A stretch of DNA of 64,000 nt. It comes from an uncultured Acidobacteriaceae bacterium (GTDB lineage: Bacteria > Acidobacteriota > Terriglobia > Terriglobales > Acidobacteriaceae). The stretch covers positions 42,815 through 106,814 of the forward strand of contig CAWBUJ010000006.1 of the NCBI GenBank assembly GCA_963791975.1, given 5' to 3'. Under the pieces are notes generated by a model. The model made no database searches. It was given only the letters and a program-made list of their open reading frames with translations, and was not told the DNA's origin. Below are positions 1 to 64,000 of this stretch, piece after piece. A program made the position numbers and the translations under genes. How positions within the stretch are numbered: the first letter of the stretch is position 1; the number at the start of each line of letters is the position of its first letter.

Positions 1-975
1 CGGCCGGTTCACGCCGATCACCCCTCCGAAGGCTGACACCGGGTCGCACTCCAGAGCGCGCTTGTAGGCCTCCGCCAAAGTCGCGCCCACCGCGGTTCCG
101 CAGGGGTTGGTGTGCTTAATGATGGCGCAAACGGGCTCGTCGAATTCCTGCGCCAGGTCCCACGCGGCCTGCAAGTCGACGATGTTGTTGTAGCTGAGTT
201 CCTTGCCCTGAAGCTGCTTGCCATTGGCAATTCCTTTGCCTGAGCCATCCGAATATAACGCCGCCTTCTGATGTGGATTCTCTCCGTAACGCAGATCGAA
301 AGCCTTCTGAAATGTCAGTCGCAGCGTTTGCGGGAACCCTTCCTCCCTGGCCATACCGAACTTGGCGTCATTCGATTCGGGTGCACTGATCCGCTCCAAG
401 GTCGACGCAATCGCCGAGTCATATGCGGCTGTGGTCGCAAAAGCCTTTTGCGCCAATCGCCACTTGGTCCTAAGCGACAGCTCGCCGCCCGATGACTCCA
501 TCTCCTTCGCGATTGCGTCGTAATCCGACGGTGAGGTAACGATGGCCACATCCTGAAAGTTCTTGGCTGCAGAGCGCACCATCGACGGCCCCCCGATATC
601 AATATTCTCGATGATGTCTTCGAACTGTGCGCCCGGCTTCGACGCCGTCTTCTCGAAGGCGTAGAGATTGACCACGACCATATCGATGGGCTCGATCCCG
701 TGTTCCGCCACCGCGGCACGGTGCTTTTCGTTGCTGCGCACATGCAGAATTCCACCATGCACCTTAGGATGAAGGGTCTTTACGCGGCCGTCGAGCATCT
801 CTGGAAACCCTGTCAGCTCGGAGATGTCTTTCACGGCAATGCCCGAATCCCGCAACAACCTGGCCGTACCTCCTGTGGAGACGAGTTCTACGCTCATGGC
901 AGAGAGCGTACGCGCGAACTCCACCAGTCCGGTCTTGTCTGTGACGCTTAGAATTGCCCGTTGAATCCTGCTCAT
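1..975 (-). CDS. purH: Bifunctional AICAR formyltransferase/IMP cyclohydrolase PurH, N-terminal ~325 codons (3' end lies outside the window)
   Basis: Own translation from ATG at 975: MSRIQRAILSVTDKTGLVEFARTLSAMSVELVSTGGTARLL...LHPKVHGGIL...NLYAFEKT...DIGGPSMVRSAAKN...IIKHTNPCG. No stop before the window edge, so it is absent from the ORF track. Confidence 0.9.
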   Translation of the reverse strand, partial: MSRIQRAILSVTDKTGLVEFARTLSAMSVELVSTGGTARLLRDSGIAVKDISELTGFPEMLDGRVKTLHPKVHGGILHVRSNEKHRAAVAEHGIEPIDMVVVNLYAFEKTASKPGAQFEDIIENIDIGGPSMVRSAAKNFQDVAIVTSPSDYDAIAKEMESSGGELSLRTKWRLAQKAFATTAAYDSAIASTLERISAPESNDAKFGMAREEGFPQTLRLTFQKAFDLRYGENPHQKAALYSDGSGKGIANGKQLQGKELSYNNIVDLQAAWDLAQEFDEPVCAIIKHTNPCGTAVGATLAEAYKRALECDPVSAFGGVIGVNRP

Positions 976-1084
976 CGCTTCCTCTTTTTTATGAATAATC
1001 TCAGCGGAACGAATCTGTCATGGAAAGCGGAATATAGCACAGTGCGGCTCCTGAGTCGGTGACGCTTGTACTCGCCTGCAGGCA

Positions 1085-1111
1085 CAAAAAATCCGCAGCG
1101 CGAGGCTGCGG
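1085..1111 (-). terminator. Rho-independent terminator downstream of the XRE regulator gene
   Basis: Perfect 7-bp stem CCGCAGC/GCTGCGG with a 5-nt loop, followed on the minus strand by ATTTTTTG. Confidence 0.7.
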
Positions 1112-1133
1112 CGATTCACCCCCAAACGCGTGT

Positions 1134-1481
1134 TCACTTGCCCGCGTTAGCGGCCATCTTCTTCACCATGGCGACCACCAGCTTGCGGTCGCTCTCGTTG
1201 AGGTTTGGCGAATACCGGCGAATCTGGGTGAGGAAGCGCACCTCGTCTTCTCCCAAATGGGGAGTAGCCTTGCTTCCGTTTTCCCCGGCGCCGGCAAAAA
1301 ACTGCGCCAGCGGCAGCTCCATCGCCGAAGCTATTTTTGCCAGCGTATCGAGCGACGGAATTGTATGTCCGTTCTCGACGCGCGACAGATAGCAGCGTAA
1401 GAGGCCGGTGCGTTTTTCGATATCGCCCTGCGACATGCCTTTTTGCAAACGATAATTACGGATGGTTTCGCCAATGTTCAT
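1134..1481 (-). CDS. XRE-family helix-turn-helix transcriptional regulator
   Basis: 115 aa. N-terminus IRNYRLQKGMSQGDIEKRTGLLRCYLSRVENGHTIPSLDTLAKIASAM is a typical HTH_3/XRE motif. Confidence 0.8.
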   Translation of the reverse strand: MNIGETIRNYRLQKGMSQGDIEKRTGLLRCYLSRVENGHTIPSLDTLAKIASAMELPLAQFFAGAGENGSKATPHLGEDEVRFLTQIRRYSPNLNESDRKLVVAMVKKMAANAGK

Positions 1482-1613
1482 GGGAGGTTCGCGTCCTGGG
1501 GAGAGATGGCCACGGGGTTAACTGCATAGTAATCATAGTGCTGCTCTCTGGCAAGAGAAATCGTGTGCACCATTCGCGATGCTTGTGGAATGCCGACAGG
1601 AATCCTGGAAGGA

Positions 1614-1632
1614 CAGTTACTTGTCAGTTACT
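1614..1632. repeat. Two tandem copies of CAGTTACT at 11-nt period (reverse complement of AGTAAC)
   Basis: cagttacttgtcagttact read directly; intergenic. Confidence 0.6.
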
Positions 1633-1697
1633 GGCTCGTGTCACTCGCAGGCCAAGAACAGCCGGGGTGACCCCAGCAAATCATTGAGGTTACGAGA

Positions 1698-2231
1698 CTA
1701 AGCGGAACCAGAGCAATCGACTGAGACGGACAACGCACCTGGCACGACAGTTTGCGTAGGCGTCAACAGCAGTTCCATGTAAAGGAGACCTTCGACCGTT
1801 TCTGCTGGTCTAGGAGCTACCTCCCTAAAGCCCAACTTGCGGTACATGGCAACGGCGGCTGCCATGGTTGGAGGGTGTGTGTCCAGGCGTAGCCGCGAGT
1901 AGCCCAAGGCACGCGACTGCTGCACCAGCCGGCGTACCAGCAGTTTACCCACCTCTCCGCCGCGGAACGTAGGACGCACATAGAGCCGTTTCATCTCGCA
2001 GGCACCTTCCAGCGGAAACGGACGCAATCCTACACAGCCAACCGGCTGTCCCGCCACCGTCGCCAGAAGCAGTGAGCCCTTCGGCGGCGTGTAGGGCCTG
2101 GGCAGCGCCGCAAGCTCAGCCTCAAATAATCGCGGACGGTACTCATGCGCCAGTTCGGCATGATACTCGCGAAACAGGCCACGAACCTGCTCGACCTGCT
2201 CCACGGTTAGGGCTTCCACGATCTCACTCAC
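1698..2231 (-). CDS. GNAT-family N-acetyltransferase
   Basis: 177 aa. RLYVRPTFRGGEVGKLLVRRLVQQSRALGY resembles the acetyl-CoA binding motif A (Q/RxxGxG/A). Confidence 0.75.
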   Translation of the reverse strand: MSEIVEALTVEQVEQVRGLFREYHAELAHEYRPRLFEAELAALPRPYTPPKGSLLLATVAGQPVGCVGLRPFPLEGACEMKRLYVRPTFRGGEVGKLLVRRLVQQSRALGYSRLRLDTHPPTMAAAVAMYRKLGFREVAPRPAETVEGLLYMELLLTPTQTVVPGALSVSVDCSGSA

Positions 2232-2261
2232 GTTTCACCAGCATGGACATCGCGAAATTTT

Positions 2262-3008
2262 CTAGCCCATCAGAATGCCACCGTTCACCTTCAACACTTC
2301 TCCCGTGATGTACCCCGCTTCCTCTGACGCCAGAAACTTTATCGCGTGCGCGACATCGAGATCGGTGCCTTGGCGTCCCAGTGGAACATTCCTCATCATG
2401 GCCTCTTTCAATTCCGCCGACAGCACGTCGGTCATGGCAGTCTGGATGAATCCGGGCGCAACCGCATTTACCGTGATGTTGCGCGATCCCACCTCGCGCG
2501 CAACCGCCATCGTCAGGCCAATCAGCCCAGCCTTTGACGAGGAGTAATTCGCCTGTCCTGCCTGCCCGATCTGCCCAAAAATACTGGTCACGTTAATGAT
2601 GCGTCCCCATCGCTGCTTCAACATCGAGCCGATCACGGCCTGGATCAGCAGGAAGGGCCCGGTGAGGTTGGTGCTGATCACCGTGTCCCAGTCTTCGCGC
2701 TTCATGCGCATGACCAGCTGATCGCGGGTCACGCCGGCATTGTTCACCAGAATGTCGATCTTGCCGAAGCGGGCGATCGCGGCTTTCGCTCCGGCCTTGA
2801 TTTCCTCATCGCTGCCGACGTCCATTTTGAACGGGGCAGCCTCACCACCTTTAGCATTGATCTCGCCGGCAAGCTGTTCCAGCTTCTCCTGGTTGCGAGC
2901 ACAGAGCGCTACCTTGGCGCCGGCTTCTGCGAGCACCAGCGCACATGCACGACCGATTCCTTGCGACGCTCCAGTGACCAACGCGATCCGGCCTTCCACT
3001 CCCGCCAT
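2262..3008 (-). CDS. fabG: 3-oxoacyl-ACP reductase / SDR family oxidoreductase
   Basis: ALVTGASQGIGRA (TGxxxGIG), NNAG, YSSSKAG (YxxxK). Start taken at the internal ATG at 3008; the upstream part of the ORF looks spurious. Confidence 0.85.
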   Translation of the reverse strand: MAGVEGRIALVTGASQGIGRACALVLAEAGAKVALCARNQEKLEQLAGEINAKGGEAAPFKMDVGSDEEIKAGAKAAIARFGKIDILVNNAGVTRDQLVMRMKREDWDTVISTNLTGPFLLIQAVIGSMLKQRWGRIINVTSIFGQIGQAGQANYSSSKAGLIGLTMAVAREVGSRNITVNAVAPGFIQTAMTDVLSAELKEAMMRNVPLGRQGTDLDVAHAIKFLASEEAGYITGEVLKVNGGILMG

Positions 3009-3118
3009 GAAGCCTCCTGCTTGCAAGCAAAGCAGGATTATAAACACCGAAGGATGGATTATCCGGTCGTTGCGGATATGCATGCAGGGTCGATCCCTGC
3101 AAAACCCTGGTCAATCTT

Positions 3119-3928
3119 CTACGACAGTCGCTCTGGTGCCCAGAACAGTACCTTCAGTTCACGGGCGAAGTGGGCGACATCAGGTTGAGGTGGGAGCGTA
3201 ATGCCCGCCGTCTGTGCCATGGAATTCTCCCCCAGTTCCATTTTCGCCTCTTGCATCTCCCAGGGAAGATGATGGATTTCGCCGCGATAAAGCCGCTTGC
3301 GGTTATAGGCGTACAGGCAGTAGCGTTCAGTGAGGAAGTGTTCCAGCGAGCCTGGGCGCCCTTGGAGCGTTGAAGAGCCCGGCCCGTAGGTGCAGCGAAA
3401 CGCGGCGGGCTTCGGTCCATGGTGGCGCTTGGAGGTGTATTCAATCTCAGGCCCGCCTCGCCCCTTCACTTGTATGGCAGCTTGCCAATACGGCAGCCGA
3501 TAGAAAACGCGCGCGCCCCAGACTGCCGACAGATTGCTGGCGTCCAGGCTAAAGAAGTAAACACCTGGCTTGTCACCGTGAGTGACATAGGTGCGCACGT
3601 TGATTTCGGCAAAGTGCGAAAACCATGGCAGTGAGGGAACGCCGGGCGGCCGAAGGTGATTGATCCAGAACGGGACCACCGAAACCCACGCGCGCTGTTG
3701 GTAGGTGTCCAGCGTTAACGCTTCCGGGACAAGCGAGCGGATTATCGCGGGAGGAAACGCATAGTGCAGAAACAGCAGGTCGTTCCAGCGCTGGGTCATG
3801 ATCCACGGCGTCATCGGCGCCGGCCAGGGACGATGCGCGGTGGCGAAGAGAATGGAATCTGCCCCCACCCAACGGGTTTGGCTCTCACTCATTTCGCTGC
3901 CGTTCACGATTTCGTTTGGGGTAGGCAC
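3119..3928 (-). CDS. DUF2071 (YqjF-like) family protein
   Basis: 269 aa. WNDLLFLHYAFPP...VNVRTYV...GVYFFSLDA pattern is typical of DUF2071. Confidence 0.6.
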   Translation of the reverse strand: MPTPNEIVNGSEMSESQTRWVGADSILFATAHRPWPAPMTPWIMTQRWNDLLFLHYAFPPAIIRSLVPEALTLDTYQQRAWVSVVPFWINHLRPPGVPSLPWFSHFAEINVRTYVTHGDKPGVYFFSLDASNLSAVWGARVFYRLPYWQAAIQVKGRGGPEIEYTSKRHHGPKPAAFRCTYGPGSSTLQGRPGSLEHFLTERYCLYAYNRKRLYRGEIHHLPWEMQEAKMELGENSMAQTAGITLPPQPDVAHFARELKVLFWAPERLS

Positions 3929-4093
3929 CTTGCGTAGGAGTTCGTTATTTCTTCGAGTTCGATTCTTTCGATGCTGATTCTAGCCATCAGGAGCTGCCGC
4001 GCGCTGTGACGGGTAACCATGAGCCCCGGTTTCTTATGTTTCCCACAGACGACGGTTGCCCGCGAGTTCCAAGACCGCATATGATTCAGCCCA

Positions 4094-5674
4094 ATGTCAT
4101 CTACCGACGAACGAAACGCCAGTTCCGCAGCGGTGTCTCCCGCTCAAGAGCCCAGCGCCGAGGTTTACGCGGTTCAAGGCGCCGACCCGGAAGTGCAGGC
4201 TTATGGCATGGCCAAGTATTCGCGCTCCGCCCTGTCAATGCGCGAGTCTCTGGCCGAGATCAGCGAGCAAAAAGCGGAGAAGTTCCTCAACACCTTCTAC
4301 TTCCAGTACGGCCATCGCAGTATTGCGGATTTGGCCCATATTGCATTTGCCATCGAGCGCTTGTCGATCCTCGCGGCTACGGTGGTCGTAGACGAGCCTC
4401 GCTGGGACGGACAGGAGCGCTCCACCCGCTATCAGGATTTCCAGAAAAGCGGATACTTCGTTCCCGGCTTTGGAGATGACGTTCACGCCTGCGCACTGTA
4501 CCGTGAAACCGTTGATCTTCTATTTGCCGAGTACCGTCACTTTTCCGGCGAAATGTTCTCCTATCTCCGCGAGCGCACGCCCCAGCCGCCAGAGATGAAG
4601 CAGGAAGCCTACGAGCGTACCTTGCGCGCCCGCGCCTTCGACTTATCGCGATACCTGCTGCCATTGGCGACCAACACCTCGCTTGGCCAGATCGTTAGTG
4701 CCCGCACTCTCGAGACACAGGTCTCGCGACTGCTTTCCGATCCCCACGCTGAGGTGCGGCGTCTGGGCGAATTGCTGAAACAGGCGGCACGCGAACCCGC
4801 CTACAATCTGGGCCGCGCCAGCGCCCGCGATCTGGTGCAGGAAATCCAGCGCGAGTGCCCATCGCTCGGCGAACGCGCCAACCAGCTGCTTTTGCGTGAT
4901 ATCCGTGTCGCGCCCACCTTGATGAAATATGCCGAGCCGTGCGCCTACGAAGTCGAGACTCGTCGTGAGTTGATCGCCGCCGCCGCGGAACTGCTGGGCG
5001 GAATCGCCATCCAGAACGCGCCTTTAGTCGATCTGCTCGACGATGAGCCGCTTGAGGTCGAACTCGCTGCCACGCTGCTGTATCAGTATTCACATCATTC
5101 TTACCGGCAGATACGCCAGGTGGTGTATGCTCTGCCCGAATCGCAGCGACGCCAGATCGTCGATCTCGGCTTGCGCCATCGTGGCCGTCACGACGAGGTT
5201 TCGCGGCCATTCTGCGCCGGGCAGCATTTCCGCTTCGATATCCTGATGGACATTGGCGGATTCCGCGACATGCATCGCCACCGCCGCTGTGTGCAGATCG
5301 TGCAGGGCTACACCACCGCAAACGGTTACGACAGGCCGCAGGAGATCGATGGGGCAGGGCTGGCCGCCCGCTACGACTCGGTGATGGCGCGCGCACGGGA
5401 TACCGTCGTCCAACTTGCTGCCCGCGATGCCGTCGAGGCGGAGGAGCAGTCGCAATATGCCATCCCGCTCGCTTTTCGCAAACGTACGCTGTTTAAGATG
5501 GATTTGTCCGAAGCCATCTACATCAGTGAGCTGCGCACCGGCGCGGCCGGCCATTTTTCCTATCGTAACGTCGCCTATGCGATGTACCAGGCCGTAGCTG
5601 AGCGTTATCCAGCGCTGGCAAAATACTTCCGGGTGACCGACGTCCGTGAGCCGGTGGACTTGCTCAAGCGTTAG
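4094..5674 (+). CDS. Long-form ThyX-like (thymidylate synthase complementing protein family) protein
   Basis: 526 aa. FYFQYGHRSIADLAH and DMHRHRRCVQ (RHR motif) and ELRTGAAGH resemble ThyX signatures. Length is about twice canonical ThyX. Confidence 0.55.
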   Translation: MSSTDERNASSAAVSPAQEPSAEVYAVQGADPEVQAYGMAKYSRSALSMRESLAEISEQKAEKFLNTFYFQYGHRSIADLAHIAFAIERLSILAATVVVDEPRWDGQERSTRYQDFQKSGYFVPGFGDDVHACALYRETVDLLFAEYRHFSGEMFSYLRERTPQPPEMKQEAYERTLRARAFDLSRYLLPLATNTSLGQIVSARTLETQVSRLLSDPHAEVRRLGELLKQAAREPAYNLGRASARDLVQEIQRECPSLGERANQLLLRDIRVAPTLMKYAEPCAYEVETRRELIAAAAELLGGIAIQNAPLVDLLDDEPLEVELAATLLYQYSHHSYRQIRQVVYALPESQRRQIVDLGLRHRGRHDEVSRPFCAGQHFRFDILMDIGGFRDMHRHRRCVQIVQGYTTANGYDRPQEIDGAGLAARYDSVMARARDTVVQLAARDAVEAEEQSQYAIPLAFRKRTLFKMDLSEAIYISELRTGAAGHFSYRNVAYAMYQAVAERYPALAKYFRVTDVREPVDLLKR

Positions 5675-5806
5675 TCTCAGCCGGTGGACGAAGCCCGTTG
5701 GCACGCCTCTGAGCCGCCTGCCCGCGCAAAGAAGTTCTCTAGCGGCCATTTTCGGTATAGCATGTTCGCTGCCAGTGGAATTGCGGCCAAATGTGGAGGA
5801 GATCCC

Positions 5807-6445
5807 ATGAGTCCTGTCCCGATGCGAGATAAAGATTCCAAGGAAAAGCCGGCGAAGCCCCATCCCGTAGAAACTGCGGTCGCTGAAACCGCAGAGGCGA
5901 GCGGGGCCAGCGTGGAAAAAATACGCGACATCCTCTTCGGCTCCCAGATCAAGAACTACGAGTCGCGCTTCAGCCGGCTGGAAGACGCCCTGGCGCGGGA
6001 GACCGCCGAGATCAAGGACGCCATGCGCCGACGGCTGGACTCGCTGGAAGCCTTCTTCAAGAGCGAGACCGAGTCCCTTGCAGCGCGCCTGAAAACCGAG
6101 CGGGACGAGCGCGAGGAGCTCCTGAACAACATCTCGCGCGAGTTGAAGGCCTCGTCGGCGCAGCTCTCCAAGAAGATCCTCGACCTCGACAACAAGGCCG
6201 CCCAGGACCGCAGTGCCGCTCGCCAGGAGTTGATGGCCGAGTCCCGCAAACTGCTCGACGAGATTCGCCAGCGCAACGATTCTCTCAGCGCGCTCCTCGA
6301 AACCCGGGTGCAGGAGTTGCGCAATTCCAAGACTGACCGCTCCGCGCTGGCTGCCCTGTTCGTCGAACTGGCCGTGCGTCTGAAGGACGAAAGCGACAAC
6401 GGCAGGAGCAAACCCAAGCCGATCCGGAGTGCTACCGAGGCGTGA
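5807..6445 (+). CDS. Coiled-coil protein of unknown function
   Basis: Start chosen at ATG 5807, preceded by GGAGGAG. The 212 aa are rich in heptad-like E/K/R/L segments (LEDALARETAEIKDAMRRRLDSLEAFF...). Confidence 0.6.
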   Translation: MSPVPMRDKDSKEKPAKPHPVETAVAETAEASGASVEKIRDILFGSQIKNYESRFSRLEDALARETAEIKDAMRRRLDSLEAFFKSETESLAARLKTERDEREELLNNISRELKASSAQLSKKILDLDNKAAQDRSAARQELMAESRKLLDEIRQRNDSLSALLETRVQELRNSKTDRSALAALFVELAVRLKDESDNGRSKPKPIRSATEA

Positions 6446-6452
6446 GCATTCT

Positions 6453-8033
6453 ATGGGGTCAACGCCCGCTGACCTGAAACGCGATTCCGAGTACGATCCG
6501 GACCGTGATGAACTGGCCGAGCTTCGCGCCTTGCTGCTCGGGCAGCAGATGGTCGAGCTGCAGGCGCTCCAGGCGAGGCTCGACGATCCCAACATCCGCA
6601 CCGAGGAGATCAGCCAGATTCTGGGCAAGGCAGTCGCGCTTTCCATCAAGCGTGACGGCGGCTTGCAGCGCTCCTTATATCCCGTCGTCGAGCAGGCGCT
6701 GAAGATCTCGGTCGCCAAGAACCCCGCCATTCTCGCCACCTCTCTGGCCCCCATGATCGGAGACGCCGTTCGCAAGGCGGTTGCCAACGCGCTGCGCGGC
6801 ATGGCTGAATCCATCAACTTCACCCTGGAGCGCAGTCTTTCCTGGGAGAGCGTAAAGTGGCGCTTCGAAGCCCGGCGGACCGGCAAATCGTTCGGCGAGA
6901 TCGTCCTGCTGCGCAATCTCAGCTACAAGGTGCAGCAGGTCGTTCTCATCCAGCGTGAAACCGGCTCGGTCTTGCAGTACCTCGCGGCGCCCGGCGAAGG
7001 AGTAAAGGAAGCCGAACTGGTATCCAGCATGCTCACGGCGATTGGCGATTTCGTGACCGATTCGTTTGGCACCAAGCGCTCCCAGGAGTTTGAGGAATCC
7101 CGGACCAACGACTTCATTCTCTGGGTTAGTCACGGACCGCAGGCGTCGCTGGCTGGCACGATTCTCGGTGCTCCTCCGCCGGAGCTGAAGGATGTCTTCG
7201 CCCGCGAGAACGAGCTCATCCATCAGGAGTTCGCGGTTCAGCTCGCCTCGTTCAGCGGGGACGCGAGCATCTTCGACGGCGCGCGTCCGCATCTGCAGAA
7301 CTGCCTTCTCGGCCACTCCGAGCGACCGCGCAAGTCGCGGCGCTGGCTGATCGCTGTCGCTGCCATGCTGTTTGCAGTCACGGCCTTCGGACTTCTCGTC
7401 TATCGCCGGAACGTCCGCTGGAACCATTACGTCGCGCGGCTGCAGAGCGAGCCTGGCGTCGTTCTCACCGGCTGGGACAAACATTGGGGCCATTACGACG
7501 TCACCGGATTGCGCGATCCTCTGGCTGCCGATCCGCGGAAGTTAGCGGCCGCTTTTGGCATCGATCCCGCGAAGGTGGAGGAACACTTCGGTCCATATCA
7601 GTCGCTCGACCGCCGCTTCGCGTTGCAGCGCGAATTCGACTCCGAGAAGCAGGCGCTCGAGCAATTGATGATCCTGTTCCCCGTCAATTCCAGCGCCTTG
7701 CTGCCGGACCAATCGGTCCGATTGGACTCGCTCGAAGAACACCTGGATAAATTGCAGCAAGCGGCTCATTCTCTGGGCCGGCAAATTCATCTCACGATTT
7801 ACGGCCGCGCTGACCAGACCGGCGCGGAGAGCAAGAACGAGGCGTTGAGCAGGCAGCGGGCGGAACGCGTGTTTGACGCCTTGCGCGAGCGGGGCATTTC
7901 GCCGCAGCTGATTTCCGCCGTCGGTCTGGGAGACAGCGAGCTGATTCGTCACGGATCGGAGGCTTATCAGTTGGAAGTCAACCGCAGTGTTTCGCTGAAG
8001 GTGGAATCGCAGCCACCGGGAGACGAGCAATGA
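6453..8033 (+). CDS. Membrane-spanning OmpA-family protein with a large cytoplasmic N-terminal region (coiled-coil plus Roadblock-like segment)
   Basis: One TM segment (WLIAVAAMLFAVTAFGLLVY). C-terminal OmpA_C signature IYGRADQTGAESKNEALSRQRAERVFDAL. Start could also be the alternative codon at 6429. Confidence 0.75.
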   Translation: MGSTPADLKRDSEYDPDRDELAELRALLLGQQMVELQALQARLDDPNIRTEEISQILGKAVALSIKRDGGLQRSLYPVVEQALKISVAKNPAILATSLAPMIGDAVRKAVANALRGMAESINFTLERSLSWESVKWRFEARRTGKSFGEIVLLRNLSYKVQQVVLIQRETGSVLQYLAAPGEGVKEAELVSSMLTAIGDFVTDSFGTKRSQEFEESRTNDFILWVSHGPQASLAGTILGAPPPELKDVFARENELIHQEFAVQLASFSGDASIFDGARPHLQNCLLGHSERPRKSRRWLIAVAAMLFAVTAFGLLVYRRNVRWNHYVARLQSEPGVVLTGWDKHWGHYDVTGLRDPLAADPRKLAAAFGIDPAKVEEHFGPYQSLDRRFALQREFDSEKQALEQLMILFPVNSSALLPDQSVRLDSLEEHLDKLQQAAHSLGRQIHLTIYGRADQTGAESKNEALSRQRAERVFDALRERGISPQLISAVGLGDSELIRHGSEAYQLEVNRSVSLKVESQPPGDEQ

Positions 8034-8557
8034 TCCAGAAGAAAATCTGCATGCTGGGTTCTTTCGGAGTGGGCAAGACCAGTCTGGTCGCGCGTTTCGT
8101 GCAAGGAATTTTCTCCGGCAAATATCTCAGCACCGTGGGCGTAAAGATTGACAAGAAGGAAATCAAGGTGGGCGACCAGGATGTGCTGCTGCTGCTCTGG
8201 GACCTGGCCGGGGAGGATTCCCACTCGCAAGTCCAGACCTCCTACCTGCGCGGCGCGGCCGGATACTTCCTCGTCGTGGACGGTACCTTTGCCGAATCGC
8301 TGGTCACGGCCAAGAGCATTCACAAGCGGGCCATCGAGGCGGTCGGCGAAATCCCGTTCATGCTCATCGTGAACAAGTCCGACCTGTGGGACCGCTGGGA
8401 GATCACCGTTCCGGAGCTGGAAAAGCTGCAAGCCGAAGGATGGAGCGTGCAGGTCACCAGCGCCAAAACTGGCGAAGGCGTGGAGAAAATGTTCCAGACC
8501 ATGACCGAGCAGGTCCTGCGCAACTCTGCTCCGAGCGAGGCCGCCACCGAGGCGTAA
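8030..8557 (+). CDS. Ras/Rab-like small GTPase
   Basis: G1 GSFGVGKT, G3 WDLAGED, G4 NKSD, G5 SAK. The start overlaps the upstream stop in ATGA. Confidence 0.85.
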   Translation: MIQKKICMLGSFGVGKTSLVARFVQGIFSGKYLSTVGVKIDKKEIKVGDQDVLLLLWDLAGEDSHSQVQTSYLRGAAGYFLVVDGTFAESLVTAKSIHKRAIEAVGEIPFMLIVNKSDLWDRWEITVPELEKLQAEGWSVQVTSAKTGEGVEKMFQTMTEQVLRNSAPSEAATEA

Positions 8558-8748
8558 ACGCTCGCGCCGTGATGTAGCTTCAGCAACCGAAAGACGTTCG
8601 TAGGGTGGACGTGAAGACCAGTCGAAGATCTGCGGCACTGCCTCACCAAGCCGACCCAAAGGGCTGGATGTCAGAGAACTGTCTCTTCTCCAGTGAAGGG
8701 GAAGGTGTTTTCTCTTGACGTCTCCTCTCATAAAACCCACCAATATTT

Positions 8749-11115
8749 CTACTTACTCTTCTTCTCCAAATCCTTCAGTTCTATGACGGATGGAAGATAT
8801 TCAACGAAATCCTTGGGGCAGCCATCGCTGGCGCTGCGAAAAAGAGCGAGGGCTTCGGGGCGTTCGCCACGCAGAGCGCGATACTCCCCAACGTAAAAGC
8901 TATATTCACACTTCTGGTCGCTGTTGCTACCGGCCGCGTGCAAGACATCCTCCGGCGTGCTTTGTCCTAAATAGAGTTGGATCACGGGGCCGGGCCAGTT
9001 CGACAGATTCAAGGCTGCTGCATTGGTCTTCAGTTCATCTTTCCCATCCGTTCCCGCCTTCGCGCGTGACAGGTACAGCCATATGACGCGGTAGGGATCG
9101 GTCGGGTCAAGCTGCAAGTTCCGGCTGAAATCCTGTTGCGCCTCGGAGTAGTGACCAGCATAGAGGTTTGCCAGTCCCCGGTTCAGAAGCGCCGGGGAAG
9201 CATTCGGATTCACGCGCAGGACCTGGTCAAAGCTTTGAATGGCCTGGTCGTAATCGCCTTTGGCGAAGTAAGCCGCGCCCGCAGCAAACGAGGCAGCCTC
9301 CTGCGCATCGTGGTCGTTAGCGGGACTCAGCGAAATGGCGGGTTTGCCAGCCAATCTCTGGGCGATATGCTGGCCCACGCGATCAGCGAAAGTTGCGGAT
9401 GTGTTCATCAGAACGACCACCGCATAATCGGCATTGGGATTAAAGAATGCGAAGCTGCTGTATCCACCCGTTGCGCCGTTGTGCCAATAGCTGCCGGTAG
9501 CGGCAACGTACAGCCACGCGAGCGCAATACGCATGCCAGGCAAGGCGTCTGCGCGAAGCTCATGGGATTGGGCAAGCGCCGCCGGAAGGGTCTTACCGCT
9601 CGGCGTCTGGGTGGCCGCGGAAGGCAGTTTGTCCGGATGCAGGTTGGCCTGCAGGTACGTAAGCATGTCGTCGGCGGTTGAACGAATCGCTCCCGCCCCG
9701 GCCAATGCGTCCAGGTCCCAGGCATGGGCCGGTTGGTGCGCCATGTTGTGACCTGTGATAAACCTGAGTTTTTGCTCGGCTGAAAGCGCAATGACCGTAT
9801 CCTTCATCCCCAGTGGGCCGGTAATCTCGTTCTGGAGCAACTCGGAATAGGGAACCCCGGCACGATCAGCCAGGGCCTGCCCGAGTAGTCCGAAACCAAG
9901 ATTGCTATAAAGGAAAGTAGCGTCAGCCGGCTTTGCGACTCCGTGCTTTGCCAGGAAGGAGTACAGATTTGCTGATCGATAGTCGGCATAGGGATTGCTA
10001 TTGTCAGCGGGGTGGAAATTGTCTGGCATCCGCGGCAATCCCGAGTGCTGTGTAGCCAAGTCAAGCAGCGTGATTTCGCTGCCGGCGGGTTTGGCTACGG
10101 TTCCGGCGGGCAACAATTCGCGTACCGGTTCATCGAATTTCACTTTCCCTTGTTCGACCATCTGTGCCAGCAAGAGTCCGGTAAAGGTCTTGGTGATGGA
10201 ACCAATTTCAAAGATTGAGTCCGGCTTGGCGGTTCCGTAAGCAAAAACCTGCTTTTCACCGTGGTCAACAATCCCTATAGTCACACCCGCCGCCGTCGAT
10301 GGGGCGAGCGCCCCGCTGGCGAGCGCCTGCGCCAGGTCCTTGCTCAAGACGGTCTGCAACTGGGCTGCCGGCACGGGAGCCATGGCCGCATCGAAGGTAG
10401 GAAGAGCGGCAGGCGCAGGGGAAGTCGCGACCGCTTGTCTTTCGAAGTTCAAGGGCACCGGCTGGCCTTGAGTCCATGTACCTGTGAGTGTCTTGCCATC
10501 GCCGGACAGGGTCCCACTCCAGTGGCCGCTCACGACAGGAACGTCATAAGAGAACTTGTTCCCTTCGAGCAGAACATGCGCGCAGTCGAGTCCCATTGCG
10601 CCCTGGTCCAGGCTATCGACGGAACAAGATTCCTTGCCCGAGGCGTCGCTGTTGACGTGTAACTGTATGCGCAGCGATTGCGGGCCGGCCTTCAGCGTCC
10701 CCAGCCATATTCCGTCCACCGCAGAAGGCTTGGCCGCGGGAACGAAGGTGTCACGGCTGAAATTCAGAGGCGCAGGAGTGCCCTGGTTCCAGGTACCGGT
10801 CAGCACTGTACCTTGCTTATCGACAGTTCCCTTCCAGCTACCATTTACCGCAGGAACGGCGAAACTTAGAGATTGCCCGTCGAAATGAAAATCAGAGCAT
10901 GGGATATCTGACGCGCCTTGATCGGGACTATCCAGGCTTCCGCTTAGAGCGCCGTCAGCGCCCGCCTTCACGTGCAGCTTTAGATGCAGAGGACCGAGCG
11001 ATCCTACATAGTCGCCAGCGATATCTGGCTTTTGCTGCGCGAAGGCCAATGAGCAGGTAAAGGCGAGCCACCCACAAAAGAGTGTCAGCAGCATCGAGCG
11101 CTGTACCTGCATCAT
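8749..11115 (-). CDS. Secreted serine hydrolase (class C beta-lactamase/PBP family) with duplicated N-terminal domain and C-terminal TPR repeats
   Basis: SITKTF (SxxK) motif. Signal peptide after the Met pair at 11115. Two ~110-aa tandem N-terminal repeats. TPR-like C-terminus (AYFAKGDYDQAIQSFDQVLRVNPN...). Confidence 0.8.
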   Translation of the reverse strand: MMQVQRSMLLTLFCGWLAFTCSLAFAQQKPDIAGDYVGSLGPLHLKLHVKAGADGALSGSLDSPDQGASDIPCSDFHFDGQSLSFAVPAVNGSWKGTVDKQGTVLTGTWNQGTPAPLNFSRDTFVPAAKPSAVDGIWLGTLKAGPQSLRIQLHVNSDASGKESCSVDSLDQGAMGLDCAHVLLEGNKFSYDVPVVSGHWSGTLSGDGKTLTGTWTQGQPVPLNFERQAVATSPAPAALPTFDAAMAPVPAAQLQTVLSKDLAQALASGALAPSTAAGVTIGIVDHGEKQVFAYGTAKPDSIFEIGSITKTFTGLLLAQMVEQGKVKFDEPVRELLPAGTVAKPAGSEITLLDLATQHSGLPRMPDNFHPADNSNPYADYRSANLYSFLAKHGVAKPADATFLYSNLGFGLLGQALADRAGVPYSELLQNEITGPLGMKDTVIALSAEQKLRFITGHNMAHQPAHAWDLDALAGAGAIRSTADDMLTYLQANLHPDKLPSAATQTPSGKTLPAALAQSHELRADALPGMRIALAWLYVAATGSYWHNGATGGYSSFAFFNPNADYAVVVLMNTSATFADRVGQHIAQRLAGKPAISLSPANDHDAQEAASFAAGAAYFAKGDYDQAIQSFDQVLRVNPNASPALLNRGLANLYAGHYSEAQQDFSRNLQLDPTDPYRVIWLYLSRAKAGTDGKDELKTNAAALNLSNWPGPVIQLYLGQSTPEDVLHAAGSNSDQKCEYSFYVGEYRALRGERPEALALFRSASDGCPKDFVEYLPSVIELKDLEKKSK

Positions 11116-11239
11116 GACGCTTGTCCGGATGCGTCGGTCTTGCCGCGATGGATATAGGCGATCACTTCCGTACCGTTGTGCAATTGTTAGTCTCATCGCT
11201 TGTAATCTCCTGCAGCAGACGATTTGCATGTTTCGTTTT

Positions 11240-11962
11240 CTAGTACTCGCGTGTCTGCACGACTCTCAGAGCGGCAAATCCTAGAACTGCCGCAACTCCG
11301 AGCGAAATACCCATGCTGGCCCACGGAATAGAATGCGGGGGGAATAGAGGCAAACCCATAGCCCGGAAGACATTCAGGGGTGCCAGCAGCGGGACCTTAG
11401 ATAAGAGGGCCAGGAGAAGTGCAACCCCGAACAGACTTACCCAGTTTCGATAAACCTCATCCATAAAAGTTGAAAGCAATGTTCCAACAAAATAAAATAC
11501 GGAAGTGCCCGCCGAGAGGCTTACCCACAGGAAAAACAGGTTTGAGAGCGAGACTGGCGGGTCCCCCGGCTCGACGATGGCGGCCCAGATAGCGTAGGGA
11601 GCGATGGCAAGGATGCCAACGGTCTCCAACATACCTAATCCGGCCCGTGTGGCGAAAAGACGAAACCGGCTGACGGGCAGCGAAAGCGTAAAATACGTGG
11701 AGCCTCTAACCCCCCTTTTCCGGCTGCCATATTCAGTCTTGATTCCGGATCCGGCAAGGAATAGCGGAATAATCGAGTAGTACATTCCGAAATACCCGAA
11801 CCCGTTTTCAGCCTCTGCTAACTCAGCCGCAGTTGGCGCATGTTGTCCACGAGTTGTCGGATGGTGACCCACAGCTAAGGTTAGGACAAGTGGAAACACC
11901 GCGAACGAAAGCAAAAAAACCACCTTGAATCGCGTCTCAAGCCAGCCTTTGTACCAAAGCAT
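11240..11962 (-). CDS. ABC-2 type transporter permease
   Basis: 240 aa, multi-TM, starts immediately after the ATPase stop. Confidence 0.65.
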   Translation of the reverse strand: MLWYKGWLETRFKVVFLLSFAVFPLVLTLAVGHHPTTRGQHAPTAAELAEAENGFGYFGMYYSIIPLFLAGSGIKTEYGSRKRGVRGSTYFTLSLPVSRFRLFATRAGLGMLETVGILAIAPYAIWAAIVEPGDPPVSLSNLFFLWVSLSAGTSVFYFVGTLLSTFMDEVYRNWVSLFGVALLLALLSKVPLLAPLNVFRAMGLPLFPPHSIPWASMGISLGVAAVLGFAALRVVQTREY

Positions 11963-12856
11963 TTAGTTGCTCCTTACGTGTTCGAGGAAGATTTCCTTCA
12001 ATGTGACCGGAAATCGCTCGACTGAAGCGCCCGGTAACGACCGGGCCTGGTTGATAATGGCCTCCACATTTCGACTTGCCAGAATGTCGAAGGTGCGCCC
12101 GTCCTGGCGCACGTGCTCCGCTCCCTCACCCCACTGGACCGGAGCTTTCAGTTCTTCCCCAAAGACAACTCGCAGCCGTTGATACTGCGTCTTCAAATCG
12201 TCGAGCGAGCCCGTAACCACCGCTGCCCCGTGGTCGATGATGCAGACCCGGTCCGCGATCTGCTCCACTTCTTCTAATTGGTGCGACGAAAAAAAGATGG
12301 TCGTTCCTTCGCTGGCGGAGATAGCGACCAGTTCGCGCAGCATGTCCTCTACTGCTACCGGATCCAGACCCTCGGTGGGTTCGTCCAAAATGAGAAGCTC
12401 GGCGGCATGTGAGATTGCCAGCAGCAGCATGAACCTCGATCGCATGCCCTTCGACAGATCCGAAATCTTGCGTTTTGGTGGGAGATCGAACAGCTTCAGG
12501 TAGCGCTTCTCCACGTCCACGCGCCATTTGGGAAAGAAGCTTCGTGTGAAGCGGATGATCTGCTCCACCGTCATGTACGGATAGAGCTCCTTGTCTTCCG
12601 TGACGAACCCGAGCCTCCGACGGATCTCGATGCCGGCCGACAAATCTCCAGCCGGCAGGCCGAAGACGCGCGCGTCTCCGCGGTCAGGTTTCAAAAGCCC
12701 CATCAGAAGCCTGATCGTGGTGGTTTTCCCGGTGCCATTCCGGCCCAGGAAACCAAAAATGCTTCCCGCGGGCACCTCGAGGGTGAGGCCCGCCAGTGCT
12801 GGTTGCCCCTCGAAGGATTTACGGAGTCCCCGCGCTTCTATTACCCAGTCACTCAT
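11963..12856 (-). CDS. ABC transporter ATP-binding protein
   Basis: Walker A GRNGTGKTT, signature LSKGMRSR, Walker B LLILDEP. Start at MSDWVIEARGL overlaps the gntR stop by 8 nt. Confidence 0.85.
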   Translation of the reverse strand: MSDWVIEARGLRKSFEGQPALAGLTLEVPAGSIFGFLGRNGTGKTTTIRLLMGLLKPDRGDARVFGLPAGDLSAGIEIRRRLGFVTEDKELYPYMTVEQIIRFTRSFFPKWRVDVEKRYLKLFDLPPKRKISDLSKGMRSRFMLLLAISHAAELLILDEPTEGLDPVAVEDMLRELVAISASEGTTIFFSSHQLEEVEQIADRVCIIDHGAAVVTGSLDDLKTQYQRLRVVFGEELKAPVQWGEGAEHVRQDGRTFDILASRNVEAIINQARSLPGASVERFPVTLKEIFLEHVRSN

Positions 12857-13250
12857 GGTCTCCTCCAGATGCCTTTCCCGGGCGATGCTGCGCCAGTTCG
12901 TTTTCAAACAGCCTTCTTATCTCGTCTTCCGTCAGACCAAGGTCGGCGAGCCCATCAAGCGCGGACTGGACAATGGTCTGGGCCCTCTTGGTGACCCGGG
13001 CCCGCCCGCCCACCGATTCGCTGACAAACGCCCCCGAGCCATGTTTCAACTCGATGATTCCCTCGTGTTGAAGCTCGCGATAGGCGCGCACGACGGTGTT
13101 CGGGTTCATCACCAGGTCCTCCGCCATTTTGCGAATGGTCGGGAGCTGATCGCCCGCCTTCAACGCGCCCGTTTCGATGGCGTGTCTAATCTGCTCCATA
13201 AGTTGGAGGTACATCGGCAAGCCAGTGGACGAATTGAGACGAAAAAGCAT
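12849..13250 (-). CDS. GntR-family (YtrA-like) transcriptional regulator
   Basis: 133 aa. PMYLQLMEQIRHAIETGALKAGDQLPTIRKMAEDLVMNPNTVVRAYRELQHEG is a typical GntR wHTH. First gene of a regulator-ATPase-permease operon. Confidence 0.85.
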   Translation of the reverse strand: MLFRLNSSTGLPMYLQLMEQIRHAIETGALKAGDQLPTIRKMAEDLVMNPNTVVRAYRELQHEGIIELKHGSGAFVSESVGGRARVTKRAQTIVQSALDGLADLGLTEDEIRRLFENELAQHRPGKASGGDHE

Positions 13251-13258
13251 TGTCTTAT

Positions 13259-13276
13259 GTACTAGTAGACTAGTAC
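13259..13276. promoter_or_regulatory. Candidate GntR operator: perfect inverted repeat GTACTAGT-AG-ACTAGTAC
   Basis: 8-bp arms read directly, 9 nt upstream of the gntR start codon. Confidence 0.5.
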
Positions 13277-13360
13277 ACTATACACTACAGTTTTCGCATG
13301 TCAAGCGGAAAATAGAGTTTCTTGGACCGGCGGGTTTCTAGGGTTTGACGTTTCTTGCAG

Positions 13361-13378
13361 GTACATACTTTTATGTAC
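13361..13378. promoter_or_regulatory. Inverted repeat GTACATA-CTTT-TATGTAC
   Basis: 7-bp perfect arms in an A/T-rich divergent intergenic region. Confidence 0.35.
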
Positions 13379-13385
13379 CGCAGAC

Positions 13386-13408
13386 ACATACTACTATGTG
13401 TAGTATGT
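13386..13408. promoter_or_regulatory. Inverted repeat ACATACTAC-TATGT-GTAGTATGT
   Basis: 9-bp perfect arms read directly. Confidence 0.35.
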
Positions 13409-13738
13409 ACCTATTTGGGCGGATTTTCGTACCTAAACCCTTGTGCAACAATACACTAGATATAAACCATTTAGAATGTGATGCTTGCGACATATTTGCG
13501 GGATAAGTCATTGATTCTACGTAGAACGCAGGGAGGGGAGTTTTTGTCTGTCGCAACCGCATCGCGCATCGCAGATTTCGGACGTTTCAGACTTCGCTGA
13601 CAAGCCAAACGTGGCGGAAACTGTCATTGCGAGATGGCTCCAGCCAACCAGGAATCTGCTTTTCGGTGAGGGCGTTTTTTCCCAGGGTTGTGATGAAGTA
13701 GAGTTCGTCGTGGCGCGAGCCCCTGCTAGCATAGCTCT

Positions 13739-14779
13739 GTGGGTCTGCTGCTCGAGGTTTGCAATCTCACCGTTGAATTCGCTACTGCTCAGGGAAGTGC
13801 AACCGCTGTCCGCGACGTGACCTTTCAGATTGCTCCGGGCGAGGTGCTGGGACTGGTGGGCGAATCGGGATCGGGGAAGTCGGTGAGCGCGCTGGCGATT
13901 CTGCGGCTGCTGCCGCCGCAGGCGCGCATATTGGGGGAGATCAGGTTCCGGGAAGAAAATCTTCTGGCGATGCCCGAGGCGCAACTGCGCCGCGTTCGCG
14001 GCTCCGGAATCAGCATGATCTTCCAGGAGCCGATGACCGCGCTCAATCCCGTGATGCGCGTGGGAGACCAGATCGCCGAGGCAGTGCTGGCACATGCGGA
14101 AAGGCAGCTCCCTCGACTCGCTACGCTCGCTGGGGATGACAACGATAAGATTTCTTTGCGCGGCAAAGTAAGCAGGGCCAAGGCTTGGCGGCTGGCGGTC
14201 GAAGCGTTGCGCACGGTTGCCATTGCCGAACCCGAACGGCGCGCGCGCGACTACCCTCATCAGCTGTCGGGCGGCCAGCGGCAGCGGGTGATGATCGCCA
14301 TGGCGGTGGTGAACCGCCCGTCGCTGCTCATCGCGGACGAGCCGACGACGGCGCTGGACGTTACCATTCAGGCGCAGGTGCTCGACCTGCTGAGCGAGTT
14401 GCGCGAGAAATTCGCGCTGGCTATGCTGTTCATCTCCCACGACCTCGCCGTGGTTTCGCAGGTGGCGCGCCGCATCGGCGTGATGTACGCGGGCAGCGTG
14501 GTCGAAATAGGAGCGGCGGAGGAAGTTTTCACGCATCCGGCCCATCCCTACACGCGCGGGCTGTTACACTCTGTGCCGACGCTGCGCAGCGAGCGCAGCC
14601 GACCACTTCAGACGATTGAGGGGACCGTGCCTGCCATCACCGCTTTGCCACCGGGTTGCGCGTTCGAGCCGCGCTGCTCATCGCGCATCGCAAGCTGCTG
14701 CCTCGAACTTCCGCCGCTGGTGGAAGTGGCGCCCGGCCATCTGGCGCGTTGTCCCGTGGTATCGGCGGAGGTCTGCTGA
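13739..14779 (+). CDS. DppD/OppD-like oligopeptide-type ABC ATP-binding protein with no adjacent permease or binding protein
   Basis: Walker A GESGSGKS, signature LSGGQRQR, Walker [13 protein letters not shown], oligopeptide C-terminal region with [10 protein letters not shown]. Confidence 0.8.
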
Positions 14780-14782
14780 ACC

Positions 14783-15550
14783 ATGCGGCTGCTCCTGCTC
14801 AGCGACATTCATGCCAATCTGGAGGCGATGGAGGCCTGCCTCGCCGTCGCTCCGGCGCACGACCGGATTGTGAATCTGGGAGATGTTGTCGGCTACAACG
14901 CTTCGCCCAATGAAGTTTGCGAGCGGGTGCGGGCGATGGGCGGGGAGATCGTGCGCGGCAACCACGACCGCGCCTGCTCCGGGCTGACTGACATGGCGGA
15001 GTTCAACCTGGTGGCTGCGATGTCGGCGCGCTGGACGCAGACCACGCTCCTGCCCGACCACCTGGAATGGCTAAAGGGGCTGCCGCGAGGCCCGATGCGC
15101 CTGGGCGAGATGGAGGGGCTTGAATTTGTTCACGGCTCGCCGCGCGATGAAGACGAATACGTGCTGAATCCGTCCACCGCCGGCGCCAACCTTCGGATGC
15201 CCAACCATCCCGACAGGATTTTCTTCGGCCACACTCATCTGCAAGGCGGCTTCATTCTGGAGAACGGGCGCGTGCGCAACTTCATGCCGGTCTTTCCGAC
15301 GGGAGAAGACGTTGTGGAGTACAAGATGCCGCTGGGACGCGGTGAACGCTATCTCATCAATCCCGGCTCGGTGGGGCAACCGCGTGACGGCGACTGGCGC
15401 GCGGCGTTTGCCCTCTATGAGCACGACGGGGGTGGAGAAGCAGCGGTGACGTTCTATCGCGTCCCCTACGATATCGACGAGACTCAGCGGCGAATCGTGT
15501 CGGCCAATCTTCCGGAGCGTCTGGCCACCAGATTGAAGTTAGGGCGATGA
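14783..15550 (+). CDS. Metallophosphoesterase family protein (YfcE-like)
   Basis: LLLSDIHAN, GDVVGY, GNHD, GHTH motifs. Confidence 0.8.
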   Translation: MRLLLLSDIHANLEAMEACLAVAPAHDRIVNLGDVVGYNASPNEVCERVRAMGGEIVRGNHDRACSGLTDMAEFNLVAAMSARWTQTTLLPDHLEWLKGLPRGPMRLGEMEGLEFVHGSPRDEDEYVLNPSTAGANLRMPNHPDRIFFGHTHLQGGFILENGRVRNFMPVFPTGEDVVEYKMPLGRGERYLINPGSVGQPRDGDWRAAFALYEHDGGGEAAVTFYRVPYDIDETQRRIVSANLPERLATRLKLGR

Positions 15551-15611
15551 TCCCTGTTGTGTAGCTCAGGCAGGCTTGACCGCATCCAAAGATACGGAGG
15601 TAAACTACCTC

Positions 15612-16253
15612 ATGCACTTTAGGCCATTCCCCGGAAAATCCGCCTACCGCTCACAAGAGTTCCCCGGGGGAACCATTGGCACCTCGGAGCAGGGTTATCT
15701 CATTGCGTACATCGACGGTGGCGCTCGCGGGAATCCCGGCCCCGCAGGATATGGTGTCGTCTTCGAAGACGAAATAGGGCGTCCGGTGGCGCAGCTTAGC
15801 GAGTTTCTCGGTCACCAGACCAACAACTACGCTGAATACTCTGCCTTGCTGGCGGCGCTCAACTACACCCTGCGTCATGGATTCAAAGCGCTCAAGGTCA
15901 TCAGCGACTCGGAACTGCTGGTCAAGCAAATCAATGGGGAATACAAGGTCAGCAGTCCCACATTGAGGGAGTTGCACGCCAGCGCGATGAAGATCCTCGA
16001 CCACTTCGACTACTTCCAGATCAAGCACGTACTGCGGGAAAAGAACCGCGAAGCCGACCGCCTTGCCAACCTCGCCATGGACCGCGGCATTGCCAAGCGC
16101 GCCCCGGCGGTCGCTGCCACAGACGTGGGCGGTGTGGCCTCCGTAGTTCCTGAGGTCAATGGAGTGGTGCGCAATGGTATCGTCGAGTTCCTTGGTAAAT
16201 CTCTGCCAGACGGAACCTTGGTCAAGATTCGGGCAGCTAATCCGGCGAAGTAA
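15612..16253 (+). CDS. rnhA: Ribonuclease H (type 1) family protein with C-terminal extension
   Basis: YIDGGARGNPGPAGYGVV...NNYAEYSALLAAL...DSELLVKQ...NREADRLAN. Start at ATG 15612 after GGAGG. Confidence 0.75.
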   Translation: MHFRPFPGKSAYRSQEFPGGTIGTSEQGYLIAYIDGGARGNPGPAGYGVVFEDEIGRPVAQLSEFLGHQTNNYAEYSALLAALNYTLRHGFKALKVISDSELLVKQINGEYKVSSPTLRELHASAMKILDHFDYFQIKHVLREKNREADRLANLAMDRGIAKRAPAVAATDVGGVASVVPEVNGVVRNGIVEFLGKSLPDGTLVKIRAANPAK

Positions 16254-16282
16254 TAACGGACATACGGCAGACGGGGACGGAG

Positions 16283-16579
16283 GTGACGGTGGAGCTATTC
16301 ATCTTTGCGCGGTTTCACGCGCGCGCGGGCCAGGAAGATGCGGTGGCCGAGGCGCTGCGTGAGGTACTCGGCCCATCGCGCGAGGAAGCTGGCTGCCTGA
16401 GTCTTGAGGCTTTCCGTTCCACCCGGGATTCCGGGCTCTTCTACATTCACTCGCGTTGGACGAACGAAGCTGCTTTTGACCAGCACGCAGAGATGCCCCA
16501 CACTGTGCACTTCGTCGAGCGGGTGGAACCGCTTCTCGATCACCCGCTGGAGGTGACGAGAGCGCGACTCCTGAACTGA
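16283..16579 (+). CDS. Antibiotic biosynthesis monooxygenase (ABM) domain protein
   Basis: 98 aa. ...FYIHSRWTNEAAFDQHAEMPH... is typical of the ABM fold. Confidence 0.65.
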   Translation: MTVELFIFARFHARAGQEDAVAEALREVLGPSREEAGCLSLEAFRSTRDSGLFYIHSRWTNEAAFDQHAEMPHTVHFVERVEPLLDHPLEVTRARLLN

Positions 16580-16601
16580 AATGCACTTGAAACCGTAGCG
16601 A

Positions 16602-17297
16602 TCAGGCCGAAGCGGCCCGGCGTTGGACGATCGCAGTCCCGGCGAATCCGCTGCGAATCTGGGGCGGCTCGAGAATGCGTGTCACCTCCGGCGGATTCTC
16701 CACCGCCCAGGCCAGGGTTTGTGTCATCTGCTCCACCGTGACCAGTCCCAAACGTTGGGCGCCCTCGCGCGTTGCCGGTACCAGGCGCGCCATGGCGTAT
16801 AGGGGGACCAGCAGCAGAGGCCACCTCCGGCCGGGTCCGAGCACGTACCAGGGGCGCACAAAGGTCGCCGTTATACCGCTCTCGCGGACCAGTCTTTCGC
16901 CTTCGGCGCGGACTGCCTGGTACTCCTGCATGATGGGCGCAGGCCGCGCGACGCTGAGATAAACGAAGTGGCGAACACCGGCCTCGACCGCGGCACGCAC
17001 CGCTTCCTGGCACGACTTTAAATCGATGTCGCGGAACTCGGCAGCCTTCCGCGGATTAGGATGCGCCACCCCAATGAGGTGCACGAACGTATCCCCTGGA
17101 GTTACCTGCGGGGCGTAGGTCTGGGCGCGCAGCGCGTCGCCGGATACCACCTCGCACCCCAAGGGGAGCTTTGACTCCGAACCGGGTCTCGCTAGCGCGC
17201 GCACATGATGCCCGCGGTGCAACAACTCTGCCGCCAGTCTGCATCCCATAAACCCAGTGGCTCCGGTTATGAACACTGTGCGCGATTGGGAAATCAT
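16602..17297 (-). CDS. NAD(P)-binding SDR/NmrA-like oxidoreductase
   Basis: N-terminal VFITGATGFMG Rossmann motif. Confidence 0.7.
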   Translation of the reverse strand: MISQSRTVFITGATGFMGCRLAAELLHRGHHVRALARPGSESKLPLGCEVVSGDALRAQTYAPQVTPGDTFVHLIGVAHPNPRKAAEFRDIDLKSCQEAVRAAVEAGVRHFVYLSVARPAPIMQEYQAVRAEGERLVRESGITATFVRPWYVLGPGRRWPLLLVPLYAMARLVPATREGAQRLGLVTVEQMTQTLAWAVENPPEVTRILEPPQIRSGFAGTAIVQRRAASA

Positions 17298-17434
17298 TCG
17301 CCCCTCCGGTAGCTGGTCAGCCGCCGATTGTAGTACGACCGCACCAGGAATTCAGATTTCCATCAAGAGTCGGCCTTAGGAATCATTCCCGCCGAGGCGG
17401 GCATCTTTGCCTAGCAAGGTGGAGGTAACCGCTT

Positions 17435-17857
17435 ATGACTCGTGATGCTCGCCTGATTTCAGGAATCATTCTGATCACAGTGCCTACCATTCAGTATGGT
17501 GGGTATTTCCTGTTGACGTTGCTCGTGGACCGCAGCTCCGGATACATGGACAATGCACTGCGTCAGAATTTCTTTCGCGCCGGACACGCCCATGCAGGCG
17601 TGATCGTGATTCTGTCGCTGATCTGCCAACTGCTGGCGGATGCCGCCATGCTCCCGGACCCACTGTTGTGGCTGGTGCGCCTCGGAGTTCCTCTTGCTGC
17701 AATTCTGATCTCCGCGGGTTTTTTCGTTTCGATGCTTTCGCCGACCGCAGCCCGGCCAGGCCGCGCGGTGGGGTTGATCTACGTCGGGGCGGTGATTCTT
17801 GCGATTTCGGTTGTGACGCTGGGCGTTGGTCTGCTGCGGACACCGCAACAGGTCTAG
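17435..17857 (+). CDS. Four-TM membrane protein of unknown function
   Basis: 140 aa, hydrophobic segments, FRAGHAHAGV motif. Confidence 0.5.
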   Translation: MTRDARLISGIILITVPTIQYGGYFLLTLLVDRSSGYMDNALRQNFFRAGHAHAGVIVILSLICQLLADAAMLPDPLLWLVRLGVPLAAILISAGFFVSMLSPTAARPGRAVGLIYVGAVILAISVVTLGVGLLRTPQQV

Positions 17858-18492
17858 TCGGCTGGGTGTACTTTGGCGCGGCGCCCGCGGGGCAAGCGGA
17901 TCAGCGCAGCGTCCTGCAGGTGCAGGACGTCCTGCAGGTATTCGCGCAACGCCATCAGGATGAAGGCCGCCTCCGCCGTGAGGAACATTCCGAGATAGCA
18001 CACCGTCAATTGCAGGCTGTCAGGAATCTCGCGGTAGTCAGCCACGTTGAGCAGTTCCTTGGTAGCGTTCATGACCCCGCGTTCCGAGAACGCCGTGAGC
18101 GACTCCATCAGGAAGTAGTGGTAGAGGAAAACCAGGCTGAGGGAGGACAGGATTAACAGGAGCGGAACTAAGGACACGAAAGCACGAATAGCAACGTGGC
18201 CATCGGGCTTGGTATAGAACATCAGCCTACCCAGCGAATGGCGGATATAGAACAAGTAGCCGAGCAGCAGGAAGCAGAATAAAGAGGTGTAAGTGGAAAG
18301 GAACTTTTCTTGCGCCGCGTAGGTGGGGATCAGGTGGAACGCCGCCAGGGGGATAGGAAGAGACGCCGTCACCACGGACGCCGTTCCCATATACGCCTTA
18401 AAGAACTTGGCAAAGGCGGCGAAACGTACGGGCTCGTGAGGCTCAACCTCGGTTCTCTCGGCTCGCAAGCCTATGGCACCGGTATCTCGCAT
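17854..18492 (-). CDS. Multi-pass membrane protein of unknown function
   Basis: 212 aa with about 4 hydrophobic helices. Overlaps the upstream gene by 22 nt. An alternative start lies at 18390. Confidence 0.45.
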   Translation of the reverse strand: MRDTGAIGLRAERTEVEPHEPVRFAAFAKFFKAYMGTASVVTASLPIPLAAFHLIPTYAAQEKFLSTYTSLFCFLLLGYLFYIRHSLGRLMFYTKPDGHVAIRAFVSLVPLLLILSSLSLVFLYHYFLMESLTAFSERGVMNATKELLNVADYREIPDSLQLTVCYLGMFLTAEAAFILMALREYLQDVLHLQDAALIRLPRGRRAKVHPAD

Positions 18493-19295
18493 TTGACCTT
18501 CGCATCCTGGAACGCAGACACCATGATGGGCTCCGTCTTTTTCACCGTACCGCCCACTTGCTTAGTGGCGTATACCGCGTACACGCCGGGTGGCACCGCC
18601 TTTGATGTCGGGGTACTGATTTTCGGGAAGGACAGCTCCGCCGAATTGAGGCCGCTGACCGACACCCACTTGTACATCACTGTCCAGCCCGCATCGGGTT
18701 GTCCATCCTTGACGGTGTTGGCGATGACCGTAATCAGACGCCCGGCTCCCCACGCTTTACAATCCACCACTTTGATATGGAGGTCTTCGGCGATGCTCTC
18801 CAAGACCTTCTTCGCCGCCTCCTTCTTTTCGGGCTGTGTGTTCAATATGTTGGCCACCTGAACGCACCACCGGGCTTCGTGCGCCAGGTCGTCGACGTAC
18901 TCTTTCGGCGGGGGGATCAGCAACCAGTCGCCATCGCGTTTATAGTCGCCACCTGCGTTGTATCCCGGCCCACTCATTGCCCCCGCGTCCGCGTACCCTC
19001 CCTTCAGAAGTCCGCTGAACAACTGCCTTCTTGCATCGAGGATCTTCCACGAAATGTCAGGCTCGCTCTTGGCGATACTTTCCCCGCACTGCTGTATTCC
19101 AGCCAGCGCAATGGCGGTTGGCTCGAGCCGGGGCGGAGGCGAGAGAACCTGCGCGGCCAAAGTCGGGGCAGCTGCGAGCGCGACGACCAAGATGCAACAA
19201 ACACACAGGGCCCACAGGTAGGTCTTTCGCGTCCAGGACTGGTGAAGGCGAGCGCCAAACTGGTTGCCGAACTCGAGTTGGCGAGTTGTAGGCAT
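18471..19295 (-). CDS. Secreted or membrane-anchored protein of unknown function
   Basis: 274 aa. N-terminal hydrophobic anchor LWALCVCCILVVALAAAPTLAAQ. No recognised motif. Confidence 0.5.
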   Translation of the reverse strand: MPTTRQLEFGNQFGARLHQSWTRKTYLWALCVCCILVVALAAAPTLAAQVLSPPPRLEPTAIALAGIQQCGESIAKSEPDISWKILDARRQLFSGLLKGGYADAGAMSGPGYNAGGDYKRDGDWLLIPPPKEYVDDLAHEARWCVQVANILNTQPEKKEAAKKVLESIAEDLHIKVVDCKAWGAGRLITVIANTVKDGQPDAGWTVMYKWVSVSGLNSAELSFPKISTPTSKAVPPGVYAVYATKQVGGTVKKTEPIMVSAFQDAKVKCEIPVP

Positions 19296-19433
19296 ACGTA
19301 CATCCCCCTGGAATGGCCGAACTGGCAGGAGCGCGATGCACTAAAGGATATAGCACTTTTGCGGTTTCTGAGCATGGTTCGGGGTGTACCCAGCTTGAGG
19401 CCTGCTGCGGTCTCCTCTTGCCGGGCAGTTACA

Positions 19434-20789
19434 ATGAAGAGTTTCTTCCGATCCGAATTGCAGCCAAAGGAGCTCGCCTTGATCGCTCGCTACACGCGGC
19501 CTGAGATGGGGCGCATCTGGAGTGACGAAAACAAGTTTCGGACGTGGCTCGAGGTGGAAATCGCCGCCACCGAAACCCTCGCTGAGGCCGGAATTGTGCC
19601 GCAGTCTGCCGCCAAGGCCATCCGCGAGAAGGGCGACATCGATGTCGCCCGCATCAACCAGATTGAAGGCGAGGTGAAGCACGATGTCATCGCCTTCACG
19701 ACTGCCGTGGCGGAAAAGGTTGGTCCCGAATCCCGCTGGCTGCACTACGGACTAACGTCGAATGATGTGGTCGATACCGCGCAGGCGCTGCTGGTGAAGC
19801 AGGCGTCGGCCATCCTTCGCGAAGACCTGACGAAGCTGCGCGAGGTCCTGAAGCGCCGCGCCTGGGAGTTCAAGGACACTCCGGCGATCGGCCGCACGCA
19901 TGGCATCCACGCCGAGCCCATTACGTTCGGCCTGAAACTGGCGAACTGGTATTCGGAAGTGCAGCGCGACATCGAGCGTTTTGAGATGGCCGCCGAGCAG
20001 ATGCGCGTGGGAAAGCTTTCCGGGGCGGTGGGGAACGCGGCCCACCTTGAACCGGAATATGAAGAGAAAATCTGCCGGCGCCTGGGCCTGAATGTCGCTG
20101 CGGTTTCGTCGCAGGTCATTCAGCGCGATCGCCATGCCTTCTACGTCGCTACGCTGGCGGTGATCGCGTCCACGCTGGACAAGATTGCCACCGAGATTCG
20201 TCACCTGCAGCGCACCGAGGTCCGCGAGGCTGAAGAGTACTTCAGCGAGAAGCAGAAAGGCTCGTCGGCCATGCCGCATAAGCGTAATCCTGTGACCTGC
20301 GAGCAGATCAGCGGGCTGGCTCGCGTTGTGCGCTCCAACGCGCAGGCGGCGCTGGAGAATGTGGCGCTCTGGCACGAGCGCGACATCTCGCATTCCTCGG
20401 CCGAGCGCATCATCCTGCCGGACTCGACCATCCTGGTCGATTACCTGCTCAACAAAACGACCAATCTCATCGACACGTTGTTGGTCTATCCCAAGCGCAT
20501 GCTGAGTAACCTGGAATCGACGGGCGGGCTGGTCTTCAGCGGACAATTGCTGCTCGACCTGGTTGAAGCCGGCATGTTGCGCGAGGATGCCTACCGGCTG
20601 GTGCAATCGAATGCCATGCGAGCGTGGAAGGAAGATTTGAACTTCCGCGAGCTGATCATGAACGATCCGGAAATTACCTCGAAGGTGAAACGTGAGACGC
20701 TGGAACACGCATTCGATTTGCGGCGACCATTGCGAAATGTGGACAAGATCTTCCAGCGGGTGTTTGGAAAGGCGACTGCGAACAACTGA
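19434..20789 (+). CDS. purB: Adenylosuccinate lyase
   Basis: IARYTRPEMGRIWSDENKFRTWLEVE..., SSAMPHKRNP signature. The upstream 245 codons of the 696-aa ORF are spurious. An alternative TTG start lies at 19479. Confidence 0.9.
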   Translation: MKSFFRSELQPKELALIARYTRPEMGRIWSDENKFRTWLEVEIAATETLAEAGIVPQSAAKAIREKGDIDVARINQIEGEVKHDVIAFTTAVAEKVGPESRWLHYGLTSNDVVDTAQALLVKQASAILREDLTKLREVLKRRAWEFKDTPAIGRTHGIHAEPITFGLKLANWYSEVQRDIERFEMAAEQMRVGKLSGAVGNAAHLEPEYEEKICRRLGLNVAAVSSQVIQRDRHAFYVATLAVIASTLDKIATEIRHLQRTEVREAEEYFSEKQKGSSAMPHKRNPVTCEQISGLARVVRSNAQAALENVALWHERDISHSSAERIILPDSTILVDYLLNKTTNLIDTLLVYPKRMLSNLESTGGLVFSGQLLLDLVEAGMLREDAYRLVQSNAMRAWKEDLNFRELIMNDPEITSKVKRETLEHAFDLRRPLRNVDKIFQRVFGKATANN

Positions 20790-20864
20790 CACAGTCGAAC
20801 GAAGGGAACTGGAGTACCTGGCTGAACGCCCGTCGTTGGTCCGGCTTCCTATCGGAGGAGTGTT

Positions 20865-21338
20865 ATGAAAGCACCGGTATTACGGACGCTCGTCTTTCTG
20901 ATGATCGCCTATGGCGCATTTTCGAGTTCCTTCGACGCCGCTTTAGGTCTCTCCTACCGATTGCACTTTCCCAAGATTGCTGAGGTCTTTGGCGCGTTTA
21001 CGCCCGGTGACGACTATCGCCGGTTTATCCCGGTGTTTGATGCAGTTCCTTCATGGGCGGTCGGGCTATCGCTCGTGGCTGGTCTGCTTTACCTGGCGAC
21101 ATTGTGGCCCTTGTTGCGGGGACGCCGCGAGCTTTTCCCATTCTTCACCGCGGCAGTTGCGGTGGATCTGATTCACTACGCAGTTCTGAGAAGCATTCCT
21201 GCCTACGCGGCATTGATGGGATCAGGCCACATACACATGGAATACTTGCTATATGGGTTTCTCCTGGCGGGCTGTGGAATCGCCTGGTGGATTGCTCGCC
21301 CGCCGCAAAGCCCGCTGTTTGCGGCACCGCAGAGTTGA
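20865..21338 (+). CDS. Membrane protein of unknown function
   Basis: 157 aa, 4 hydrophobic segments. Confidence 0.45.
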   Translation: MKAPVLRTLVFLMIAYGAFSSSFDAALGLSYRLHFPKIAEVFGAFTPGDDYRRFIPVFDAVPSWAVGLSLVAGLLYLATLWPLLRGRRELFPFFTAAVAVDLIHYAVLRSIPAYAALMGSGHIHMEYLLYGFLLAGCGIAWWIARPPQSPLFAAPQS

Positions 21339-21355
21339 CAACCGGCAACTGAAAA

Positions 21356-22105
21356 CTACTCCAGCCGATTGATGATCGAGGCGACATATCCCGCGCCAAA
21401 GCCGTTGTCAATGTTCACTACGCTGACATTCGAAGCGCACGAGTTCAGCATTCCGAGCAGCGCTGCAACGCCCTGGTAGGAAGCGCCATAGCCCACGCTG
21501 GTCGGCACCGCGATCACCGGAACACCGACCAATCCGCCGACGACGCTGGGCAACGCGCCTTCCATTCCGGCGCAGACGATCAGCACGCGGGCCTGAGTCA
21601 ACGTCTCGCGGCGGGCCAACAGACGATGGATGCCGGCGACCCCGACGTCATACACGTGCTGCACCTCGTTGCCCATGACCTGCGCCGTGACCACCGCTTC
21701 TTCGGCCACCGGAATGTCACTGGTACCCGCAGACACCACGACGATCGTCCCTTTGCCGTAGTTGGTTTCGTCCTGCGTCAGCGTGACGGCACGCGCCAGC
21801 TCATGCATTTCGGCTTTGCGAACCTTGCGCCGTAGCGCGCGGAACTGCTCGGCTGAAACCCGCGTGGCCAGGACGTTGTGGCCGTGTTGCGCGAGCCGCG
21901 CGAAGATCTCGGCAAACTGTTGCGGACTCTTTCCCGGACCGAAGATCACTTCCGGCATGCCGGCACGTAGTGCACGATGATGGTCCACATTGGCGAAGCC
22001 GAGGTCCTCGAAGGGAAGATGCTTCAGCCGCTGCACGGCTTCGTCGGGCGACAGCTTGCCGCGCTTGACCTGTTCGAAGAGTTTCTTGATGGCTTCCGAA
22101 TTCAT
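21356..22105 (-). CDS. larB: LarB-like PurE-family protein (nickel pincer cofactor biosynthesis / AIR carboxylase-related)
   Basis: [27 protein letters not shown]...[16 protein letters not shown]...[14 protein letters not shown]...VPTSVGYG. Only the last 250 codons of the 491-aa ORF are called. Confidence 0.75.
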
Positions 22106-22109
22106 GGAG

Positions 22110-22140
22110 CAGTAGTCAGTAGTCAGTTGCCAGTTGTCAG
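22110..22140. repeat. Heptanucleotide tandem array CAGTAGT CAGTAGT CAGTTGC CAGTTGT CAG
   Basis: Read directly. Sits between divergent larB and ubiX, 5 nt from the larB start. Confidence 0.8.
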
Positions 22141-22261
22141 CAAAAGTTTTCGAATCTCGAGCTTCAAGTCTACCCCGGAAGCCGGCGGCACTGGGGTCCG
22201 GTCTACGTCGGCGTGAAGCACACGGGCTGTCCGGCATCGAGTGGTACGATGAAAAGCTCAG

Positions 22262-22876
22262 ATGTTCGCGTCCATGAATACAGCGCCTCGAACCATGACT
22301 GTCGCCGTCACCGGCGCGAGCGGTTCCATCTTCGCCAGGCACTTGCTCGATACGCTGGACCGCGACGATCGCGTGGCCACCGTCAACGTTATCTTCTCCG
22401 ACAGCGGGCTGCGGGTGATGGCCGAAGAGCTGGAGGTGGCGGGCCGCAACGACGTGGTCCGCAAGCTGCTGGGAAGAGCGTCGCAGAAGATCCGCGAGCA
22501 GAGCAACACCGACATCGGCGCCAACGTGGCCAGCGGCTCGTACCAGGCCGACGCCATGATCGTGCTGCCATGCAGCGTGGGAACGCTGGCGCGCATCGCG
22601 CACGGCATGGCGATCCAGCTTATTGAGCGGGCGGCAGACGTCTGCCTCAAGGAGCGCCGGCCGCTCATCCTGTGCGTGCGCGAGACTCCCTTCAACCTTA
22701 TCCACCTGCGGAACATGACCCAGGCTGCCGAAGCGGGGGCCACCATCTTTCCCATTATTCCGGCGTTCTATTTTCGTCCCGTCTCCACCGACGAGATCGC
22801 GCGCGAGTTCGTCAATCGCGTTCTCGCCCACGTTGGCCTGCCGCAGCCCGGCGCGTATCAGTGGAAGGGCATGTGA
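22262..22876 (+). CDS. ubiX: UbiX-family flavin prenyltransferase
   Basis: [18 protein letters not shown]..., [20 protein letters not shown]. The true start may be ATG 22292. Confidence 0.85.
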
Positions 22877-22911
22877 CCCCCGTTTTGCCGCGAGCTGGCA
22901 CTAGCTCCCTC

Positions 22912-24339
22912 TCATAACGCCGAAACCGGCGGGGACGAAACTTTGGTTTGCTCGTTGCGTACCGCCAGTAATGCCAGGGCGCAGGAGCCAAGACGCGCCA
23001 GGATATTATCGGTGCGGCTGGTGACAACCACCGGCACCCGGGCGCCGATCACCATGCCGCAAGCCTGCGCGTCCGACATGTACTCGAGTTGCTTCATCAG
23101 GATGGCGCCGGCTTCCAGGTCCGGAACCACCAGGATGTCGGCGTTTCCCGCAACCGGCGAGCCGACGCATTTCGTCCGGGCTGCGGCTTCCGACACCGCA
23201 ACGTCAAAGCCCAGCGGTCCGTCGAGTATGCCTCCGGTAATCTGGCCGCGGTCAGCCATCTTGCACAGCACGGCCGCGTCATAGGACGAGGGCAACTGCG
23301 GCAAAACATTTTCGTGCGCCGACAAAAGCGCAACTTTCGGCTGCTCGATCGCCAGCGCATGTACCAGGTCGATGGCGTTCTGCACGATATCGCGCTTCTC
23401 TTCCACCGTGGGTGAAACGTTCACCACGGTATCGGTCATGAAGAGAGGACGAGGGAAGCTCGGTATTTCCACCGCGGCAACGTGGCTCATGCGCCGCGCG
23501 GTTTGCAATCCCTGCGGCGTATCCACAAACTGCAGTAACTCCCGGGCGTGGAGGCTGCCCTTCATCAGGGCTTCGACCTTGTGTTCACGGGCCATAGTGA
23601 CCGCAAGCTCCGCCGCCTGGTGGCTGTGCTCGGTAAACTCCGTTTCGAATTGCGAGATGTCCAGCTTGCAGTACTCCGCTGCGGCGCGGATCTTCGCTTC
23701 CGGCCCTACCAGCACTGGGATAATCAGGTTGGCTTCGGCGGCTTCGATGGCCGCCAGCAGGGAGGCCGTATCGACAGGATGGACGACCGCGGTGCGAATC
23801 GGGTACAGACCCTTGGCGAGCTCGATCAGCCGGCGATAATGGCGTCCCTTTTCCAGCAGCTTCACCTCAGGCAGCCGGACTCGTTCACGCGAAATTTTTT
23901 CCGTGGGCGCGATCACCTCGGCGGTACCGCTGATGACGATCTCGCCGCGCTGATTGGTAGCCTGGCACTCCAGGGTAACGCGGTGCTTGTCTTCGTCCTT
24001 CTCCGCGACCTTGACGGTCACGGTGACGGTGTCGCCCAACCCGACCGGCCGGCGGAAGCGCAACGATTGCCCCAGATAAATGGCGCCGGGGCCGGGAAGC
24101 TGCGTCCCCAGCACGGTGGAGATCAACGCCCCGCCCCACATGCCGTGGGCGATGATCTTGTGGAACATGTCGCTGTCAGCGAAGGCCTTATCCACATGGG
24201 CCGGATTCACGTCGCCCGACATGATGGCGAACAGCTCGATGTCGCGGTAGGTGAGGGTGCGGGAAAGGCTGGCGGTGTCGCCAACGCTGAGCTCGGAAAA
24301 TGTCCGGTTCTCAATTCGATCAAGGGCGGCAATGCTCAT
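22912..24339 (-). CDS. Bifunctional MaoC-like enoyl-CoA hydratase / phosphate acetyl(butyryl)transferase
   Basis: N-terminal hot-dog (SGDVNPAHVD...IAHGMW), C-terminal PTA_PTB region (...SRTDNILARLGSCALA). Confidence 0.8.
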   Translation of the reverse strand: MSIAALDRIENRTFSELSVGDTASLSRTLTYRDIELFAIMSGDVNPAHVDKAFADSDMFHKIIAHGMWGGALISTVLGTQLPGPGAIYLGQSLRFRRPVGLGDTVTVTVKVAEKDEDKHRVTLECQATNQRGEIVISGTAEVIAPTEKISRERVRLPEVKLLEKGRHYRRLIELAKGLYPIRTAVVHPVDTASLLAAIEAAEANLIIPVLVGPEAKIRAAAEYCKLDISQFETEFTEHSHQAAELAVTMAREHKVEALMKGSLHARELLQFVDTPQGLQTARRMSHVAAVEIPSFPRPLFMTDTVVNVSPTVEEKRDIVQNAIDLVHALAIEQPKVALLSAHENVLPQLPSSYDAAVLCKMADRGQITGGILDGPLGFDVAVSEAAARTKCVGSPVAGNADILVVPDLEAGAILMKQLEYMSDAQACGMVIGARVPVVVTSRTDNILARLGSCALALLAVRNEQTKVSSPPVSAL

Positions 24340-24925
24340 AAGGCGCCTCGCAGACAGCCGTTACGACTCGGATTCGCAGTGTGCACATCTTTGGATGCGG
24401 GAAGGACAATGTGGAATGGTCGTATCTGAGACAGCGACCGGTGACAGGCCTCAATCAGAGGAAGCACCACTTCGGTGCCATAATCGTCATTTATTATGTT
24501 CTTTAGAATCATCGCATTACGAACTTTTCCCTGGCAAGCTCTTGATTCATAATGGTTATAAGCTATCTTCTTCTAATGCAATCACTTACAATTCTCCTCC
24601 CAAGGTCGGTTCCGGAGAGCGGTGCGCACTGCCATGGCGGGCACACAACAATTCGCTCCTCCCAATTCTAGGGATAACGTCCAGCGCAACGCCAGGGCAA
24701 GTGCACGGGACACAATGGCGTGTGACGTGAACGCGATTAAGCGCGGTCGAGAAATGCGCTCTGAAGCCGTGCCCCTTAGCCACCGAAACAGATGAATAAT
24801 GCAGGGCTAATGCCGCTGCTCCACCCAGGGATACAGCAGTCAGGCATTCCATGTCACCTTGCATGGTGACCTGCGCGCTTTCGGTATTCCCCCCGCAGGT
24901 GCGAGACTTTGGAGTGGAGGTTCCC

Positions 24926-25105
24926 ATGTGGCTCAAGGCTCTTGGCGTGGTGGCAATCGTCCTCTTCTTCGTTTGAATCATTGCCGTGCTCCAGGGCTGG
25001 AGCAAGAGTGACTTGTCGGGACGCTTCATCGGCGCGGCTTTCGTCCTCGTCATGGGCGCAGCAGCCGCCTGGGGAGTCCGGGCGCTGCTGGGGGCTGGAC
25101 ACTGA
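24926..25105 (+). CDS. Candidate small two-helix membrane protein interrupted by an in-frame TGA at 24974-24976
   Basis: GGAGG lies 5 nt upstream of the ATG. MWLKALGVVAIVLFFV-TGA-IIAVLQGWSKSDLSGRFIGAAFVLVMGAAAAWGVRALLGAGH. GC-rich third positions on both sides of the stop. Confidence 0.3.
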
Positions 25106-25170
25106 GGGGACGCCGATCCCGGCTTGGCTTGATCGGGGCTCTATCCTGATTTCTCAGGGCCAGCGAAAGC

Positions 25171-25503
25171 ATGGTGTGGCTTATCATTCATGCCATGGAC
25201 AAGCAGCACTTCTACCTTAAGCTGATCCCGCCCCGGCCAACCTTTCCCGGAGATATCACTGACAACGAGAGGGCGTTGATGGAGGAGCACGGAGCTTACT
25301 GCGTGCAGCAGTTTGCCGCCGGCAAGCTTCTGGCCTACGGTCCGGTGATGGCGCCGGATGGGGCCTTCGGAGTCGCCATTTTGGAGGTTGCGGACGAGGC
25401 TGAGGCCCGGCAGTTCGGCGAAGACGATCCTTCTGTGCGGGCCGGCATGAACCGCTTCCAGTTGTATCCCATGCGGGTAGCTGCCTCGCGCGCCAAGAGT
25501 TGA
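25171..25503 (+). CDS. YciI-family protein
   Basis: 110 aa. ...GKLLAYGPVMAPDGAFGVAILEVADEAEARQFGEDDPSV... is YCII-like. Confidence 0.65.
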   Translation: MVWLIIHAMDKQHFYLKLIPPRPTFPGDITDNERALMEEHGAYCVQQFAAGKLLAYGPVMAPDGAFGVAILEVADEAEARQFGEDDPSVRAGMNRFQLYPMRVAASRAKS

Positions 25504-25642
25504 AGCGCTCGGCAAACGTGGGGCATTTGCTTCCCTGTATGCGATGGAATGAGACTCCTATGCACCTTTTAGAGGCATTGCTGCGTCATATCAATTGAGC
25601 GTTTGCATGCTCAATGGCTATGATCAGAACCAGGAGAGAAAA

Positions 25643-25938
25643 ATGAAGGCAATTTTAATTGTGCTAATTGCTGCGACCCTCACGGTTGGAACCGCGGTCC
25701 TCGCCCAGGACCTTACCCAGGACACCAAGAAGGTCGCCGACAAGACAGCGGACGTTACGAAAGACACCAGCAAGGACGTTGCTCACGGCACCAAGAAAGC
25801 GGCGACCAAGACCGCTAGACGTCACCGAAAGATGTAGCCACCAGCAAAGACGTCGCTCACGGAACTGCCACCGGCGCCAAGAAGACCGGCAAAGCGGTAG
25901 ACAAGGGCGTCACGAAGACGGTCGACGCCATCAAGTAG
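25643..25938 (+). pseudogene. Small secreted Lys/Asp/Thr-rich repeat protein, reading frame broken near 25819-25834
   Basis: Signal peptide MKAILIVLIAATLTVGTAVLAQ, then KDT/KDV repeats. The repeat continues in another frame (KDVATSKDVAHGTATGAKKTGKAVDKGVTKTVDAIK) that has no start codon of its own. Confidence 0.55.
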
Positions 25939-26335
25939 TCTTCAGGCTGCCGTCCGCGGAGCCTCGGGAGAGTGCTACTCTGACCACCACATCGAACTTC
26001 GAGTAGTACTTCTTCACATCCGCAGCCCCATACTTGGAGCGGAACGCCTCGATGACGTGCATCACGACCTTCGGATCGGTGATGGGGGTGGCCTGGAACT
26101 TTCCTTCCTTGTCCCGAGCCGAGATTCGGACCTCAGGATTGCGAAGCACGTTCTTGTACCACTGGGTGTCGGAGCCCTGGACCGGCATAAGGTAGAGCGT
26201 GTCGCTGCTCTCCATGACGAACCAGACGGGGATGGAGATTTCGCGTCCCGTTTTTCTGCCGGTCACGGTGAGTGTGACCTCTCGGTAGAGGGCCAGCCGT
26301 CCTTTGAGCGAATCCTGGGAAGCCGGCATCGTCAC
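25931..26335 (-). CDS. DUF385 / deazaflavin-dependent nitroreductase-family protein
   Basis: TGRKTGREISIPVWF...LYLMPVQGSDTQWYKNVLRNPEVRI pattern. Confidence 0.6.
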   Translation of the reverse strand: MTMPASQDSLKGRLALYREVTLTVTGRKTGREISIPVWFVMESSDTLYLMPVQGSDTQWYKNVLRNPEVRISARDKEGKFQATPITDPKVVMHVIEAFRSKYGAADVKKYYSKFDVVVRVALSRGSADGSLKTT

Positions 26336-26363
26336 CTCCGGAATGATCTCTGCACTATTCGCC

Positions 26364-27500
26364 TTATTCCGTTTTGGTCGAGCCGTAGTCGGTACGCAGC
26401 TCGCCGCTTCGGATTTGCTGGATGAAGATCGGGACTTCGCGGTTGATCAGATCAGCCCGGTCGATTGGTAGATGGTGTCCACTTCCTTTGGCAATGATTC
26501 TACGGCTGCGGGTGGACAAGCGTTTTAAGGCTTCCTGGTCGTGGTCCCACACCACACTCATTTCGAGCGCCAGCTTGGGCGGAAGGTGGGAAGTCTGTCT
26601 GTCCAGTTGAGTATCTCGCGAAAAGATCAGGACCGGCAGGTCGCCATATGGGCCGGTATTAATCGTTTCTTCGCCGGACCGCCGAAAGGCCGTGTACTCT
26701 CTCCAGACCTCGCCCAACAACATACCGCAATCGAGTTGTCCCTTCATTCTTGCAAATTGCCCATCAAAACGAGAGTCAACCGAGCAGTCGCCCGTAAGCC
26801 GCGGTATACCAAGAGCCATGAGCGCAACATAAGAATAGTACTGAGACGTAGAGGGCGTGTGGGCTTTCAGATCCGCAGATTCATGGTCCTCTTCCAGGGG
26901 CGTGGCGCCCTCAACAAAGATCAGCCCAGCCAAGCTCTGGGGATAATGTGTAGCGTAAGCACGTATATCGATACCCCCCATCGAGTGTCCCATTAGGACA
27001 ATGGGGCCACTCACACCAGCTTGCTGCAACAGAGCATGTAATTCACTAGCAATGTTGTCGGCGTCTCGCGGATCGGGCCCCGGAGTGCTCCAGCCCATTC
27101 CGGCGCGGTCATACGAGCACACTCGCGTAGTCTTGGAGAGTTCCGGTTGCACCTTGTGCCATGCCAACGAATCATTTCCCATGCCCGCATCGAGGACAAG
27201 AGTTGGAGAGCCCTCACCCGTGCAGTAGATATGCATGTCGTGTCCGTTGACAACGTACATCTTCCCCGGAGCCGGGTAGATAGAACGGTAATAGCGAAGG
27301 GCAGCCGCATTGAATATGGTGCTGCCCGCAGCCATCACGCAAACCAGGATAACCAGCGAAAGCAATGCCCATTCCGTGATGCGACGCCACTTGGCAGGTG
27401 GTGTGCGTCGCAGGGTGCGCAGGCGGCGGACGGAGAGCGCGACGATCAAGATCGCGACCAGCACGATGACAATGGGAAGAGCCAGTGGATTGGGATTCAA
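26364..27500 (-). CDS. Membrane-anchored alpha/beta hydrolase
   Basis: N-terminal TM segments. Nucleophile elbow GHSMGG. Confidence 0.75.
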   Translation of the reverse strand: MNPNPLALPIVIVLVAILIVALSVRRLRTLRRTPPAKWRRITEWALLSLVILVCVMAAGSTIFNAAALRYYRSIYPAPGKMYVVNGHDMHIYCTGEGSPTLVLDAGMGNDSLAWHKVQPELSKTTRVCSYDRAGMGWSTPGPDPRDADNIASELHALLQQAGVSGPIVLMGHSMGGIDIRAYATHYPQSLAGLIFVEGATPLEEDHESADLKAHTPSTSQYYSYVALMALGIPRLTGDCSVDSRFDGQFARMKGQLDCGMLLGEVWREYTAFRRSGEETINTGPYGDLPVLIFSRDTQLDRQTSHLPPKLALEMSVVWDHDQEALKRLSTRSRRIIAKGSGHHLPIDRADLINREVPIFIQQIRSGELRTDYGSTKTE

Positions 27501-27546
27501 CAGTGTGCTCCTTTAGGGAATCCCCGAATAGCGACTGCCGTTGAGT

Positions 27547-28807
27547 CTACCCCTCCACACTGACCCGCACCATCTTCTTCCCCGCTCGCAGGGTGAATTC
27601 CGAGCCCAGCTTCACGGTGACGACGAGATCGGTCTTTAGTTCGCCGTCCACCTTCACGGCGTTTTGTTTGAGCTTGCGCAGGCCGTCGGTCACGCTGGTG
27701 GCGAGCCCGGTCCGCGCCAGCAGCTTGTCGAGCTTTATCTGCACGTTGCCGTCGTCGGTTGACGCATTGGGCGCGGCAACTTCCTCGAAACGCACGGAAA
27801 CCAGCGGCAAATCGTCGGGCGTCTCGTCTTTTTGGAACATGCGCGACCAGTCGTGCGCGGCCTGCTCGGCGGCTTGCGCAGAGTGGAAGTCGGCGACGAT
27901 GCGCTTGCCCAGTTCCTGCTTGAGCTTCATGGGATGCGCCTGGCCGGCGGCGACCTCGCGCTTCATGCGCTCGATGTCAGCCATGCTCACGTCGGTGACC
28001 AGCTCGTAATAGCGCCACATGAGCTCGTCGGAAATGGACATTACCTTACCGAACATCTCCTGCGGCGCTTCGGTGATGCCAATGTAGTTGCCGTACGACT
28101 TCGACATCTTCTGCACGCCGTCGGTGCCTTCCAGCAGCGGCGTGGTGAGCACGATTTGCGGCGGCTGACCGTAATGGCGTTGCAGCTCGCGTCCCATCAG
28201 CAGGTTGAATTTCTGGTCGGTGCCGCCAAGCTCGACGTCGGCCTCGAGCGCCACCGAGTCGTAGCCTTGCGCGATGGGATACAGCAGCTCGTGCATCGCG
28301 ATCGGCTTCTCGTCCATGAAGCGCTTGTGGAAGTCCTCGCGCTCCAGCATCTGCGAGACCGTGAACTTCGCAGCCAGCCGGATGAAGCCTTCGTACCCCA
28401 GCTTGTCCAGCCACTCACTGTTGAAGCGCACCTCGGTCTTGTCGCGGTCGAGGATTTTGAACACTTGCGCCTTGTAGGTTTCGGCGTTCTGGTCAATCTG
28501 CTCGCGGCTGAGCGGCGGCCGCGTCGCCGAACGTCCGGAGGGGTCGCCAATAAGTCCGGTGAAGTCGCCGATAAGGAAGATGACGGTGTGGCCCATGTCC
28601 TGAAAGTGTTTGAGCTTGCGCATGAGCACGGTATGGCCGAGATGCAGGTCGGGCGCGGTGGGGTCGAAGCCGGCCTTGACGCGCATGGGCTTGCCGCTGG
28701 CGAAGAGATTTCTCCAGGCGCTCGCGGAGGTCGCTCTCGCGGATGATCTCCGCTGCGCCCTTGCGCAGGTAGGCAAGCTGCTCGTCAACCGGAGGAAACT
28801 GGGGCAT
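27547..28807 (-). CDS. tyrS: Tyrosine--tRNA ligase with an apparent +1 frame break at ~28702
   Basis: N-terminal 35 codons ([35 protein letters not shown]) are in one frame. The rest ([23 protein letters not shown]...KMSKS...S4-like C-terminus) is in the next frame. One extra C lies at the junction. Confidence 0.85.
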
Positions 28808-28884
28808 AAGAAGCGATTATAGAGAAGGGCGGGAGAGGAGCGGGGTGTACAGTTTCCTCAGGTCCCGAGAAAAACAGATCCCTC

Positions 28885-28900
28885 GCGGGCTGAAGCCCGC
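28885..28900 (-). terminator. GC hairpin GCGGGC-TGAA-GCCCGC (REP-like or terminator)
   Basis: Perfect 6-bp stem. T-run follows on the minus strand after a spacer. Confidence 0.35.
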
Positions 28901-28930
28901 TCGTGATGACAAAAACAACGGGCGTACAAT

Positions 28931-28950
28931 GGCGCACCTGAAGGTGCGCC
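28931..28950 (-). terminator. GC hairpin GGCGCACC-TGAA-GGTGCGCC downstream of gatB
   Basis: Perfect 8-bp stem with the same TGAA loop as its neighbour. Confidence 0.45.
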
Positions 28951-28987
28951 CCTTCAAACGCAGAGCTCTCCGAAAACAGCCGGGGCG

Positions 28988-30463
<1,476 letters not shown>

Positions 30464-30504
30464 GTGTCGATTATAGTGGGGAACCAGCCGCTACAATATC
30501 CACC

Positions 30505-31668
30505 ATGGCTGACGAGCTTCTGCGTTACCGCTCCGAGTTCCCCATCCTGGACCGCACCACGTATCTCATCAGCAACTCGCTGGGCGCCATGCCACGCGAC
30601 GTGGAAGATGCGCTTCACCACTACACGGAGATGTGGAACACGCGCGGGGTTCGCGCCTGGGAGGAAGAATGGTGGATGCTGGCGGCGCAAGTCGGGGATG
30701 AAATCGGCGCGCTGATGAATGCCCCAGCGGGCTCGGTCGCATGCCTGCAAAACGTGACCACGTGCCAGGCGACGGTGGCGTCGTGCCTCGATTTCAGCGG
30801 GCGGCGCAATAAAGTGGTTTACACCGACTTGAATTTCCCCTCGGTCATGTACTTCTGGGAGGCGCAACGTTCGCGGGGCGCGCGGGTGGAGATGGTGCCG
30901 AACGATGACGGCATCCACGTCAACACCGAGCGTCTGCTGGACGCCATCGATGACGAGACGCTCATCGTGCCCATCTCGCACGTCATCTTTCGCAGCGCGT
31001 TTATCCAGGATGTCGAGGCGATCGTGGAGAAAGCGCACCGCGTCGGAGCATACGTGCTGCTGGATTCGTTTCAGGCGACCGGCACCGTGCCCTTCGATGT
31101 GCAGCGGCTGAATGTGGATTTTTGCACCGGAGGCGTACTGAAGTGGCTGTGTGGCGGGCCGGGAACGGCTTACCTCTATGTACGTCCTGATCTCGCGAGC
31201 AAGCTGGAGCCGGCATTCACCGGCTGGATGGGTCACGAGAATCCGTTTGGTTTCGAGATCGGCCCCACGCGCTACGCGCCGACCATCTATCGCTTTACCC
31301 AGGGCACGCCAAACATTCCTGCGCTTCAGGTGGCGAGGCCGGGGGTAAAGATTATCGCCGAGGTGGGCGTGGAGAAGATCCGCGAGAAGTCAAAACGGCA
31401 GACGGCGCTCCTCATCGAAATGGCCGACCGGAATGGCTGGCGGGTGAATACGCCGCGCGATCCCGAGCGCCGCGGCGGAACGGTGTCCATCGACATGCCC
31501 AATGCCCAGCAGGTCTGCAACGAACTGCTCAGGCGCGATGTGCTGGTGGATTACCGTCCCAAGGCCGGAGTGAGGTTTTCGCCGCACTTCTATAACAGTG
31601 ACGAGGAGCTGGCTACGGCCATCACGGCGGTCGAAGAGATTCTGGCCGGGATGAAGGTACACACATAG
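30505..31668 (+). CDS. Class V aminotransferase-fold PLP enzyme (kynureninase-like)
   Basis: 387 aa. DFCTGGVLKWLCGGPGTAYLYV resembles the kynureninase PLP-lysine region. Confidence 0.65.
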   Translation: MADELLRYRSEFPILDRTTYLISNSLGAMPRDVEDALHHYTEMWNTRGVRAWEEEWWMLAAQVGDEIGALMNAPAGSVACLQNVTTCQATVASCLDFSGRRNKVVYTDLNFPSVMYFWEAQRSRGARVEMVPNDDGIHVNTERLLDAIDDETLIVPISHVIFRSAFIQDVEAIVEKAHRVGAYVLLDSFQATGTVPFDVQRLNVDFCTGGVLKWLCGGPGTAYLYVRPDLASKLEPAFTGWMGHENPFGFEIGPTRYAPTIYRFTQGTPNIPALQVARPGVKIIAEVGVEKIREKSKRQTALLIEMADRNGWRVNTPRDPERRGGTVSIDMPNAQQVCNELLRRDVLVDYRPKAGVRFSPHFYNSDEELATAITAVEEILAGMKVHT

Positions 31669-31735
31669 ATTCTGCCGGTCAGGGCTGGGAATCGGGATGT
31701 ACCGCGCAGGTTCCGGGCAACATCCTTCTTGACTT

Positions 31736-31751
31736 TTCGCCTTTTATTCGC
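31736..31751. promoter_or_regulatory. Direct repeat TTCGC-N6-TTCGC (11-bp period) upstream of lexA; candidate SOS-box-like site
   Basis: Read directly, 33 nt upstream of the lexA ATG. Confidence 0.25.
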
Positions 31752-31783
31752 TAACAATTCAGGTGGAGGCGGCGATCGCGATT

Positions 31784-32422
31784 ATGGCTCTCACCCGGCG
31801 TCAAAAACAGGTATACGACTTTATCTCCAGCTTTGTGGACAAGAACGGTTATTCGCCTTCCTATGAGGAGATTGCGGACGGTCTTGGCCTCAGTTCGCTG
31901 GCCACGGTGCATAAGCACATCAGCAACCTGGAAGAGAAGGAACTGCTTCGGCGGGACTACAACCGCAGCCGCTCGATTGACCTGCTGCGGCCGCGCGGCC
32001 GCATGAAGCAGGCGTTTGCCGTGGCAGCGGCAGCGGCGGCCGAATCCAGCATGAGCCTGCCGCTGCTGGGACGAATTGCCGCCGGCCGGCCGCTGGAAGC
32101 GGTGGAGAATCCAGAGTCCATCTCGCTCTCCGACTTCACCCGGTCAAAAGACGTATACGTGCTCCAGGTCACCGGCGAGAGCATGCAGGACGAGCACATC
32201 GTCAACGGCGACTACGTATTGGTGGAGAAGACCAATGTGGCGCGCGATGGCGAGATTGTGGTTGCACTGGTCAACGGCAGCGACGCCACTCTGAAGCGAA
32301 TCTACGTGGAAGGCAGCAAGATTCGCTTGCAGCCGTCCAACGCCGCCATGCAGCCGATCATCGTTCCCGCCGCCACGGTACAGGTGCAGGGAAGAGTGAT
32401 TGGAGTTCTGCGGAAGTACTAA
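31784..32422 (+). CDS. lexA: LexA repressor (S24 peptidase)
   Basis: MALTRRQKQVYDFISSFVDKNGYSPSYEEIADGLGLSSLATVHKHI (LexA DNA-binding domain), GRIAAG cleavage site, GESM catalytic Ser and TLKR Lys. Confidence 0.92.
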   Translation: MALTRRQKQVYDFISSFVDKNGYSPSYEEIADGLGLSSLATVHKHISNLEEKELLRRDYNRSRSIDLLRPRGRMKQAFAVAAAAAAESSMSLPLLGRIAAGRPLEAVENPESISLSDFTRSKDVYVLQVTGESMQDEHIVNGDYVLVEKTNVARDGEIVVALVNGSDATLKRIYVEGSKIRLQPSNAAMQPIIVPAATVQVQGRVIGVLRKY

Positions 32423-32488
32423 GTTAAGAAGCTGGCGGTTTTTACCGGACGGGCACTTACAATAAGCCATGAGTAGAACTGGATAGCG

Positions 32489-33496
32489 ATGAGTCACGCG
32501 ACAGGAACTTTGTTTCCGAGAATTGACCGCGCGGCATCGGTCGAACCGGAGTGGGTTGCCGTTCTGAGGCGCCGCGAAGAAATGCTCTGGGGTTCCCTTA
32601 AGAATCTCGGGCCCCAGCAGAGGCATCACCTTTCTGACCGCGCCACCTATGTTCACTGCGAGGCCTTAAGCTGGATTTCGGATCTACCCGCGAATTCGAT
32701 ACACGCCGTCGTCACCGACCCACCATACGGTATGGTGGAGTACGACGAAAAAAACCACGCAAAGCTTCGCAAGGGTAGAGGGGGGGTGTGGAGGATTCCG
32801 CCTAGCTTCGACGGCGCAAATCGAAAGCCGGTACCTCGATTCACGGTTTTATCCAAGGAGGAAATTCTAAATCTCCACGGGTTTTTCAGTGCGGTGGCTT
32901 ATGGCCTCCTTAAGGCCCTAGTGCCCGGCGGTCACGTTTTTGTCGCCTCTAATCCGTTGCTTTCGACCACAACCTTTCACGCATTTATAGAGTCCGGCTT
33001 CGAGAAGCGGGGTGAGGTCATCCGCCTGGTGCAGACGCTCCGCGGCGGAGACCGACCCAAAGGCGCGGAACGGGAATTTTCAGATGTCACGGCGATGCCG
33101 AGGTCTTGCTGGGAGCCTTGGGGCATCTTTCGCAAGCCGATCGAAGAAACACTGGCCGAAAATCTGCGGGCTTGGGGAACGGGTGGACTACGCAGAATCT
33201 CGGAGGAAGAGCCGTTTAAGGACGTGATTATTTGTTCTCCCACGCGAGGGCTCGAAAAAGAAATCGCGCCTCATCCATCGCTCAAGCCGCAACGTTTCTT
33301 GCGTAAGCTGGTTCGAGCCGCGCTGCCTCTGGGGATCGGAATCATTTACGATCCTTTTGCAGGATCAGGTTCCACTTTGGCAGCAGTCGAAGCGGTTGAG
33401 TACCGTGGAGTCGGAACCGATTCCGACCCCCAGTACTTTGCTCTGGCGAAGCAGGCGTTTCAATCGCTATCTTCGCTGCAGCTACCTGATCAGTAA
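32489..33496 (+). CDS. Beta-class DNA methyltransferase (N6-adenine or N4-cytosine)
   Basis: Motif IV VVTDPPYG lies N-terminal to motif I YDPFAGSGSTLAA. The true start may be internal. Confidence 0.85.
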   Translation: MSHATGTLFPRIDRAASVEPEWVAVLRRREEMLWGSLKNLGPQQRHHLSDRATYVHCEALSWISDLPANSIHAVVTDPPYGMVEYDEKNHAKLRKGRGGVWRIPPSFDGANRKPVPRFTVLSKEEILNLHGFFSAVAYGLLKALVPGGHVFVASNPLLSTTTFHAFIESGFEKRGEVIRLVQTLRGGDRPKGAEREFSDVTAMPRSCWEPWGIFRKPIEETLAENLRAWGTGGLRRISEEEPFKDVIICSPTRGLEKEIAPHPSLKPQRFLRKLVRAALPLGIGIIYDPFAGSGSTLAAVEAVEYRGVGTDSDPQYFALAKQAFQSLSSLQLPDQ

Positions 33497-33502
33497 TGGG
33501 CG

Positions 33503-34120
33503 ATGCCGATCCTCCGCAACCACGCCGATCCAACCAGGTTTAACCAGGGCGCGATCCTGCCGTTTGAGCTGCGACTCAAGGATTTTGAAATGGCAATGCA
33601 GGACGTATATGACTTCTTCTATGACGTGAACCTGCTACTTTTGAGTAAGGGCCTCCGGAGACTGGACGACATGCTTCGGCCCGCCATCATGTCAGGGCTT
33701 CTTTCTGACATGCTAACGGCGAGCCTCGCCAGGCACTCGCGGACTCTCGTACAGAATAAGTATTTCAATGGACATCCGGATCTGGTGGTCCGGGGAGTGT
33801 ATCCGAGCGACAGCATTAAAGCGGGGTCAGACGGCGTTGAAATTAAGACAACCAGAAAAGCCGGCGGGGCGGTGGATACCCACGGTGCACGCGATCAATG
33901 GATGTGCGTGTTCGTGTACGACATCGACAATGTGACAGAGCCAGCAGTTGACCGCCATCCAATGGCGTTTACAGAGATTTATCTTGGCCAGGTGACGATC
34001 GCCGATTTCCGTCAAAACGCGCGCGGTCCACTCGGTACCAGGACGGCGACGCTGGGCCGGGATGGAATTGCGAAGTTGAGAAGTAACTGGCTTTACCGTC
34101 TGAAATGGCCTGACCCGTGA
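33503..34120 (+). CDS. Putative type II restriction endonuclease (PD-(D/E)xK)
   Basis: GHPDLVV...(20 aa)...DGVEIKTT fits PD...ExK. Starts 6 nt after the methyltransferase stop. Confidence 0.6.
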   Translation: MPILRNHADPTRFNQGAILPFELRLKDFEMAMQDVYDFFYDVNLLLLSKGLRRLDDMLRPAIMSGLLSDMLTASLARHSRTLVQNKYFNGHPDLVVRGVYPSDSIKAGSDGVEIKTTRKAGGAVDTHGARDQWMCVFVYDIDNVTEPAVDRHPMAFTEIYLGQVTIADFRQNARGPLGTRTATLGRDGIAKLRSNWLYRLKWPDP

Positions 34121-34146
34121 GGCCGCGCGCGATTATCGGTCGGTTG

Positions 34147-34162
34147 CTGGCTTTCCAGCCAG
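34147..34162. terminator. Hairpin CTGGCT-TTCC-AGCCAG between convergent genes
   Basis: Perfect 6-bp stem. Confidence 0.35.
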
Positions 34163-34172
34163 GCATGCAAAT

Positions 34173-34192
34173 GGCGCGGCCGCAGCCGCGCC
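34173..34192. terminator. Hairpin GGCGCGGC-CGCA-GCCGCGCC between convergent genes
   Basis: Perfect 8-bp stem. An A-run follows on plus (T-run precedes it on minus). Confidence 0.45.
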
Positions 34193-34214
34193 AGGCGCGA
34201 AAAACTCTTACGGT

Positions 34215-34544
34215 TTACAGGTTCTTGTCCAGCGCCTTTTCGATCACATCGCGGGAGACGTAGCCCACGATCTGCTCGCGGACCTGCCCGCCTTTGAAAA
34301 CCAACAGGGTGGGAATTCCGCGCACTCCATAGCGCTGCGGCGTGGCGGCATTCTTGTCCACGTCCATTTTGCCGATCTTTACCCGGCCGTTGTAGCTGGT
34401 CGCCAATTCGTCCACGATTGGCGCCAACGCCCGGCACGGACCGCACCAAGCCGCCCAGAAATCCACCATCACCGGTTCGTCCGACTTCAAAACGAGCTGA
34501 TCGAAATTCGCATCGGTTACTTCTACGATTGCTTCACTCGCCAT
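34215..34544 (-). CDS. trxA: Thioredoxin
   Basis: 109 aa, WAAWCGPCR active site, GGAGG SD. Confidence 0.95.
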   Translation of the reverse strand: MASEAIVEVTDANFDQLVLKSDEPVMVDFWAAWCGPCRALAPIVDELATSYNGRVKIGKMDVDKNAATPQRYGVRGIPTLLVFKGGQVREQIVGYVSRDVIEKALDKNL

Positions 34545-34842
34545 TAATTTCCTCCGCAGGGATCACAGCCCCGGCCACGCCTTGGCGGGCCGGGCTTCCA
34601 ATCATCCTAACATCCCCGATGCGAGATTAGATGCGCAGCGGCCTCGCAGGACGCAAGCCGGCGGAAACGGAGTTTTGTGCTGAGTTCGGTATACAGAGAG
34701 GCTTTAGATGGCGGAAATCTTCGTGGCAAAAAATCAAGAGCGCCCTGCTGATTCAGCAGAGCGCCCGGAAGGCAGCCCTCCCCCAGAACTGCCTGACTGC
34801 GATTTGATTGTGCATCCATTCTCGGGTTTTGTAAATAGGTCT

Positions 34843-34905
34843 TTGGTAACAACTTGGTAAACAAATTAGTAACCTAAAGTAACCTATAGTAGATGTACAG
34901 TAACC
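34843..34905. repeat. Helically phased array of six (A/G)GTAAC-like motifs
   Basis: GGTAAC 34845, GGTAAAC 34856, AGTAACC 34868, AGTAACC 34878, AGTAGAT 34888, AGTAACC 34899. Spacings are 11, 12, 10, 10 and 11 bp. Confidence 0.7.
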
Positions 34906-34991
34906 TCTTTCCATCTGGACTACGATTTCCCGAACTTTCTGAATCCACGACGCCTTAAGCGCATCTGCGGTTGGAACCATTCCCCATCCAA

Positions 34992-37262
34992 CTACCCCAG
35001 ACTGCTCGCCAATAACTCTGCGGGATGGACGACTTCGCGGCCCATTCCGGCCAGCAACTGTTCGTGACACGAAGTCCCACTGGCGACCAGAGTGCGGGGC
35101 CCACCCTCTTTGTCAGCCTGCCGGACTTGCGCGAACAGGTCCTCCCCTACGGCCATGCTCATTTCGTAATACTCGTGCTTGTATCCGAAGCTGCCGGCCA
35201 TGCCACAGCACTCGACGGACGACGTCACCACATCGAAGCCTGCTGCGCGCAGTACCTCGACAGTCTGAGTCGCAGAGTTGCAGGTACGCTGCTGGCAATG
35301 CGAGTGGTAGAACAACCGCGTGCCGTGCGCGCATTTGGCGGCGGGAAAGATCCGCGCCAGGTCGAGCCGTTGCTCCAGAGCGACCTGCCACAGGTACTCA
35401 AGCGGCTCAAAGCTGTTTCGTGCCAACAGGGTTTGCGTGTCGTCGCCGTTCAGCAGATGCTTGAAATCGAAGCGCAGCATGGCCAGCACGCTGGGTTCGA
35501 GCACAAGAATCTTTCTTCCCTGGTCCAGATAACCGCGCAGCATGGGCGCGATGGCACGGGCTTGCTGCCGGGCAGTCTCCATCATGCCCTGCGACATGGC
35601 GGCGCGTCCGTCGGGCATGGCGGGACTAAGCACCACGTCGAGAGCGATGGCACGCAGGACGCGAATCGCGGCCATCCCGCGCTCGGGCGCACCATAGTTG
35701 GTGAAGATGTCCGCCAGCATTACTACGCCGGGTTGAAGCGTTCCCGGCTTGACGCTGCCCTGTTCGCGATAGATCTGCTCCCACGTTTTCTTGGGGAAGG
35801 GCGGCAGCGTCCGGCGATGATCAACGCCGAGAGCGCTTTCCATGAAGCTGCGCGCACCGGGGAGGTTCATCGAAGCATTCGCCAGCCCGGCGGACTGCGT
35901 TCCCCATTTTCCAAACGCGGCGTAGTTGCCGAAGAACTGCTTCTGCAGCGGCGCAGTGCGATCCTCGGGCGCACTGCCGGTGAGCGCCCCAAACGCCGAC
36001 TTCGTACCCGAGGATCCCTGGGCCTGATTCATGCGCTGACGGAGGTTTTCGTTAAGCCAGGGAATGTCAATGCGCACCGGGCAGTTCGGGACGCAGCGCG
36101 AGCAGGCGGTGCACAACTCGCTGAAGCGAGCGTTCATCAGGGTCCCGGTGCCGGCCTCCCAGGAGCCGCCGATGCCGCCGGAGTAAGTCTCTCCACCGAA
36201 GGCGTGGCCGCCAACCGTCTCGAAATTGGCGCACGAGTTCAGACAGGCGCTGCAGCGAATGCAGTACAGCGCCTCATGCAGCACCGGGTCTTCGCGCATC
36301 CGGCTGCGGCCGTTGTCGATGAGCACCATGTGGAACTCGCGCGGCTTGGCTGTCTTGCCGGGGGCGACGAAGGGCGACGCCTTGAGCGGAGGATGCAGGA
36401 TGCTCACGTAGGAGGTCAGCGGCTGGCCCGTCCCGCTGCGCGGCAACAGCTCGATGAAGGTGGCGAAATCGGTGCGCGAGGGCACGACCTTCTCGATGCC
36501 GGCAATCGCGATGTGCACCGGCGGCAATGTGGTGGTCATGCGGATGTTGCCTTCGCTTTCCACCAGCATCAGCGAGCCGCTGTCGGCGGCAACAAAGTTG
36601 GCGCCGGAGATGCCGGCGTCGGCGGCGATGAACTGCTGGCGCAGGATTTCCCGCGCAAACTTGGTAAGTTCCTCACCGGTATCCAGCGGCAGGTCGGTTT
36701 TGAACTTGCGCTTGAACAACGCGGTGATGCGCTCGCGCGAATAATGCAGGGCCGGCGCCACGATGTGCGAAGGCTGCTCGTCGGCCACCTGCAGGATGAA
36801 CTCCGCCAGGTCGCTCTCGGCCACCTTGATGCCCACGGCCTCCAGCGCATGATTTAGCTTGATCTCTTCCGAGGTGATGCTCTTGCCCTTCACCACCAGT
36901 TTCACTTCATGGCGCACCAGCACGTCGCGAATGTACTGGTTGGCGTCAGCCGCGGTCTTGGCCAGATAAAAATGTCCGCCGTTGGCATGCACGCTGGCCT
37001 CAAGCTGGGTTAGTAACGCAGGCTGGTTGGCGATGGCCTGCTCTTTGATCTGGCGCGCCCGGTCCTTCAGCTGGTCATAGTCCGGGAGGCGCCCGATGGC
37101 GGCGTAGCGGTTGCGGTTGAAGGTCTGAGTGTTAAGGCGGATGGCGGCACTCTGCACGCCCAAGGTCATGCGGATGGCGTCGCGCAGGTGCTTCTTGTCG
37201 CTCTTGTTTGCCACCTGGCGCGGAGTGATGTCGGAAGGATTTACGGATGTAGCCATGCTCAC
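34992..37262 (-). CDS. LutB-like iron-sulfur protein fused to a LutA/GlpC-like CCG-domain Fe-S oxidoreductase
   Basis: 756 aa. LUD-type N-terminus, CIRCSACLNSC and CTACSRCVPNCP ferredoxin motifs, C-terminal CCG motifs (CCGMAGSFG). Confidence 0.8.
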   Translation of the reverse strand: MSMATSVNPSDITPRQVANKSDKKHLRDAIRMTLGVQSAAIRLNTQTFNRNRYAAIGRLPDYDQLKDRARQIKEQAIANQPALLTQLEASVHANGGHFYLAKTAADANQYIRDVLVRHEVKLVVKGKSITSEEIKLNHALEAVGIKVAESDLAEFILQVADEQPSHIVAPALHYSRERITALFKRKFKTDLPLDTGEELTKFAREILRQQFIAADAGISGANFVAADSGSLMLVESEGNIRMTTTLPPVHIAIAGIEKVVPSRTDFATFIELLPRSGTGQPLTSYVSILHPPLKASPFVAPGKTAKPREFHMVLIDNGRSRMREDPVLHEALYCIRCSACLNSCANFETVGGHAFGGETYSGGIGGSWEAGTGTLMNARFSELCTACSRCVPNCPVRIDIPWLNENLRQRMNQAQGSSGTKSAFGALTGSAPEDRTAPLQKQFFGNYAAFGKWGTQSAGLANASMNLPGARSFMESALGVDHRRTLPPFPKKTWEQIYREQGSVKPGTLQPGVVMLADIFTNYGAPERGMAAIRVLRAIALDVVLSPAMPDGRAAMSQGMMETARQQARAIAPMLRGYLDQGRKILVLEPSVLAMLRFDFKHLLNGDDTQTLLARNSFEPLEYLWQVALEQRLDLARIFPAAKCAHGTRLFYHSHCQQRTCNSATQTVEVLRAAGFDVVTSSVECCGMAGSFGYKHEYYEMSMAVGEDLFAQVRQADKEGGPRTLVASGTSCHEQLLAGMGREVVHPAELLASSLG

Positions 37263-37810
37263 CTCAACACGATGATGTGCAGCTTGTGCGGGCCGTGGAC
37301 CCCACGCACCAACGGTCCCATGTCGGCGGTGGCGCTGGGGCCGGTAACGAAAACGAAGTCCCGGGTCAGCCCTTTGCCGTCGAGCACGTCAGTGCGAAAC
37401 AGATCGCGGGGCTGCGGCACAATGGTCTCGGCCGCGACAACTGCGATCTGGAAAGGCGCCAGCAGGCTCACCATGCCGGTGCGCTCCTGGCTGACATTGA
37501 TACACACCGAGCCGGTGCTAACGACCGCGGCGAACGCCTCCGTCACACTCACGGGCGAATTGACCATCTCGTCGGGCGTGGCATCGGCGCGCACGCGCGG
37601 GTCGGTCGCAAAATCTGCGAACAACGTAGCCGGCAGATCGTGAGGAGGAGCGTAGAGGATTCGGTTGGCGTCGCCGGCAGCCCGGAGGATGGCATCCCGC
37701 AGGGCTGTAGGAGTGCGGTCAATGACCTCGACGCTGGCGACTGCCTTGGTCGCCGACTCGATGAATTGCTCGATCGTCAGAGTGGAGGGTGGTGCCATTG
37801 TCTGCGACAT
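37259..37810 (-). CDS. lutC: LutC-like LUD-domain protein
   Basis: 183 aa. Its stop overlaps the downstream lutB-like gene start by 4 nt. ...SATADMG... C-terminus is typical of LUD. Confidence 0.7.
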   Translation of the reverse strand: MSQTMAPPSTLTIEQFIESATKAVASVEVIDRTPTALRDAILRAAGDANRILYAPPHDLPATLFADFATDPRVRADATPDEMVNSPVSVTEAFAAVVSTGSVCINVSQERTGMVSLLAPFQIAVVAAETIVPQPRDLFRTDVLDGKGLTRDFVFVTGPSATADMGPLVRGVHGPHKLHIIVLR

Positions 37811-37884
37811 ATAGTTGCATGGCAGCTTATACCGCCTCTGGGTCCAAAATCATGTTTTTTCGTCACAAAATGGTATGACGGCGC

Positions 37885-38511
37885 TCACAGCCATCCCTTG
37901 GCGCGGGCGATGCGGGCGGCCTCGGTGCGGTTGGCGGCGCCCAGCTTGCTGATCGCCTCGGAGAGATAGTTCCGCACCGTCCCTTCGGAGAGGTTGAGCT
38001 CGCTCGCGATGTCGGAGCTGGCCATGCCCTCTCCGGCGAGACGCAACACCTGGCGCTCGCGTTCGGTCAAGGGATCGGGCTCGTCGGTCCAGGCCTCGGC
38101 GGCAAGCTGGGGATCGATGACGCGCAACCCGCTATGCACACGACGCACGGCATCGGCCAGCTGTTCGGCGGGCATGTCTTTCAGCAGGTATCCTGACGCT
38201 CCGGCATCGAGGGCGCGCCGCAGATATCCGGCGCGCGCGAAAGTGGTCAGAATGATGACCCGCACCGGCACGCCGCGGCGCTTCAACTCGGCTGCGACTT
38301 CCAGGCCGGTCAGCCCCGGCATTTCAATGTCGGTGATGAACACGTCAGGCCGCGCCTGCTGCACCGCGCGCAAGGCTTCATCGCCGGAACGGGCGCGCGC
38401 GACGACCTCGATGTCGTCTTCCATTTCGAGCAGCGCGGCCAGAGCGCCTAGAACCATGGCTTGGTCTTCGGCCAGGACGACCCGGATTTTGCCATGCTTG
38501 GCGGGGGGCAC
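37885..38511 (-). CDS. NarL/FixJ-family response regulator
   Basis: IRVVLAEDQAMV...DVFITDIEMPGLTG receiver domain. LuxR HTH LTERERQVLRLAGEGMASSDIASELNLSEGTVRNYL. GTG start at 38511 inferred. Confidence 0.85.
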   Translation of the reverse strand: MPPAKHGKIRVVLAEDQAMVLGALAALLEMEDDIEVVARARSGDEALRAVQQARPDVFITDIEMPGLTGLEVAAELKRRGVPVRVIILTTFARAGYLRRALDAGASGYLLKDMPAEQLADAVRRVHSGLRVIDPQLAAEAWTDEPDPLTERERQVLRLAGEGMASSDIASELNLSEGTVRNYLSEAISKLGAANRTEAARIARAKGWL

Positions 38512-38515
38512 GCTG

Positions 38516-39628
38516 TCAGTTTCGCAGAGCGGAGGCAGCGGGGGCGAGAGGCAAATGAATAACCAGCCGGGTTCCGGCGTCGGTGCGCCGCTGGAGCGAG
38601 CCGCCGATGGCCTCCAGCCGCTCGCGCATGCCGCGCAGGCCGTTGCCCTCAGGAGCATCTGCGCCGCGGCCGTTGTCGGCGATTTCCAGCGTACAAAGCT
38701 CCTCGTCGCGACGGAGCCGGACGCTGCAGCGCTGCGCCTGCGCGTGCCGCACGACGTTGGTTACAGCTTCGCGAAGCGCCAGTGCCAGCACCGATTCCTG
38801 GGCCGGGCTGAGCGGAACTTCCGAGGCATCACAGTCCACGGTGATCCCTGCGGTCTCCAGCGTCCGGCGCGCCTGGATCAATTCCGCCGCCAACCCCTGA
38901 CCCCGGTATCCGGTGATGGCTTCGCGCACATCGGCGAGCGCGGCGCGCGAGGTCTGCTCCACATCCTGCATCTCCTGCTTGGCGCGTTGCGGGTCGCGAT
39001 CCACCAGCTTGCGCGCCAACTCCGCCTTCAGCGTGATGAGCGAAAGCGTGTGGCCCAGCAGATCGTGCAGATCGCGGGCGATGCGCTCGCGCTCGGCGAC
39101 CTTGGCAAGATGCTCGATCTCGTCCTGGGCGCGCTGTAGCTTTTGCCGCTCACAGTGTTTGAGTGCCCAATAATGGTTGCCGAATCCCACTATTGTGACC
39201 AGCAACAGGAGCGAGCCCCAGAAGGTTACGGGTATTTGCACACGGTAGGCGTAGAAGCCAAGGATGGCCACGTCGAGGCCGATGAGCAGGGACACTCGGC
39301 GAAGGCTGGGATGGAAACCGCTTGCTGCGGCCGCGTAAATTAGCAGGGTGACATTGCCCTCGTTGACGTGGACAAAGACCGGAACCATGGCGGTCATGGC
39401 CAATATGCTCAACAGCTTGTATGGTTCGGGACGCGAGAACGCCTGCAAGTAGAGAAGGATGAAGACGATCCCGCCGAATGTGTTGGCGGCCCATCCCAGC
39501 GGACCGTAGTGCGTCCACAGCGGATCCACGAAGACCCACACCATGAATGGAAGCCAGATGAGCGGCTGCCAGCGATGCTCGTCCCCGTTGGGATAGATCT
39601 TCCACCAGATTGCCTTGAGGGTGTTCAT
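38516..39628 (-). CDS. HisKA_3 (DesK/LiaS-type) sensor histidine kinase
   Basis: Five or six TM segments. H-box ERERIARDLHDLLGHTLS. HATPase N and G boxes (ADNGRG). Confidence 0.85.
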   Translation of the reverse strand: MNTLKAIWWKIYPNGDEHRWQPLIWLPFMVWVFVDPLWTHYGPLGWAANTFGGIVFILLYLQAFSRPEPYKLLSILAMTAMVPVFVHVNEGNVTLLIYAAAASGFHPSLRRVSLLIGLDVAILGFYAYRVQIPVTFWGSLLLLVTIVGFGNHYWALKHCERQKLQRAQDEIEHLAKVAERERIARDLHDLLGHTLSLITLKAELARKLVDRDPQRAKQEMQDVEQTSRAALADVREAITGYRGQGLAAELIQARRTLETAGITVDCDASEVPLSPAQESVLALALREAVTNVVRHAQAQRCSVRLRRDEELCTLEIADNGRGADAPEGNGLRGMRERLEAIGGSLQRRTDAGTRLVIHLPLAPAASALRN

Positions 39629-39644
39629 GGTTTCATAGCTCTTG

Positions 39645-39818
39645 TCAACGCCTGTATCTATTGTCCTTCGGATGGGCCGCGGGTACAACGGTATACCAGA
39701 CCACGGCGACCGCGGTGATCGCCAGCCCCAACAGCGTGGTGTGGCCGGTCAGGGTCAGTCCCAGAAACACCGCCATCGCGATGCCCCAAAGAATCCATTG
39801 CCAACTTCTATTCGCCAT
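39645..39818 (-). CDS. Unlisted 57-aa two-TM small membrane protein immediately upstream of the kinase
   Basis: AAGGAGG lies 6 nt upstream of the ATG. MANRSWQWILWGIAMAVFLGLTLTGHTTLLGLAITAVAVVWYTVVPAAHPKDNRYRR. GC-rich third positions. Below the ORF-track length cut-off. Confidence 0.55.
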   Translation of the reverse strand: MANRSWQWILWGIAMAVFLGLTLTGHTTLLGLAITAVAVVWYTVVPAAHPKDNRYRR

Positions 39819-39839
39819 TTTGTACCTCCTTTGGAGGCT

Positions 39840-39866
39840 GTCAGCTATCAGCCGTCAGCCGTCAAC
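39840..39866. repeat. Heptanucleotide array GTCAGCT ATCAGCC GTCAGCC GTCAAC
   Basis: Read directly; intergenic. Confidence 0.75.
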
Positions 39867-39904
39867 TAAAGCCGGACTCAAAGCCGGTGTAAGGGGGGAT
39901 CCTG

Positions 39905-40558
39905 TTAACTCGCACTGGGACCATGAGCTGTTTCCCCCCGAGCCAGCAATGGAGCATGGCGGGCGACCAAGAAAGCCAATACTAGTGTGATAGCCGACGA
40001 GAGCCACAGAATCGCGCCCGTACCCAGTGCAGTCATTCCTTGCAAACGCTCCGTAGGCGCAAAGAAAAGTGTTCCGGCAACCCAAACGAGCAGCGTCCCG
40101 CCGGTTGCATAGTGCATTTTGTATTGGAAGAGCCTGGCCAGTGGGAACAGATGCACAGCTAGGATGGCTGCGATCGCCGTCACGTCGTATACCTCCAGGT
40201 GTAGCTTGTTCAAAGTCGTCAATACCAGAAAAATCGCTAACCACTGCCCGCCGTTAATCCAAAGAAACATCCGTTTGCGGCGCATATCTTCGGTGAGACG
40301 GGGAAACCGCCTAGCCTGACTCATAAGGTTGAGCGCTGTTGCTGTAAGGCCCGCGGCCACTAGCACTACGCCAACCTCTGTCACTGTGCTCAGTCGCTCA
40401 CGCACGTATAAGGCAAGCATCAGCCACAGCGTTCCGAAGCCGGTGAAAAACAGCGAGCCTATCGCGCGCCCGTTCAGTTGATTTGCGGTCACCGCAGGTG
40501 TCATAACAGCCGGAGTCTCCTTTTCGCCTCCCAAACACGGTGCCAACTGTAGATCCAT
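39905..40558 (-). CDS. Six-TM membrane protein of unknown function
   Basis: 217 aa, hydrophobic throughout. Alternative start at Met19. Confidence 0.5.
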   Translation of the reverse strand: MDLQLAPCLGGEKETPAVMTPAVTANQLNGRAIGSLFFTGFGTLWLMLALYVRERLSTVTEVGVVLVAAGLTATALNLMSQARRFPRLTEDMRRKRMFLWINGGQWLAIFLVLTTLNKLHLEVYDVTAIAAILAVHLFPLARLFQYKMHYATGGTLLVWVAGTLFFAPTERLQGMTALGTGAILWLSSAITLVLAFLVARHAPLLARGETAHGPSAS

Positions 40559-40644
40559 TTCCCAGCCTCCAAAATGTGCAACGGCTTTCGTCCGGAGTGC
40601 CCCTCAACGATGTCCGATCCGCAGTAAGTAACGTGATTAGCTAT

Positions 40645-40673
40645 CCACTAACCACCAGCCACTAGCCACTAAC
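40645..40673. repeat. Heptanucleotide array CCACTAA CCACCAG CCACTAG CCACTAA C
   Basis: Read directly. Ends 2 nt from the permease stop codon. Confidence 0.75.
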
Positions 40674-40674
40674 T

Positions 40675-41490
40675 TCATCCGTACGTCTTTCCCTCATCCC
40701 TCCGGTACCCCCATCCGGCCAGGCCCAGGCAGAGCAGGGTGAAGGCGATCAGTGCCTCGATGTGTCCCCAGGCAGGAGTTGGGTTGTTCACCATCCCAAC
40801 CGCATTCAGCGCCAACTGGCTGAGGTGGTAAGGCGGCAGCACTTTGGCAAAGGTTTGCAGCCCGCGAGGCAGCAGGAACAACGGTATCCACAGCCCCGAA
40901 CAGAACGACATAGGCAGGTAAATCAGGTTGACCAGTCCGGGCGCCGAGTTGGGCTTGGCGAAGTAGCCGATGGCCATGCCCATGGCGCTGAACGGGATTG
41001 CCCCGGCGACTAGAATGCCGACGAGTTTGGCCGCCGTTGCCACCGGCATGCGCACGCCACCGAAGACGATGCCGATGGCCAGCAGCAACAACATGATCAC
41101 CGTACTGAAGACGACCGCGGAGCACAGCTTCCCTAAGAAATAAGCGGACACCGGCATAGGCGAGGCGCGTTTCACTTGCAGCCAGCCCTGTCCGCGCTCG
41201 ATGGCGAGACTCACGCCGAAGCCGAACAAAGCCACCGCGATCACGCCGAAACAGCCCATGGTCGCCAGCATGTAGGTTGCATTTTCCTTGCGATCTGCGG
41301 CATTCGACCCCAACACGATCCCGAACAGTACATAGAACATCACTGGGAACGCCACAGTTGAGATGGCATACACGGGAATGCGAATGTTTTTGAGCAGCTC
41401 GTATTTTGCCTCTTTGACGTACAGGGCAATGGTCCGCGAGAGCGAGCGTTGCGGCGCGGCGACAACCGCGGGAAAAGTGGTGGCAGCCAT
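40675..41490 (-). CDS. ABC-2 type transporter permease
   Basis: Multi-TM. Start ATG 41490 is 1 nt after the ATPase stop, with GGGAGG upstream. Confidence 0.75.
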   Translation of the reverse strand: MAATTFPAVVAAPQRSLSRTIALYVKEAKYELLKNIRIPVYAISTVAFPVMFYVLFGIVLGSNAADRKENATYMLATMGCFGVIAVALFGFGVSLAIERGQGWLQVKRASPMPVSAYFLGKLCSAVVFSTVIMLLLLAIGIVFGGVRMPVATAAKLVGILVAGAIPFSAMGMAIGYFAKPNSAPGLVNLIYLPMSFCSGLWIPLFLLPRGLQTFAKVLPPYHLSQLALNAVGMVNNPTPAWGHIEALIAFTLLCLGLAGWGYRRDEGKTYG

Positions 41491-41491
41491 G

Positions 41492-42448
41492 TTAGTTCCT
41501 CCCATTTGCATCGGAGTGGTTGTTCTGGGTGAGCGCCAGGAACGCTTCTTCCAGGCCAGCGTTGGTCACCTCCAGGTCGCCCAGCCAGGAATCGCGCTGC
41601 AACAGCTCGCGCACCACCGGTTCGGCGACGTTCACCTGCAGCTCGAAGGCATTACGGTCGGCCTTCACACTCAGCACCCCAGGAATCCCCCGCACTTCTT
41701 CCAGGGAGAGGCGGCTGGTGCAGCGAATCTGCTTGCCCATGGCGCGCGCTTTGATCTCGGCGGGAGTGCCTTCGGCCACGATCTCACCCTTGTCCAGCAC
41801 CAAAATGCGGTCGGCCAGCGCATCGGCTTCGTTCAGATAGTGGGTGGTGAGCAGCACCGTCTTGGCGCGCGCGATGAGGGTGCGAATCTGCGACCACATC
41901 AGCCGCCGCGCTTCCACGTCGAGACCAACCGTTGGCTCGTCGAGAAACAGCAGGTCGGGATCGCCGCAGATCGCGATGCCAAACAGCACGCGCTGCTTTT
42001 GTCCGCCCGAGAGCTCGCCGAAGGGCCGGTTCTTGATGTCCTCAATGCCGGCGATCCGGAAGGTCTCATGCAGCGGCAGAGGCCGCGGATAGTAGGACGA
42101 AAACAGGTCTATGTGCTCGCGCACACGCAGAGTTTCCGGCACGCGGCCAACCTGAAGCATGGCGCCGAGACGCGGCTGCACCTTTCCTTGGTGCGGGTCA
42201 GCGCCAAACACTGAGACGCTGCCCGAGTCGGGCCTGGCCAGGCCGAGCAGCATCCGCACCAGCGTGGTTTTGCCAGCGCCATTGGGACCGAGCAAGGCCA
42301 GCAATTCGCCTGCGCGCACCTCCAGGTTGAAGTTACGCAGGGCCACAATCGCCCCGTAGCTCTTGGTTAGGTTGCGCGTCGCGGCGACACTGACCGGCCG
42401 CGGGGCGGCAGCGCTGAGCTGCATTTCGGCTAGAGCAGTTGACATCAT
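41492..42448 (-). CDS. ABC transporter ATP-binding protein
   Basis: Walker A GPNGAGKTT, signature LSGGQKQR, Walker B LLFLDEPT. Confidence 0.88.
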   Translation of the reverse strand: MMSTALAEMQLSAAAPRPVSVAATRNLTKSYGAIVALRNFNLEVRAGELLALLGPNGAGKTTLVRMLLGLARPDSGSVSVFGADPHQGKVQPRLGAMLQVGRVPETLRVREHIDLFSSYYPRPLPLHETFRIAGIEDIKNRPFGELSGGQKQRVLFGIAICGDPDLLFLDEPTVGLDVEARRLMWSQIRTLIARAKTVLLTTHYLNEADALADRILVLDKGEIVAEGTPAEIKARAMGKQIRCTSRLSLEEVRGIPGVLSVKADRNAFELQVNVAEPVVRELLQRDSWLGDLEVTNAGLEEAFLALTQNNHSDANGRN

Positions 42449-42739
42449 TCACTCCTGTGCTCAGGAATCCTTGCGAGCACGGGACGATCTTCCGTCATGC
42501 GCTGGGCGGACAGTAGTGTGGATTGTCAGGCTGGGGGAGTGACAAATGTCATGGCGGGGCGGCGGTAGGGCCATCACCACCGCAAGGCCCTCATCAAGCC
42601 TAAGGCGGGAAGGGCCTAAGCCACGTTCCCGGGCGCTCTGGCCTTCTCCGGCGCAGACGCAGACGGGTTTCCCTTATCGCGACAGGCAATTTCCTAAACG
42701 GTAGCCAGTCAAAGAAGGACGGAGACGAAAGACAGGGAT

Positions 42740-42934
42740 CTAAGCTGTGCGGCGGCTTTTCTGGGGAGAGGCTGGCGATTTTATCGAGGTCGACTGAATG
42801 TCCAACTGATCGTTGGAAATATCGAGCGCCGCCCGGTATGCCGCCGCGACACGGTCTTCTATTTCGCGGCTGATACGGACACCCTCGGTCTCGATTCCGT
42901 AGTATCCCATCCCGATTTCGTGAACCGCAGCCAT
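42740..42934 (-). CDS. 64-aa hypothetical protein downstream of the MPE-GAF gene
   Basis: ORF with an AGGA-like SD. No recognised motif. Confidence 0.3.
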   Translation of the reverse strand: MAAVHEIGMGYYGIETEGVRISREIEDRVAAAYRAALDISNDQLDIQSTSIKSPASPQKSRRTA

Positions 42935-43033
42935 GCTCTGATCCTACGGTGACTCCGTGCTCCTGTCAAGGAAGAACACGCGCCCCGAATCAACCCGTAT
43001 TATAGTGGAAACCGATTCCGGGACAATCCGCAG

Positions 43034-45253
43034 CTAACCGCTTTTTAGGAACAAATCCCGCAGCGATTCGAACAATAGCAGGTTGATCCGGTGCTGAAAT
43101 GCCGCTGCCTCCGGCACTTTTTCCGGCAAGCGGAGATCTCGGAGCGGGCAATCGGCACGCTCGCTGCCAACGTTCAGAACGCCGTAAGGGCGCTTCTGCT
43201 TATAAATATCCTTTTTGTTGTCCCAGATGGCCGGATCCACCGGAGCGTGCACCGGAAAGGAAGCCAGCACCTTGTGGGTAGGCGAGCCGGGTACATGCCG
43301 GTAATAAAGCGGAGCATCTTCCCGGTTGTTTCTAACAGGCGCCACATACACTTTTATGCTGTTGGCTTTGAAGGCCCGGCCGGCTATACCCGTGCCGTAG
43401 CGTAACTGGGTTTCGTAGTGCATGGGTACGGGCTCGTAGTTGCCGCTGGCCGCTTTCGTTTCGCGAACCCCTGCCAGCATCGGCAGGCTGGAGTCAGCAT
43501 CCAGATACATGAAACTTCCGGTTAGAGGCCCGGACCAGTCTTTGGCGAAGACATCACGCGTCATCAGAAAGATACGACAGATCAGAGCGATGACTTTCTT
43601 CCGCTGCTCTTCGGTGACTGAGTCCGAACGCCAGATGTCCCACAGCTCCTGCGGGGTTCCTTGAATCGATTCATCGGCAGCGGCCTGAGCTTCCGGCACG
43701 TCCCATTGAATTCCGTAACTTAGACCCTGCTGCGGACGGCGGACTCGTAGAGCGGCGCTCCGAAGGCTTTCGTAGTAGCGCAGAGCATGGACGTTGTACA
43801 GATGCGCATAGACCTCAGAATCGGTTTCCCACTTCCGGCTATCCGGCTGGTTGGAATCGATCCGGGCGATGCGCAGCCGCGGCTCGCCGGGCCGGAAGCC
43901 CTTGGGGAACTGCACCACGACCGTCAGATTTTCGATAGGGTCAACCACCGGGTAATGCGTGTATTCGACATTCCATAATCGTGTCTGTTCGCGGGCGTAT
44001 TTGTGGTCAAATTGCAACTCATCCATGGCAAAAGAGTTCACCGCATGCCAGGAATACTGATAACTCGCCGCATGGTCAGGACCAGCCGAGATAGCGGGAT
44101 CGAAGTGCAGGGGTGAGTTCCAGACCTGATTGTCCTGGTCCATCGGAGGGATGCGCTTTACCACCGTAACCTTGAGCCCGCCGCTGCCCTTGGCGGTCAA
44201 GCCCGCGAGATAACCCGAGGTGGGAGCCAACTGCACCTGATGTTCTCGATCTCTTTCGTTCCCGGAGACCTTGACTGTCAGGTCTCCGCACTCCACCACT
44301 CGCCGGGCATCGCCATCCTCGTCCAGCACGGCGATCGAGGCTACCTCGCGGTAAAAATATCCTTCCCGTTGGATCCTCTGCTCCCAAACCATCTGTTGCG
44401 TCGATTCTTCTGTGCGAACCACGAATGGAGCGGGCTGCGGCTTCTCCGACCATTCGGTGGCTACGTTGTAGTAAAACTCAACCGCCGCCTTCTTCTCCTC
44501 GACGTTCACGACGCCGAACCAATTCAGGTAGGGGTTGTCCATTTGGCGCAGGGTTGCCCCGAGGCTAACCACCGAAACGTTATGCCGGTTGTCGCCCAGC
44601 GTGCTCCAGAAGCCAGCTCGCGCCTGCAAGTGTTCGTGCCCATGCAGTATCAGGTCGACCTTGCGGAACAGCACCGGAGACAGGAACTGCCCCGAGTTGA
44701 TCATAGTGAGCCACTTAGCCCGGAAATCGTGACTCCAGTTGACCGGCAGGGGATGGTGATGCACGGCCACTATCTTGAACGCACCTGCAAAATCCGGGTC
44801 GGCGCCCGAGATCTGGTCATACCGCCGGTTAAAGTGCATGACCTCTTCTTCCCTGATCCGGCCGCTGCCTCCCAACTCACCTTCCTCGGCCGAGTTGAAG
44901 CCGAAGACCCAAACCTTGGTGCTGCCAACTTTGTAAAAGCCCTCCGACTTATAATCGCGCCACGCGTCGTCGTATTTATCGGCGGCGAACTTCCCCTTCC
45001 AGCCACCTAACTGGTAATCGTGATTTCCAGGGACAACGATGAGGCGCGTATTTGCCCGTCCGCTGCATTTCTTTTCCGCTTTGTCGAGGAACTCCTTCGC
45101 CAGATTCCACAGCTCATGCTTCGGGCCGTCTGCGAGGTCGCCGGTGCACACAATCACGTCGATGTCGAGCTTCTCGATCCTTCGCAGAAGGCTTTCGGCT
45201 AGCGCTTCATTATGTTTGCCAAAATGCAGGTCGGAAATGTGTAGCAGACGCAT
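43034..45253 (-). CDS. 739-aa protein: class-III-PDE-like metallophosphoesterase, unknown middle region, GAF-like C-terminal domain
   Basis: HISDLHFG, TGDLADG, PGNHDY, VHHHP and HGHEH motifs. C-terminal ...RYGTGIAGRAFKANSIKVYV... is GAF-like. Confidence 0.75.
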   Translation of the reverse strand: MRLLHISDLHFGKHNEALAESLLRRIEKLDIDVIVCTGDLADGPKHELWNLAKEFLDKAEKKCSGRANTRLIVVPGNHDYQLGGWKGKFAADKYDDAWRDYKSEGFYKVGSTKVWVFGFNSAEEGELGGSGRIREEEVMHFNRRYDQISGADPDFAGAFKIVAVHHHPLPVNWSHDFRAKWLTMINSGQFLSPVLFRKVDLILHGHEHLQARAGFWSTLGDNRHNVSVVSLGATLRQMDNPYLNWFGVVNVEEKKAAVEFYYNVATEWSEKPQPAPFVVRTEESTQQMVWEQRIQREGYFYREVASIAVLDEDGDARRVVECGDLTVKVSGNERDREHQVQLAPTSGYLAGLTAKGSGGLKVTVVKRIPPMDQDNQVWNSPLHFDPAISAGPDHAASYQYSWHAVNSFAMDELQFDHKYAREQTRLWNVEYTHYPVVDPIENLTVVVQFPKGFRPGEPRLRIARIDSNQPDSRKWETDSEVYAHLYNVHALRYYESLRSAALRVRRPQQGLSYGIQWDVPEAQAAADESIQGTPQELWDIWRSDSVTEEQRKKVIALICRIFLMTRDVFAKDWSGPLTGSFMYLDADSSLPMLAGVRETKAASGNYEPVPMHYETQLRYGTGIAGRAFKANSIKVYVAPVRNNREDAPLYYRHVPGSPTHKVLASFPVHAPVDPAIWDNKKDIYKQKRPYGVLNVGSERADCPLRDLRLPEKVPEAAAFQHRINLLLFESLRDLFLKSG

Positions 45254-45481
45254 GGTAGGGGAGACAATCTTACAATTTGGTTATTCGTGATTTCAACTTA
45301 GAATTCGGTGTCGAACCGGGCATTCCATTACTGCAGGAATCGCGTTGTGATCCGGGTGAACTCTGGAACGGACGGAATTAGGAGGAAAGCCAGCCGGCAC
45401 AGGGGAAAAGCTGAGATGCACTCTAACTCGCCCTGCTTTTCAATTCCTTTCGACGGAGACGCCCCAACGAATTCCCTTTTC

Positions 45482-45495
45482 GTGACTCAAGTCAC
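45482..45495. promoter_or_regulatory. Perfect palindrome GTGACT-CA-AGTCAC in a divergent intergenic region
   Basis: Read directly. A half-site-like GTGA...TCAC follows 10 nt later. Confidence 0.3.
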
Positions 45496-45621
45496 AAATC
45501 GCAGGTGATAGCAGTCACGGCTCTTCCGCCCGTAAAGCGTCACACTGATTAGTAAGAGTGAGGAGTCCGCCCGGTCGATCTGCACCCTCGGCAAGCGCCG
45601 GCCCGGAGAGAGAGGTGAGCC

Positions 45622-46089
45622 GTGCTCCACGCATATCGCTTGGTCAAGCTGATTGAAAACCATTCCGACGGGCTGGCCCGAAGCCTGCACAACCGCTATC
45701 GCAACTGTAGCAAGTGCTCGGCGTACGCCGGCGTTCCCGAGAGCGAACTGATCGAGAAGGTGTACGAAGTGTATCGTCACCTGGGCGGGTGGTTGCTGGG
45801 CAAGACGGAGGCCGACATTGAAAGCCGTTATCTTGAAATCGGCGCGCAACGTGCGGCCCAGGGCGTGCCCATCAGCCAGGTGGTGTGGATGATCTGCCTG
45901 GTGCGGGAGAACCTGTGGGATTACATGCAGAAGCATGCCGAGTTGGAGCGCCCAGCGGAAATCTTCGGCGAACTCGAACTGCTGGAGATGCTCGACAAGT
46001 TCTTCCACCTAGCCATCTACTATGCCGCTTTGGGTCACGAGCGCGCGACTGCCGGCGTCACTCTGACGGTCGAGACACTGACCCGATAA
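45622..46089 (+). CDS. RsbRD N-terminal domain-like protein
   Basis: 155 aa. MLHAYRLVKLIENHSDGLARSL... resembles the RsbRD_N family. GTG start after GGAGAGAGAGG. Confidence 0.5.
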   Translation: MLHAYRLVKLIENHSDGLARSLHNRYRNCSKCSAYAGVPESELIEKVYEVYRHLGGWLLGKTEADIESRYLEIGAQRAAQGVPISQVVWMICLVRENLWDYMQKHAELERPAEIFGELELLEMLDKFFHLAIYYAALGHERATAGVTLTVETLTR

Positions 46090-46100
46090 AGAGACAATTT

Positions 46101-47426
46101 ATGTCCTGGATTGAGCAATACAACAGCAAATTGAAAACCGCGCATGAAGCGGTCGCTGGCGTGGAGTCCGGGATGCGGGTGTATATCCATCCCGGCTGCG
46201 CCGAGCCGGAGTCCCTGGTGGAAGCGCTGATGGTGCGCGCGCCCTTCGTGAAGGACGTGGAAGTAATGCACCTGCTGACCCACGGCACCTCCCCGTATTG
46301 CGCGCCGGAGATGGCGGAACATTTCCGGCACAACGCGTTGTTCGTCGGCGGCAACGTTCGCGAGGCGGTGAACGACGGCCGCGCCGACTATACGCCGATC
46401 TTCCTGAGCGAGGTCGAAGCGCTGTTCGAAAGCGGCGAGATTCCGATCGACGTCGCCTTCATTCAGGTCTCACCCCCCGATCCGCATGGTTATTGCAGCT
46501 TTGGAGTAGGAGTCGATTGCACGCTGACCGCCGCGAAGTACGCCCATTGCGTGGTGGCGCAGGTGAATGCCCAGATGCCGCGCACCTACGGCGACAGCTT
46601 CATTCACGTGAGCGAAATCGACACCATCGTGGAGCTATCGCGCCCGCTCTGCGAATTGCAGAAGCAACCCGGCAGCGAGTTGTTCCGGACGATTGGGTCG
46701 CAGGTGGCGTCGCTGATCGAGGACGGTGCCGTCTTACAATGTGGGATAGGCGGCATTCCCGACGCAGTACTGCCGAACCTGATGGACCGAAAAGACCTCG
46801 GAGTTCACACGGAGTTGATTTCGGATAACGTCATTCCGCTAATCGATGCCGGCGTCATCAATGGGCAGCGCAAGAACGTCAAGCCGCGCAAAATCATCCT
46901 TGGCTTTGTGCTGGGGACGAAAACGCTGTTCGACTTCATCGACGAGAACCCCATCTTCGAGTTTCATCCTTCTGCCTACACCAACGATCCGATGCGCATT
47001 GCGGCCAACGACCGCATGGTGGCCATCAACTCGGCAATCGAAGTGGACCTGACCGGCCAGGTTTGCGCCGAGTCGATCGGGCCGAACTTTTACAGCGGCT
47101 TTGGCGGCCAGCTCGACTTCATGCGCGGCGCTGCGCGCTCCAAATGGGGCAAGCCGATCATCGCACTCCCTTCGACCGCCAAGAATGACACCGTGTCGCG
47201 CATTGTGCCGAGGCTGGCGAACGGCGCCGGTGTGCTGACCACGCGTGCCGACGTGCATTACGTCGTCACCGAGTACGGCGTGGCCTATCTGCACGGCAAG
47301 ACGGTGCGCCAGCGGGCCGAAGCGCTCATCCAGATTGCTCATCCCAAGTTCCACAATGAGTTGTTCGATTATTGCGAGCGGCAGCGCTGGTTCCAGCGCA
47401 ACGCTTGCGTAGAAGTGCGAGGGTAA
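46101..47426 (+). CDS. Acetyl-CoA hydrolase/transferase family protein (4-hydroxybutyrate CoA-transferase-like)
   Basis: 442 aa. ...[12 protein letters not shown]..., GIGGIPDAV..., [13 protein letters not shown] motifs. Confidence 0.8.
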
Positions 47427-47437
47427 GGAGCCTAAGA

Positions 47438-47728
47438 ATGACATCGCAACCGCGCGGTAACGTAATCATCGATCCCGAAGAATGTAAGGGCTGCGGCTTG
47501 TGCGTCGAGTCGTGCCCTCCCGAGTGCCTGTTCCTGGCGCCGGAACTGAGTAAGTACGGCGTCCATCCGGCGCAGTACAGCGGCCAGGACTGTACCGGAT
47601 GCGGGGCATGCTTCTATTGCTGCCCTGAGCCCGGAGCCATTGTCGTCTATCGCCTCATTCCCCCCGCGAGGGCGGTCAGCGGGGCGGTCGTGCAAAAGCA
47701 GGAGGTGGGCCATGAGGCAGCTCTGTAA
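47438..47728 (+). CDS. 4Fe-4S ferredoxin-type delta subunit of 2-oxoacid:ferredoxin oxidoreductase
   Basis: [12 protein letters not shown] and [12 protein letters not shown] motifs. AAGGAG SD. Confidence 0.8.
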
Positions 47729-48764
47729 GGGGAATGTCGCCATCGTGAAAGGCGCGGTGCTGGCGGGTTGCAAAGCCTACTACGGATATCCCATCACCCC
47801 CGCCAGCGAGATCGCCGAATACGCCTCGCTCCTCATCCCCGAAGTGGGAGGTACTTTTTTGCAGGCGGAAAGCGAAGTGTCGGCCATCAACATGGTCTAT
47901 GGTGCGGCTTCAGCCGGCCTGCGCGTGATGAGTGCCTCTTCCGGCCCGGGTCTCAGCCTGATGCAGGAAGGCATGTCCTACATTGCGGGAGCCGAGCTGC
48001 CGTGCGTGATTGTTGACGTGGTGCGCGGCGGACCCGGCTTGGGCAACATCGCCCCCGAGCAGAGCGACTACTTCTGCATCGTGAAGGGCGGCGGCCATGG
48101 CTGCTATCGCAACATCGTGCTTGCGCCTTCGTCGGTACAGGAGATGTTCGACCTCACCGTGCTCGCCTTCGAACTGGCCGACCGTTATCGCAACCCCGCG
48201 GTCATCATGACTGACGGTTATGTAGGGCAGATGATGGAGCCGCTGGACATCAAGCTGCGCAACATCGAAGCGCCAGCCAAAGACTGGGCGGTGCGGGGGA
48301 CCGTGGAGACGAAGAAGAACCTGGTCTCCTCCATCTTCCTTGAGCCCGATGTTCTGGAGGCCCACGTCCAGAAGCTGGAAGCCAAGTATCAGCTGGCTCA
48401 GGAACTCGAGACCCGGTGCGAAGAATACCTGACCGAGGACGCTGACGTACTGCTGGTCGGCTTCGGCATCGTCTCGCGCGTGCTGCGCTCCACCGTGGAC
48501 CAGCTTCGCGCCCAGGGGATGAAAGCCGGCTTGTTCCGTCCGATTACCTTATGGCCGTTCCCGGCCCGCGAGCTGCGCGAGACCGCCAAACGCGTGAGGT
48601 CGGTCATGGTGGTCGAGCTCAACACCGGCATGATGGTGGAAGACGTGAAGCTGACGCTTAACGGCGTGCTACCGGTTGAGTTCTACGGACGCGCTGGGGG
48701 CAACGTTCCCATGGCGGAAGAAATTACCGCGCAGGTTTTTTCGCGCATGTCAGCCCTGGTGTAG
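47712..48764 (+). CDS. 2-oxoacid:ferredoxin oxidoreductase alpha subunit
   Basis: [28 protein letters not shown]... N-terminus is typical of the family. Confidence 0.85.
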
Positions 48765-48780
48765 AGGACGAGGAGGGATT

Positions 48781-50238
48781 GTGAACGGGTACGAAGTCAT
48801 CCATGAAAAATCGCCTGCGTTTTACGACCGGTTCGAGCGCAAGGGAGAATTGCAGCAGCAAACCCACTATTGCCCGGGTTGCGGGCACGGCGTCGTGCAC
48901 AAGCTGATCGCCGAAGCCCTCACCGAGCTTGGTCTGCAGGACCGCGCCATCCTGGTGAGCCCCGTGGGCTGCTCGGTCTTCGCCTATTACTACTTTGATG
49001 TGGGTAATGTGCAGGTGGCTCACGGTCGGGCCCCGGCCGCGGCCACGGCCCTCAAGCGGGCGCATCCCGAGTCCATCGTCATGTCGTACCAGGGCGACGG
49101 CGACCTGGCGGCCATCGGCACCGCGGAGATTATCCATGCCGCGAACCGCGGTGAGAACATCAGCGTGTTTTTCGTCAACAACTCTATTTACGGCATGACT
49201 GGAGGGCAGATGGCGCCCACTACCCTGGTGGGCCAGGTAAGCACTACCTCGCCCTGGGGGCGGCGTCCCAGCAACGAAGGACTGCCGCTGCATGTTGCCG
49301 AGCTGTTGGCTTCGCTGGAAACGCCCACCTACATCGAGCGCGTTGCGCTCAGCGACATGAAGAACATCATGAAGGCCAAAAAAGCGGTGAAGAAGGCGCT
49401 GGAGACCCAGAAGAACGGCGGCGGCTTCTCGCTGGTAGAAATTCTCTCGCCGTGCCCGACCATCCTGAAGATGGATCCCGTGGTCGCCCGCAAATGGGTG
49501 GGCGACGCGCTGGTCAAGGCATTCCCGCTGGGCGTGTTCCGCGACCGCAAGCCGGTGCTGCCGGAGAGTGCCAAGGTCCCGCACAAGACCATTGCCGAGG
49601 CCCTGGAGGTAGAGGAGGGTGCGCCGGAAACCACTGCGCCGCGCCGTCATCAACACACCCGCGATTTGAGACTGAAGATCGCCGGCTTCGGCGGCCAAGG
49701 CATCCTGCTGATGGGACAACTGCTGGCCGAGATGGGCCTGCGCGAGCACCTGGAAGTCAGTTGGCTGCCTTCGTACGGTCCCGAGATGCGCAGCGGTAGC
49801 GCCCACTGCCACGTCACGCTTTCCCACGACCGCATTGGCACGCCGCTCATTTCGCAGCCGGAAGTGCTGATTGCGATGAACGAGCCGTCACTGCGCAAGT
49901 TTGGCGCCAGTGTGGCTTCCGGAGGCCTCGTCCTGTACAACGGCACGAAACTGCCTGAGGACTTCACCGTGAGTCAGGCGCGCGTGGTGTTTGTGCCCGC
50001 GTCGGAGATTGCCGATCGGCTCGGTTCGGCCAAGGTCGCTAATGTGGTCATGCTCGGCGCGCTGCTGGAGGAAACCGAGTGCCTGCCTTACGAGTCCGCG
50101 ATTTCGGTGCTGGAAGCGAAGGTCAAGAACCACAAAATGCTGGAGCTCGACAAGCTGGCCATTTCCGCCGGACGTGGATACATTGATACCGAAGTCGAAG
50201 TCGGCGCTGTCTGCCAGCCAGACGGTTACTCCTACTAG
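48781..50238 (+). CDS. 2-oxoacid:ferredoxin oxidoreductase beta subunit fused to gamma subunit
   Basis: TPP-binding beta (YCPGCGHG..., GDGD...). Then a gamma-like domain starts near residue 300 (RLKIAGFGGQGILLMGQLLA...SYGPEMRSG). Confidence 0.8.
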   Translation: MNGYEVIHEKSPAFYDRFERKGELQQQTHYCPGCGHGVVHKLIAEALTELGLQDRAILVSPVGCSVFAYYYFDVGNVQVAHGRAPAAATALKRAHPESIVMSYQGDGDLAAIGTAEIIHAANRGENISVFFVNNSIYGMTGGQMAPTTLVGQVSTTSPWGRRPSNEGLPLHVAELLASLETPTYIERVALSDMKNIMKAKKAVKKALETQKNGGGFSLVEILSPCPTILKMDPVVARKWVGDALVKAFPLGVFRDRKPVLPESAKVPHKTIAEALEVEEGAPETTAPRRHQHTRDLRLKIAGFGGQGILLMGQLLAEMGLREHLEVSWLPSYGPEMRSGSAHCHVTLSHDRIGTPLISQPEVLIAMNEPSLRKFGASVASGGLVLYNGTKLPEDFTVSQARVVFVPASEIADRLGSAKVANVVMLGALLEETECLPYESAISVLEAKVKNHKMLELDKLAISAGRGYIDTEVEVGAVCQPDGYSY

Positions 50239-50254
50239 CGCCCAACCTCCTATA

Positions 50255-50297
50255 CGCCTGCCCGCGCAAACCAGCTTGGAGCGGCGGCGGGCAGGCG
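50255..50297 (+). terminator. Long hairpin CGCCTGCCCGC...GCGGGCAGGCG after the oxidoreductase operon
   Basis: Perfect 11-bp stem with a 21-nt loop. No clear U-tract. Confidence 0.4.
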
Positions 50298-50314
50298 GAT
50301 GGCTGCAGCAATCC

Positions 50315-50336
50315 GACTATCAACTGACTATCAACT
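50315..50336. repeat. Two exact tandem copies of GACTATCAACT (11-nt period)
   Basis: Read directly; intergenic. Confidence 0.75.
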
Positions 50337-50340
50337 AAGG

Positions 50341-51068
50341 TTACGCCGTCACTAGTACCGGCTCGCCGCGCGTAATGACCACAGTCTGCTCATAGTGGGC
50401 TGCCAGGCTTCGATCGGCGGTGGGGACCGTCCAGCGGTCCAGAACCGTCCGTCCGCCACCGGCCGCGATGATCGGCTCGATGGCGAGTACCAAACCCTCG
50501 GTCAGCCGGGCGCGATCGTTCAAGTCCAGATAGTTGGGCACGATACTCGTGGATGGTCCGTCCCACGCCGTGTCCGCAATACTCGCGCAAAACGCTGAAG
50601 CCGCTGCGCCGGACCTCGCGCTCGACCGCGCGGCCAATCTCGTAGACGCGAGATCCCGCACGAGCCACCCGCATGGCCTGGCGAAATGCGTTTTCGGCGC
50701 AACGCGCCAGAGCGTCGGCAGTCGCGGAGACCTCTCCCACTCGCGCCGTCACCGCAGCATCGGCGAAGAAGCCGTTCTTCTCCGCGGTCACATCCAGCTT
50801 GACCAGATCGCCATCCAGCAGAACGCGCTCGCCGGGGACGCCGTGCACCACTTCGTCGTTGACACTGATGCAAGCCGTGCCTGGGAACCCGTACACCTTC
50901 TTCGGCGCGGCCTTAGCCTGGTGCTGGGCCAACACCCGGGCGCAGACAGCATCGAGTTGCGCCGTGGTGACACCCGCTTGGACCGCGGCAGACATCGCCT
51001 TCAGTGCCAGCCGAACGATCGTGCCGCCAGCCGCAACTGCTCAAGTTCGTATTCCGATCGAATGGACA
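50341..51068 (-). pseudogene. map: Type I methionine aminopeptidase split into three frames (breaks near 51022-51027 and 50545-50551)
   Basis: MSIRSEYELEQLRLAA / TIVRLALKAMSAAVQAGVTTAQLD...ISVNDEVVHGVPG...GHGVGRTIHE / SIVPNYLDLNDRARLTEGLVLAIEP...HYEQTVVIT. The three pieces lie in different frames. Confidence 0.8.
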
Positions 51069-51851
51069 TGAGATCTCAGATACAAAACTCTACCCACAGG
51101 CAGCATGGCATAGCCGTGAGCGTTCCAGCCAGTGGAAACCAAAGGCCCAGAATTAGACATTCTAGAAGGCAGCGGCGGCTGTCTCACACGTCCGCGTGAT
51201 GTGGCTCACTGCGCCGACACCGCATCCGGCGTATTCATGAAGTATGCAATCCGATAAGAACGAAATCATTTGCCCTCTCTGTCACGGTCACGGCCGCGAG
51301 CGTAAAGAGCTTCTGGTGGTCCGTTGGCGCAGCCGTGAGTTCGAGCGGGAGCTGCAGAATGTCGCCGATGAAGCCGCATTCGGAGTCGCCGGCGGTTTGA
51401 GCAGCCCGTTCGAAAGACATGAGCCGGTTTACAGCAACGAGTCTGACTGATCGCTGCATGGAGTGAGAGGGGGCCATCGAAAGTTGCGCCCTCACTCACC
51501 CACGTCTCGCAGCAGCTTGCTCAGGGTAGGCTTGTGCTTCTCAGGCTTGGATTTCCGCTTCGGGCTTGCGGGCTCGGAGCGGGTGGGTGGAGGCGTGCCT
51601 ATCGCAGCGCGAGCAGCCGCTTTTACAGCCGACGCAGCGCGGAAGGGCTTCGGCTTGCGTCTCTTCGAAGGCATCGCTTTCCGGCTCTCCCAGTTCCTCC
51701 ATGTGAATTGTAACCGGCGACCTTGGCGATCGGTTACTGACTACGGGGCATCAGCGCCAAGGGATCGTGGCTGAGCGTATATACTGCGTGGGGCTTACCG
51801 CCCGGCTATGGCGCTCCCACGTCCCAACTTCCCGATGCTGCGCGAGGCGCC

Positions 51852-52481
51852 ATGCTCCGCATAGGATTGACGGGAGGCGTAGCCTGCGGCAAGTCAACCA
51901 TCGCCGCCATGCTGGTGAAGCAAGGCGCCCATTTCCTGCCGGCCGATGATCTGGCGCACCAGCTTTATGCGCCCGGAGCGATCACCTACGACGAAGTCGT
52001 TCGTCACTTCGGCCGCGAAATTCTAAACGAGGACGGCACCATCAATCGCGCCAAGCTGGCCAACATCGTCTTCCCCGGCCGTATCGCCGAATTGAACGCC
52101 ATCGTGCATCCCGAAGTTGTAAAGCGCCAAAATAGCTGGATGGTCGAGGTCGGGCGCCAGGATCCGAACGCCATCGCAGTGGTCGAGGCGGCGCTGCTGA
52201 TCGAAGCAGGCGCGCACAAAGACTTCGATAAAGTCATCGTGGTCACCTGCGATCCCCGGCGAAAGGTCGAGCACTTTGCACGACGCGCCAACGTATCAAC
52301 GGAGGCTGCCCAATTCGAGGTGGAACGAAGGAGCGCAGCGCAGTTGAACGATCAGGAAAAAGCGCGGTACGCCGACTACGTCATCGACAACTCCGGCTCG
52401 ATCGAAGAGACCGAGCGGCAAGTGGAGAAAATCTGGCAAGACTTGCTGCGCCAGGCCAGGGCTTCCCGTTGGCGCGTGTAG
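51852..52481 (+). CDS. coaE: Dephospho-CoA kinase
   Basis: MLRIGLTGGVACGKST P-loop, 209 aa. Confidence 0.88.
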   Translation: MLRIGLTGGVACGKSTIAAMLVKQGAHFLPADDLAHQLYAPGAITYDEVVRHFGREILNEDGTINRAKLANIVFPGRIAELNAIVHPEVVKRQNSWMVEVGRQDPNAIAVVEAALLIEAGAHKDFDKVIVVTCDPRRKVEHFARRANVSTEAAQFEVERRSAAQLNDQEKARYADYVIDNSGSIEETERQVEKIWQDLLRQARASRWRV

Positions 52482-52564
52482 CCTCTATTTCGGTACACTT
52501 CTAGCAGGTAATCGTCTAAGTCCTGTCTGACAACTCTACGTGGAGTACCAGTTTCCTATTTCTT

Positions 52565-53704
52565 ATGAGATTTCTACGGCCTTTCGCTCTCGGCGTTCTT
52601 CTTGCAGGAGCTTTCTACTGGTTCACGACCCACAACCATCGCATCGACCCGCCAAGTTGGATTGCGCACCCGACCCACGTGGAGTTGAGCGAAGCCGCAG
52701 GTCCCGAGAAGCTGGATCCCGAAGAGCAGAACAACATCGAGGTGTATCACAAAGTCATACCCTCGGTGGTCAATATCACGACCAAGACCATGGCCTACGA
52801 TTTCTTTTATGGTCCCATCCCTGAGGAAGGTCAGGGCTCCGGCTTTATCATCGACAAACAAGGGCACATCCTGACTAACTACCACGTAGTGGGGGATTCG
52901 ACCCAGGTCGAAGTCACACTACACAACAAGAAGACTTACAAGGCCACCGTCATCGGGCGAGATCGGGGACATGACCTTGCGGTAGTGCAAATCCAGGCTC
53001 CCGATCTGGTCCCCGCCGTGCTGGGCGACTCTTCCAACCTGCAGGTCGGCCAGAAGGTATTCGCCATCGGGAATCCTTTCGGACTTGCCGGTACCATGAC
53101 GCGAGGCATCATCAGCTCGCTGCGCCCCATCCGCAGTCCGGAAGGAGCGTACATCGAAGAGGCCATCCAGACCGACGCCGCTATTAATCCGGGCAATTCC
53201 GGCGGACCTCTGCTCAATTCGCACGGAGACGTGGTTGGCATCAACAGCATGATCGCCACCGGCGGCTCGAACCAGAGTGCAGGCATTGGCTTTGCGATTC
53301 CCATCAACACCGCCAAAGCAGTGCTCAACGACCTGATCACCCTGGGCACGGTACGGCGTCCTTCGCTGGGCATCGTATCGTTGCCGATAGGGCCGGAGCT
53401 AGCGCAGGAGATGGGGTTGCCCGCTGACTATGGCATCCTCATCATACGGACGGTGTCCGGAGGCGCCGCGGACCGTGCCGGCTTAAGGGGCGGCAATCAG
53501 CGCGCTTATTTGGGAGCTACTCCTATTATGATTGGAGGAGACCTCATCGTCGCGATCGACGGTGACTCGATCGGTGATCAGCAAGACCTGGCCAACGCCA
53601 TGAACAAGCATCGTTCCGGCGACACTGTGACCGTGACCATCTATCGCGGGCAGCGCAAGATGGATGTCAAGGTCGTTTTGGGCGAGGCGCACGAGCGCGC
53701 ATAG
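52565..53704 (+). CDS. HtrA/DegP-family serine protease with one PDZ domain
   Basis: N-terminal anchor. TNYHV, DLAVV and GNSGGPL catalytic triad context. C-terminal PDZ. Confidence 0.88.
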   Translation: MRFLRPFALGVLLAGAFYWFTTHNHRIDPPSWIAHPTHVELSEAAGPEKLDPEEQNNIEVYHKVIPSVVNITTKTMAYDFFYGPIPEEGQGSGFIIDKQGHILTNYHVVGDSTQVEVTLHNKKTYKATVIGRDRGHDLAVVQIQAPDLVPAVLGDSSNLQVGQKVFAIGNPFGLAGTMTRGIISSLRPIRSPEGAYIEEAIQTDAAINPGNSGGPLLNSHGDVVGINSMIATGGSNQSAGIGFAIPINTAKAVLNDLITLGTVRRPSLGIVSLPIGPELAQEMGLPADYGILIIRTVSGGAADRAGLRGGNQRAYLGATPIMIGGDLIVAIDGDSIGDQQDLANAMNKHRSGDTVTVTIYRGQRKMDVKVVLGEAHERA

Positions 53705-53801
53705 TTCTCCCCTAAAAGTTGCAGTAAGCTTTGCAGAGAGTCCGGTTGCATCTAAATCATTGCCCGACCCTACCGCCTCAGCTATAGTTTTAGTTCAGGC
53801 T

Positions 53802-54158
53802 ATGTACGACGATTTCCATGTCACCGACCGTTTGACGGGCAAGCGGCTCCATTGCCGCTATCAGGCGCTGATTGTGGCCATTGCCACCCGCCATGCCGAC
53901 GCGGTTGACATCAAGTTTCTGGTGGAGGACCGTCCCGTCTGGATTGCGCTTCCTCATCCCGCGTGGGTGGAATACAAGCAGCGGACCGGCCATGTCCTGA
54001 GCGATCCCATGGCAGTCCAGATCGCCGGCCATTACCTGAAGTGGGCCATCGAATCAGGCGAAGACAACGGCCGTGAGATGTACACCTTGACGGTGAAAGA
54101 AACCCTCGAGCATCTTCAGGCCGTTAAGGACGAAGCCCACCAATCTGCGGCTGTCTAA
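53802..54158 (+). CDS. Hypothetical protein
   Basis: 118-aa ORF from an internal ATG. No motif recognised. Confidence 0.4.
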
Positions 54159-54204
54159 GGTTCAGCCGCATGACCTTGCCGTAGTTTACTGCGCGAAGTT
54201 GTGG

Positions 54205-54237
54205 ATCGCTCCGCAGAGAGCGATTCCGTGTTTTTTT
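54205..54237 (+). terminator. Rho-independent terminator candidate
   Basis: Stem ATCGCTC/GAGCGAT (7 bp), 6-nt loop, then TCCGTG followed by a T7 run. Confidence 0.5.
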
Positions 54238-54288
54238 GCAGTCATCCGATTTTTTTGGGCCACTTTTATGGATGCAAGGAGCTCTTCT

Positions 54289-55878
54289 ATGTCCACCCTC
54301 TTACAAACTCCCGAAGTATCGCAATTGCTGTCCTCGAAAAAGGTACATCGCAACCTTTATCCCGCACCGCTAGTGGAAGCGTCGCTGCGGCGGGGCGAGT
54401 CCGAGCTGGCGGCGCGCGGCTCGCTGGTGGCGGCAACCGGCAAGCGCACCGGCCGTTCGCCGAAAGACAAGTTCACGGTTAAGGACGCTGTCACCGCGGA
54501 CAAAGTCGCGTGGGGGTCTGGCAACCAGCCGTTTCCGCCGGAAAAGTTCGACGCGCTTTATGAGCGGGTGCTCGACTACCTGAAGGACAAGGAGCTTTTT
54601 GTCCAGGACCTGTTCTGTGGCGCCGATCCGCAATACCAGCTCCCCATCCAGGTGATCAACGAATACGCCTGGCACAACCTGTTCGTGCGGCAACTGTTTA
54701 TTCGTCCCACTGCGGAGGAGCTGAAGAAACACAAATCCGAGTTCACCATCGTCAGCGCCCCCAGCTTCCGGGCCGACCCCCAGCGCGACGGCACCCGCTC
54801 CGAAGTGTTCGTGCTGGTCAACTTCACCAAGAAGCTGGTGCTCATCGGCGGCACGGAGTATGCCGGCGAAATGAAGAAGTCGATTTTTGGGGTGATGAAT
54901 TTTGTTTTGCCGCAGCGCAACGTCTTCCCCATGCACTGCTCGGCCAATATCGGGGCCGACGGTGTGACCGCGCTGTTCTTCGGGCTTTCCGGCACCGGCA
55001 AGACGACGCTGTCCGCCGATCCCACCCGCCGCCTCATTGGCGACGATGAGCATGGCTGGAGCGCTACCGGCGTCTTCAACTTCGAAGGTGGTTGCTACGC
55101 CAAGTGCATTCGTCTCTCGCAGGAGAACGAGCCGCAGATCTGGAACGCGCTGGGCTTTGGCTCGGTGCTGGAGAACGTGGTGCTCGATCCGGTGACACGC
55201 GTTCCCGACTACGACGACGACAGCAAGACCGAAAATACCCGCGCCGCCTATCCAGTCGAATTCATCGAAAATGCCGTCATTCCCGGCTTCGGTGGCCATC
55301 CCAAGAATGTGGTCTTCCTCACCGCAGATGCGTTTGGCGTGCTGCCTCCAGTCTCCAGGCTTACGCCGGAGCAGGCGATGTATCACTTCATGTCGGGATA
55401 CACTGCGAAGGTCGCAGGAACCGAAGCCGGCGTTACCGAACCGCAGGCGACCTTCTCTACCTGCTTTGGCGCGCCGTTCATGCCGCTACCCCCGAAGGTT
55501 TACGCGGAGATGCTGGGCAGCCGCCTGCGCGAACACCAGGCGCTGTGCTGGCTTGTCAATACCGGCTGGCAGGGCGGCCCGTACGGCGTCGGCAAGCGCA
55601 TGAGCCTGCCCTACACGCGCGCCATGGTCAACGCATTGGTCGAAGGCAAGCTGGCTGATGTGGAATTTGAAGTTGAACCCTCCTTCGGGTTGACCATTCC
55701 CAAGTCCTGTCCGGGCGTTCCGTCGGAGTTGCTGAATCCGCGCAATTCGTGGAAGGACAAGGCAGCCTACGACAAGATGGCCGCCGATTTGTCTGCCCGC
55801 TTCGCGAAGAACTTCGAAAAATTCGACGCTCCGCTCGAGGTGAAAAAAGCAGGACCAAAGGCAGTTGGGCCGAGGTAG
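54289..55878 (+). CDS. pckA: Phosphoenolpyruvate carboxykinase (ATP)
   Basis: [23 protein letters not shown] and GDDEHGW motifs. AAGGAG lies 8 nt upstream of ATG 54289. Confidence 0.92.
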
Positions 55879-55961
55879 GCGGGCGCCGGCGAAAGGCCGC
55901 ATCGCTGGTCACCAGTGTTGCTTATCGTAGGTCATATTTCTGGAGCAAGGGAAGCCGAATC

Positions 55962-56276
55962 CTACGGCGCCTTGACGTGCTGCTCGCCCAGGACCTTGCG
56001 TGATTTGTCGAACCAGACCACTTCGTACTGCGGTTGAAACACGGAATACCAGTAGCGGTAGACGTACTCTTCAGAGCAGCCGGTGGGGACCGGAGTAAGC
56101 GAGCCGCACGGCCCCTGGCTGGTGGGATCGCCAAGCAGCTCGCGCACCACTTCGCTCGGATCGCCGAGGGTGACCTGGAAGGCATTCTTGCTCAACTGCT
56201 CGTCGTGGTGGTAAGCCCACAGCGCAGCGCCCACCAAGCCAACAGCAATGGCGAAGAAGAAAACTCGGACCCCCAT
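55962..56276 (-). CDS. Small membrane-anchored hypothetical protein
   Basis: Internal start gives MGVRVFFFAIAVGLVGAALWAY..., 104 aa. Confidence 0.45.
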   Translation of the reverse strand: MGVRVFFFAIAVGLVGAALWAYHHDEQLSKNAFQVTLGDPSEVVRELLGDPTSQGPCGSLTPVPTGCSEEYVYRYWYSVFQPQYEVVWFDKSRKVLGEQHVKAP

Positions 56277-56657
56277 GGGTAACCAGCTTAGCGCCGATAG
56301 TCGCCGGCTGTCACAGCCGGCCGTGACCCGCTTCACTGACAACGGCGCGCAAATCGGTAAACTGGGGTCTTGAGGCGTAGTGTCTCTGCCGTCGGTAACG
56401 GACGGCGAGGGGTCCGAGAGGGCGCCGCGATCTTTCAAAGTAAGGGGAAGAGGGGAGGTTGTAGGACCTGATTGCGATAGAGAACTAGATTACTACAAAG
56501 GTAATACATCTTTCCTGCGGTTGCGCTCACGACCTCCTCAGTGCGTCTTATTGTTCCCGTAAGTCATTACGAATCAAATTTTTACGTGTAAACCATTGGG
56601 GCTCAAGTTTTTGCCGGGATTTTTTCGCTAAGTTGCTGATTTCAGATTGTGCGTAAA

Positions 56658-56666
56658 GGGGGGGGG
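56658..56666. repeat. G9 homopolymer tract in an A/T-rich spacer
   Basis: aaagggggggggag read directly. Confidence 0.9.
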
Positions 56667-57061
56667 AGTATTCAACTGGATAACAACGCGACCAAAATGA
56701 CGGCGACAACTGTGGACCGGATAATGTTATTCAGTCAGTAACTAGAGCGGGTCTTGGCCCGAACTGCTCACGCTGGGCACAAGGCAAATCGGTGAGATCG
56801 GATGACGCAGCCCGAAATAAAAACGGGAGACAACCTCCCCCAAAGTTGCCTCCCTATGCCAACTGTCAGTTTCGACGGTTGAGCAAGTCGTGGAGTACGT
56901 CTCCACGATAAACGTAGTCCAGCGCGCTGCGGTTCGGCTGGGTCACTACTCATCGAAAGGCGCCATACCGAACTGCTGCACAATAGATCTATCGGCGTCA
57001 CGCAGCGCATCGGTGCTGGCCGGAGGACGCAATTCGGGGTGGGTTCCCGGACCTGTACTCG

Positions 57062-57079
57062 CCTGTACCGCGGTACAGG
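57062..57079. promoter_or_regulatory. Perfect 18-bp palindrome CCTGTACCGCGGTACAGG
   Basis: Read directly. A direct-repeat copy of CCTGTAC lies 3 nt upstream of it. Confidence 0.5.
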
Positions 57080-57324
57080 TGCAGGAGAGTTACGAGCGGC
57101 GCTGCGTATGACCTCTACGGATGCGCTGCAAGTCGCACGCAGGGGACGCGGAACCCGGCGCAACTTGGGCCCGTTCCAGCCTGCCGCCCGGAGCGGGGAA
57201 GGATTGAGCTTCCCATGTGCCCGATTCCGGAGGTACAATCCCGCTTCAACCCGCGCAGGATGCTTCGGCATCGCGCGATTTCTTGCCGCATCTTGCGCGC
57301 GATTTTCGTACCCGTGAGGCGAAC

Positions 57325-58314
57325 ATGAAGGCACTAGCAAAATGCGCGCTCCTGACTTGTACACTAGTTTCTCTGTCGTTTCTGATGGGCTGTTCCCGTC
57401 ACGATACCTCCGAGCGATACATCCTGGTCACAGTGAACTCCAAGCTACCGTACTGGCAAACGGCGCGCGCGGGCCTGGAAAAAGCGGCCGCGCTATATGG
57501 GGTCAAGTCCGATGTCCGCGGACCAGACAGCTACGATCCTGACGCCGAAGTGCAAGAGTTTCGGAGCGCGGTTGCGCTCAAGCCGGCCGGCATTCTGGTC
57601 TCGGTTGCCGACGCCGCCAAGATGAAACCCGCGATCGACGAGGCGGTCAGCGCCGGCATCCCGGTCATCACTATCGACTCCGACGCGCCCGACAGCAAGC
57701 GGCTGTACTTCATTGGCACCAATAACCTCCAGGCCGGGCAGATCGGCGGCCAGCGCGTGGTGGACAAACTACACGGCAAGGGCAACGTTGTTTTCTACAC
57801 CATGCCACAGCCGAATCTGGAGCAGCGGCTTAAGGGCTACAAGGACGTGTTTGCCGACCATCCGGGCATCAAGATCGTCGAGGTGTTCAACATCAAGGGC
57901 GACTCCGGCAATGCTTTTGACCGCACCACGCACTATCTGGAGGACAAGAAAGCCGAAAGGATCGATGCTTTTATCTGCCTGGAAGCTTCGGCGGGAAAAG
58001 ATGTAGCTGAAGCCTTGCGCCGGCAGAACGCCACCGATCGCCTAGTGATGGCGATGGACGTGGACCAAGCCACGTTGGATTTGATCAAGAGTGGGACCAT
58101 CGATGCGACCATTTCGCAGAAGCCCTACACTATGGCCTATTTCGGATTGAAATGCCTTGACGACCTTCACCACTACCCAATTGATCTGAAAAAGGACTAT
58201 TCCTGGGATTCGTTCGCGCCGGTGCCCGCCTTCGTGGATACCGGCGTGTCCCTGGTAGACAAGCTAAACGTCGACGTTTATCTGAAGGCCCGCGGCGAGG
58301 CGCAGGGGAAATAG
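57325..58314 (+). CDS. Periplasmic sugar-binding lipoprotein (RbsB/PBP1 family) with no adjacent transporter genes
   Basis: Lipobox LSFLMGC. ...VITIDSDAP...GTNNLQAG... is PBP type I-like. Confidence 0.75.
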   Translation: MKALAKCALLTCTLVSLSFLMGCSRHDTSERYILVTVNSKLPYWQTARAGLEKAAALYGVKSDVRGPDSYDPDAEVQEFRSAVALKPAGILVSVADAAKMKPAIDEAVSAGIPVITIDSDAPDSKRLYFIGTNNLQAGQIGGQRVVDKLHGKGNVVFYTMPQPNLEQRLKGYKDVFADHPGIKIVEVFNIKGDSGNAFDRTTHYLEDKKAERIDAFICLEASAGKDVAEALRRQNATDRLVMAMDVDQATLDLIKSGTIDATISQKPYTMAYFGLKCLDDLHHYPIDLKKDYSWDSFAPVPAFVDTGVSLVDKLNVDVYLKARGEAQGK

Positions 58315-58502
58315 AGAGTTACAGCCCGCTCTCGATGAAACATTCGTCACGGTGTCATGCACCAACACGTCCAGAACCTCAGGTTGTCGCAAAAGCTCCA
58401 TATCACGAACGCGCCGCCGGAGCAAAACCGTCGTTTATGGTTCATACTACTGCGAGGCAGTTACCTGACCTCGGGTTATCTCGTAGTTCTGTGGAGTGGA
58501 TC

Positions 58503-59030
58503 GTGTCTCCGGAACTGGAACAGATCCGCCGTGAGGCGGAGCGTCTGAGCGGTGAAATGTCGAAGGAAGACTGGCAGCAGGCACAGCCCGGCAAGTGGAG
58601 CTGCGCCCAGGTCTTCGAACACCTGCTGCTCAGCTATACCGCGACCACCAAGGGAGCATTGCAAGCCATGAAGGCTGGGAAGCCTCTTGGTGGCAAGCCA
58701 ACGTTGCGTGACCGCGTCAGTACCTTTTATGTAGCTGGGCTGGGGTTTCTGCCTTCGGGACGTACGGCGCCAGAGCAGACTACTCCGAAGGACACAACGG
58801 GTGTGGATTCGCTGCGTCAATTCAACGATGCGCTGGTTGCAATGGACGCGACATTGGCCGATGCCGAGAAGCGTTTTGGAAGCGGAGTCAAGTTACTGGA
58901 CCACCCCGTCCTTGGTCCTCTTACTGCACGCGAGTGGCGGCGCTTTCATCGCACTCATGCCAGGCATCACCTGAAGCAGGTTGCCCAGCGAGTAAGGCAA
59001 AACGGCTCAGCCATTTCAGCGCGATCTTAG
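58503..59030 (+). CDS. DinB-like / DUF1569 family protein
   Basis: WSCAQVFEHLLLSY ... HARHHLKQ. GTG start after GGAG chosen; upstream ATGs at 58437 and 58335 are possible. Confidence 0.5.
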   Translation: MSPELEQIRREAERLSGEMSKEDWQQAQPGKWSCAQVFEHLLLSYTATTKGALQAMKAGKPLGGKPTLRDRVSTFYVAGLGFLPSGRTAPEQTTPKDTTGVDSLRQFNDALVAMDATLADAEKRFGSGVKLLDHPVLGPLTAREWRRFHRTHARHHLKQVAQRVRQNGSAISARS

Positions 59031-59944
59031 AACAAGCCCAGGTACCATCGCCAAATCGCTTCGCCGAAGAACACGACGGCCAGCGAACATGAGCTGATGA
59101 AGACGCCAAATGGAATCTCCCAGGATTGCAGCATCTGGCCCATCGAAGCTCTGGTACTGTCTGCGTTACTGTTGCTGCGCGCCATCAGCACGAACGCATA
59201 CATGGTCGTAAACAGCGGCGCCGCGAAAATCACCAACAGCGCCAGCTTCAACCCAAGGAAAGCGCCCGACATAGCGATGAGCGCGAAATCGCCCCCGCCC
59301 ATTCCTTGCCGCTTGCGCATGATGAAGTAAAGGCCTGACGCTACGAAGAAGAAGCCTGCGCCGAGGAGAGCGCCTGCCACGGAATCCAGGAGCGAGATTT
59401 GGACCGTCGAAAGTTGCAAACCGTAGGCATGAACGATGAACCGGGTTAGACGGCTGTCAGTCGGCGCGATCCAGGAAAAGGCAAGCCCCAACACGATGCC
59501 GGTGTATGTAAATTCCCGTGGCAAGAGGCCGGTTTCAGAATCCATGAACAGCAGTCCGACCAACAGGAAGCTGAATACGCAGAACTTGAGGTTCAGCAGG
59601 GTCGGACCAAACGACAGGTGACAAGCAGTGAACAGAATCGCGGTTAATAACTCGACTGCCGGATAGCGAAGCGAGATCGGGGCGCGACAAGCGCGGCAGC
59701 GTCCGCGGAGAAGGACCCAGCCCAGAAGAGGTACGTTATCGTGCCATCGGATTCGGGAGCCGCAAGACGGGCAATGCGAGCCGGGCGTCACAATAGACTG
59801 ATCGCGCGGAATGCGACTGATGCAAACGTTCAAAAAGCTTCCGAACACGAGTCCGAGAACGAACAGCGCGCATTCGCAGATCAAGTTCAAAGCGTCCTGA
59901 CAGGATCCTCTCCTAAGGCTGATGGAAGCGCAACAAGTCCCCAC
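59027..59944 (-). CDS. pilD: Prepilin peptidase (A24 family)
   Basis: FGSFLNVCISRIP, CPSCGSRIRW...CRACRAPIS and GGGDFALIAM motifs. The true start is probably internal. Confidence 0.85.
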   Translation of the reverse strand: MGTCCASISLRRGSCQDALNLICECALFVLGLVFGSFLNVCISRIPRDQSIVTPGSHCPSCGSRIRWHDNVPLLGWVLLRGRCRACRAPISLRYPAVELLTAILFTACHLSFGPTLLNLKFCVFSFLLVGLLFMDSETGLLPREFTYTGIVLGLAFSWIAPTDSRLTRFIVHAYGLQLSTVQISLLDSVAGALLGAGFFFVASGLYFIMRKRQGMGGGDFALIAMSGAFLGLKLALLVIFAAPLFTTMYAFVLMARSNSNADSTRASMGQMLQSWEIPFGVFISSCSLAVVFFGEAIWRWYLGLF

Positions 59945-60389
59945 TCAATATCGGATCGCCGTTCTGGTTGGCAGGCATTTCACCCACCCAGTTCATCAAC
60001 CTGCGATTGATCAGGCGGACCTCGGGCGGGCACTCTTGCCAGCCACTCTGCCGCTGTTCGCGGACATGAAAGCTATAACATGCTACGCCATCGGCAGGCC
60101 CCTCATTCTTCCATTCGAACAAGGACGCCTCCAAATCATCGGACAGCGTTTCGTTAGCGCGGAGGCAAAGCACCCAGTCGTGGGATGTGTCCATCGCATA
60201 GGCGCCGAAGGTGACACCGGGAATGGAACTCTTGAGGATGGCTCCATACTGTTGCGCCACTTTCGCGGTATCGTCTTCTGAGCAGTCGTCAATCACCAAC
60301 ACTTCGTCGCAAGGACGTAGCGAGTCCAAAGCGCGACCCAGGTGGAGAGCATCATTGTGAGTATGCAGCAGAGCGGAAATTTTTGGCAT
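59913..60389 (-). CDS. Short family-2 glycosyltransferase-like protein
   Basis: MPKISALLHTHNDALHLGRALDSL...VLVIDDCSEDDT. Confidence 0.6.
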   Translation of the reverse strand: MPKISALLHTHNDALHLGRALDSLRPCDEVLVIDDCSEDDTAKVAQQYGAILKSSIPGVTFGAYAMDTSHDWVLCLRANETLSDDLEASLFEWKNEGPADGVACYSFHVREQRQSGWQECPPEVRLINRRLMNWVGEMPANQNGDPILSGDLLRFHQP

Positions 60390-60485
60390 GTGCGACCGTA
60401 GTGAGAATATTGCAGCCGATGAAGACTGCCTGTAAGAGTAGACGCACAAAAGGCACAGCCGGGTTGTGACCGCTTCGCTGACTAG

Positions 60486-60731
60486 CTAAGAAAGAGGCGT
60501 CCGGCCGTCATAGCGGCCGTTGAGGGCCTGCGGAGTAGCGGTTACCGGATTGATGATCTGGAAGTTCAACACCGCCTCCGGCGCCAGCTGAATCTGTTGA
60601 CCCTTCTTGGAGGCCGCAACTCCAGTGCCGGCGCCTGCTCCGGCAGCCGCCTCAATGGCTGCACCCCTGCCGCCGCCGATGATGCCACCCAGCACCGCGC
60701 CGGCGACGGTCCCGGGGCGACACAAACGCAT
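60486..60731 (-). CDS. Small glycine-zipper-like protein
   Basis: GAVLGGIIGGGRGAAIEAAAGAGAGTGVAA. Start uncertain (60731 or 60761). Confidence 0.3.
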   Translation of the reverse strand: MRLCRPGTVAGAVLGGIIGGGRGAAIEAAAGAGAGTGVAASKKGQQIQLAPEAVLNFQIINPVTATPQALNGRYDGRTPLS

Positions 60732-60765
60732 CAAGCCCGGCTGCGGCCGGGCCTGATGCATTGCT

Positions 60766-61446
60766 TTATGAGCTCGGAGGCGCGTCGGTGAGGTGATTGT
60801 TGATGGCGAACAAGGCAAGCTCCAGTCGGCTGACAACGCCGACCTTGTCGAAAATGTTGGTGAGGTGATGCTTCACAGTGTCTTCGCTGAGGGTGAACTT
60901 GCGGGCAATTTCCTTATTACTGAGACCGGCAACGATAGTGGCCAGTATCTCCATTTCGCGTTTCGTCAAGCCATAGTTGCGGGGTGATTTCTCTCCCGAG
61001 GCATTGGTCCGCATGTAGTCGACGATGTCGCCGACGCCCTCGCGTCCGATCCAATATTGCCCGCCCATCACGGTGCGGATCGCCTTCATCAGCAACTGAG
61101 TGGCGGCTTCTTTCATCACCACCCCGCGCGCGCCCATCTGTAGAGCCTGCACGATCTGAATTCGCTCGACAGCCGCCGTCAACACGATGATCTTGGTCTT
61201 AAGTTCATCGTCCTTCGATGAGAGTTCTCGTAAGACATCCATGCCAGGCACCCGCGGCATGGCCAGATCAAGCAGCAGGATGTCCGGGCTTAGCTCCAGC
61301 GTTTGGGCAACGGCTTCGGCGCCGTCGGCAGCTTCGCCCACGACCTGCAACTCCGGTTCCGCCTCCAATAGACGGCGCAACCCGTCCCGAAAAATGGTGT
61401 GGTCATCGGCGATCACGATCCGTACCGATGGTTCCTTGTTATCCAT
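60766..61446 (-). CDS. NarL/FixJ-family response regulator
   Basis: VRIVIADDHTIFRDGL...LLLDLAMP receiver domain. LuxR HTH LTKREMEILATIVAGLSNKEIARKFTLSEDTVKHHL. Confidence 0.88.
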   Translation of the reverse strand: MDNKEPSVRIVIADDHTIFRDGLRRLLEAEPELQVVGEAADGAEAVAQTLELSPDILLLDLAMPRVPGMDVLRELSSKDDELKTKIIVLTAAVERIQIVQALQMGARGVVMKEAATQLLMKAIRTVMGGQYWIGREGVGDIVDYMRTNASGEKSPRNYGLTKREMEILATIVAGLSNKEIARKFTLSEDTVKHHLTNIFDKVGVVSRLELALFAINNHLTDAPPSS

Positions 61447-63214
61447 AAGATTCGTACCCTTTCTGCGGAACCGTAACCTCCAACCTGGCGCCGCGCCCTC
61501 GATTCGATTCAATAAGCAAATCTCCACCTACCGCACGTACTCGTTCTTTAATAACAGTCGGCCCCTGGCGGAGGTCATCCAGTTCAGTCAGACTGAACCG
61601 ACCGGTAAAGGGGAAGCCTCGCCCGTTGTCATCGATCACCAGTTTCCAGGAGCCGTTCTGCGCGCCAAAGCGTACCACGGCGGTGCGCGCACCGCTGTGT
61701 TTTCGAATGTTGACCAACCCTTCTTGCACTACCCTTGCCAGCTCACGGCAGGTTGAGGGCGGCATACTGACCTCCTCCAACTCCGAGACGAACCTGGCTT
61801 CGACACCGGTATCCCTGGAAAAACGTTCTACGAGTTGAGCGATAAAGTCAAGAAATTGATGAGGGCTTATATCCATTGGCCGCATGGTCTGCATCAGTTC
61901 CCGGAGGTTCAGAACCTCCTGGCGCAGCAAATCCTGAATGTGTCCCAACTGGGCCGCCAGCGGAGGGTCGGTCGTGGCGCGCCGCCGGAGTACATCAACC
62001 TGCATCTCGATACTAATCAGGGACTGGATGGCGGTATCGTGCAGTTCGCGCGCCACCCGTGCCCGCTCCATCGCCCCGGCCCGCGAGCGGAACCTGCGGA
62101 AAACATAGACTGAGTACAGCGCGGGCGCCACCTGCCGCAGGATGTTCTGTGCAAACCGAAGTTCGCGCTCGCAGCGACGGCCGACGCGGGCGTTCACCAC
62201 GACGAAACGGGCATTCCAGTCGCCGCCCATTTGGTTGCCGATGACGAGCAGCGATTCAGCATCCGGAATGGGCATCTCAACGTGCCCAAGCTCCTGCGGA
62301 TCCAGGCGGCGTCCTTCCTCGTCGAGAGCGGCGACATCGCATCCTCCTTTCCCCCGCTTGCGCTGCAGGTAAAAGGTGTGCGGATAGCGCTTCATCAGCG
62401 CAGAATCAGCTTGCGCGGAGGGAATCTCCTGTACCCGCGCGTGCGCAGGCTGCGAAAAGCCGACATCCCAACGGAACACTCGTCCGCTGCTGCTTTGAGC
62501 CACCACTTCATATACTTGGCGGCTGCCAAAGATGCGGCCCATTTCCGACATCACCTCCTGCAAGACGGAGGAGAATCGTCCGCCAACCCGTGCCAAGGAA
62601 AGGAGCCGGTTCGTAAGTGCGATCTCGGCGCGCAGCTCCTTCTCGGTTTCGGCCAGAAAGCCGAGCAGGAAGCCCGCCATCAACAGGAAGCCACAGCGCA
62701 TGATAATGCGGGTCGGCTCAACCGAGGTGAACAGAAGACGATGCAGCCAGGGTGGTCCGTAGGCCACGATCACCGCTTGCAACAGCAGCAACCCTGCGCC
62801 AATCTCTGCGGTAGCCATGGTTTCCACGAATCCCCATCGGAAAGCGGCCGCGATCATTGCGAAAAGAAAGAAAATGAAAAACACGCTGTTGGGCGGGTCT
62901 GTAAACAGGCACAGTAGCGCGGGCCAGATGATATCGCTTGCCTGTGCCCACAATACGAGTCCTCTTCCCGGAGCACGTCGATGGAGAACGACCAGCAGGA
63001 GCAAGCTGTGAACGGTGTAGGCAGCGAGCAGGATCAATCCTAGACGGTAATAGGCGGCGCCACTGCCAGGCCCGATCCCCCACGCAACCAGCGACGTAGC
63101 CGCAAGAAATACGCGAGAATAGGCTAGAACATTCTCAACATGCGGATCCTCGTACTCTAGTCCAGTGGCACGGAGTCGAGAGAGGAACCTGGTGGCCAGC
63201 CGGAGCGCTCGCAA
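61439..63214 (-). CDS. Membrane sensor histidine kinase (GAF-like middle region, HisKA_3, HATPase)
   Basis: N-terminal TM block. H-box ERARVARELHDTAIQSL. DDNGRGF G-box. Overlaps the regulator start by 8 nt. Confidence 0.8.
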   Translation of the reverse strand: MRALRLATRFLSRLRATGLEYEDPHVENVLAYSRVFLAATSLVAWGIGPGSGAAYYRLGLILLAAYTVHSLLLLVVLHRRAPGRGLVLWAQASDIIWPALLCLFTDPPNSVFFIFFLFAMIAAAFRWGFVETMATAEIGAGLLLLQAVIVAYGPPWLHRLLFTSVEPTRIIMRCGFLLMAGFLLGFLAETEKELRAEIALTNRLLSLARVGGRFSSVLQEVMSEMGRIFGSRQVYEVVAQSSSGRVFRWDVGFSQPAHARVQEIPSAQADSALMKRYPHTFYLQRKRGKGGCDVAALDEEGRRLDPQELGHVEMPIPDAESLLVIGNQMGGDWNARFVVVNARVGRRCERELRFAQNILRQVAPALYSVYVFRRFRSRAGAMERARVARELHDTAIQSLISIEMQVDVLRRRATTDPPLAAQLGHIQDLLRQEVLNLRELMQTMRPMDISPHQFLDFIAQLVERFSRDTGVEARFVSELEEVSMPPSTCRELARVVQEGLVNIRKHSGARTAVVRFGAQNGSWKLVIDDNGRGFPFTGRFSLTELDDLRQGPTVIKERVRAVGGDLLIESNRGRGARLEVTVPQKGYESYG

Positions 63215-64000
63215 AAGGTGTTCCTTGTCCCCTAGCTTAGGGAGTGGCCTGATTATGACACGAAAGCGCTATTTGGCAATCGGTATCGGGAGTGGATCGC
63301 GTTCAGTTCCGGCGCCAAGCGCGAGTGGCGCTGTCAGTTAATTGCTGGAACCTAAGAAGACTGACTCATATATCTTCGCTCGCGCTCCCCAGCCTCCCCT
63401 CATGTGAAATCAATAACTTAGAGATAAATTGTCCGTAAACAACTGATTTACAATGATTTACACGTACATGATTGATAAATAATCCTTTATGGCCGACTCG
63501 CCGCGCCCGGCCACTTAGGCAGAAAGATGCATCCGCAGCCCGTAGGTCCACCGCCTACCTAAGCTTTGCTATTCAACTTTCGAAGGTCAAAAGCTCACGG
63601 CGCTGTTGGATCGCCCTGAGACGCGCAAAGGCACTGGACCCTGACCCAACGTAGCGTCGCTTGCGGCCTACGTCAAGTTACGAGAGTACATGTACCACCT
63701 TGGGGAGTTAGACAAGACCGGTCGAGCGCAAAAGAAACTTCGACAGAAGCCGGACGTGAGCATAAAACCCTTCCAATCCCAGGTCGCCCTCTGGACGCCA
63801 GGCAAAACGATGTTTGTGATGCAACTCACTGCACCGCCGAGCCGCCCGGAGGTATGTTTAAAGCTTGCGGCGCCTGGATTTAAGGCGCACTATGGCCTCG
63901 CAGAATGGCCGCAATGGTTTTTCGAGATGCGGCGGGGCGTGAGAAAACCAGACCGTCCTGACTCGCGCCTTCCATAGAAAGAGCCGTAAATTTTCTACGG

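What the first reader, a model, noticed from the sequence alone, without database searches (positions are those of the whole stretch)
5807..8557. Operon linking a Ras-like GTPase to a transmembrane OmpA-domain protein with a Roadblock/MglB-like cytoplasmic segment
Three same-strand genes are tightly packed. They encode a 212-aa coiled-coil protein, a 526-aa protein and a 175-aa small GTPase; the GTPase start overlaps the upstream stop in ATGA. The 526-aa protein has a roughly 300-aa cytoplasmic part, one TM helix and a periplasmic OmpA_C peptidoglycan-binding domain. Within the cytoplasmic part, VQQVVLIQRETGSVLQYLAAPGEGVKEAELVSSMLTAIGDFVTDSF...DFILWVSHGPQASLAGTILG resembles the strand-strand-helix-strand-strand layout of Roadblock/LC7 proteins. 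MglB, the GAP partner of the bacterial Ras-like GTPase MglA, is such a protein. If that holds, a GTPase regulator module would be covalently tethered through the membrane to the cell wall. I do not recognise this as a described system.
Basis: partly seen in the sequence, partly recalled or inferred. Interest (0 to 1): 0.75.

Follow-up and report, generated by a model that had tools for sequence, protein, structure and literature searches.

The report
Rup GTPase operon, Roadblock-like membrane anchor
The three-gene operon (coiled-coil protein, wall-anchored membrane protein, Ras-like GTPase) is real and conserved across bacterial phyla; it was already catalogued in 2014 as the unstudied 'Group 1 Rup' system, and what is new here is that the membrane protein's unknown domain is predicted to adopt the Roadblock/longin fold used by known GTPase regulators.

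Summary
Three tightly packed + strand genes encode a 212-aa coiled-coil protein (5807-6445), a 526-aa protein (6453-8033) and a 175-aa Ras-family GTPase (8030-8557, ATGA overlap). The 526-aa protein has a cytoplasmic part, one TM helix and a periplasmic OmpA-like domain.

The fold guess holds. An AlphaFold2 model has an alpha-beta-beta-alpha-beta-beta-beta-alpha unit at residues 147-259. All 50 listed Foldseek PDB matches are Roadblock/longin proteins (Mon1-Ccz1, MglB, LAMTOR, TRAPP). No sequence-level match to Robl_LC7 exists.

Synteny is strong. 70 of 80 species-representative loci from Acidobacteriota, Cyanobacteria, Nitrospirota and Armatimonadota keep the same gene order.

The claim that the system is undescribed is wrong. 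Wuichet and Sogaard-Andersen (2014) listed exactly this neighbourhood (DUFY > DUFX:OmpA > Rup) as the 'Group 1 Rup' system. The window GTPase lacks the catalytic G3 glutamine, as they describe. They left DUFX unassigned and stated that Rup GTPases are not predicted to pair with MglB homologues.

The usual fourth gene, a signalling output with a conserved N-domain, is absent from this window.

Whether the Roadblock-like domain binds or regulates the GTPase is untested. Verdict: a new member of a known but experimentally uncharacterised kind, with a useful structural lead.

The parts
5795..5801 (+). Shine-Dalgarno-like GGAGGAG, 5 nt upstream of the ATG of the first gene
   Evidence: Read directly from the sequence.
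5807..6445 (+). Gene 1: 212-aa cytoplasmic coiled-coil protein ('DUFY' of the Group 1 Rup neighbourhood). It carries the conserved N-terminal motif DKIRDILFGxQMRDYExRFARLEE.
   Evidence: ORF. No real Pfam family. Homologues lie immediately upstream of the OmpA-domain gene in 74 of 80 loci, with phmmer E 1e-29 to 1e-98 for most. Alignment A7. No TM segment.
6453..8033 (+). Gene 2: 526-aa bitopic inner-membrane protein ('DUFX:OmpA').
   Evidence: Full-length AF2 model has mean pLDDT 88.5. The N-terminal 295 aa define a large family: 3166 50%-identity clusters at E<=1e-3 and 1329 at E<=1e-30.
6453..6881 (+). Residues 1-143: disordered N-terminus, then five or six long helices. This part includes the LxELRxLLLGxxxxxLxxLxxRLDD motif and the invariant W136-R137 / R142-T-G144 motif.
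   Evidence: Secondary structure. Conservation. Motif similarity to gene 1 by hhalign, P = 0.0014.
6891..7229 (+). Residues 147-259: Roadblock/longin-like alpha/beta domain (H147-155, E159-167, E173-178, H187-205, E215-218, E221-227, E231-238, H243-259).
   Evidence: AF2 models; the 10-residue pLDDT block means over this region run from about 71 to 98. In Foldseek against PDB, all 50 listed matches are Roadblock/longin proteins (E 9e-5 to 1e-3, prob 1.00, target TM 0.25-0.68), including MglB 3t12_B and 1j3w.
7344..7400 (+). Residues 298-316: single transmembrane helix (WLIAVAAMLFAVTAFGLLV).
   Evidence: Kyte-Doolittle maximum of 2.46. The model has a continuous helix at 297-332.
7449..7667 (+). 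Residues 333-405: small conserved periplasmic beta-beta-alpha-beta module plus a linker helix (EPGIVVT...GLRDPLAxDP motif).
   Evidence: pLDDT above 95. Invariant G335, G352, R354, D355, P356 and P361. Three of 70 family members hit Pfam BON.
7668..8012 (+). Residues 406-520: OmpA-like peptidoglycan-binding domain.
   Evidence: Pfam OmpA, E 3e-12. NCBIfam OmpA/Pal/YiaD-type hits. Foldseek to Pal and OmpA C-terminal domains, E about 3e-8, target TM 0.8-0.88. D454 and R469 are invariant.
8030..8557 (+). Gene 3: 175-aa Ras-superfamily small GTPase of the Rup Group 1 type. G1 is GSFGVGKT, G3 is WDLAGE (Glu in place of the catalytic Gln), G4 is NKSD and G5 is SAK.
   Evidence: Pfam Ras, E 1e-30. 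The closest solved structures are Rab23 and Rab35, E about 1e-24. Motif conservation in 80 homologues is.
8684..8705 (+). Terminator-like hairpin plus T-run about 125 nt after the GTPase stop; a possible operon end.
   Evidence: This is weak: the number of such sites in the region is no higher than in shuffles.

Best explanation
This is an acidobacterial copy of the 'Group 1 Rup' small-GTPase signalling module (DUFY > DUFX:OmpA > Rup). Proposed mechanism, steps marked. The 526-aa protein sits in the inner membrane. Its C-terminal OmpA-like domain is bound to peptidoglycan (architecture shown, binding inferred). Its cytoplasmic part presents a Roadblock/longin-like domain (fold predicted here). 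As in every characterised Roadblock/longin protein, that domain probably dimerises and serves as the docking and regulatory platform (GAP, GEF or scaffold) for the co-translated Ras/Rab-like GTPase (inferred). The coiled-coil protein shares an N-terminal motif with the membrane protein and is likely a stoichiometric partner of its helical N-terminal region (inferred). The GTPase has Glu in place of the catalytic Gln and Phe/Tyr at the Ras-Gly12 position. It therefore cannot hydrolyse GTP the Ras way and must depend on partner-supplied residues or be a slow switch (inferred). In most other genomes the output is a fourth protein: a conserved N-domain fused to a hybrid histidine kinase or other signalling domains. 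That gene is missing from this window, so here the output partner is encoded elsewhere or the trio acts alone. Functionally the module resembles a wall-anchored counterpart of the actinobacterial conservon or of Ragulator-Rag. It would report an envelope or wall state to a cytoplasmic G-protein switch.
For: Gene structure and domains. Identity with the published Group 1 Rup neighbourhood: text; Table S2 rows such as 'DUFY>DUFX:OmpA>Rup>' for Anabaena, Nostoc, Nitrospira and Alteromonas. G3 lacks Gln: Glu in 66 of 80 homologues and Gln in 3 of 80. Conserved trio: 70 of 80 loci in the order CC-OmpA-GTPase, and a 4-nt overlap between gene 2 and the GTPase gene in 25 of 72. Trio also present in relatives only 47-48% identical, with different flanking genes. 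Roadblock/longin fold. All proteins matched are partners or regulators of small GTPases or of G-domain-like proteins (MglB-MglA, Mon1-Ccz1-Ypt7, LAMTOR-Rag, TRAPP-Rab, CPLANE-RSG1). Helix alpha2 (VSGMLTAIQDFVxDSF), together with the WRxEAxRTG motif upstream of the domain, is among the most conserved segments of the family. Fourth-gene family: 40 of 44 downstream ORFs share an N-domain, and 20 of 44 carry HATPase_c, with HisKA in 17, REC in 16 and Hpt in 15.
Against: No direct evidence shows that the Roadblock-like domain touches the GTPase; no multimer model, coevolution analysis or fusion supports it. None of 271 family proteins is fused to the GTPase or to the coiled-coil protein. There is no sequence-level relationship to Robl_LC7/MglB; only 2 of 40 segments give marginal Fuz_longin_1 hits at E 0.012. 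Foldseek E-values are modest (about 1e-4), and the tool does not print which query residues were aligned. Roadblock and longin topology cannot be told apart without coordinates. Wuichet and Sogaard-Andersen favoured the fourth protein's invariant Gln as the trans-acting catalytic residue, which would place the GAP elsewhere. The fourth gene is absent from the whole 64-kb window.
Confidence: 0.55

Rival explanations
1. The Roadblock-like domain is only a dimerisation or sensing scaffold of the membrane protein and does not regulate the GTPase directly. The GTPase is controlled instead by the fourth-gene N-domain (trans glutamine, as proposed in 2014) or by the coiled-coil protein.
For: The 2014 proposal of an invariant Gln in the N-domain of the fourth protein. 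That N-domain follows the GTPase gene in 40 of 44 loci, often with a 1-4 nt gap or overlap. There is no sequence similarity to MglB.
Against: The clade containing this window keeps the Gln-less GTPase and the trio without an adjacent fourth gene. The 2014 table lists trio-only loci in Bacteroidetes and Chloroflexi. The partner that is always present is therefore DUFX, not the fourth protein. All 50 listed fold matches are GTPase-associated platforms.
Confidence: 0.25
2. The GTPase is a hydrolysis-dead, constitutively GTP-bound subunit (like Rnd or RhoH). The module is then a static wall-anchored complex controlled by expression or binding rather than by a GTPase cycle.
For: Phe/Tyr sits at the Ras-Gly12 position in 76 of 80 homologues, and Glu replaces Gln61 in 66 of 80. 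From general knowledge of Ras, both kinds of substitution abolish Ras-type catalysis.
Against: The G1, G4 and G5 motifs and the switch I Thr are strictly conserved. Rap-type and MglA-type GTPases show that alternative catalytic solutions exist. Association with two-component outputs suggests a switchable signal.
Confidence: 0.12
3. The operon is a structural envelope device: a MotB/Pal-like tether or the stator or anchor of a motility or secretion machine. The GTPase would be an assembly factor.
For: OmpA-like domain with intact peptidoglycan-binding residues. Weak PADLOC hits to the ZorB OmpA part and the ZorA coiled-coil tail.
Against: No MotA/ExbB/TolQ-like partner and no secretion or motility genes occur in the window flanks or in related loci. 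The TM helix has no acidic residue. The recurrent neighbours are signalling proteins. The PADLOC hits are generic coiled-coil and OmpA matches at E 1e-4 to 1e-3.
Confidence: 0.05
4. The operon is an anti-phage defence or conflict system.
For: Small GTPases and TM/OmpA effectors occur in some conflict systems.
Against: There are no significant PADLOC families. The operon appears vertically inherited, sits in core-like contexts with housekeeping flanks and has no effector domains.
Confidence: 0.03

Closest known systems
Group 1 Rup system (Wuichet and Sogaard-Andersen 2014, Genome Biol Evol 7:57; PMC4316618)
   Same: Same gene order and content, DUFY (coiled-coil) > DUFX:TM:OmpA > Rup. The GTPase has Ras-like G1-G5 motifs but no G3 glutamine. 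The distribution overlaps (Cyanobacteria, Nitrospirae).
   Different: No Acidobacteria were in the 2014 Group 1 set. This window lacks the 'fourth highly conserved gene', the signalling output. DUFX was left as an unknown domain there, and the Rup family was stated not to pair with MglB homologues. Here DUFX is predicted to contain a Roadblock/longin-like fold.
MglA/MglB polarity module (Myxococcus, Thermus)
   Same: A small Ras-superfamily GTPase is encoded next to a protein with a Roadblock-type fold. MglB structures 3t12_B, 1j3w and 3t1r are among the best fold matches.
   Different: MglB is a small soluble protein that matches Pfam Robl_LC7, whereas this domain matches no such model and is embedded in a 526-aa membrane protein. 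The GTPase is Rup-type (WDxxGE), not MglA-type. A GAP role is untested.
Actinobacterial conservon / AGPS (CvnA histidine kinase, CvnB Roadblock, CvnC DUF742, CvnD GTPase)
   Same: Four-part logic of membrane sensor/kinase, Roadblock protein, protein of unknown function and small GTPase. In most related loci a histidine kinase follows the GTPase.
   Different: Here the Roadblock-like domain, not the kinase, carries the TM segment and the extracytoplasmic (wall-binding) domain. The GTPase belongs to Rup rather than MglA Group 2. The third protein is a coiled-coil, not DUF742. The kinase is missing from this window.
Eukaryotic Roadblock/longin GTPase platforms (Ragulator-Rag, Mon1-Ccz1-Rab7, TRAPP-Rab)
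   Same: These give the best fold matches: 5ldd_B, 6b9x_B, 2j3t_C and 7b6d_C. A membrane-tethered Roadblock/longin platform pairs with a Rab/Ras-like GTPase, and the GTPase's nearest solved relatives are Rab23 and Rab35.
   Different: The similarity is fold-level only (9-20% identity). Tethering is by a TM helix plus a peptidoglycan-binding domain instead of lipidation. No evidence exists for hetero-oligomeric Roadblock pairs or for GEF activity.
MotB / Pal / OmpA C-terminal peptidoglycan anchors
   Same: The C-terminal 115 residues have the OmpA-like fold and the conserved Asp/Arg pair. The topology, N-in with a single TM, matches MotB.
   Different: There is a 296-residue conserved cytoplasmic part instead of a short tail. 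There is no MotA-like partner and no acidic TM residue.

Membership tests
Group 1 Rup system | Single-domain Ras-superfamily GTPase with Ras-like G1, G2, G4 and G5 motifs | tested here: met
   Pfam Ras, E 1e-30. GxxxxGKT, switch I Thr, NKxD and SAK are invariant or nearly so in 80 homologues.
Group 1 Rup system | G3 motif lacks the catalytic glutamine | tested here: met
   WDLAGE in the window. Glu in 66 of 80 homologues and Gln in 3 of 80. The criterion is stated.
Group 1 Rup system | Adjacent gene for a cytoplasmic coiled-coil protein (DUFY) | tested here: met
   Window 5807-6445. Homologous in 74 of 80 related loci.
Group 1 Rup system | Adjacent gene with a conserved unknown domain (DUFX), a TM helix and a C-terminal OmpA domain | tested here: met
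   The same order as the Table S2 rows.
Group 1 Rup system | Fourth conserved gene: a signalling output (histidine kinase or GGDEF/EAL) with a conserved N-terminal region | tested here: not met
   An HMM built from 40 N-domains finds nothing in six-frame translations of the whole window. Close relatives also lack it next to the trio. It is present in 40 of 44 more distant loci. Table S2 itself lists the neighbourhood only as the trio.
Group 1 Rup system | Placement of the GTPase inside the Group 1 clade of the published Rup tree | not tested
   The reference sequences of the 2014 tree were not retrieved. Membership rests on motifs and neighbourhood, and on homology to GTPases in Nostoc, Anabaena and Nitrospira loci with the same trio.
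MglB / Roadblock-LC7 (Pfam PF03259) | Roadblock alpha-beta-beta-alpha-beta-beta-beta fold | tested here: met
   AF2 secondary-structure order H-E-E-H-E-E-E-H at residues 147-259. Foldseek matches to MglB, LAMTOR2, LC7 and Asgard Roadblock. Roadblock versus longin was not resolved.
MglB / Roadblock-LC7 (Pfam PF03259) | Sequence match to the Robl_LC7 profile or to solved Roadblock proteins | tested here: not met
   No Robl_LC7 hit for the full protein at E<=1 or for 40 domain segments at E<=10. A profile search of PDB sequences found only two chance hits to designed repeat proteins.
MglB / Roadblock-LC7 (Pfam PF03259) | Partner GTPase of the MglA family | tested here: not met
   The GTPase has a Ras-like DxxG (WDLAGE), and its nearest solved relatives are Rab23 and Rab35. 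The 2014 classification places such proteins in Rup, not MglA.
MglB / Roadblock-LC7 (Pfam PF03259) | Homodimer that binds the GTPase and stimulates hydrolysis | not testable with these tools
   No multimer prediction or biochemistry was available.
OmpA-like peptidoglycan-binding domain (PF00691) | Profile match above the gathering score, OmpA-like fold, and conserved Asp and Arg that contact the peptide stem | tested here: met
   47.2 bits against a cut-off of 27.2. Foldseek target TM 0.8-0.88 to Pal and OmpA. D454 and R469 are invariant.
Actinobacterial conservon (AGPS) | CvnA kinase + CvnB (Robl_LC7) + CvnC (DUF742) + CvnD (MglA Group 2) in one operon | tested here: not met
   No kinase, no DUF742 and no Robl_LC7 match were found in the operon. 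The relationship is an analogy only.
Known anti-phage defence systems (PADLOC) | Significant match of the components to a defence-system model set | tested here: not met
   Only generic coiled-coil and OmpA hits at E 1e-4 to 4e-3, and none for the GTPase.

The most novel reading that the evidence does not exclude
Rup GTPases are the prokaryotic lineage proposed in 2014 as the source of the eukaryotic Ras superfamily. In this reading they have their own, previously unrecognised Roadblock/longin-type partner: DUFX, a family of more than 3000 sequence clusters with no Pfam model. DUFX would form a dimeric, membrane- and wall-anchored platform that binds and regulates a Rab-like GTPase lacking the Ras catalytic residues. 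It might supply an Arg or Gln in trans from the invariant WRxEAxRTG or VEQVFLIH motifs. The Roadblock/longin-GTPase partnership would then not be confined to MglA/MglB. It would extend to the bacterial relatives of Rab/Ras, giving a bacterial counterpart of Ragulator, Mon1-Ccz1 or TRAPP that couples cell-wall state to two-component signalling.
Probability: 0.4. Interest if true: 0.7.

Novelty: new member of a known kind. Interest (0 to 1): 0.5.

Why it matters
The Group 1 Rup module is widespread. More than 575 hits were found among GTDB species representatives, in many phyla including model cyanobacteria. I found no experimental study of it in the searchable library. The 2014 survey concluded that Rup GTPases have no MglB-type partner and left their GAP or GEF unknown. 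A confident Roadblock/longin-like fold in the always-present DUFX protein gives a concrete, testable candidate for that missing regulator. It also tightens the analogy with conservons and with eukaryotic Roadblock/longin platforms for Rab and Rag GTPases. That bears on how GTPase-platform pairs evolved before eukaryotes. For this window specifically, it extends the system to Acidobacteriota and shows a trio-only variant.

Tried and rejected
(1) Sequence-level Roadblock membership was tested and rejected. Pfam on the full protein and on 40 domain segments at E<=10, plus a profile search of all PDB sequences, gave no Robl_LC7/MglB hit. Only marginal Fuz/Intu longin hits appeared, in 3 of 40 segments.

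(2) I looked for the fourth Group 1 Rup component in the window with an HMM of 40 N-domains against six-frame translations. There were no hits.

(3) I tested whether that N-domain is related to the DUFX Roadblock region by hhalign. It is not (probability 0.3%).

(4) I looked for Rosetta-stone fusions of DUFX with the GTPase or the coiled-coil protein among 271 family proteins. None were found.

(5) A defence-system reading was checked against PADLOC. Only generic hits appeared.

(6) Literature searches for follow-up work on Rup, on locus tags of model-organism copies and on Roadblock plus OmpA found nothing beyond the 2014 paper.

(7) The first Pfam scan of 131 members exceeded the residue limit and was repeated with 70 members.

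(8) A stator (MotB-like) reading was rejected: there is no MotA-like neighbour and no acidic TM residue.


Full report
OBSERVATION. The three ORFs exist as described.

Gene 1 is best started at the ATG at 5807 (212 aa). A GGAGGAG lies 5 nt upstream, and homologues are about 200-225 aa. Gene 2 starts at the ATG at 6453, 7 nt after the gene 1 stop, and ends at 8033. Gene 3 (8030-8557) overlaps it in ATGA.

Pfam assigns gene 3 to Ras (E 1e-30). It assigns gene 2 only to OmpA at residues 409-507 and gives gene 1 nothing above threshold. NCBIfam agrees. Hydropathy finds exactly one TM segment, residues 298-316 of gene 2. A terminator-like hairpin follows the GTPase gene at 8684-8705, but that scan is not above chance.

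Upstream lies a 526-aa ThyX-like gene. Downstream lies a convergent 826-aa gene. So the trio is a self-contained operon.

CONSERVATION AND SYNTENY. The 526-aa protein has full-length homologues down to about 46% identity in Terriglobia and Korobacteraceae metagenomes.

Its cytoplasmic 295 residues alone retrieve 3166 representatives of 50%-identity clusters (1329 at E<=1e-30) in an exhaustive HMMER search. Of 70 diverse members, 55 carry OmpA, 3 carry BON, and none has any Pfam model over the N-terminal domain.

A scan of GTDB species representatives gave at least 575 confirmed loci. The best 80 come from Acidobacteriota (several classes), Cyanobacteria (Nostoc, Anabaena, Tolypothrix, Microseira, Gloeobacterales), Nitrospirota and Armatimonadota. 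A Planctomycetota member appeared.

In those 80 loci I searched all ORFs with the three window proteins:
- 70 have the order coiled-coil > OmpA protein > GTPase.
- 4 have the GTPase 2-4 kb upstream.
- The other 6 lack one of the three genes in the stretch held; some of them sit at a contig end.
- 25 of 72 gene 2/gene 3 junctions are 4-nt overlaps.

The coiled-coil protein is a genuine family with strongly conserved motifs, not merely a compositional match (E mostly 1e-29 to 1e-98; alignment). Flanking genes differ between relatives, so selection acts on the trio itself.

ALREADY DESCRIBED. Wuichet and Sogaard-Andersen (2014, PMC4316618) split prokaryotic Ras-superfamily GTPases into MglA and Rup families.

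Their 'Group 1 Rup' proteins lack the G3 glutamine. These proteins sit in a neighbourhood with three other genes:
- a predicted cytoplasmic coiled-coil protein;
- a signalling output protein whose N-terminal region has an invariant glutamine.

Their Table S2 lists 'DUFY>DUFX:OmpA>Rup>' for Anabaena variabilis, Nostoc, Nitrospira defluvii, Mesorhizobium, Sorangium, Alteromonas and others.

The window GTPase fits this description. G1 is GSFGVGKT, G3 is WDLAGE, G4 is NKSD and G5 is SAK. Among 80 homologues the Gln61-equivalent is Glu in 66 and Gln in 3.

Two points are new relative to that paper. No Acidobacteria were in their Group 1 set. [quoted passage not shown] I found no later paper on the system.

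THE ROADBLOCK QUESTION. I modelled residues 1-296 with a 138-sequence alignment. The result had mean pLDDT 81, with 92-98 over most strands. I then modelled the full protein with 131 sequences, mean pLDDT 88.5.

Both models give five or six N-terminal helices (about 16-143). They then give H147-155, E159-167, E173-178, H187-205, E215-218, E221-227, E231-238 and H243-259, followed by two short helices and the TM helix.

Foldseek of the 296-residue model against the PDB returned 40 matches at E<=1e-3. Every one of the 50 listed matches is a Roadblock or longin protein:
- Mon1-Ccz1 (5ldd_B, 9e-5)
- MglB (3t12_B, 2e-4; also 1j3w, 3t1r, 3t1s)
- LAMTOR subunits
- TRAPP Bet5/Trs23-type subunits
- AP sigma subunits
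- Rag C-terminal domains
- Asgard Roadblock proteins
- dynein LC7

Target-normalised TM scores are 0.44-0.68 for the single-domain targets and about 0.25-0.28 for the longer multi-domain chains.

The tool does not print aligned query ranges. The only beta-containing part of the query is 158-239, so the matches must cover it; this is my inference.

At the sequence level there is no relationship. No Robl_LC7 hit was found. The PDB profile search gave no hit. Only marginal Fuz_longin_1 and Intu_longin_1 hits appeared, in 3 of 40 segments.

So the fold claim is supported, family membership is not, and Roadblock versus longin cannot be decided without coordinates.

REST OF THE 526-aa PROTEIN. After the TM helix come a small, very confidently modelled beta-beta-alpha-beta module with the invariant GLRDPLAxDP motif, a linker helix, and an OmpA-like domain. 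The OmpA-like domain superposes on Pal and OmpA C-terminal domains (target TM up to 0.88). It keeps the peptidoglycan-contacting Asp454 and Arg469.

FOURTH COMPONENT. In related loci the ORF after the GTPase shares a roughly 130-150-aa N-domain in 40 of 44 cases. That domain is fused to HisKA-HATPase_c-REC-Hpt in about 17-20 of them. In others it is fused to PAS, GAF or cyclase domains, or stands alone as a protein of about 133 aa in cyanobacteria.

An HMM of that N-domain finds nothing anywhere in the 64-kb window. The closest relatives also lack it next to the trio. This lineage therefore has a trio-only arrangement, yet its GTPase still lacks the G3 glutamine. That argues that the always-present DUFX or coiled-coil proteins, rather than the fourth protein, are the obligatory partners.

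The N-domain is unrelated to the Roadblock region by hhalign.

MECHANISM.

Shown:
- the operon structure;
- the domain architecture and topology;
- the predicted Roadblock/longin fold;
- the atypical catalytic positions of the GTPase;
- cross-phylum synteny;
- the frequent link to two-component outputs.

Inferred:
- the Roadblock-like domain dimerises and docks or regulates the GTPase at a wall-anchored site;
- the coiled-coil protein binds the helical N-terminal region, with which it shares a 25-residue motif (hhalign P = 0.0014);
- the periplasmic part senses or simply fixes the complex to peptidoglycan;
- the GTPase state is passed to a kinase where one is present.

Candidate trans-acting residues are the invariant W136-R137, R142 and Q162. 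This is speculation.

The main rival is that the Roadblock-like domain is only a scaffold and that the GAP is the fourth protein, as suggested in 2014. A second rival is that the GTPase is hydrolysis-dead, because Phe/Tyr occupies the Gly12 position in 76 of 80 homologues. Stator-like and defence readings have little support.

VERDICT. The locus is a new (acidobacterial, trio-only) member of a known but experimentally uncharacterised kind. The Roadblock/longin-like fold of DUFX is, as far as the searchable literature shows, an unreported and testable lead to the missing regulator of Rup GTPases.

Noticed in passing
window 5912-5986 (gene 1, residues 36-60) and window 6513-6587 (gene 2, residues 21-45): The coiled-coil protein and the N-terminus of the OmpA-domain protein share a motif of about 25 residues: VEKIRDILFGSQIKNYESRFSRLED versus LAELRALLLGQQMVELQALQARLDD. 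The family consensuses are DKIRDILFGxQMRDYExRFARLEE and LxELRxLLLGPExxxLxxLxxRLDD. hhalign aligns them with P = 0.0014. This may be a shared docking or heterodimerisation element.
   Followed up: partly
window 8057-8080 (GTPase P-loop) and 8198-8215 (G3): The residue at the Ras-Gly12 position is Phe/Tyr in 76 of 80 homologues, and the Gln61-equivalent is Glu in 66 of 80. Both positions are incompatible with Ras-type catalysis, so the hydrolysis mechanism, if any, must be unusual.
   Followed up: partly
window 4094-5674: The upstream gene encodes a 526-aa protein with two matched stretches of the Thy1 (ThyX) family. That is about twice the usual ThyX length, which suggests an internally duplicated or fused flavin-dependent thymidylate synthase.
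   Followed up: no
L037:7209-7610, L044:7208-7609, L072:7212-7613 and similar; L002:8092-9987: The gene after the GTPase in 40 of 44 related loci begins with a conserved N-domain of about 130-150 aa that has no Pfam model. It stands alone (about 133 aa) in many cyanobacteria. Elsewhere it is fused to hybrid histidine kinases, PAS/GAF or cyclase domains. It is absent from this window.
   Followed up: partly
L001:4262-5113, L002:4200-5066, L003:135-1001 (minus strand): In the 47-48% identical Terriglobia loci, a divergently transcribed gene for a Response_reg + HATPase_c_2 protein (RsbW-like kinase fused to a receiver) sits directly upstream of the trio. It is not present in the window.
   Followed up: no
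L017, L027, L046, L059: In four loci the GTPase gene lies 2-4 kb upstream of the coiled-coil and OmpA-protein pair instead of downstream. The 2014 table shows a similar rearranged order for Chloroflexi.
   Followed up: no
L055 (56-1643 and 4184-7216); L004 and L006 (same MAG); L056 and L075 (same MAG): Some genomes carry two copies of the module. In L055 they lie in tandem on one contig, which indicates paralogous expansion.
   Followed up: no
window 7449-7667 (gene 2, residues 333-405): A small periplasmic beta-beta-alpha-beta module sits next to the membrane. It has invariant G335, G352, R354-D355-P356 and P361, and pLDDT above 95. Three of 70 family members hit Pfam BON. Its role (sensing, wall or lipid contact) is unknown.
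   Followed up: no
window 8749-11229 (minus strand): This is a convergent 826-aa ORF. Read by eye, not checked with any tool, it has a hydrophobic N-terminal segment, an S-x-x-K motif (SITK) typical of serine beta-lactamase/PBP-like enzymes, and a C-terminal repeat-like region. It is not part of the operon.
   Followed up: no

Follow-up and report, generated by a model that had tools for sequence, protein, structure and literature searches.

What role does a 739-residue protein, joining a phosphoesterase to a putative small-molecule sensor, play in a soil acidobacterium? Its gene lies in the window considered here, i.e., the whole 64,000-nucleotide stretch of contig CAWBUJ010000006.1 from an uncultured Acidobacteriaceae bacterium. 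An earlier note, made from the sequence alone, had viewed it as a stand-alone regulator or quencher of cyclic (oligo)nucleotide signaling, horizontally acquired and with a possible part in conflict or defense. The features of the locus that bear on this question are as follows:

42558..45490, no strand: variable segment of 2,933 bp (the cassette), flanked by conserved syntenic blocks and delimited by blastn against the relative L181
42740..42934, minus strand: 64-aa small partner gene (MAAVHEIGMGYYGIETEGV...), its start 99 nt past the stop of the large gene
43034..45253, minus strand: large gene, 739 aa, with metallophosphoesterase (MPP), all-beta and GAF-like regions, an uninterrupted ORF with its translation
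43037..43657, minus strand: residues 533-739, GAF-like domain and long C-terminal helix, assigned from family-level Pfam and PDB profile matches
43658..44428, minus strand: residues 276-532, linker helix and large predicted all-beta domain (beta-sandwich/saddle), from a separate AlphaFold2 (AF2) model
44444..45253, minus strand: residues 1-270, calcineurin-like MPP domain, the candidate effector, Pfam PF00149 at 1.5e-17
45267..45296, minus strand: promoter-like hexamers TTGAAA-18-TAAGAT, a weak consensus match ending 14 nt before the ATG of the large gene

The uninterrupted 739-aa ORF described earlier is real but its strand has to be corrected: the gene runs on the minus strand from a start at the 45253 side to a stop codon at 43034-43036, and the plus-strand translation of 43034..45253 is full of stops. 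AF2 models the product with a mean pLDDT of 91.2 and a pTM of 0.83, and we found 154 homologues (~60 full length, 30-74% identity). As had been remarked, there is no obvious Shine–Dalgarno (SD) sequence, none of the AGGAGG type being present upstream of the ATG; the candidate promoter would produce a very short leader, which agrees with the missing SD. Promoter-like sites in the region are, however, not in excess (3 vs a shuffled expectation of 1.5 +/- 1.3), terminator counts are likewise no higher than in shuffled sequence, and neither an Rfam element in 42300-45900 nor a tRNA anywhere in the window was found.

The N-terminal region matches Pfam Metallophos (PF00149) across residues 1-208 with 65.1 bits against a gathering cut-off of 21.5. 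It bears the complete calcineurin-like motif set that had been read off the sequence, with HISDLHFG at 5-12, TGDLADG at 37-43, GNHD at 76-79, HHHP at 165-168 and GHEH at 205-208, so that all five metal-ligand blocks are complete (D8-x-H10, G38-D39, G76-N77-H78-D79, H165-H167, G205-H206-x-H208). Across an alignment of ~70 relatives, each of these residues is either invariant or conserved to at least 90%. Foldseek with the full-length AF2 model places YydB, Lmo2642, GpdQ, Rv0805 and SMPDL3A/B at the top with a probability of 1.00. On the predicted structure, the domain is an MPP alpha/beta sandwich and, taking this fold with the conserved metal-ligand motifs, the effector looks competent.

As to its subtype, the best curated NCBIfam match is DS9_1 (DS-9A; 3.2e-20), at 72.5 bits far under the cut-off of 420; DS8 is matched at 1e-14 with 53.2 bits vs a cut-off of 790, the match being confined to the N-terminal ~80 residues. 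The CpdA equivalog (NCBIfam PRK11148) attains 19.3 bits vs a cut-off of 225, well under both the DS-9A and DS-8 scores. PADLOC-DB 2.0 yields matches to the N-terminal ~80 residues only, namely PDC-S60 (1e-10), a CBASS 'Effector' model and PDC-S10; the large protein is not covered over its full length by any PADLOC 2.0 model, nor is there a specific family for it in NCBIfam 2026. These profile scores suggest a subtype that points to defense effectors. The MPP catalytic residues of DS-8 and DS-9 are needed for defense (PMC13092281), and DS-9-type MPP domains have been reported to convert dADP to dAMP (bioRxiv 10.64898/2026.01.15.699771) and NAD+ to NMN and AMP (bioRxiv 10.1101/2025.11.05.686725). 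By analogy with these closest curated relatives, the N-terminal binuclear-metal phosphoesterase would cut phosphoanhydride or phosphodiester bonds, either in one of the nucleotide pools essential to the cell (NAD+, (d)NDP/(d)NTP) or in a molecule resembling a nucleotide; the best, if unproven, reading of the effector is thus a nucleotide- or NAD-cleaving one.

Some of the same evidence may be taken in another direction, close to that of the earlier note. Here, the protein would be a class III phosphodiesterase (PDE) for cyclic nucleotides or cyclic oligonucleotides under GAF control, either in housekeeping turnover or in the quenching of CBASS-, Pycsar- or type-III-CRISPR-like signals, with the GAF domain sensing the nucleotide. 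The motif set is the full one of class III PDE/MPP enzymes, the Foldseek matches include the cAMP phosphodiesterase Rv0805 besides GpdQ and Lmo2642, and JGI pipelines name homologues 'CpdA'. The poor score of the CpdA equivalog speaks against it. Further, while CpdA, Rv0805 and GpdQ share the common fold and the five-block metal-binding signature with our protein, they are ~270-320-aa single-domain enzymes with neither beta/GAF extensions nor a partner microprotein.

These extensions are hence central to the question. Residues 276-532, covered by the earlier statement that ~290 aa held no recognized motif, indeed have no Pfam match; they are nevertheless confidently modelled as an all-beta domain (pLDDT 93.6 and pTM 0.90 alone), which was modelled separately because the full-length Foldseek list was swamped by MPP matches. 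Searched against the PDB, this domain retrieves 3kd4_A (1.5e-5), ribophorin I, the VIT region of ITIH1 and domain I of M1 aminopeptidase/LTA4H with TMq values of 0.35-0.45, suggestive of a weak resemblance to M1-aminopeptidase domain I, ribophorin I and VIT domains; a BFVD search returned the same fold class.

The C-terminus had been taken for a GAF-like domain, and family-level Pfam and PDB profile evidence upholds this assignment. Taken singly, the window protein matches none of the Pfam GAF-clan models at E <= 1; among 39 C-terminal segments of family members, 11 match GAF_2 (best 1.3e-7), 4 GAF, 2 GAF_3 and 2 GAF_NLP, and one homologue (P0052) has a precomputed PF13185 match. The best PDB matches of the C-terminal profile are GAF domains, namely 5w10 (0.0017), 3e0y (0.0065) and NreA. 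The AF2 secondary structure (helix, three strands, helix, three strands, long C-terminal helix) has an order that suits a GAF domain, and a GAF-like motif, YGxGIAGRAFK, with G620, G622, G625 and K629, is discernible, residues 616-638 reading ...LRYGTGIAGRAFKANSIKVYVAP....

With 5w10, the best of these matches is a cAMP-related GAF domain, which is a further point for a cyclic-nucleotide PDE. Against this, a regular-expression scan of residues 531-739 found no cGMP-type NKFDE, the cNMP-binding signature of PDE-type GAF domains. The eukaryotic PDE2/5/6/10/11 follow the same logic of a GAF sensor coupled to a phosphodiesterase; however, catalysis there is by an HD-type rather than an MPP domain, and their GAFs are N-terminal tandem pairs with NKFDE. 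We know of no mobility, effector swapping or microprotein among them.

The large gene is also not the stand-alone unit it had been thought to be: the conserved 64-aa ORF at 42934..42740 follows it on the same strand, with AGGA 7 nt before its ATG. Orthologues of this ORF in L092 and L093 give dN/dS values of 0.14 and 0.12, with the similarity stopping at the stop codon. A small ORF lies downstream at 49 of 50 unique loci vs 42% of controls (p = 5e-15), and an HMM built from 20 small ORFs, when run against 37,937 ORFs, matches only directly downstream of family genes. The small gene is thus real, conserved and coding. Its products share a conserved N-terminal beta-strand motif, hGxGYY (hGxGYYxh); neither Pfam nor the PDB offers a relative, and the sole match in a word-indexed protein search was the small protein itself. 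In one homologue (P0017) it is fused to the large protein.

Such a pair invites a second alternative, a toxin–antitoxin-like (T–A) addiction or stress module with no anti-phage role, in which a phosphoesterase toxin with a labile small antitoxin would persist by stabilizing islands or mobile elements. The layout of two same-strand genes, closely spaced or overlapping, fits this proposal, as does a small partner whose N-terminus is conserved and whose tail is polar and variable. A known DNA-binding antitoxin fold is, however, not recognizable in the small protein by Pfam or PDB comparison. In CapRel-type fused T–A systems and two-gene T–A defenses, a latent toxic enzyme is restrained by a small C-terminal or downstream element. 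The small element of our family is alike in being either fused (P0017) or separate, but there is no sequence or fold relationship.

The wider family also bears on these options. A profile of residues 276-739 recovers 1,443 representative clusters (50% identity), and the beta+GAF module is C-terminal in the best 150 of the 1,443 clusters listed. The effector fused to it is an MPP domain in most cases; the other partners are TIR (P0230), CHAT (P0226), a weak alpha/beta-hydrolase match (P0215) and a kinase fragment (P0159). The small ORF goes with the beta+GAF module and not with the effector type: the CHAT variant has two tandem copies downstream (seed2 HMM, E = 1e-5) and the hydrolase variant two downstream ORFs of 67 and 68 aa; the TIR protein, a distant module relative of 2,158 aa, has none. 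Whether the small ORFs in the close tier are homologous to those in the distant tier was considered as well; hhalign pairs the same motif, yet at E = 0.1, and the relationship was not established.

A module that also occurs on TIR, CHAT and hydrolase effectors is a poor fit to a dedicated cNMP-turnover enzyme. The cyclic-nucleotide reading moreover leaves the conserved small partner and the 250-residue beta domain unexplained, and while two homologue loci are near CBASS-like genes, no cyclase is a conserved neighbor of the family genes among the loci examined. We accordingly regard the regulator or quencher originally envisaged as unlikely. Likewise, a small protein that tracks the sensor module rather than the effector speaks against an antitoxin that works by blocking the active site, and a 'toxin' of 739 aa and three domains, in which the effector can be exchanged, shows the design of immune sensors.

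The genomic setting adds further evidence. In a blastn comparison with L181, 40672-42557 of the window matches 6600-8501 and 45491-50236 matches 9379-14175; between these blocks L181 has 877 bp only, with a DUF2442 gene. The 2.9-kb cassette hence fills a variable (swap-in) slot of a soil acidobacterial genome. In L001, a copy sits between two 100%-identical 1,425-bp IS110 copies. The cassette is mobile and sporadic; no convincing terminal repeats were found at the cassette in the window. The horizontal acquisition proposed earlier is thus supported by the presence/absence slot and the IS110 context instead of by composition, from which it had been argued. The GC3 of the large gene is indeed lower than that of its immediate neighbors (0.69 vs 0.72-0.80), but within the normal spread of 46 window ORFs (z = -0.36, rank 15/46), and neither its synonymous-codon likelihood (z = +0.26) nor its tetranucleotide correlation (0.826, z = +0.41) stands out among them; with GC likewise ordinary, horizontal transfer by composition was rejected. 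Nor do the supposed A/T-richer non-coding flanks hold up as described: 42449-43033 has a GC of 0.585 vs a window mean of ~0.595 and contains the 64-aa ORF, and only 45254-45621 is somewhat lower, at 0.538. In the window, then, acquisition is signalled by one synteny comparison, and composition is silent.

We also considered carriage by other replicons. A phage origin was rejected, with four IMG/VR matches, all to the MPP domain alone, and no specific relative of the beta domain in BFVD; so was plasmid carriage, for which there were MPP-domain matches only, at 26-32% identity.

The sporadic distribution and mobility of the cassette are also what the T–A proposal would predict, and the DUF2442 gene in the same slot of L181 belongs to a family often described as T–A-associated. 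Since many T–A modules are defense systems themselves, this proposal overlaps with the one that we prefer; as a module devoid of an anti-phage role, we hold it to be improbable.

The window neighbors of the cassette are an ABC transporter, a two-component system, a CoA-transferase and a 2-oxoacid oxidoreductase, with no defense gene within ~9 kb. Most of the other loci sampled belong to metagenome-assembled Acidobacteriota, Verrucomicrobiota and Nitrospira of soil. In this sample the neighborhoods frequently contain defense genes, and the neighbors include TIR, SIR2, CHAT-TPR, OLD+UvrD, SLFN, patatin+E2/E1/JAB, a CBASS cyclase, CapP, methyltransferases and integrases. A check of homologue contexts thus brings out the defense-island copies but also several loci that are purely metabolic, and no conserved neighborhood. 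The TIR-containing P0230 is encoded directly after VMAP-C and MoxR-like AAA genes, and ternary vWA-MoxR-VMAP systems have GAF and calcineurin phosphodiesterase domains among their components (Kaur et al. 2020, PMC7159879); unlike these, the cassette in the window lacks vWA, MoxR and VMAP genes.

The metabolic contexts leave room for a third alternative, in which the protein is an ordinary regulatory or metabolic phosphoesterase, acting as a phosphatase or phosphodiesterase of a stress or envelope pathway, with a beta domain that would bind a protein or polymer serving as substrate and a small ORF that would be incidental or a lineage-specific accessory. Metabolic and housekeeping neighbors in the window and at several homologue loci, the native-like composition, and beta-domain relatives in peptidases and a glycosylation subunit accord with such a role. 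Weighing against it are the lack of a conserved neighborhood or a vertical pattern, the missing gene in the syntenic slot of a close relative, the effector swapping with TIR and CHAT, the IS110-flanked copy and the defense-island copies. We deem it very unlikely.

Taken together, we judge it reasonably probable that the locus is a two-gene conflict cassette, most probably serving anti-phage or other abortive-type defense. In this respect the conflict role raised at the outset gains support, together with horizontal acquisition, from the effector swapping, the defense-island and IS110 contexts of the homologues and the presence/absence difference at the syntenic slot. We found no paper describing an MPP-GAF defense system; the relatives seem to form a so far undescribed family of conflict systems in bacteria, probably directed against phages, with the defense phenotype itself being what we infer. 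The absence of a defense gene within ~9 kb in the window, the purely metabolic loci, scores far under the DS-9A and DS-8 cut-offs, the lack of PUA, HAD and NACHT domains and the want of a full-length PADLOC 2.0 model count against a defense cassette.

The closest known parallels are instructive in this regard. Like DS-9, also known as Metis (MisA-MisB) or PUA-Calcineurin-CE-HAD, whose effector depletes nucleotides or NAD+, the large protein combines an MPP domain with a small-molecule-type sensor in one polypeptide and has a second gene alongside (Calcineurin-CE was reportedly defined by Nicastro et al. 2023 in NAR). Unlike DS-9, the domain order is reversed, with an N-terminal effector and a sensor made of the C-terminal beta domain and GAF rather than an N-terminal PUA-like domain. 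No PUA domain was matched in the large protein, in which MPP motif I is already at residues 5-12. In place of a HAD phosphatase, the partner is a ~60-aa protein without a recognized fold; the gene directly downstream is the 64-aa ORF, and no HAD domain was found among the window neighbors at 32.5-55.9 kb. DS-8, a single protein with a metallophosphatase and NACHT, is similar in its N-terminal MPP followed by a large C-terminal regulatory region, but the large protein has no NACHT/P-loop NTPase domain by Pfam, and no small partner gene has been described for DS-8, whereas the window cassette has one.

Accordingly worded as a proposal, the conflict cassette might work thus. The large protein would be a latent effector–sensor fusion, with the C-terminal all-beta and GAF module as the regulatory or sensing unit. 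The downstream ~60-aa protein, to judge from gene order and one fusion, probably binds this module, its hGxGYYxh N-terminal beta-strand motif being the likely contact, and would act as a regulatory subunit, either a safety catch or a trigger-sensitive partner. An infection- or stress-linked cue might then alter the state of the small protein and module, freeing the effector and bringing about cell arrest. A more far-reaching, and rather doubtful, version makes the beta+GAF module, together with the ~60-aa partner, a portable immune switch of a new kind. In it, the microprotein would serve as bait or as a guarded component, or else as a peptide bound in a pocket of the GAF domain or the beta-sandwich, and its loss, modification or displacement in infection would license whichever effector is fused upstream, be it a phosphoesterase, TIR, CHAT protease, hydrolase or kinase.

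If the conflict cassette is correctly identified, it would represent a sizeable candidate defense family of ~1,440 clusters at 50% identity, and the calcineurin-like phosphoesterase immune effectors, recently validated in DS-8 and DS-9/Metis, would gain a new sensor architecture. The conserved microprotein travelling with the sensor module would, in turn, offer a handle on the off/on control of single-protein systems. Were the portable switch also to prove true, there would be a microprotein-gated sensor family of more than 1,000 such 50%-identity clusters, here mostly from metagenome-assembled soil Acidobacteriota and Verrucomicrobiota.

The cassette consists of a large gene and a small partner downstream of it:

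43034..45253, minus strand: large gene, an uninterrupted ORF of 739 codons
42934..42740, minus strand: small ORF of 64 codons, 99 nt past the large-gene stop, and AGGA 7 nt upstream of the ATG

The minus-strand translation of the large gene starts MRLLHISDLHFG; the plus-strand reading of the same interval is not open, with stops throughout. All the motifs that an earlier note had quoted are present, namely HISDLHFG (residues 5-12), TGDLADG (37-43), GNHD (76-79), HHHP (165-168), GHEH (205-208) and LRYGTGIAGRAFKANSIKVYVAP (616-638), and, as it had stated, no Shine-Dalgarno-like sequence is found ahead of the large-gene ATG. A weak promoter-like hexamer pair ends 14 nt upstream of that ATG, given which the leader would be very short; the count of promoter-like sites around the cassette is not above shuffled expectation.

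An AlphaFold2 model with 70 aligned homologues as input (mean pLDDT 91.2, pTM 0.83) resolves the large protein into three parts:

Residues 1-270: metallophosphoesterase (MPP, calcineurin-like) domain, with Foldseek matches to YydB, Lmo2642, GpdQ, Rv0805 and SMPDL3A/B
Residues 276-532: all-beta domain, modelled separately with pLDDT 93.6 and pTM 0.90
Residues 533-739: GAF-like segment, with family-level Pfam and PDB profile matches

Pfam recognizes only Metallophos (residues 1-208, 65 bits), and the metal-ligand residues of the MPP domain are all invariant or at least 90% conserved across the family. The middle of the protein, earlier listed as unknown, indeed has no Pfam match, but the separate model reveals its fold to be a large all-beta domain. 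Its likeness to solved folds is weak, with TM-scores of 0.35-0.45 against the nearest ones: BDI_1141 in its N-terminal region (3kd4, E = 1.5e-5), ribophorin I, ITIH1 in its VIT region, and domain I of M1 aminopeptidases/LTA4H. A search of the viral library likewise has this fold class as its top match. We draw no catalytic function from these modelled resemblances. The C-terminal segment is GAF-like on family-level sequence evidence, in keeping with the earlier proposal: 11 of 39 homologous C-terminal segments match GAF_2 (best 1.3e-7), others of the 39 match GAF, GAF_3 or GAF_NLP, one homologue has a precomputed PF13185 match, and the best PDB matches of the profile of residues 533-739 are GAF domains (5w10, 0.0017; 3e0y, 0.0065; NreA). 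The window protein's own C-terminus reaches no Pfam threshold, and the NKFDE signature of cGMP-type GAF domains is absent from its GAF-like segment.

The small ORF is a real, conserved partner of the large gene. It lies, on the same strand, within a stretch (42449-43033) previously taken for an A/T-richer non-coding spacer, the GC of which, at 0.585, is average. Gene calls in the homologue loci place a small ORF at the equivalent position, and the products have a common N-terminal motif, [IL]-G-x-G-[YF]-[YF]-x-h. Between the window and its two closest relatives (large proteins 74% and 66% identical), most of the changes in the small ORF affect the third position of codons, dN/dS over 44 codons comes to 0.14 and 0.12, with synonymous sites near saturation, and the DNA similarity stops at the small-ORF stop codon. 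An HMM built from 20 of these ORFs was run on both strands of all fetched loci and the window (37,937 stop-to-stop ORFs, 3.2 million residues) and matches only sites directly downstream of family genes, including one non-seed locus. A second significant match (9e-7) in locus L103, a 243-aa ORF right after the small partner ORF (5009-5737, plus strand), could be a duplicate or an extended form of the partner. The distant tier of homologues, with large proteins 21-26% identical, has its own downstream ORF of 50-85 aa, which shows a pattern of two strands (GVKAYDFxI, for example) and whose HMM is just as position-specific; hhalign compares it with the close-tier ORF at E = 0.1, at which homology is not established. 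Overall, an ORF of 45-110 aa on the same strand, starting within -40 to +120 nt of the stop, is present at 49 of 50 unique loci, as against 96 of 227 other long ORFs of the same loci (Fisher's p = 5e-15). In one 806-aa homologue, P0017, the small-ORF motif is fused in frame to the large-protein C-terminus (...IDKGYYGVAPYEV...). The small proteins have no match in Pfam or the PDB. Two promoter-like hexamer pairs (43026-42999 and 42969-42941, minus strand; 10/12 matches each) lie between the large-gene stop and the small-ORF start, hence the small gene might have its own transcription; statistically, there are no more such pairs than expected.

Full-length members of the family are metagenomic and come mainly from Acidobacteriota (Bryobacteraceae, Terriglobia), Chthoniobacterales and Nitrospira, with some Proteobacteria. 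A profile of the beta+GAF module (residues 276-739) retrieves 1,443 representative clusters at E ≤ 1e-3 and 261 at E ≤ 1e-30, and the module is C-terminal in the best 150 of the 1,443 matches. The N-termini fused to it are mostly MPP domains, a larger MPP variant among them; others are a TIR domain (P0230), a CHAT protease domain (P0226), a weak alpha/beta-hydrolase match (P0215) and a kinase fragment (P0159). Downstream of the CHAT variant (locus L178) lie two small ORFs, paralogous and in tandem (7327-7521 and 7653-7856, plus strand; products MAVKIVREIAFGEGSRGFRFKN... and MGVKIIRAVPFGAGSKGFRFRN...), the first of which matches the HMM of the distant-tier small ORFs (E = 1e-5); two ORFs, 67 and 68 aa long, come after the alpha/beta-hydrolase variant. 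Thus, the small protein tracks the beta+GAF module and not the effector, which weakens the view of a non-defence toxin-antitoxin module, itself overlapping with the explanation we favor. The TIR giant P0230 is situated in a VMAP/MoxR-type conflict locus, and no small ORF follows it. In the distant tier, the MPP domains of P0068 and P0071-P0074 carry a hydrophobic insert of ~60-70 residues (e.g., LLLLALSLAIYKSGLLTVFPTLLWLILATVLVGLFLIRSLFF); these look like two transmembrane helices, which suggests membrane-anchored variants.

In the window, the cassette has ordinary neighbors. To one side lie an ABC-2 transporter and a two-component system, to the other an RsbRD_N-like ORF, a CoA-transferase and a 2-oxoacid:ferredoxin oxidoreductase. 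The compositional foreignness suspected earlier was not borne out, with GC3 (z = -0.36) and codon likelihood (z = +0.26) unremarkable and a tetranucleotide r of 0.826 that is the lowest of 13 genes above 450 aa, yet inside the overall spread. The window comes from an acidobacterium of the Terriglobales: its GatB falls into one cluster, at ≥90% identity, with a protein of a 'Terriglobales bacterium', and the CoA-transferase is 86-91% identical to homologues, some named Terriglobales or Candidatus Korobacteraceae. A related locus, L181, preserves both the order and the orientation of the cassette-flanking genes:

Left conserved block: window 40672-42557, L181 6600-8501, 76.5% identity
Variable segment: window 42558-45490 (2,933 bp; small ORF, large gene and upstream region), L181 8502-9378 (877 bp; DUF2442 gene), no identity
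Right conserved block: window 45491-50236, L181 9379-14175, 79% identity

This synteny around unrelated content indicates that the cassette sits in a variable slot, and the DUF2442 gene of L181 (8857-9285, plus strand, 142 aa) that the spacer separating the ABC ATPase gene from the RsbRD_N gene acts as a cargo hotspot. The 155-aa ORF upstream of the cassette (45622-46089, plus strand) is conserved in L181, where it has a Pfam RsbRD_N match; the true start of the CoA-transferase (45885-47426, plus strand) is near 46098 and not at the GTG at 45885, since its homologues have 442 aa. Elsewhere in the window, an N6/N4 DNA methylase ORF (Pfam 1.9e-13) and a following 205-aa ORF with no Pfam match (32489-34120, plus strand; GC3 0.59 and 0.64 versus 0.76-0.80 in neighbors), ~9 kb from the cassette, may form a small island of foreign or restriction-modification-like character. 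A 240-aa ORF (11240-11962, minus strand; GC3 0.568, synonymous-codon log-likelihood -1.40, tetranucleotide r 0.35) is compositionally the most atypical of the window.

Among the relatives, the copy in locus L001 is bracketed by two 100%-identical 1,425-bp IS110 elements in direct orientation (8366-9790 and 12712-14136), an arrangement resembling a composite transposon, in an island that also carries TIR, SIR2, CHAT-TPR and integrase genes. Another copy adjoins OLD-TOPRIM + UvrD and SLFN genes, and another lies near resolvase, patatin and E2/E1/JAB genes; the 135 neighbor ORFs of 17 further loci include a CBASS cyclase, CapP, methyltransferases, mad genes and two integrases, together with many housekeeping genes. 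Other copies have metabolic neighbors throughout; as a sample of loci rather than a measured enrichment, the presence of defense genes near several copies is suggestive. No conserved neighborhood emerged among the homologue loci examined, which, with the variable slot and the IS110-flanked copy, contradicts a housekeeping phosphoesterase.

The best curated NCBIfam matches of the MPP domain are two anti-phage effectors, DS-9A (3.2e-20, 72.5 bits) and DS-8 (1.1e-14). These systems likewise combine an MPP effector with a sensor; however, the large protein scores far under both cut-offs (420 and 790 bits) and has no PUA, HAD or NACHT part, placing it outside DS-9/Metis and DS-8. PADLOC matches cover its first ~80 residues only, PADLOC 2.0 holds no full-length model and NCBIfam no specific family for it, and we found no description of an MPP-GAF system in the literature, though an earlier computational mention of the architecture is possible. 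The earlier note favored a GAF-gated cyclic-nucleotide phosphodiesterase, which is possible for the chemistry but leaves effector swapping, the beta domain and the microprotein unexplained. The large protein has the fold and motifs of class III cNMP phosphodiesterases, yet the CpdA equivalog model gives 19.3 bits (cut-off 225).

The family shows a pattern known from prokaryotic conflict systems: a conserved module forms the C-terminus and an enzymatic head that can be swapped the N-terminus, a small partner is tightly linked, and the cassette is mobile and sporadically distributed. On this pattern, we read the MPP domain as the effector. In DS-8 and DS-9, phage defense needs the MPP catalytic residues (PMC13092281); the MPP of PUA-Cal-HAD turns dADP into dAMP within a dNTP-depleting filament (bioRxiv 10.64898/2026.01.15.699771), and that of Metis splits NAD+ into NMN and AMP (bioRxiv 10.1101/2025.11.05.686725). 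By analogy with these closest curated relatives, the MPP domain would most likely cleave an essential nucleotide or dinucleotide pool, resulting in growth arrest. The TIR-bearing relative fits such an NAD+/nucleotide theme, as TIR domains are commonly NADases. The beta+GAF module would keep the effector off until a cue comes, and the small protein, putatively binding this module, plausibly as a conserved strand added to a sheet, might serve either as a safety catch or as an element that responds to the trigger.
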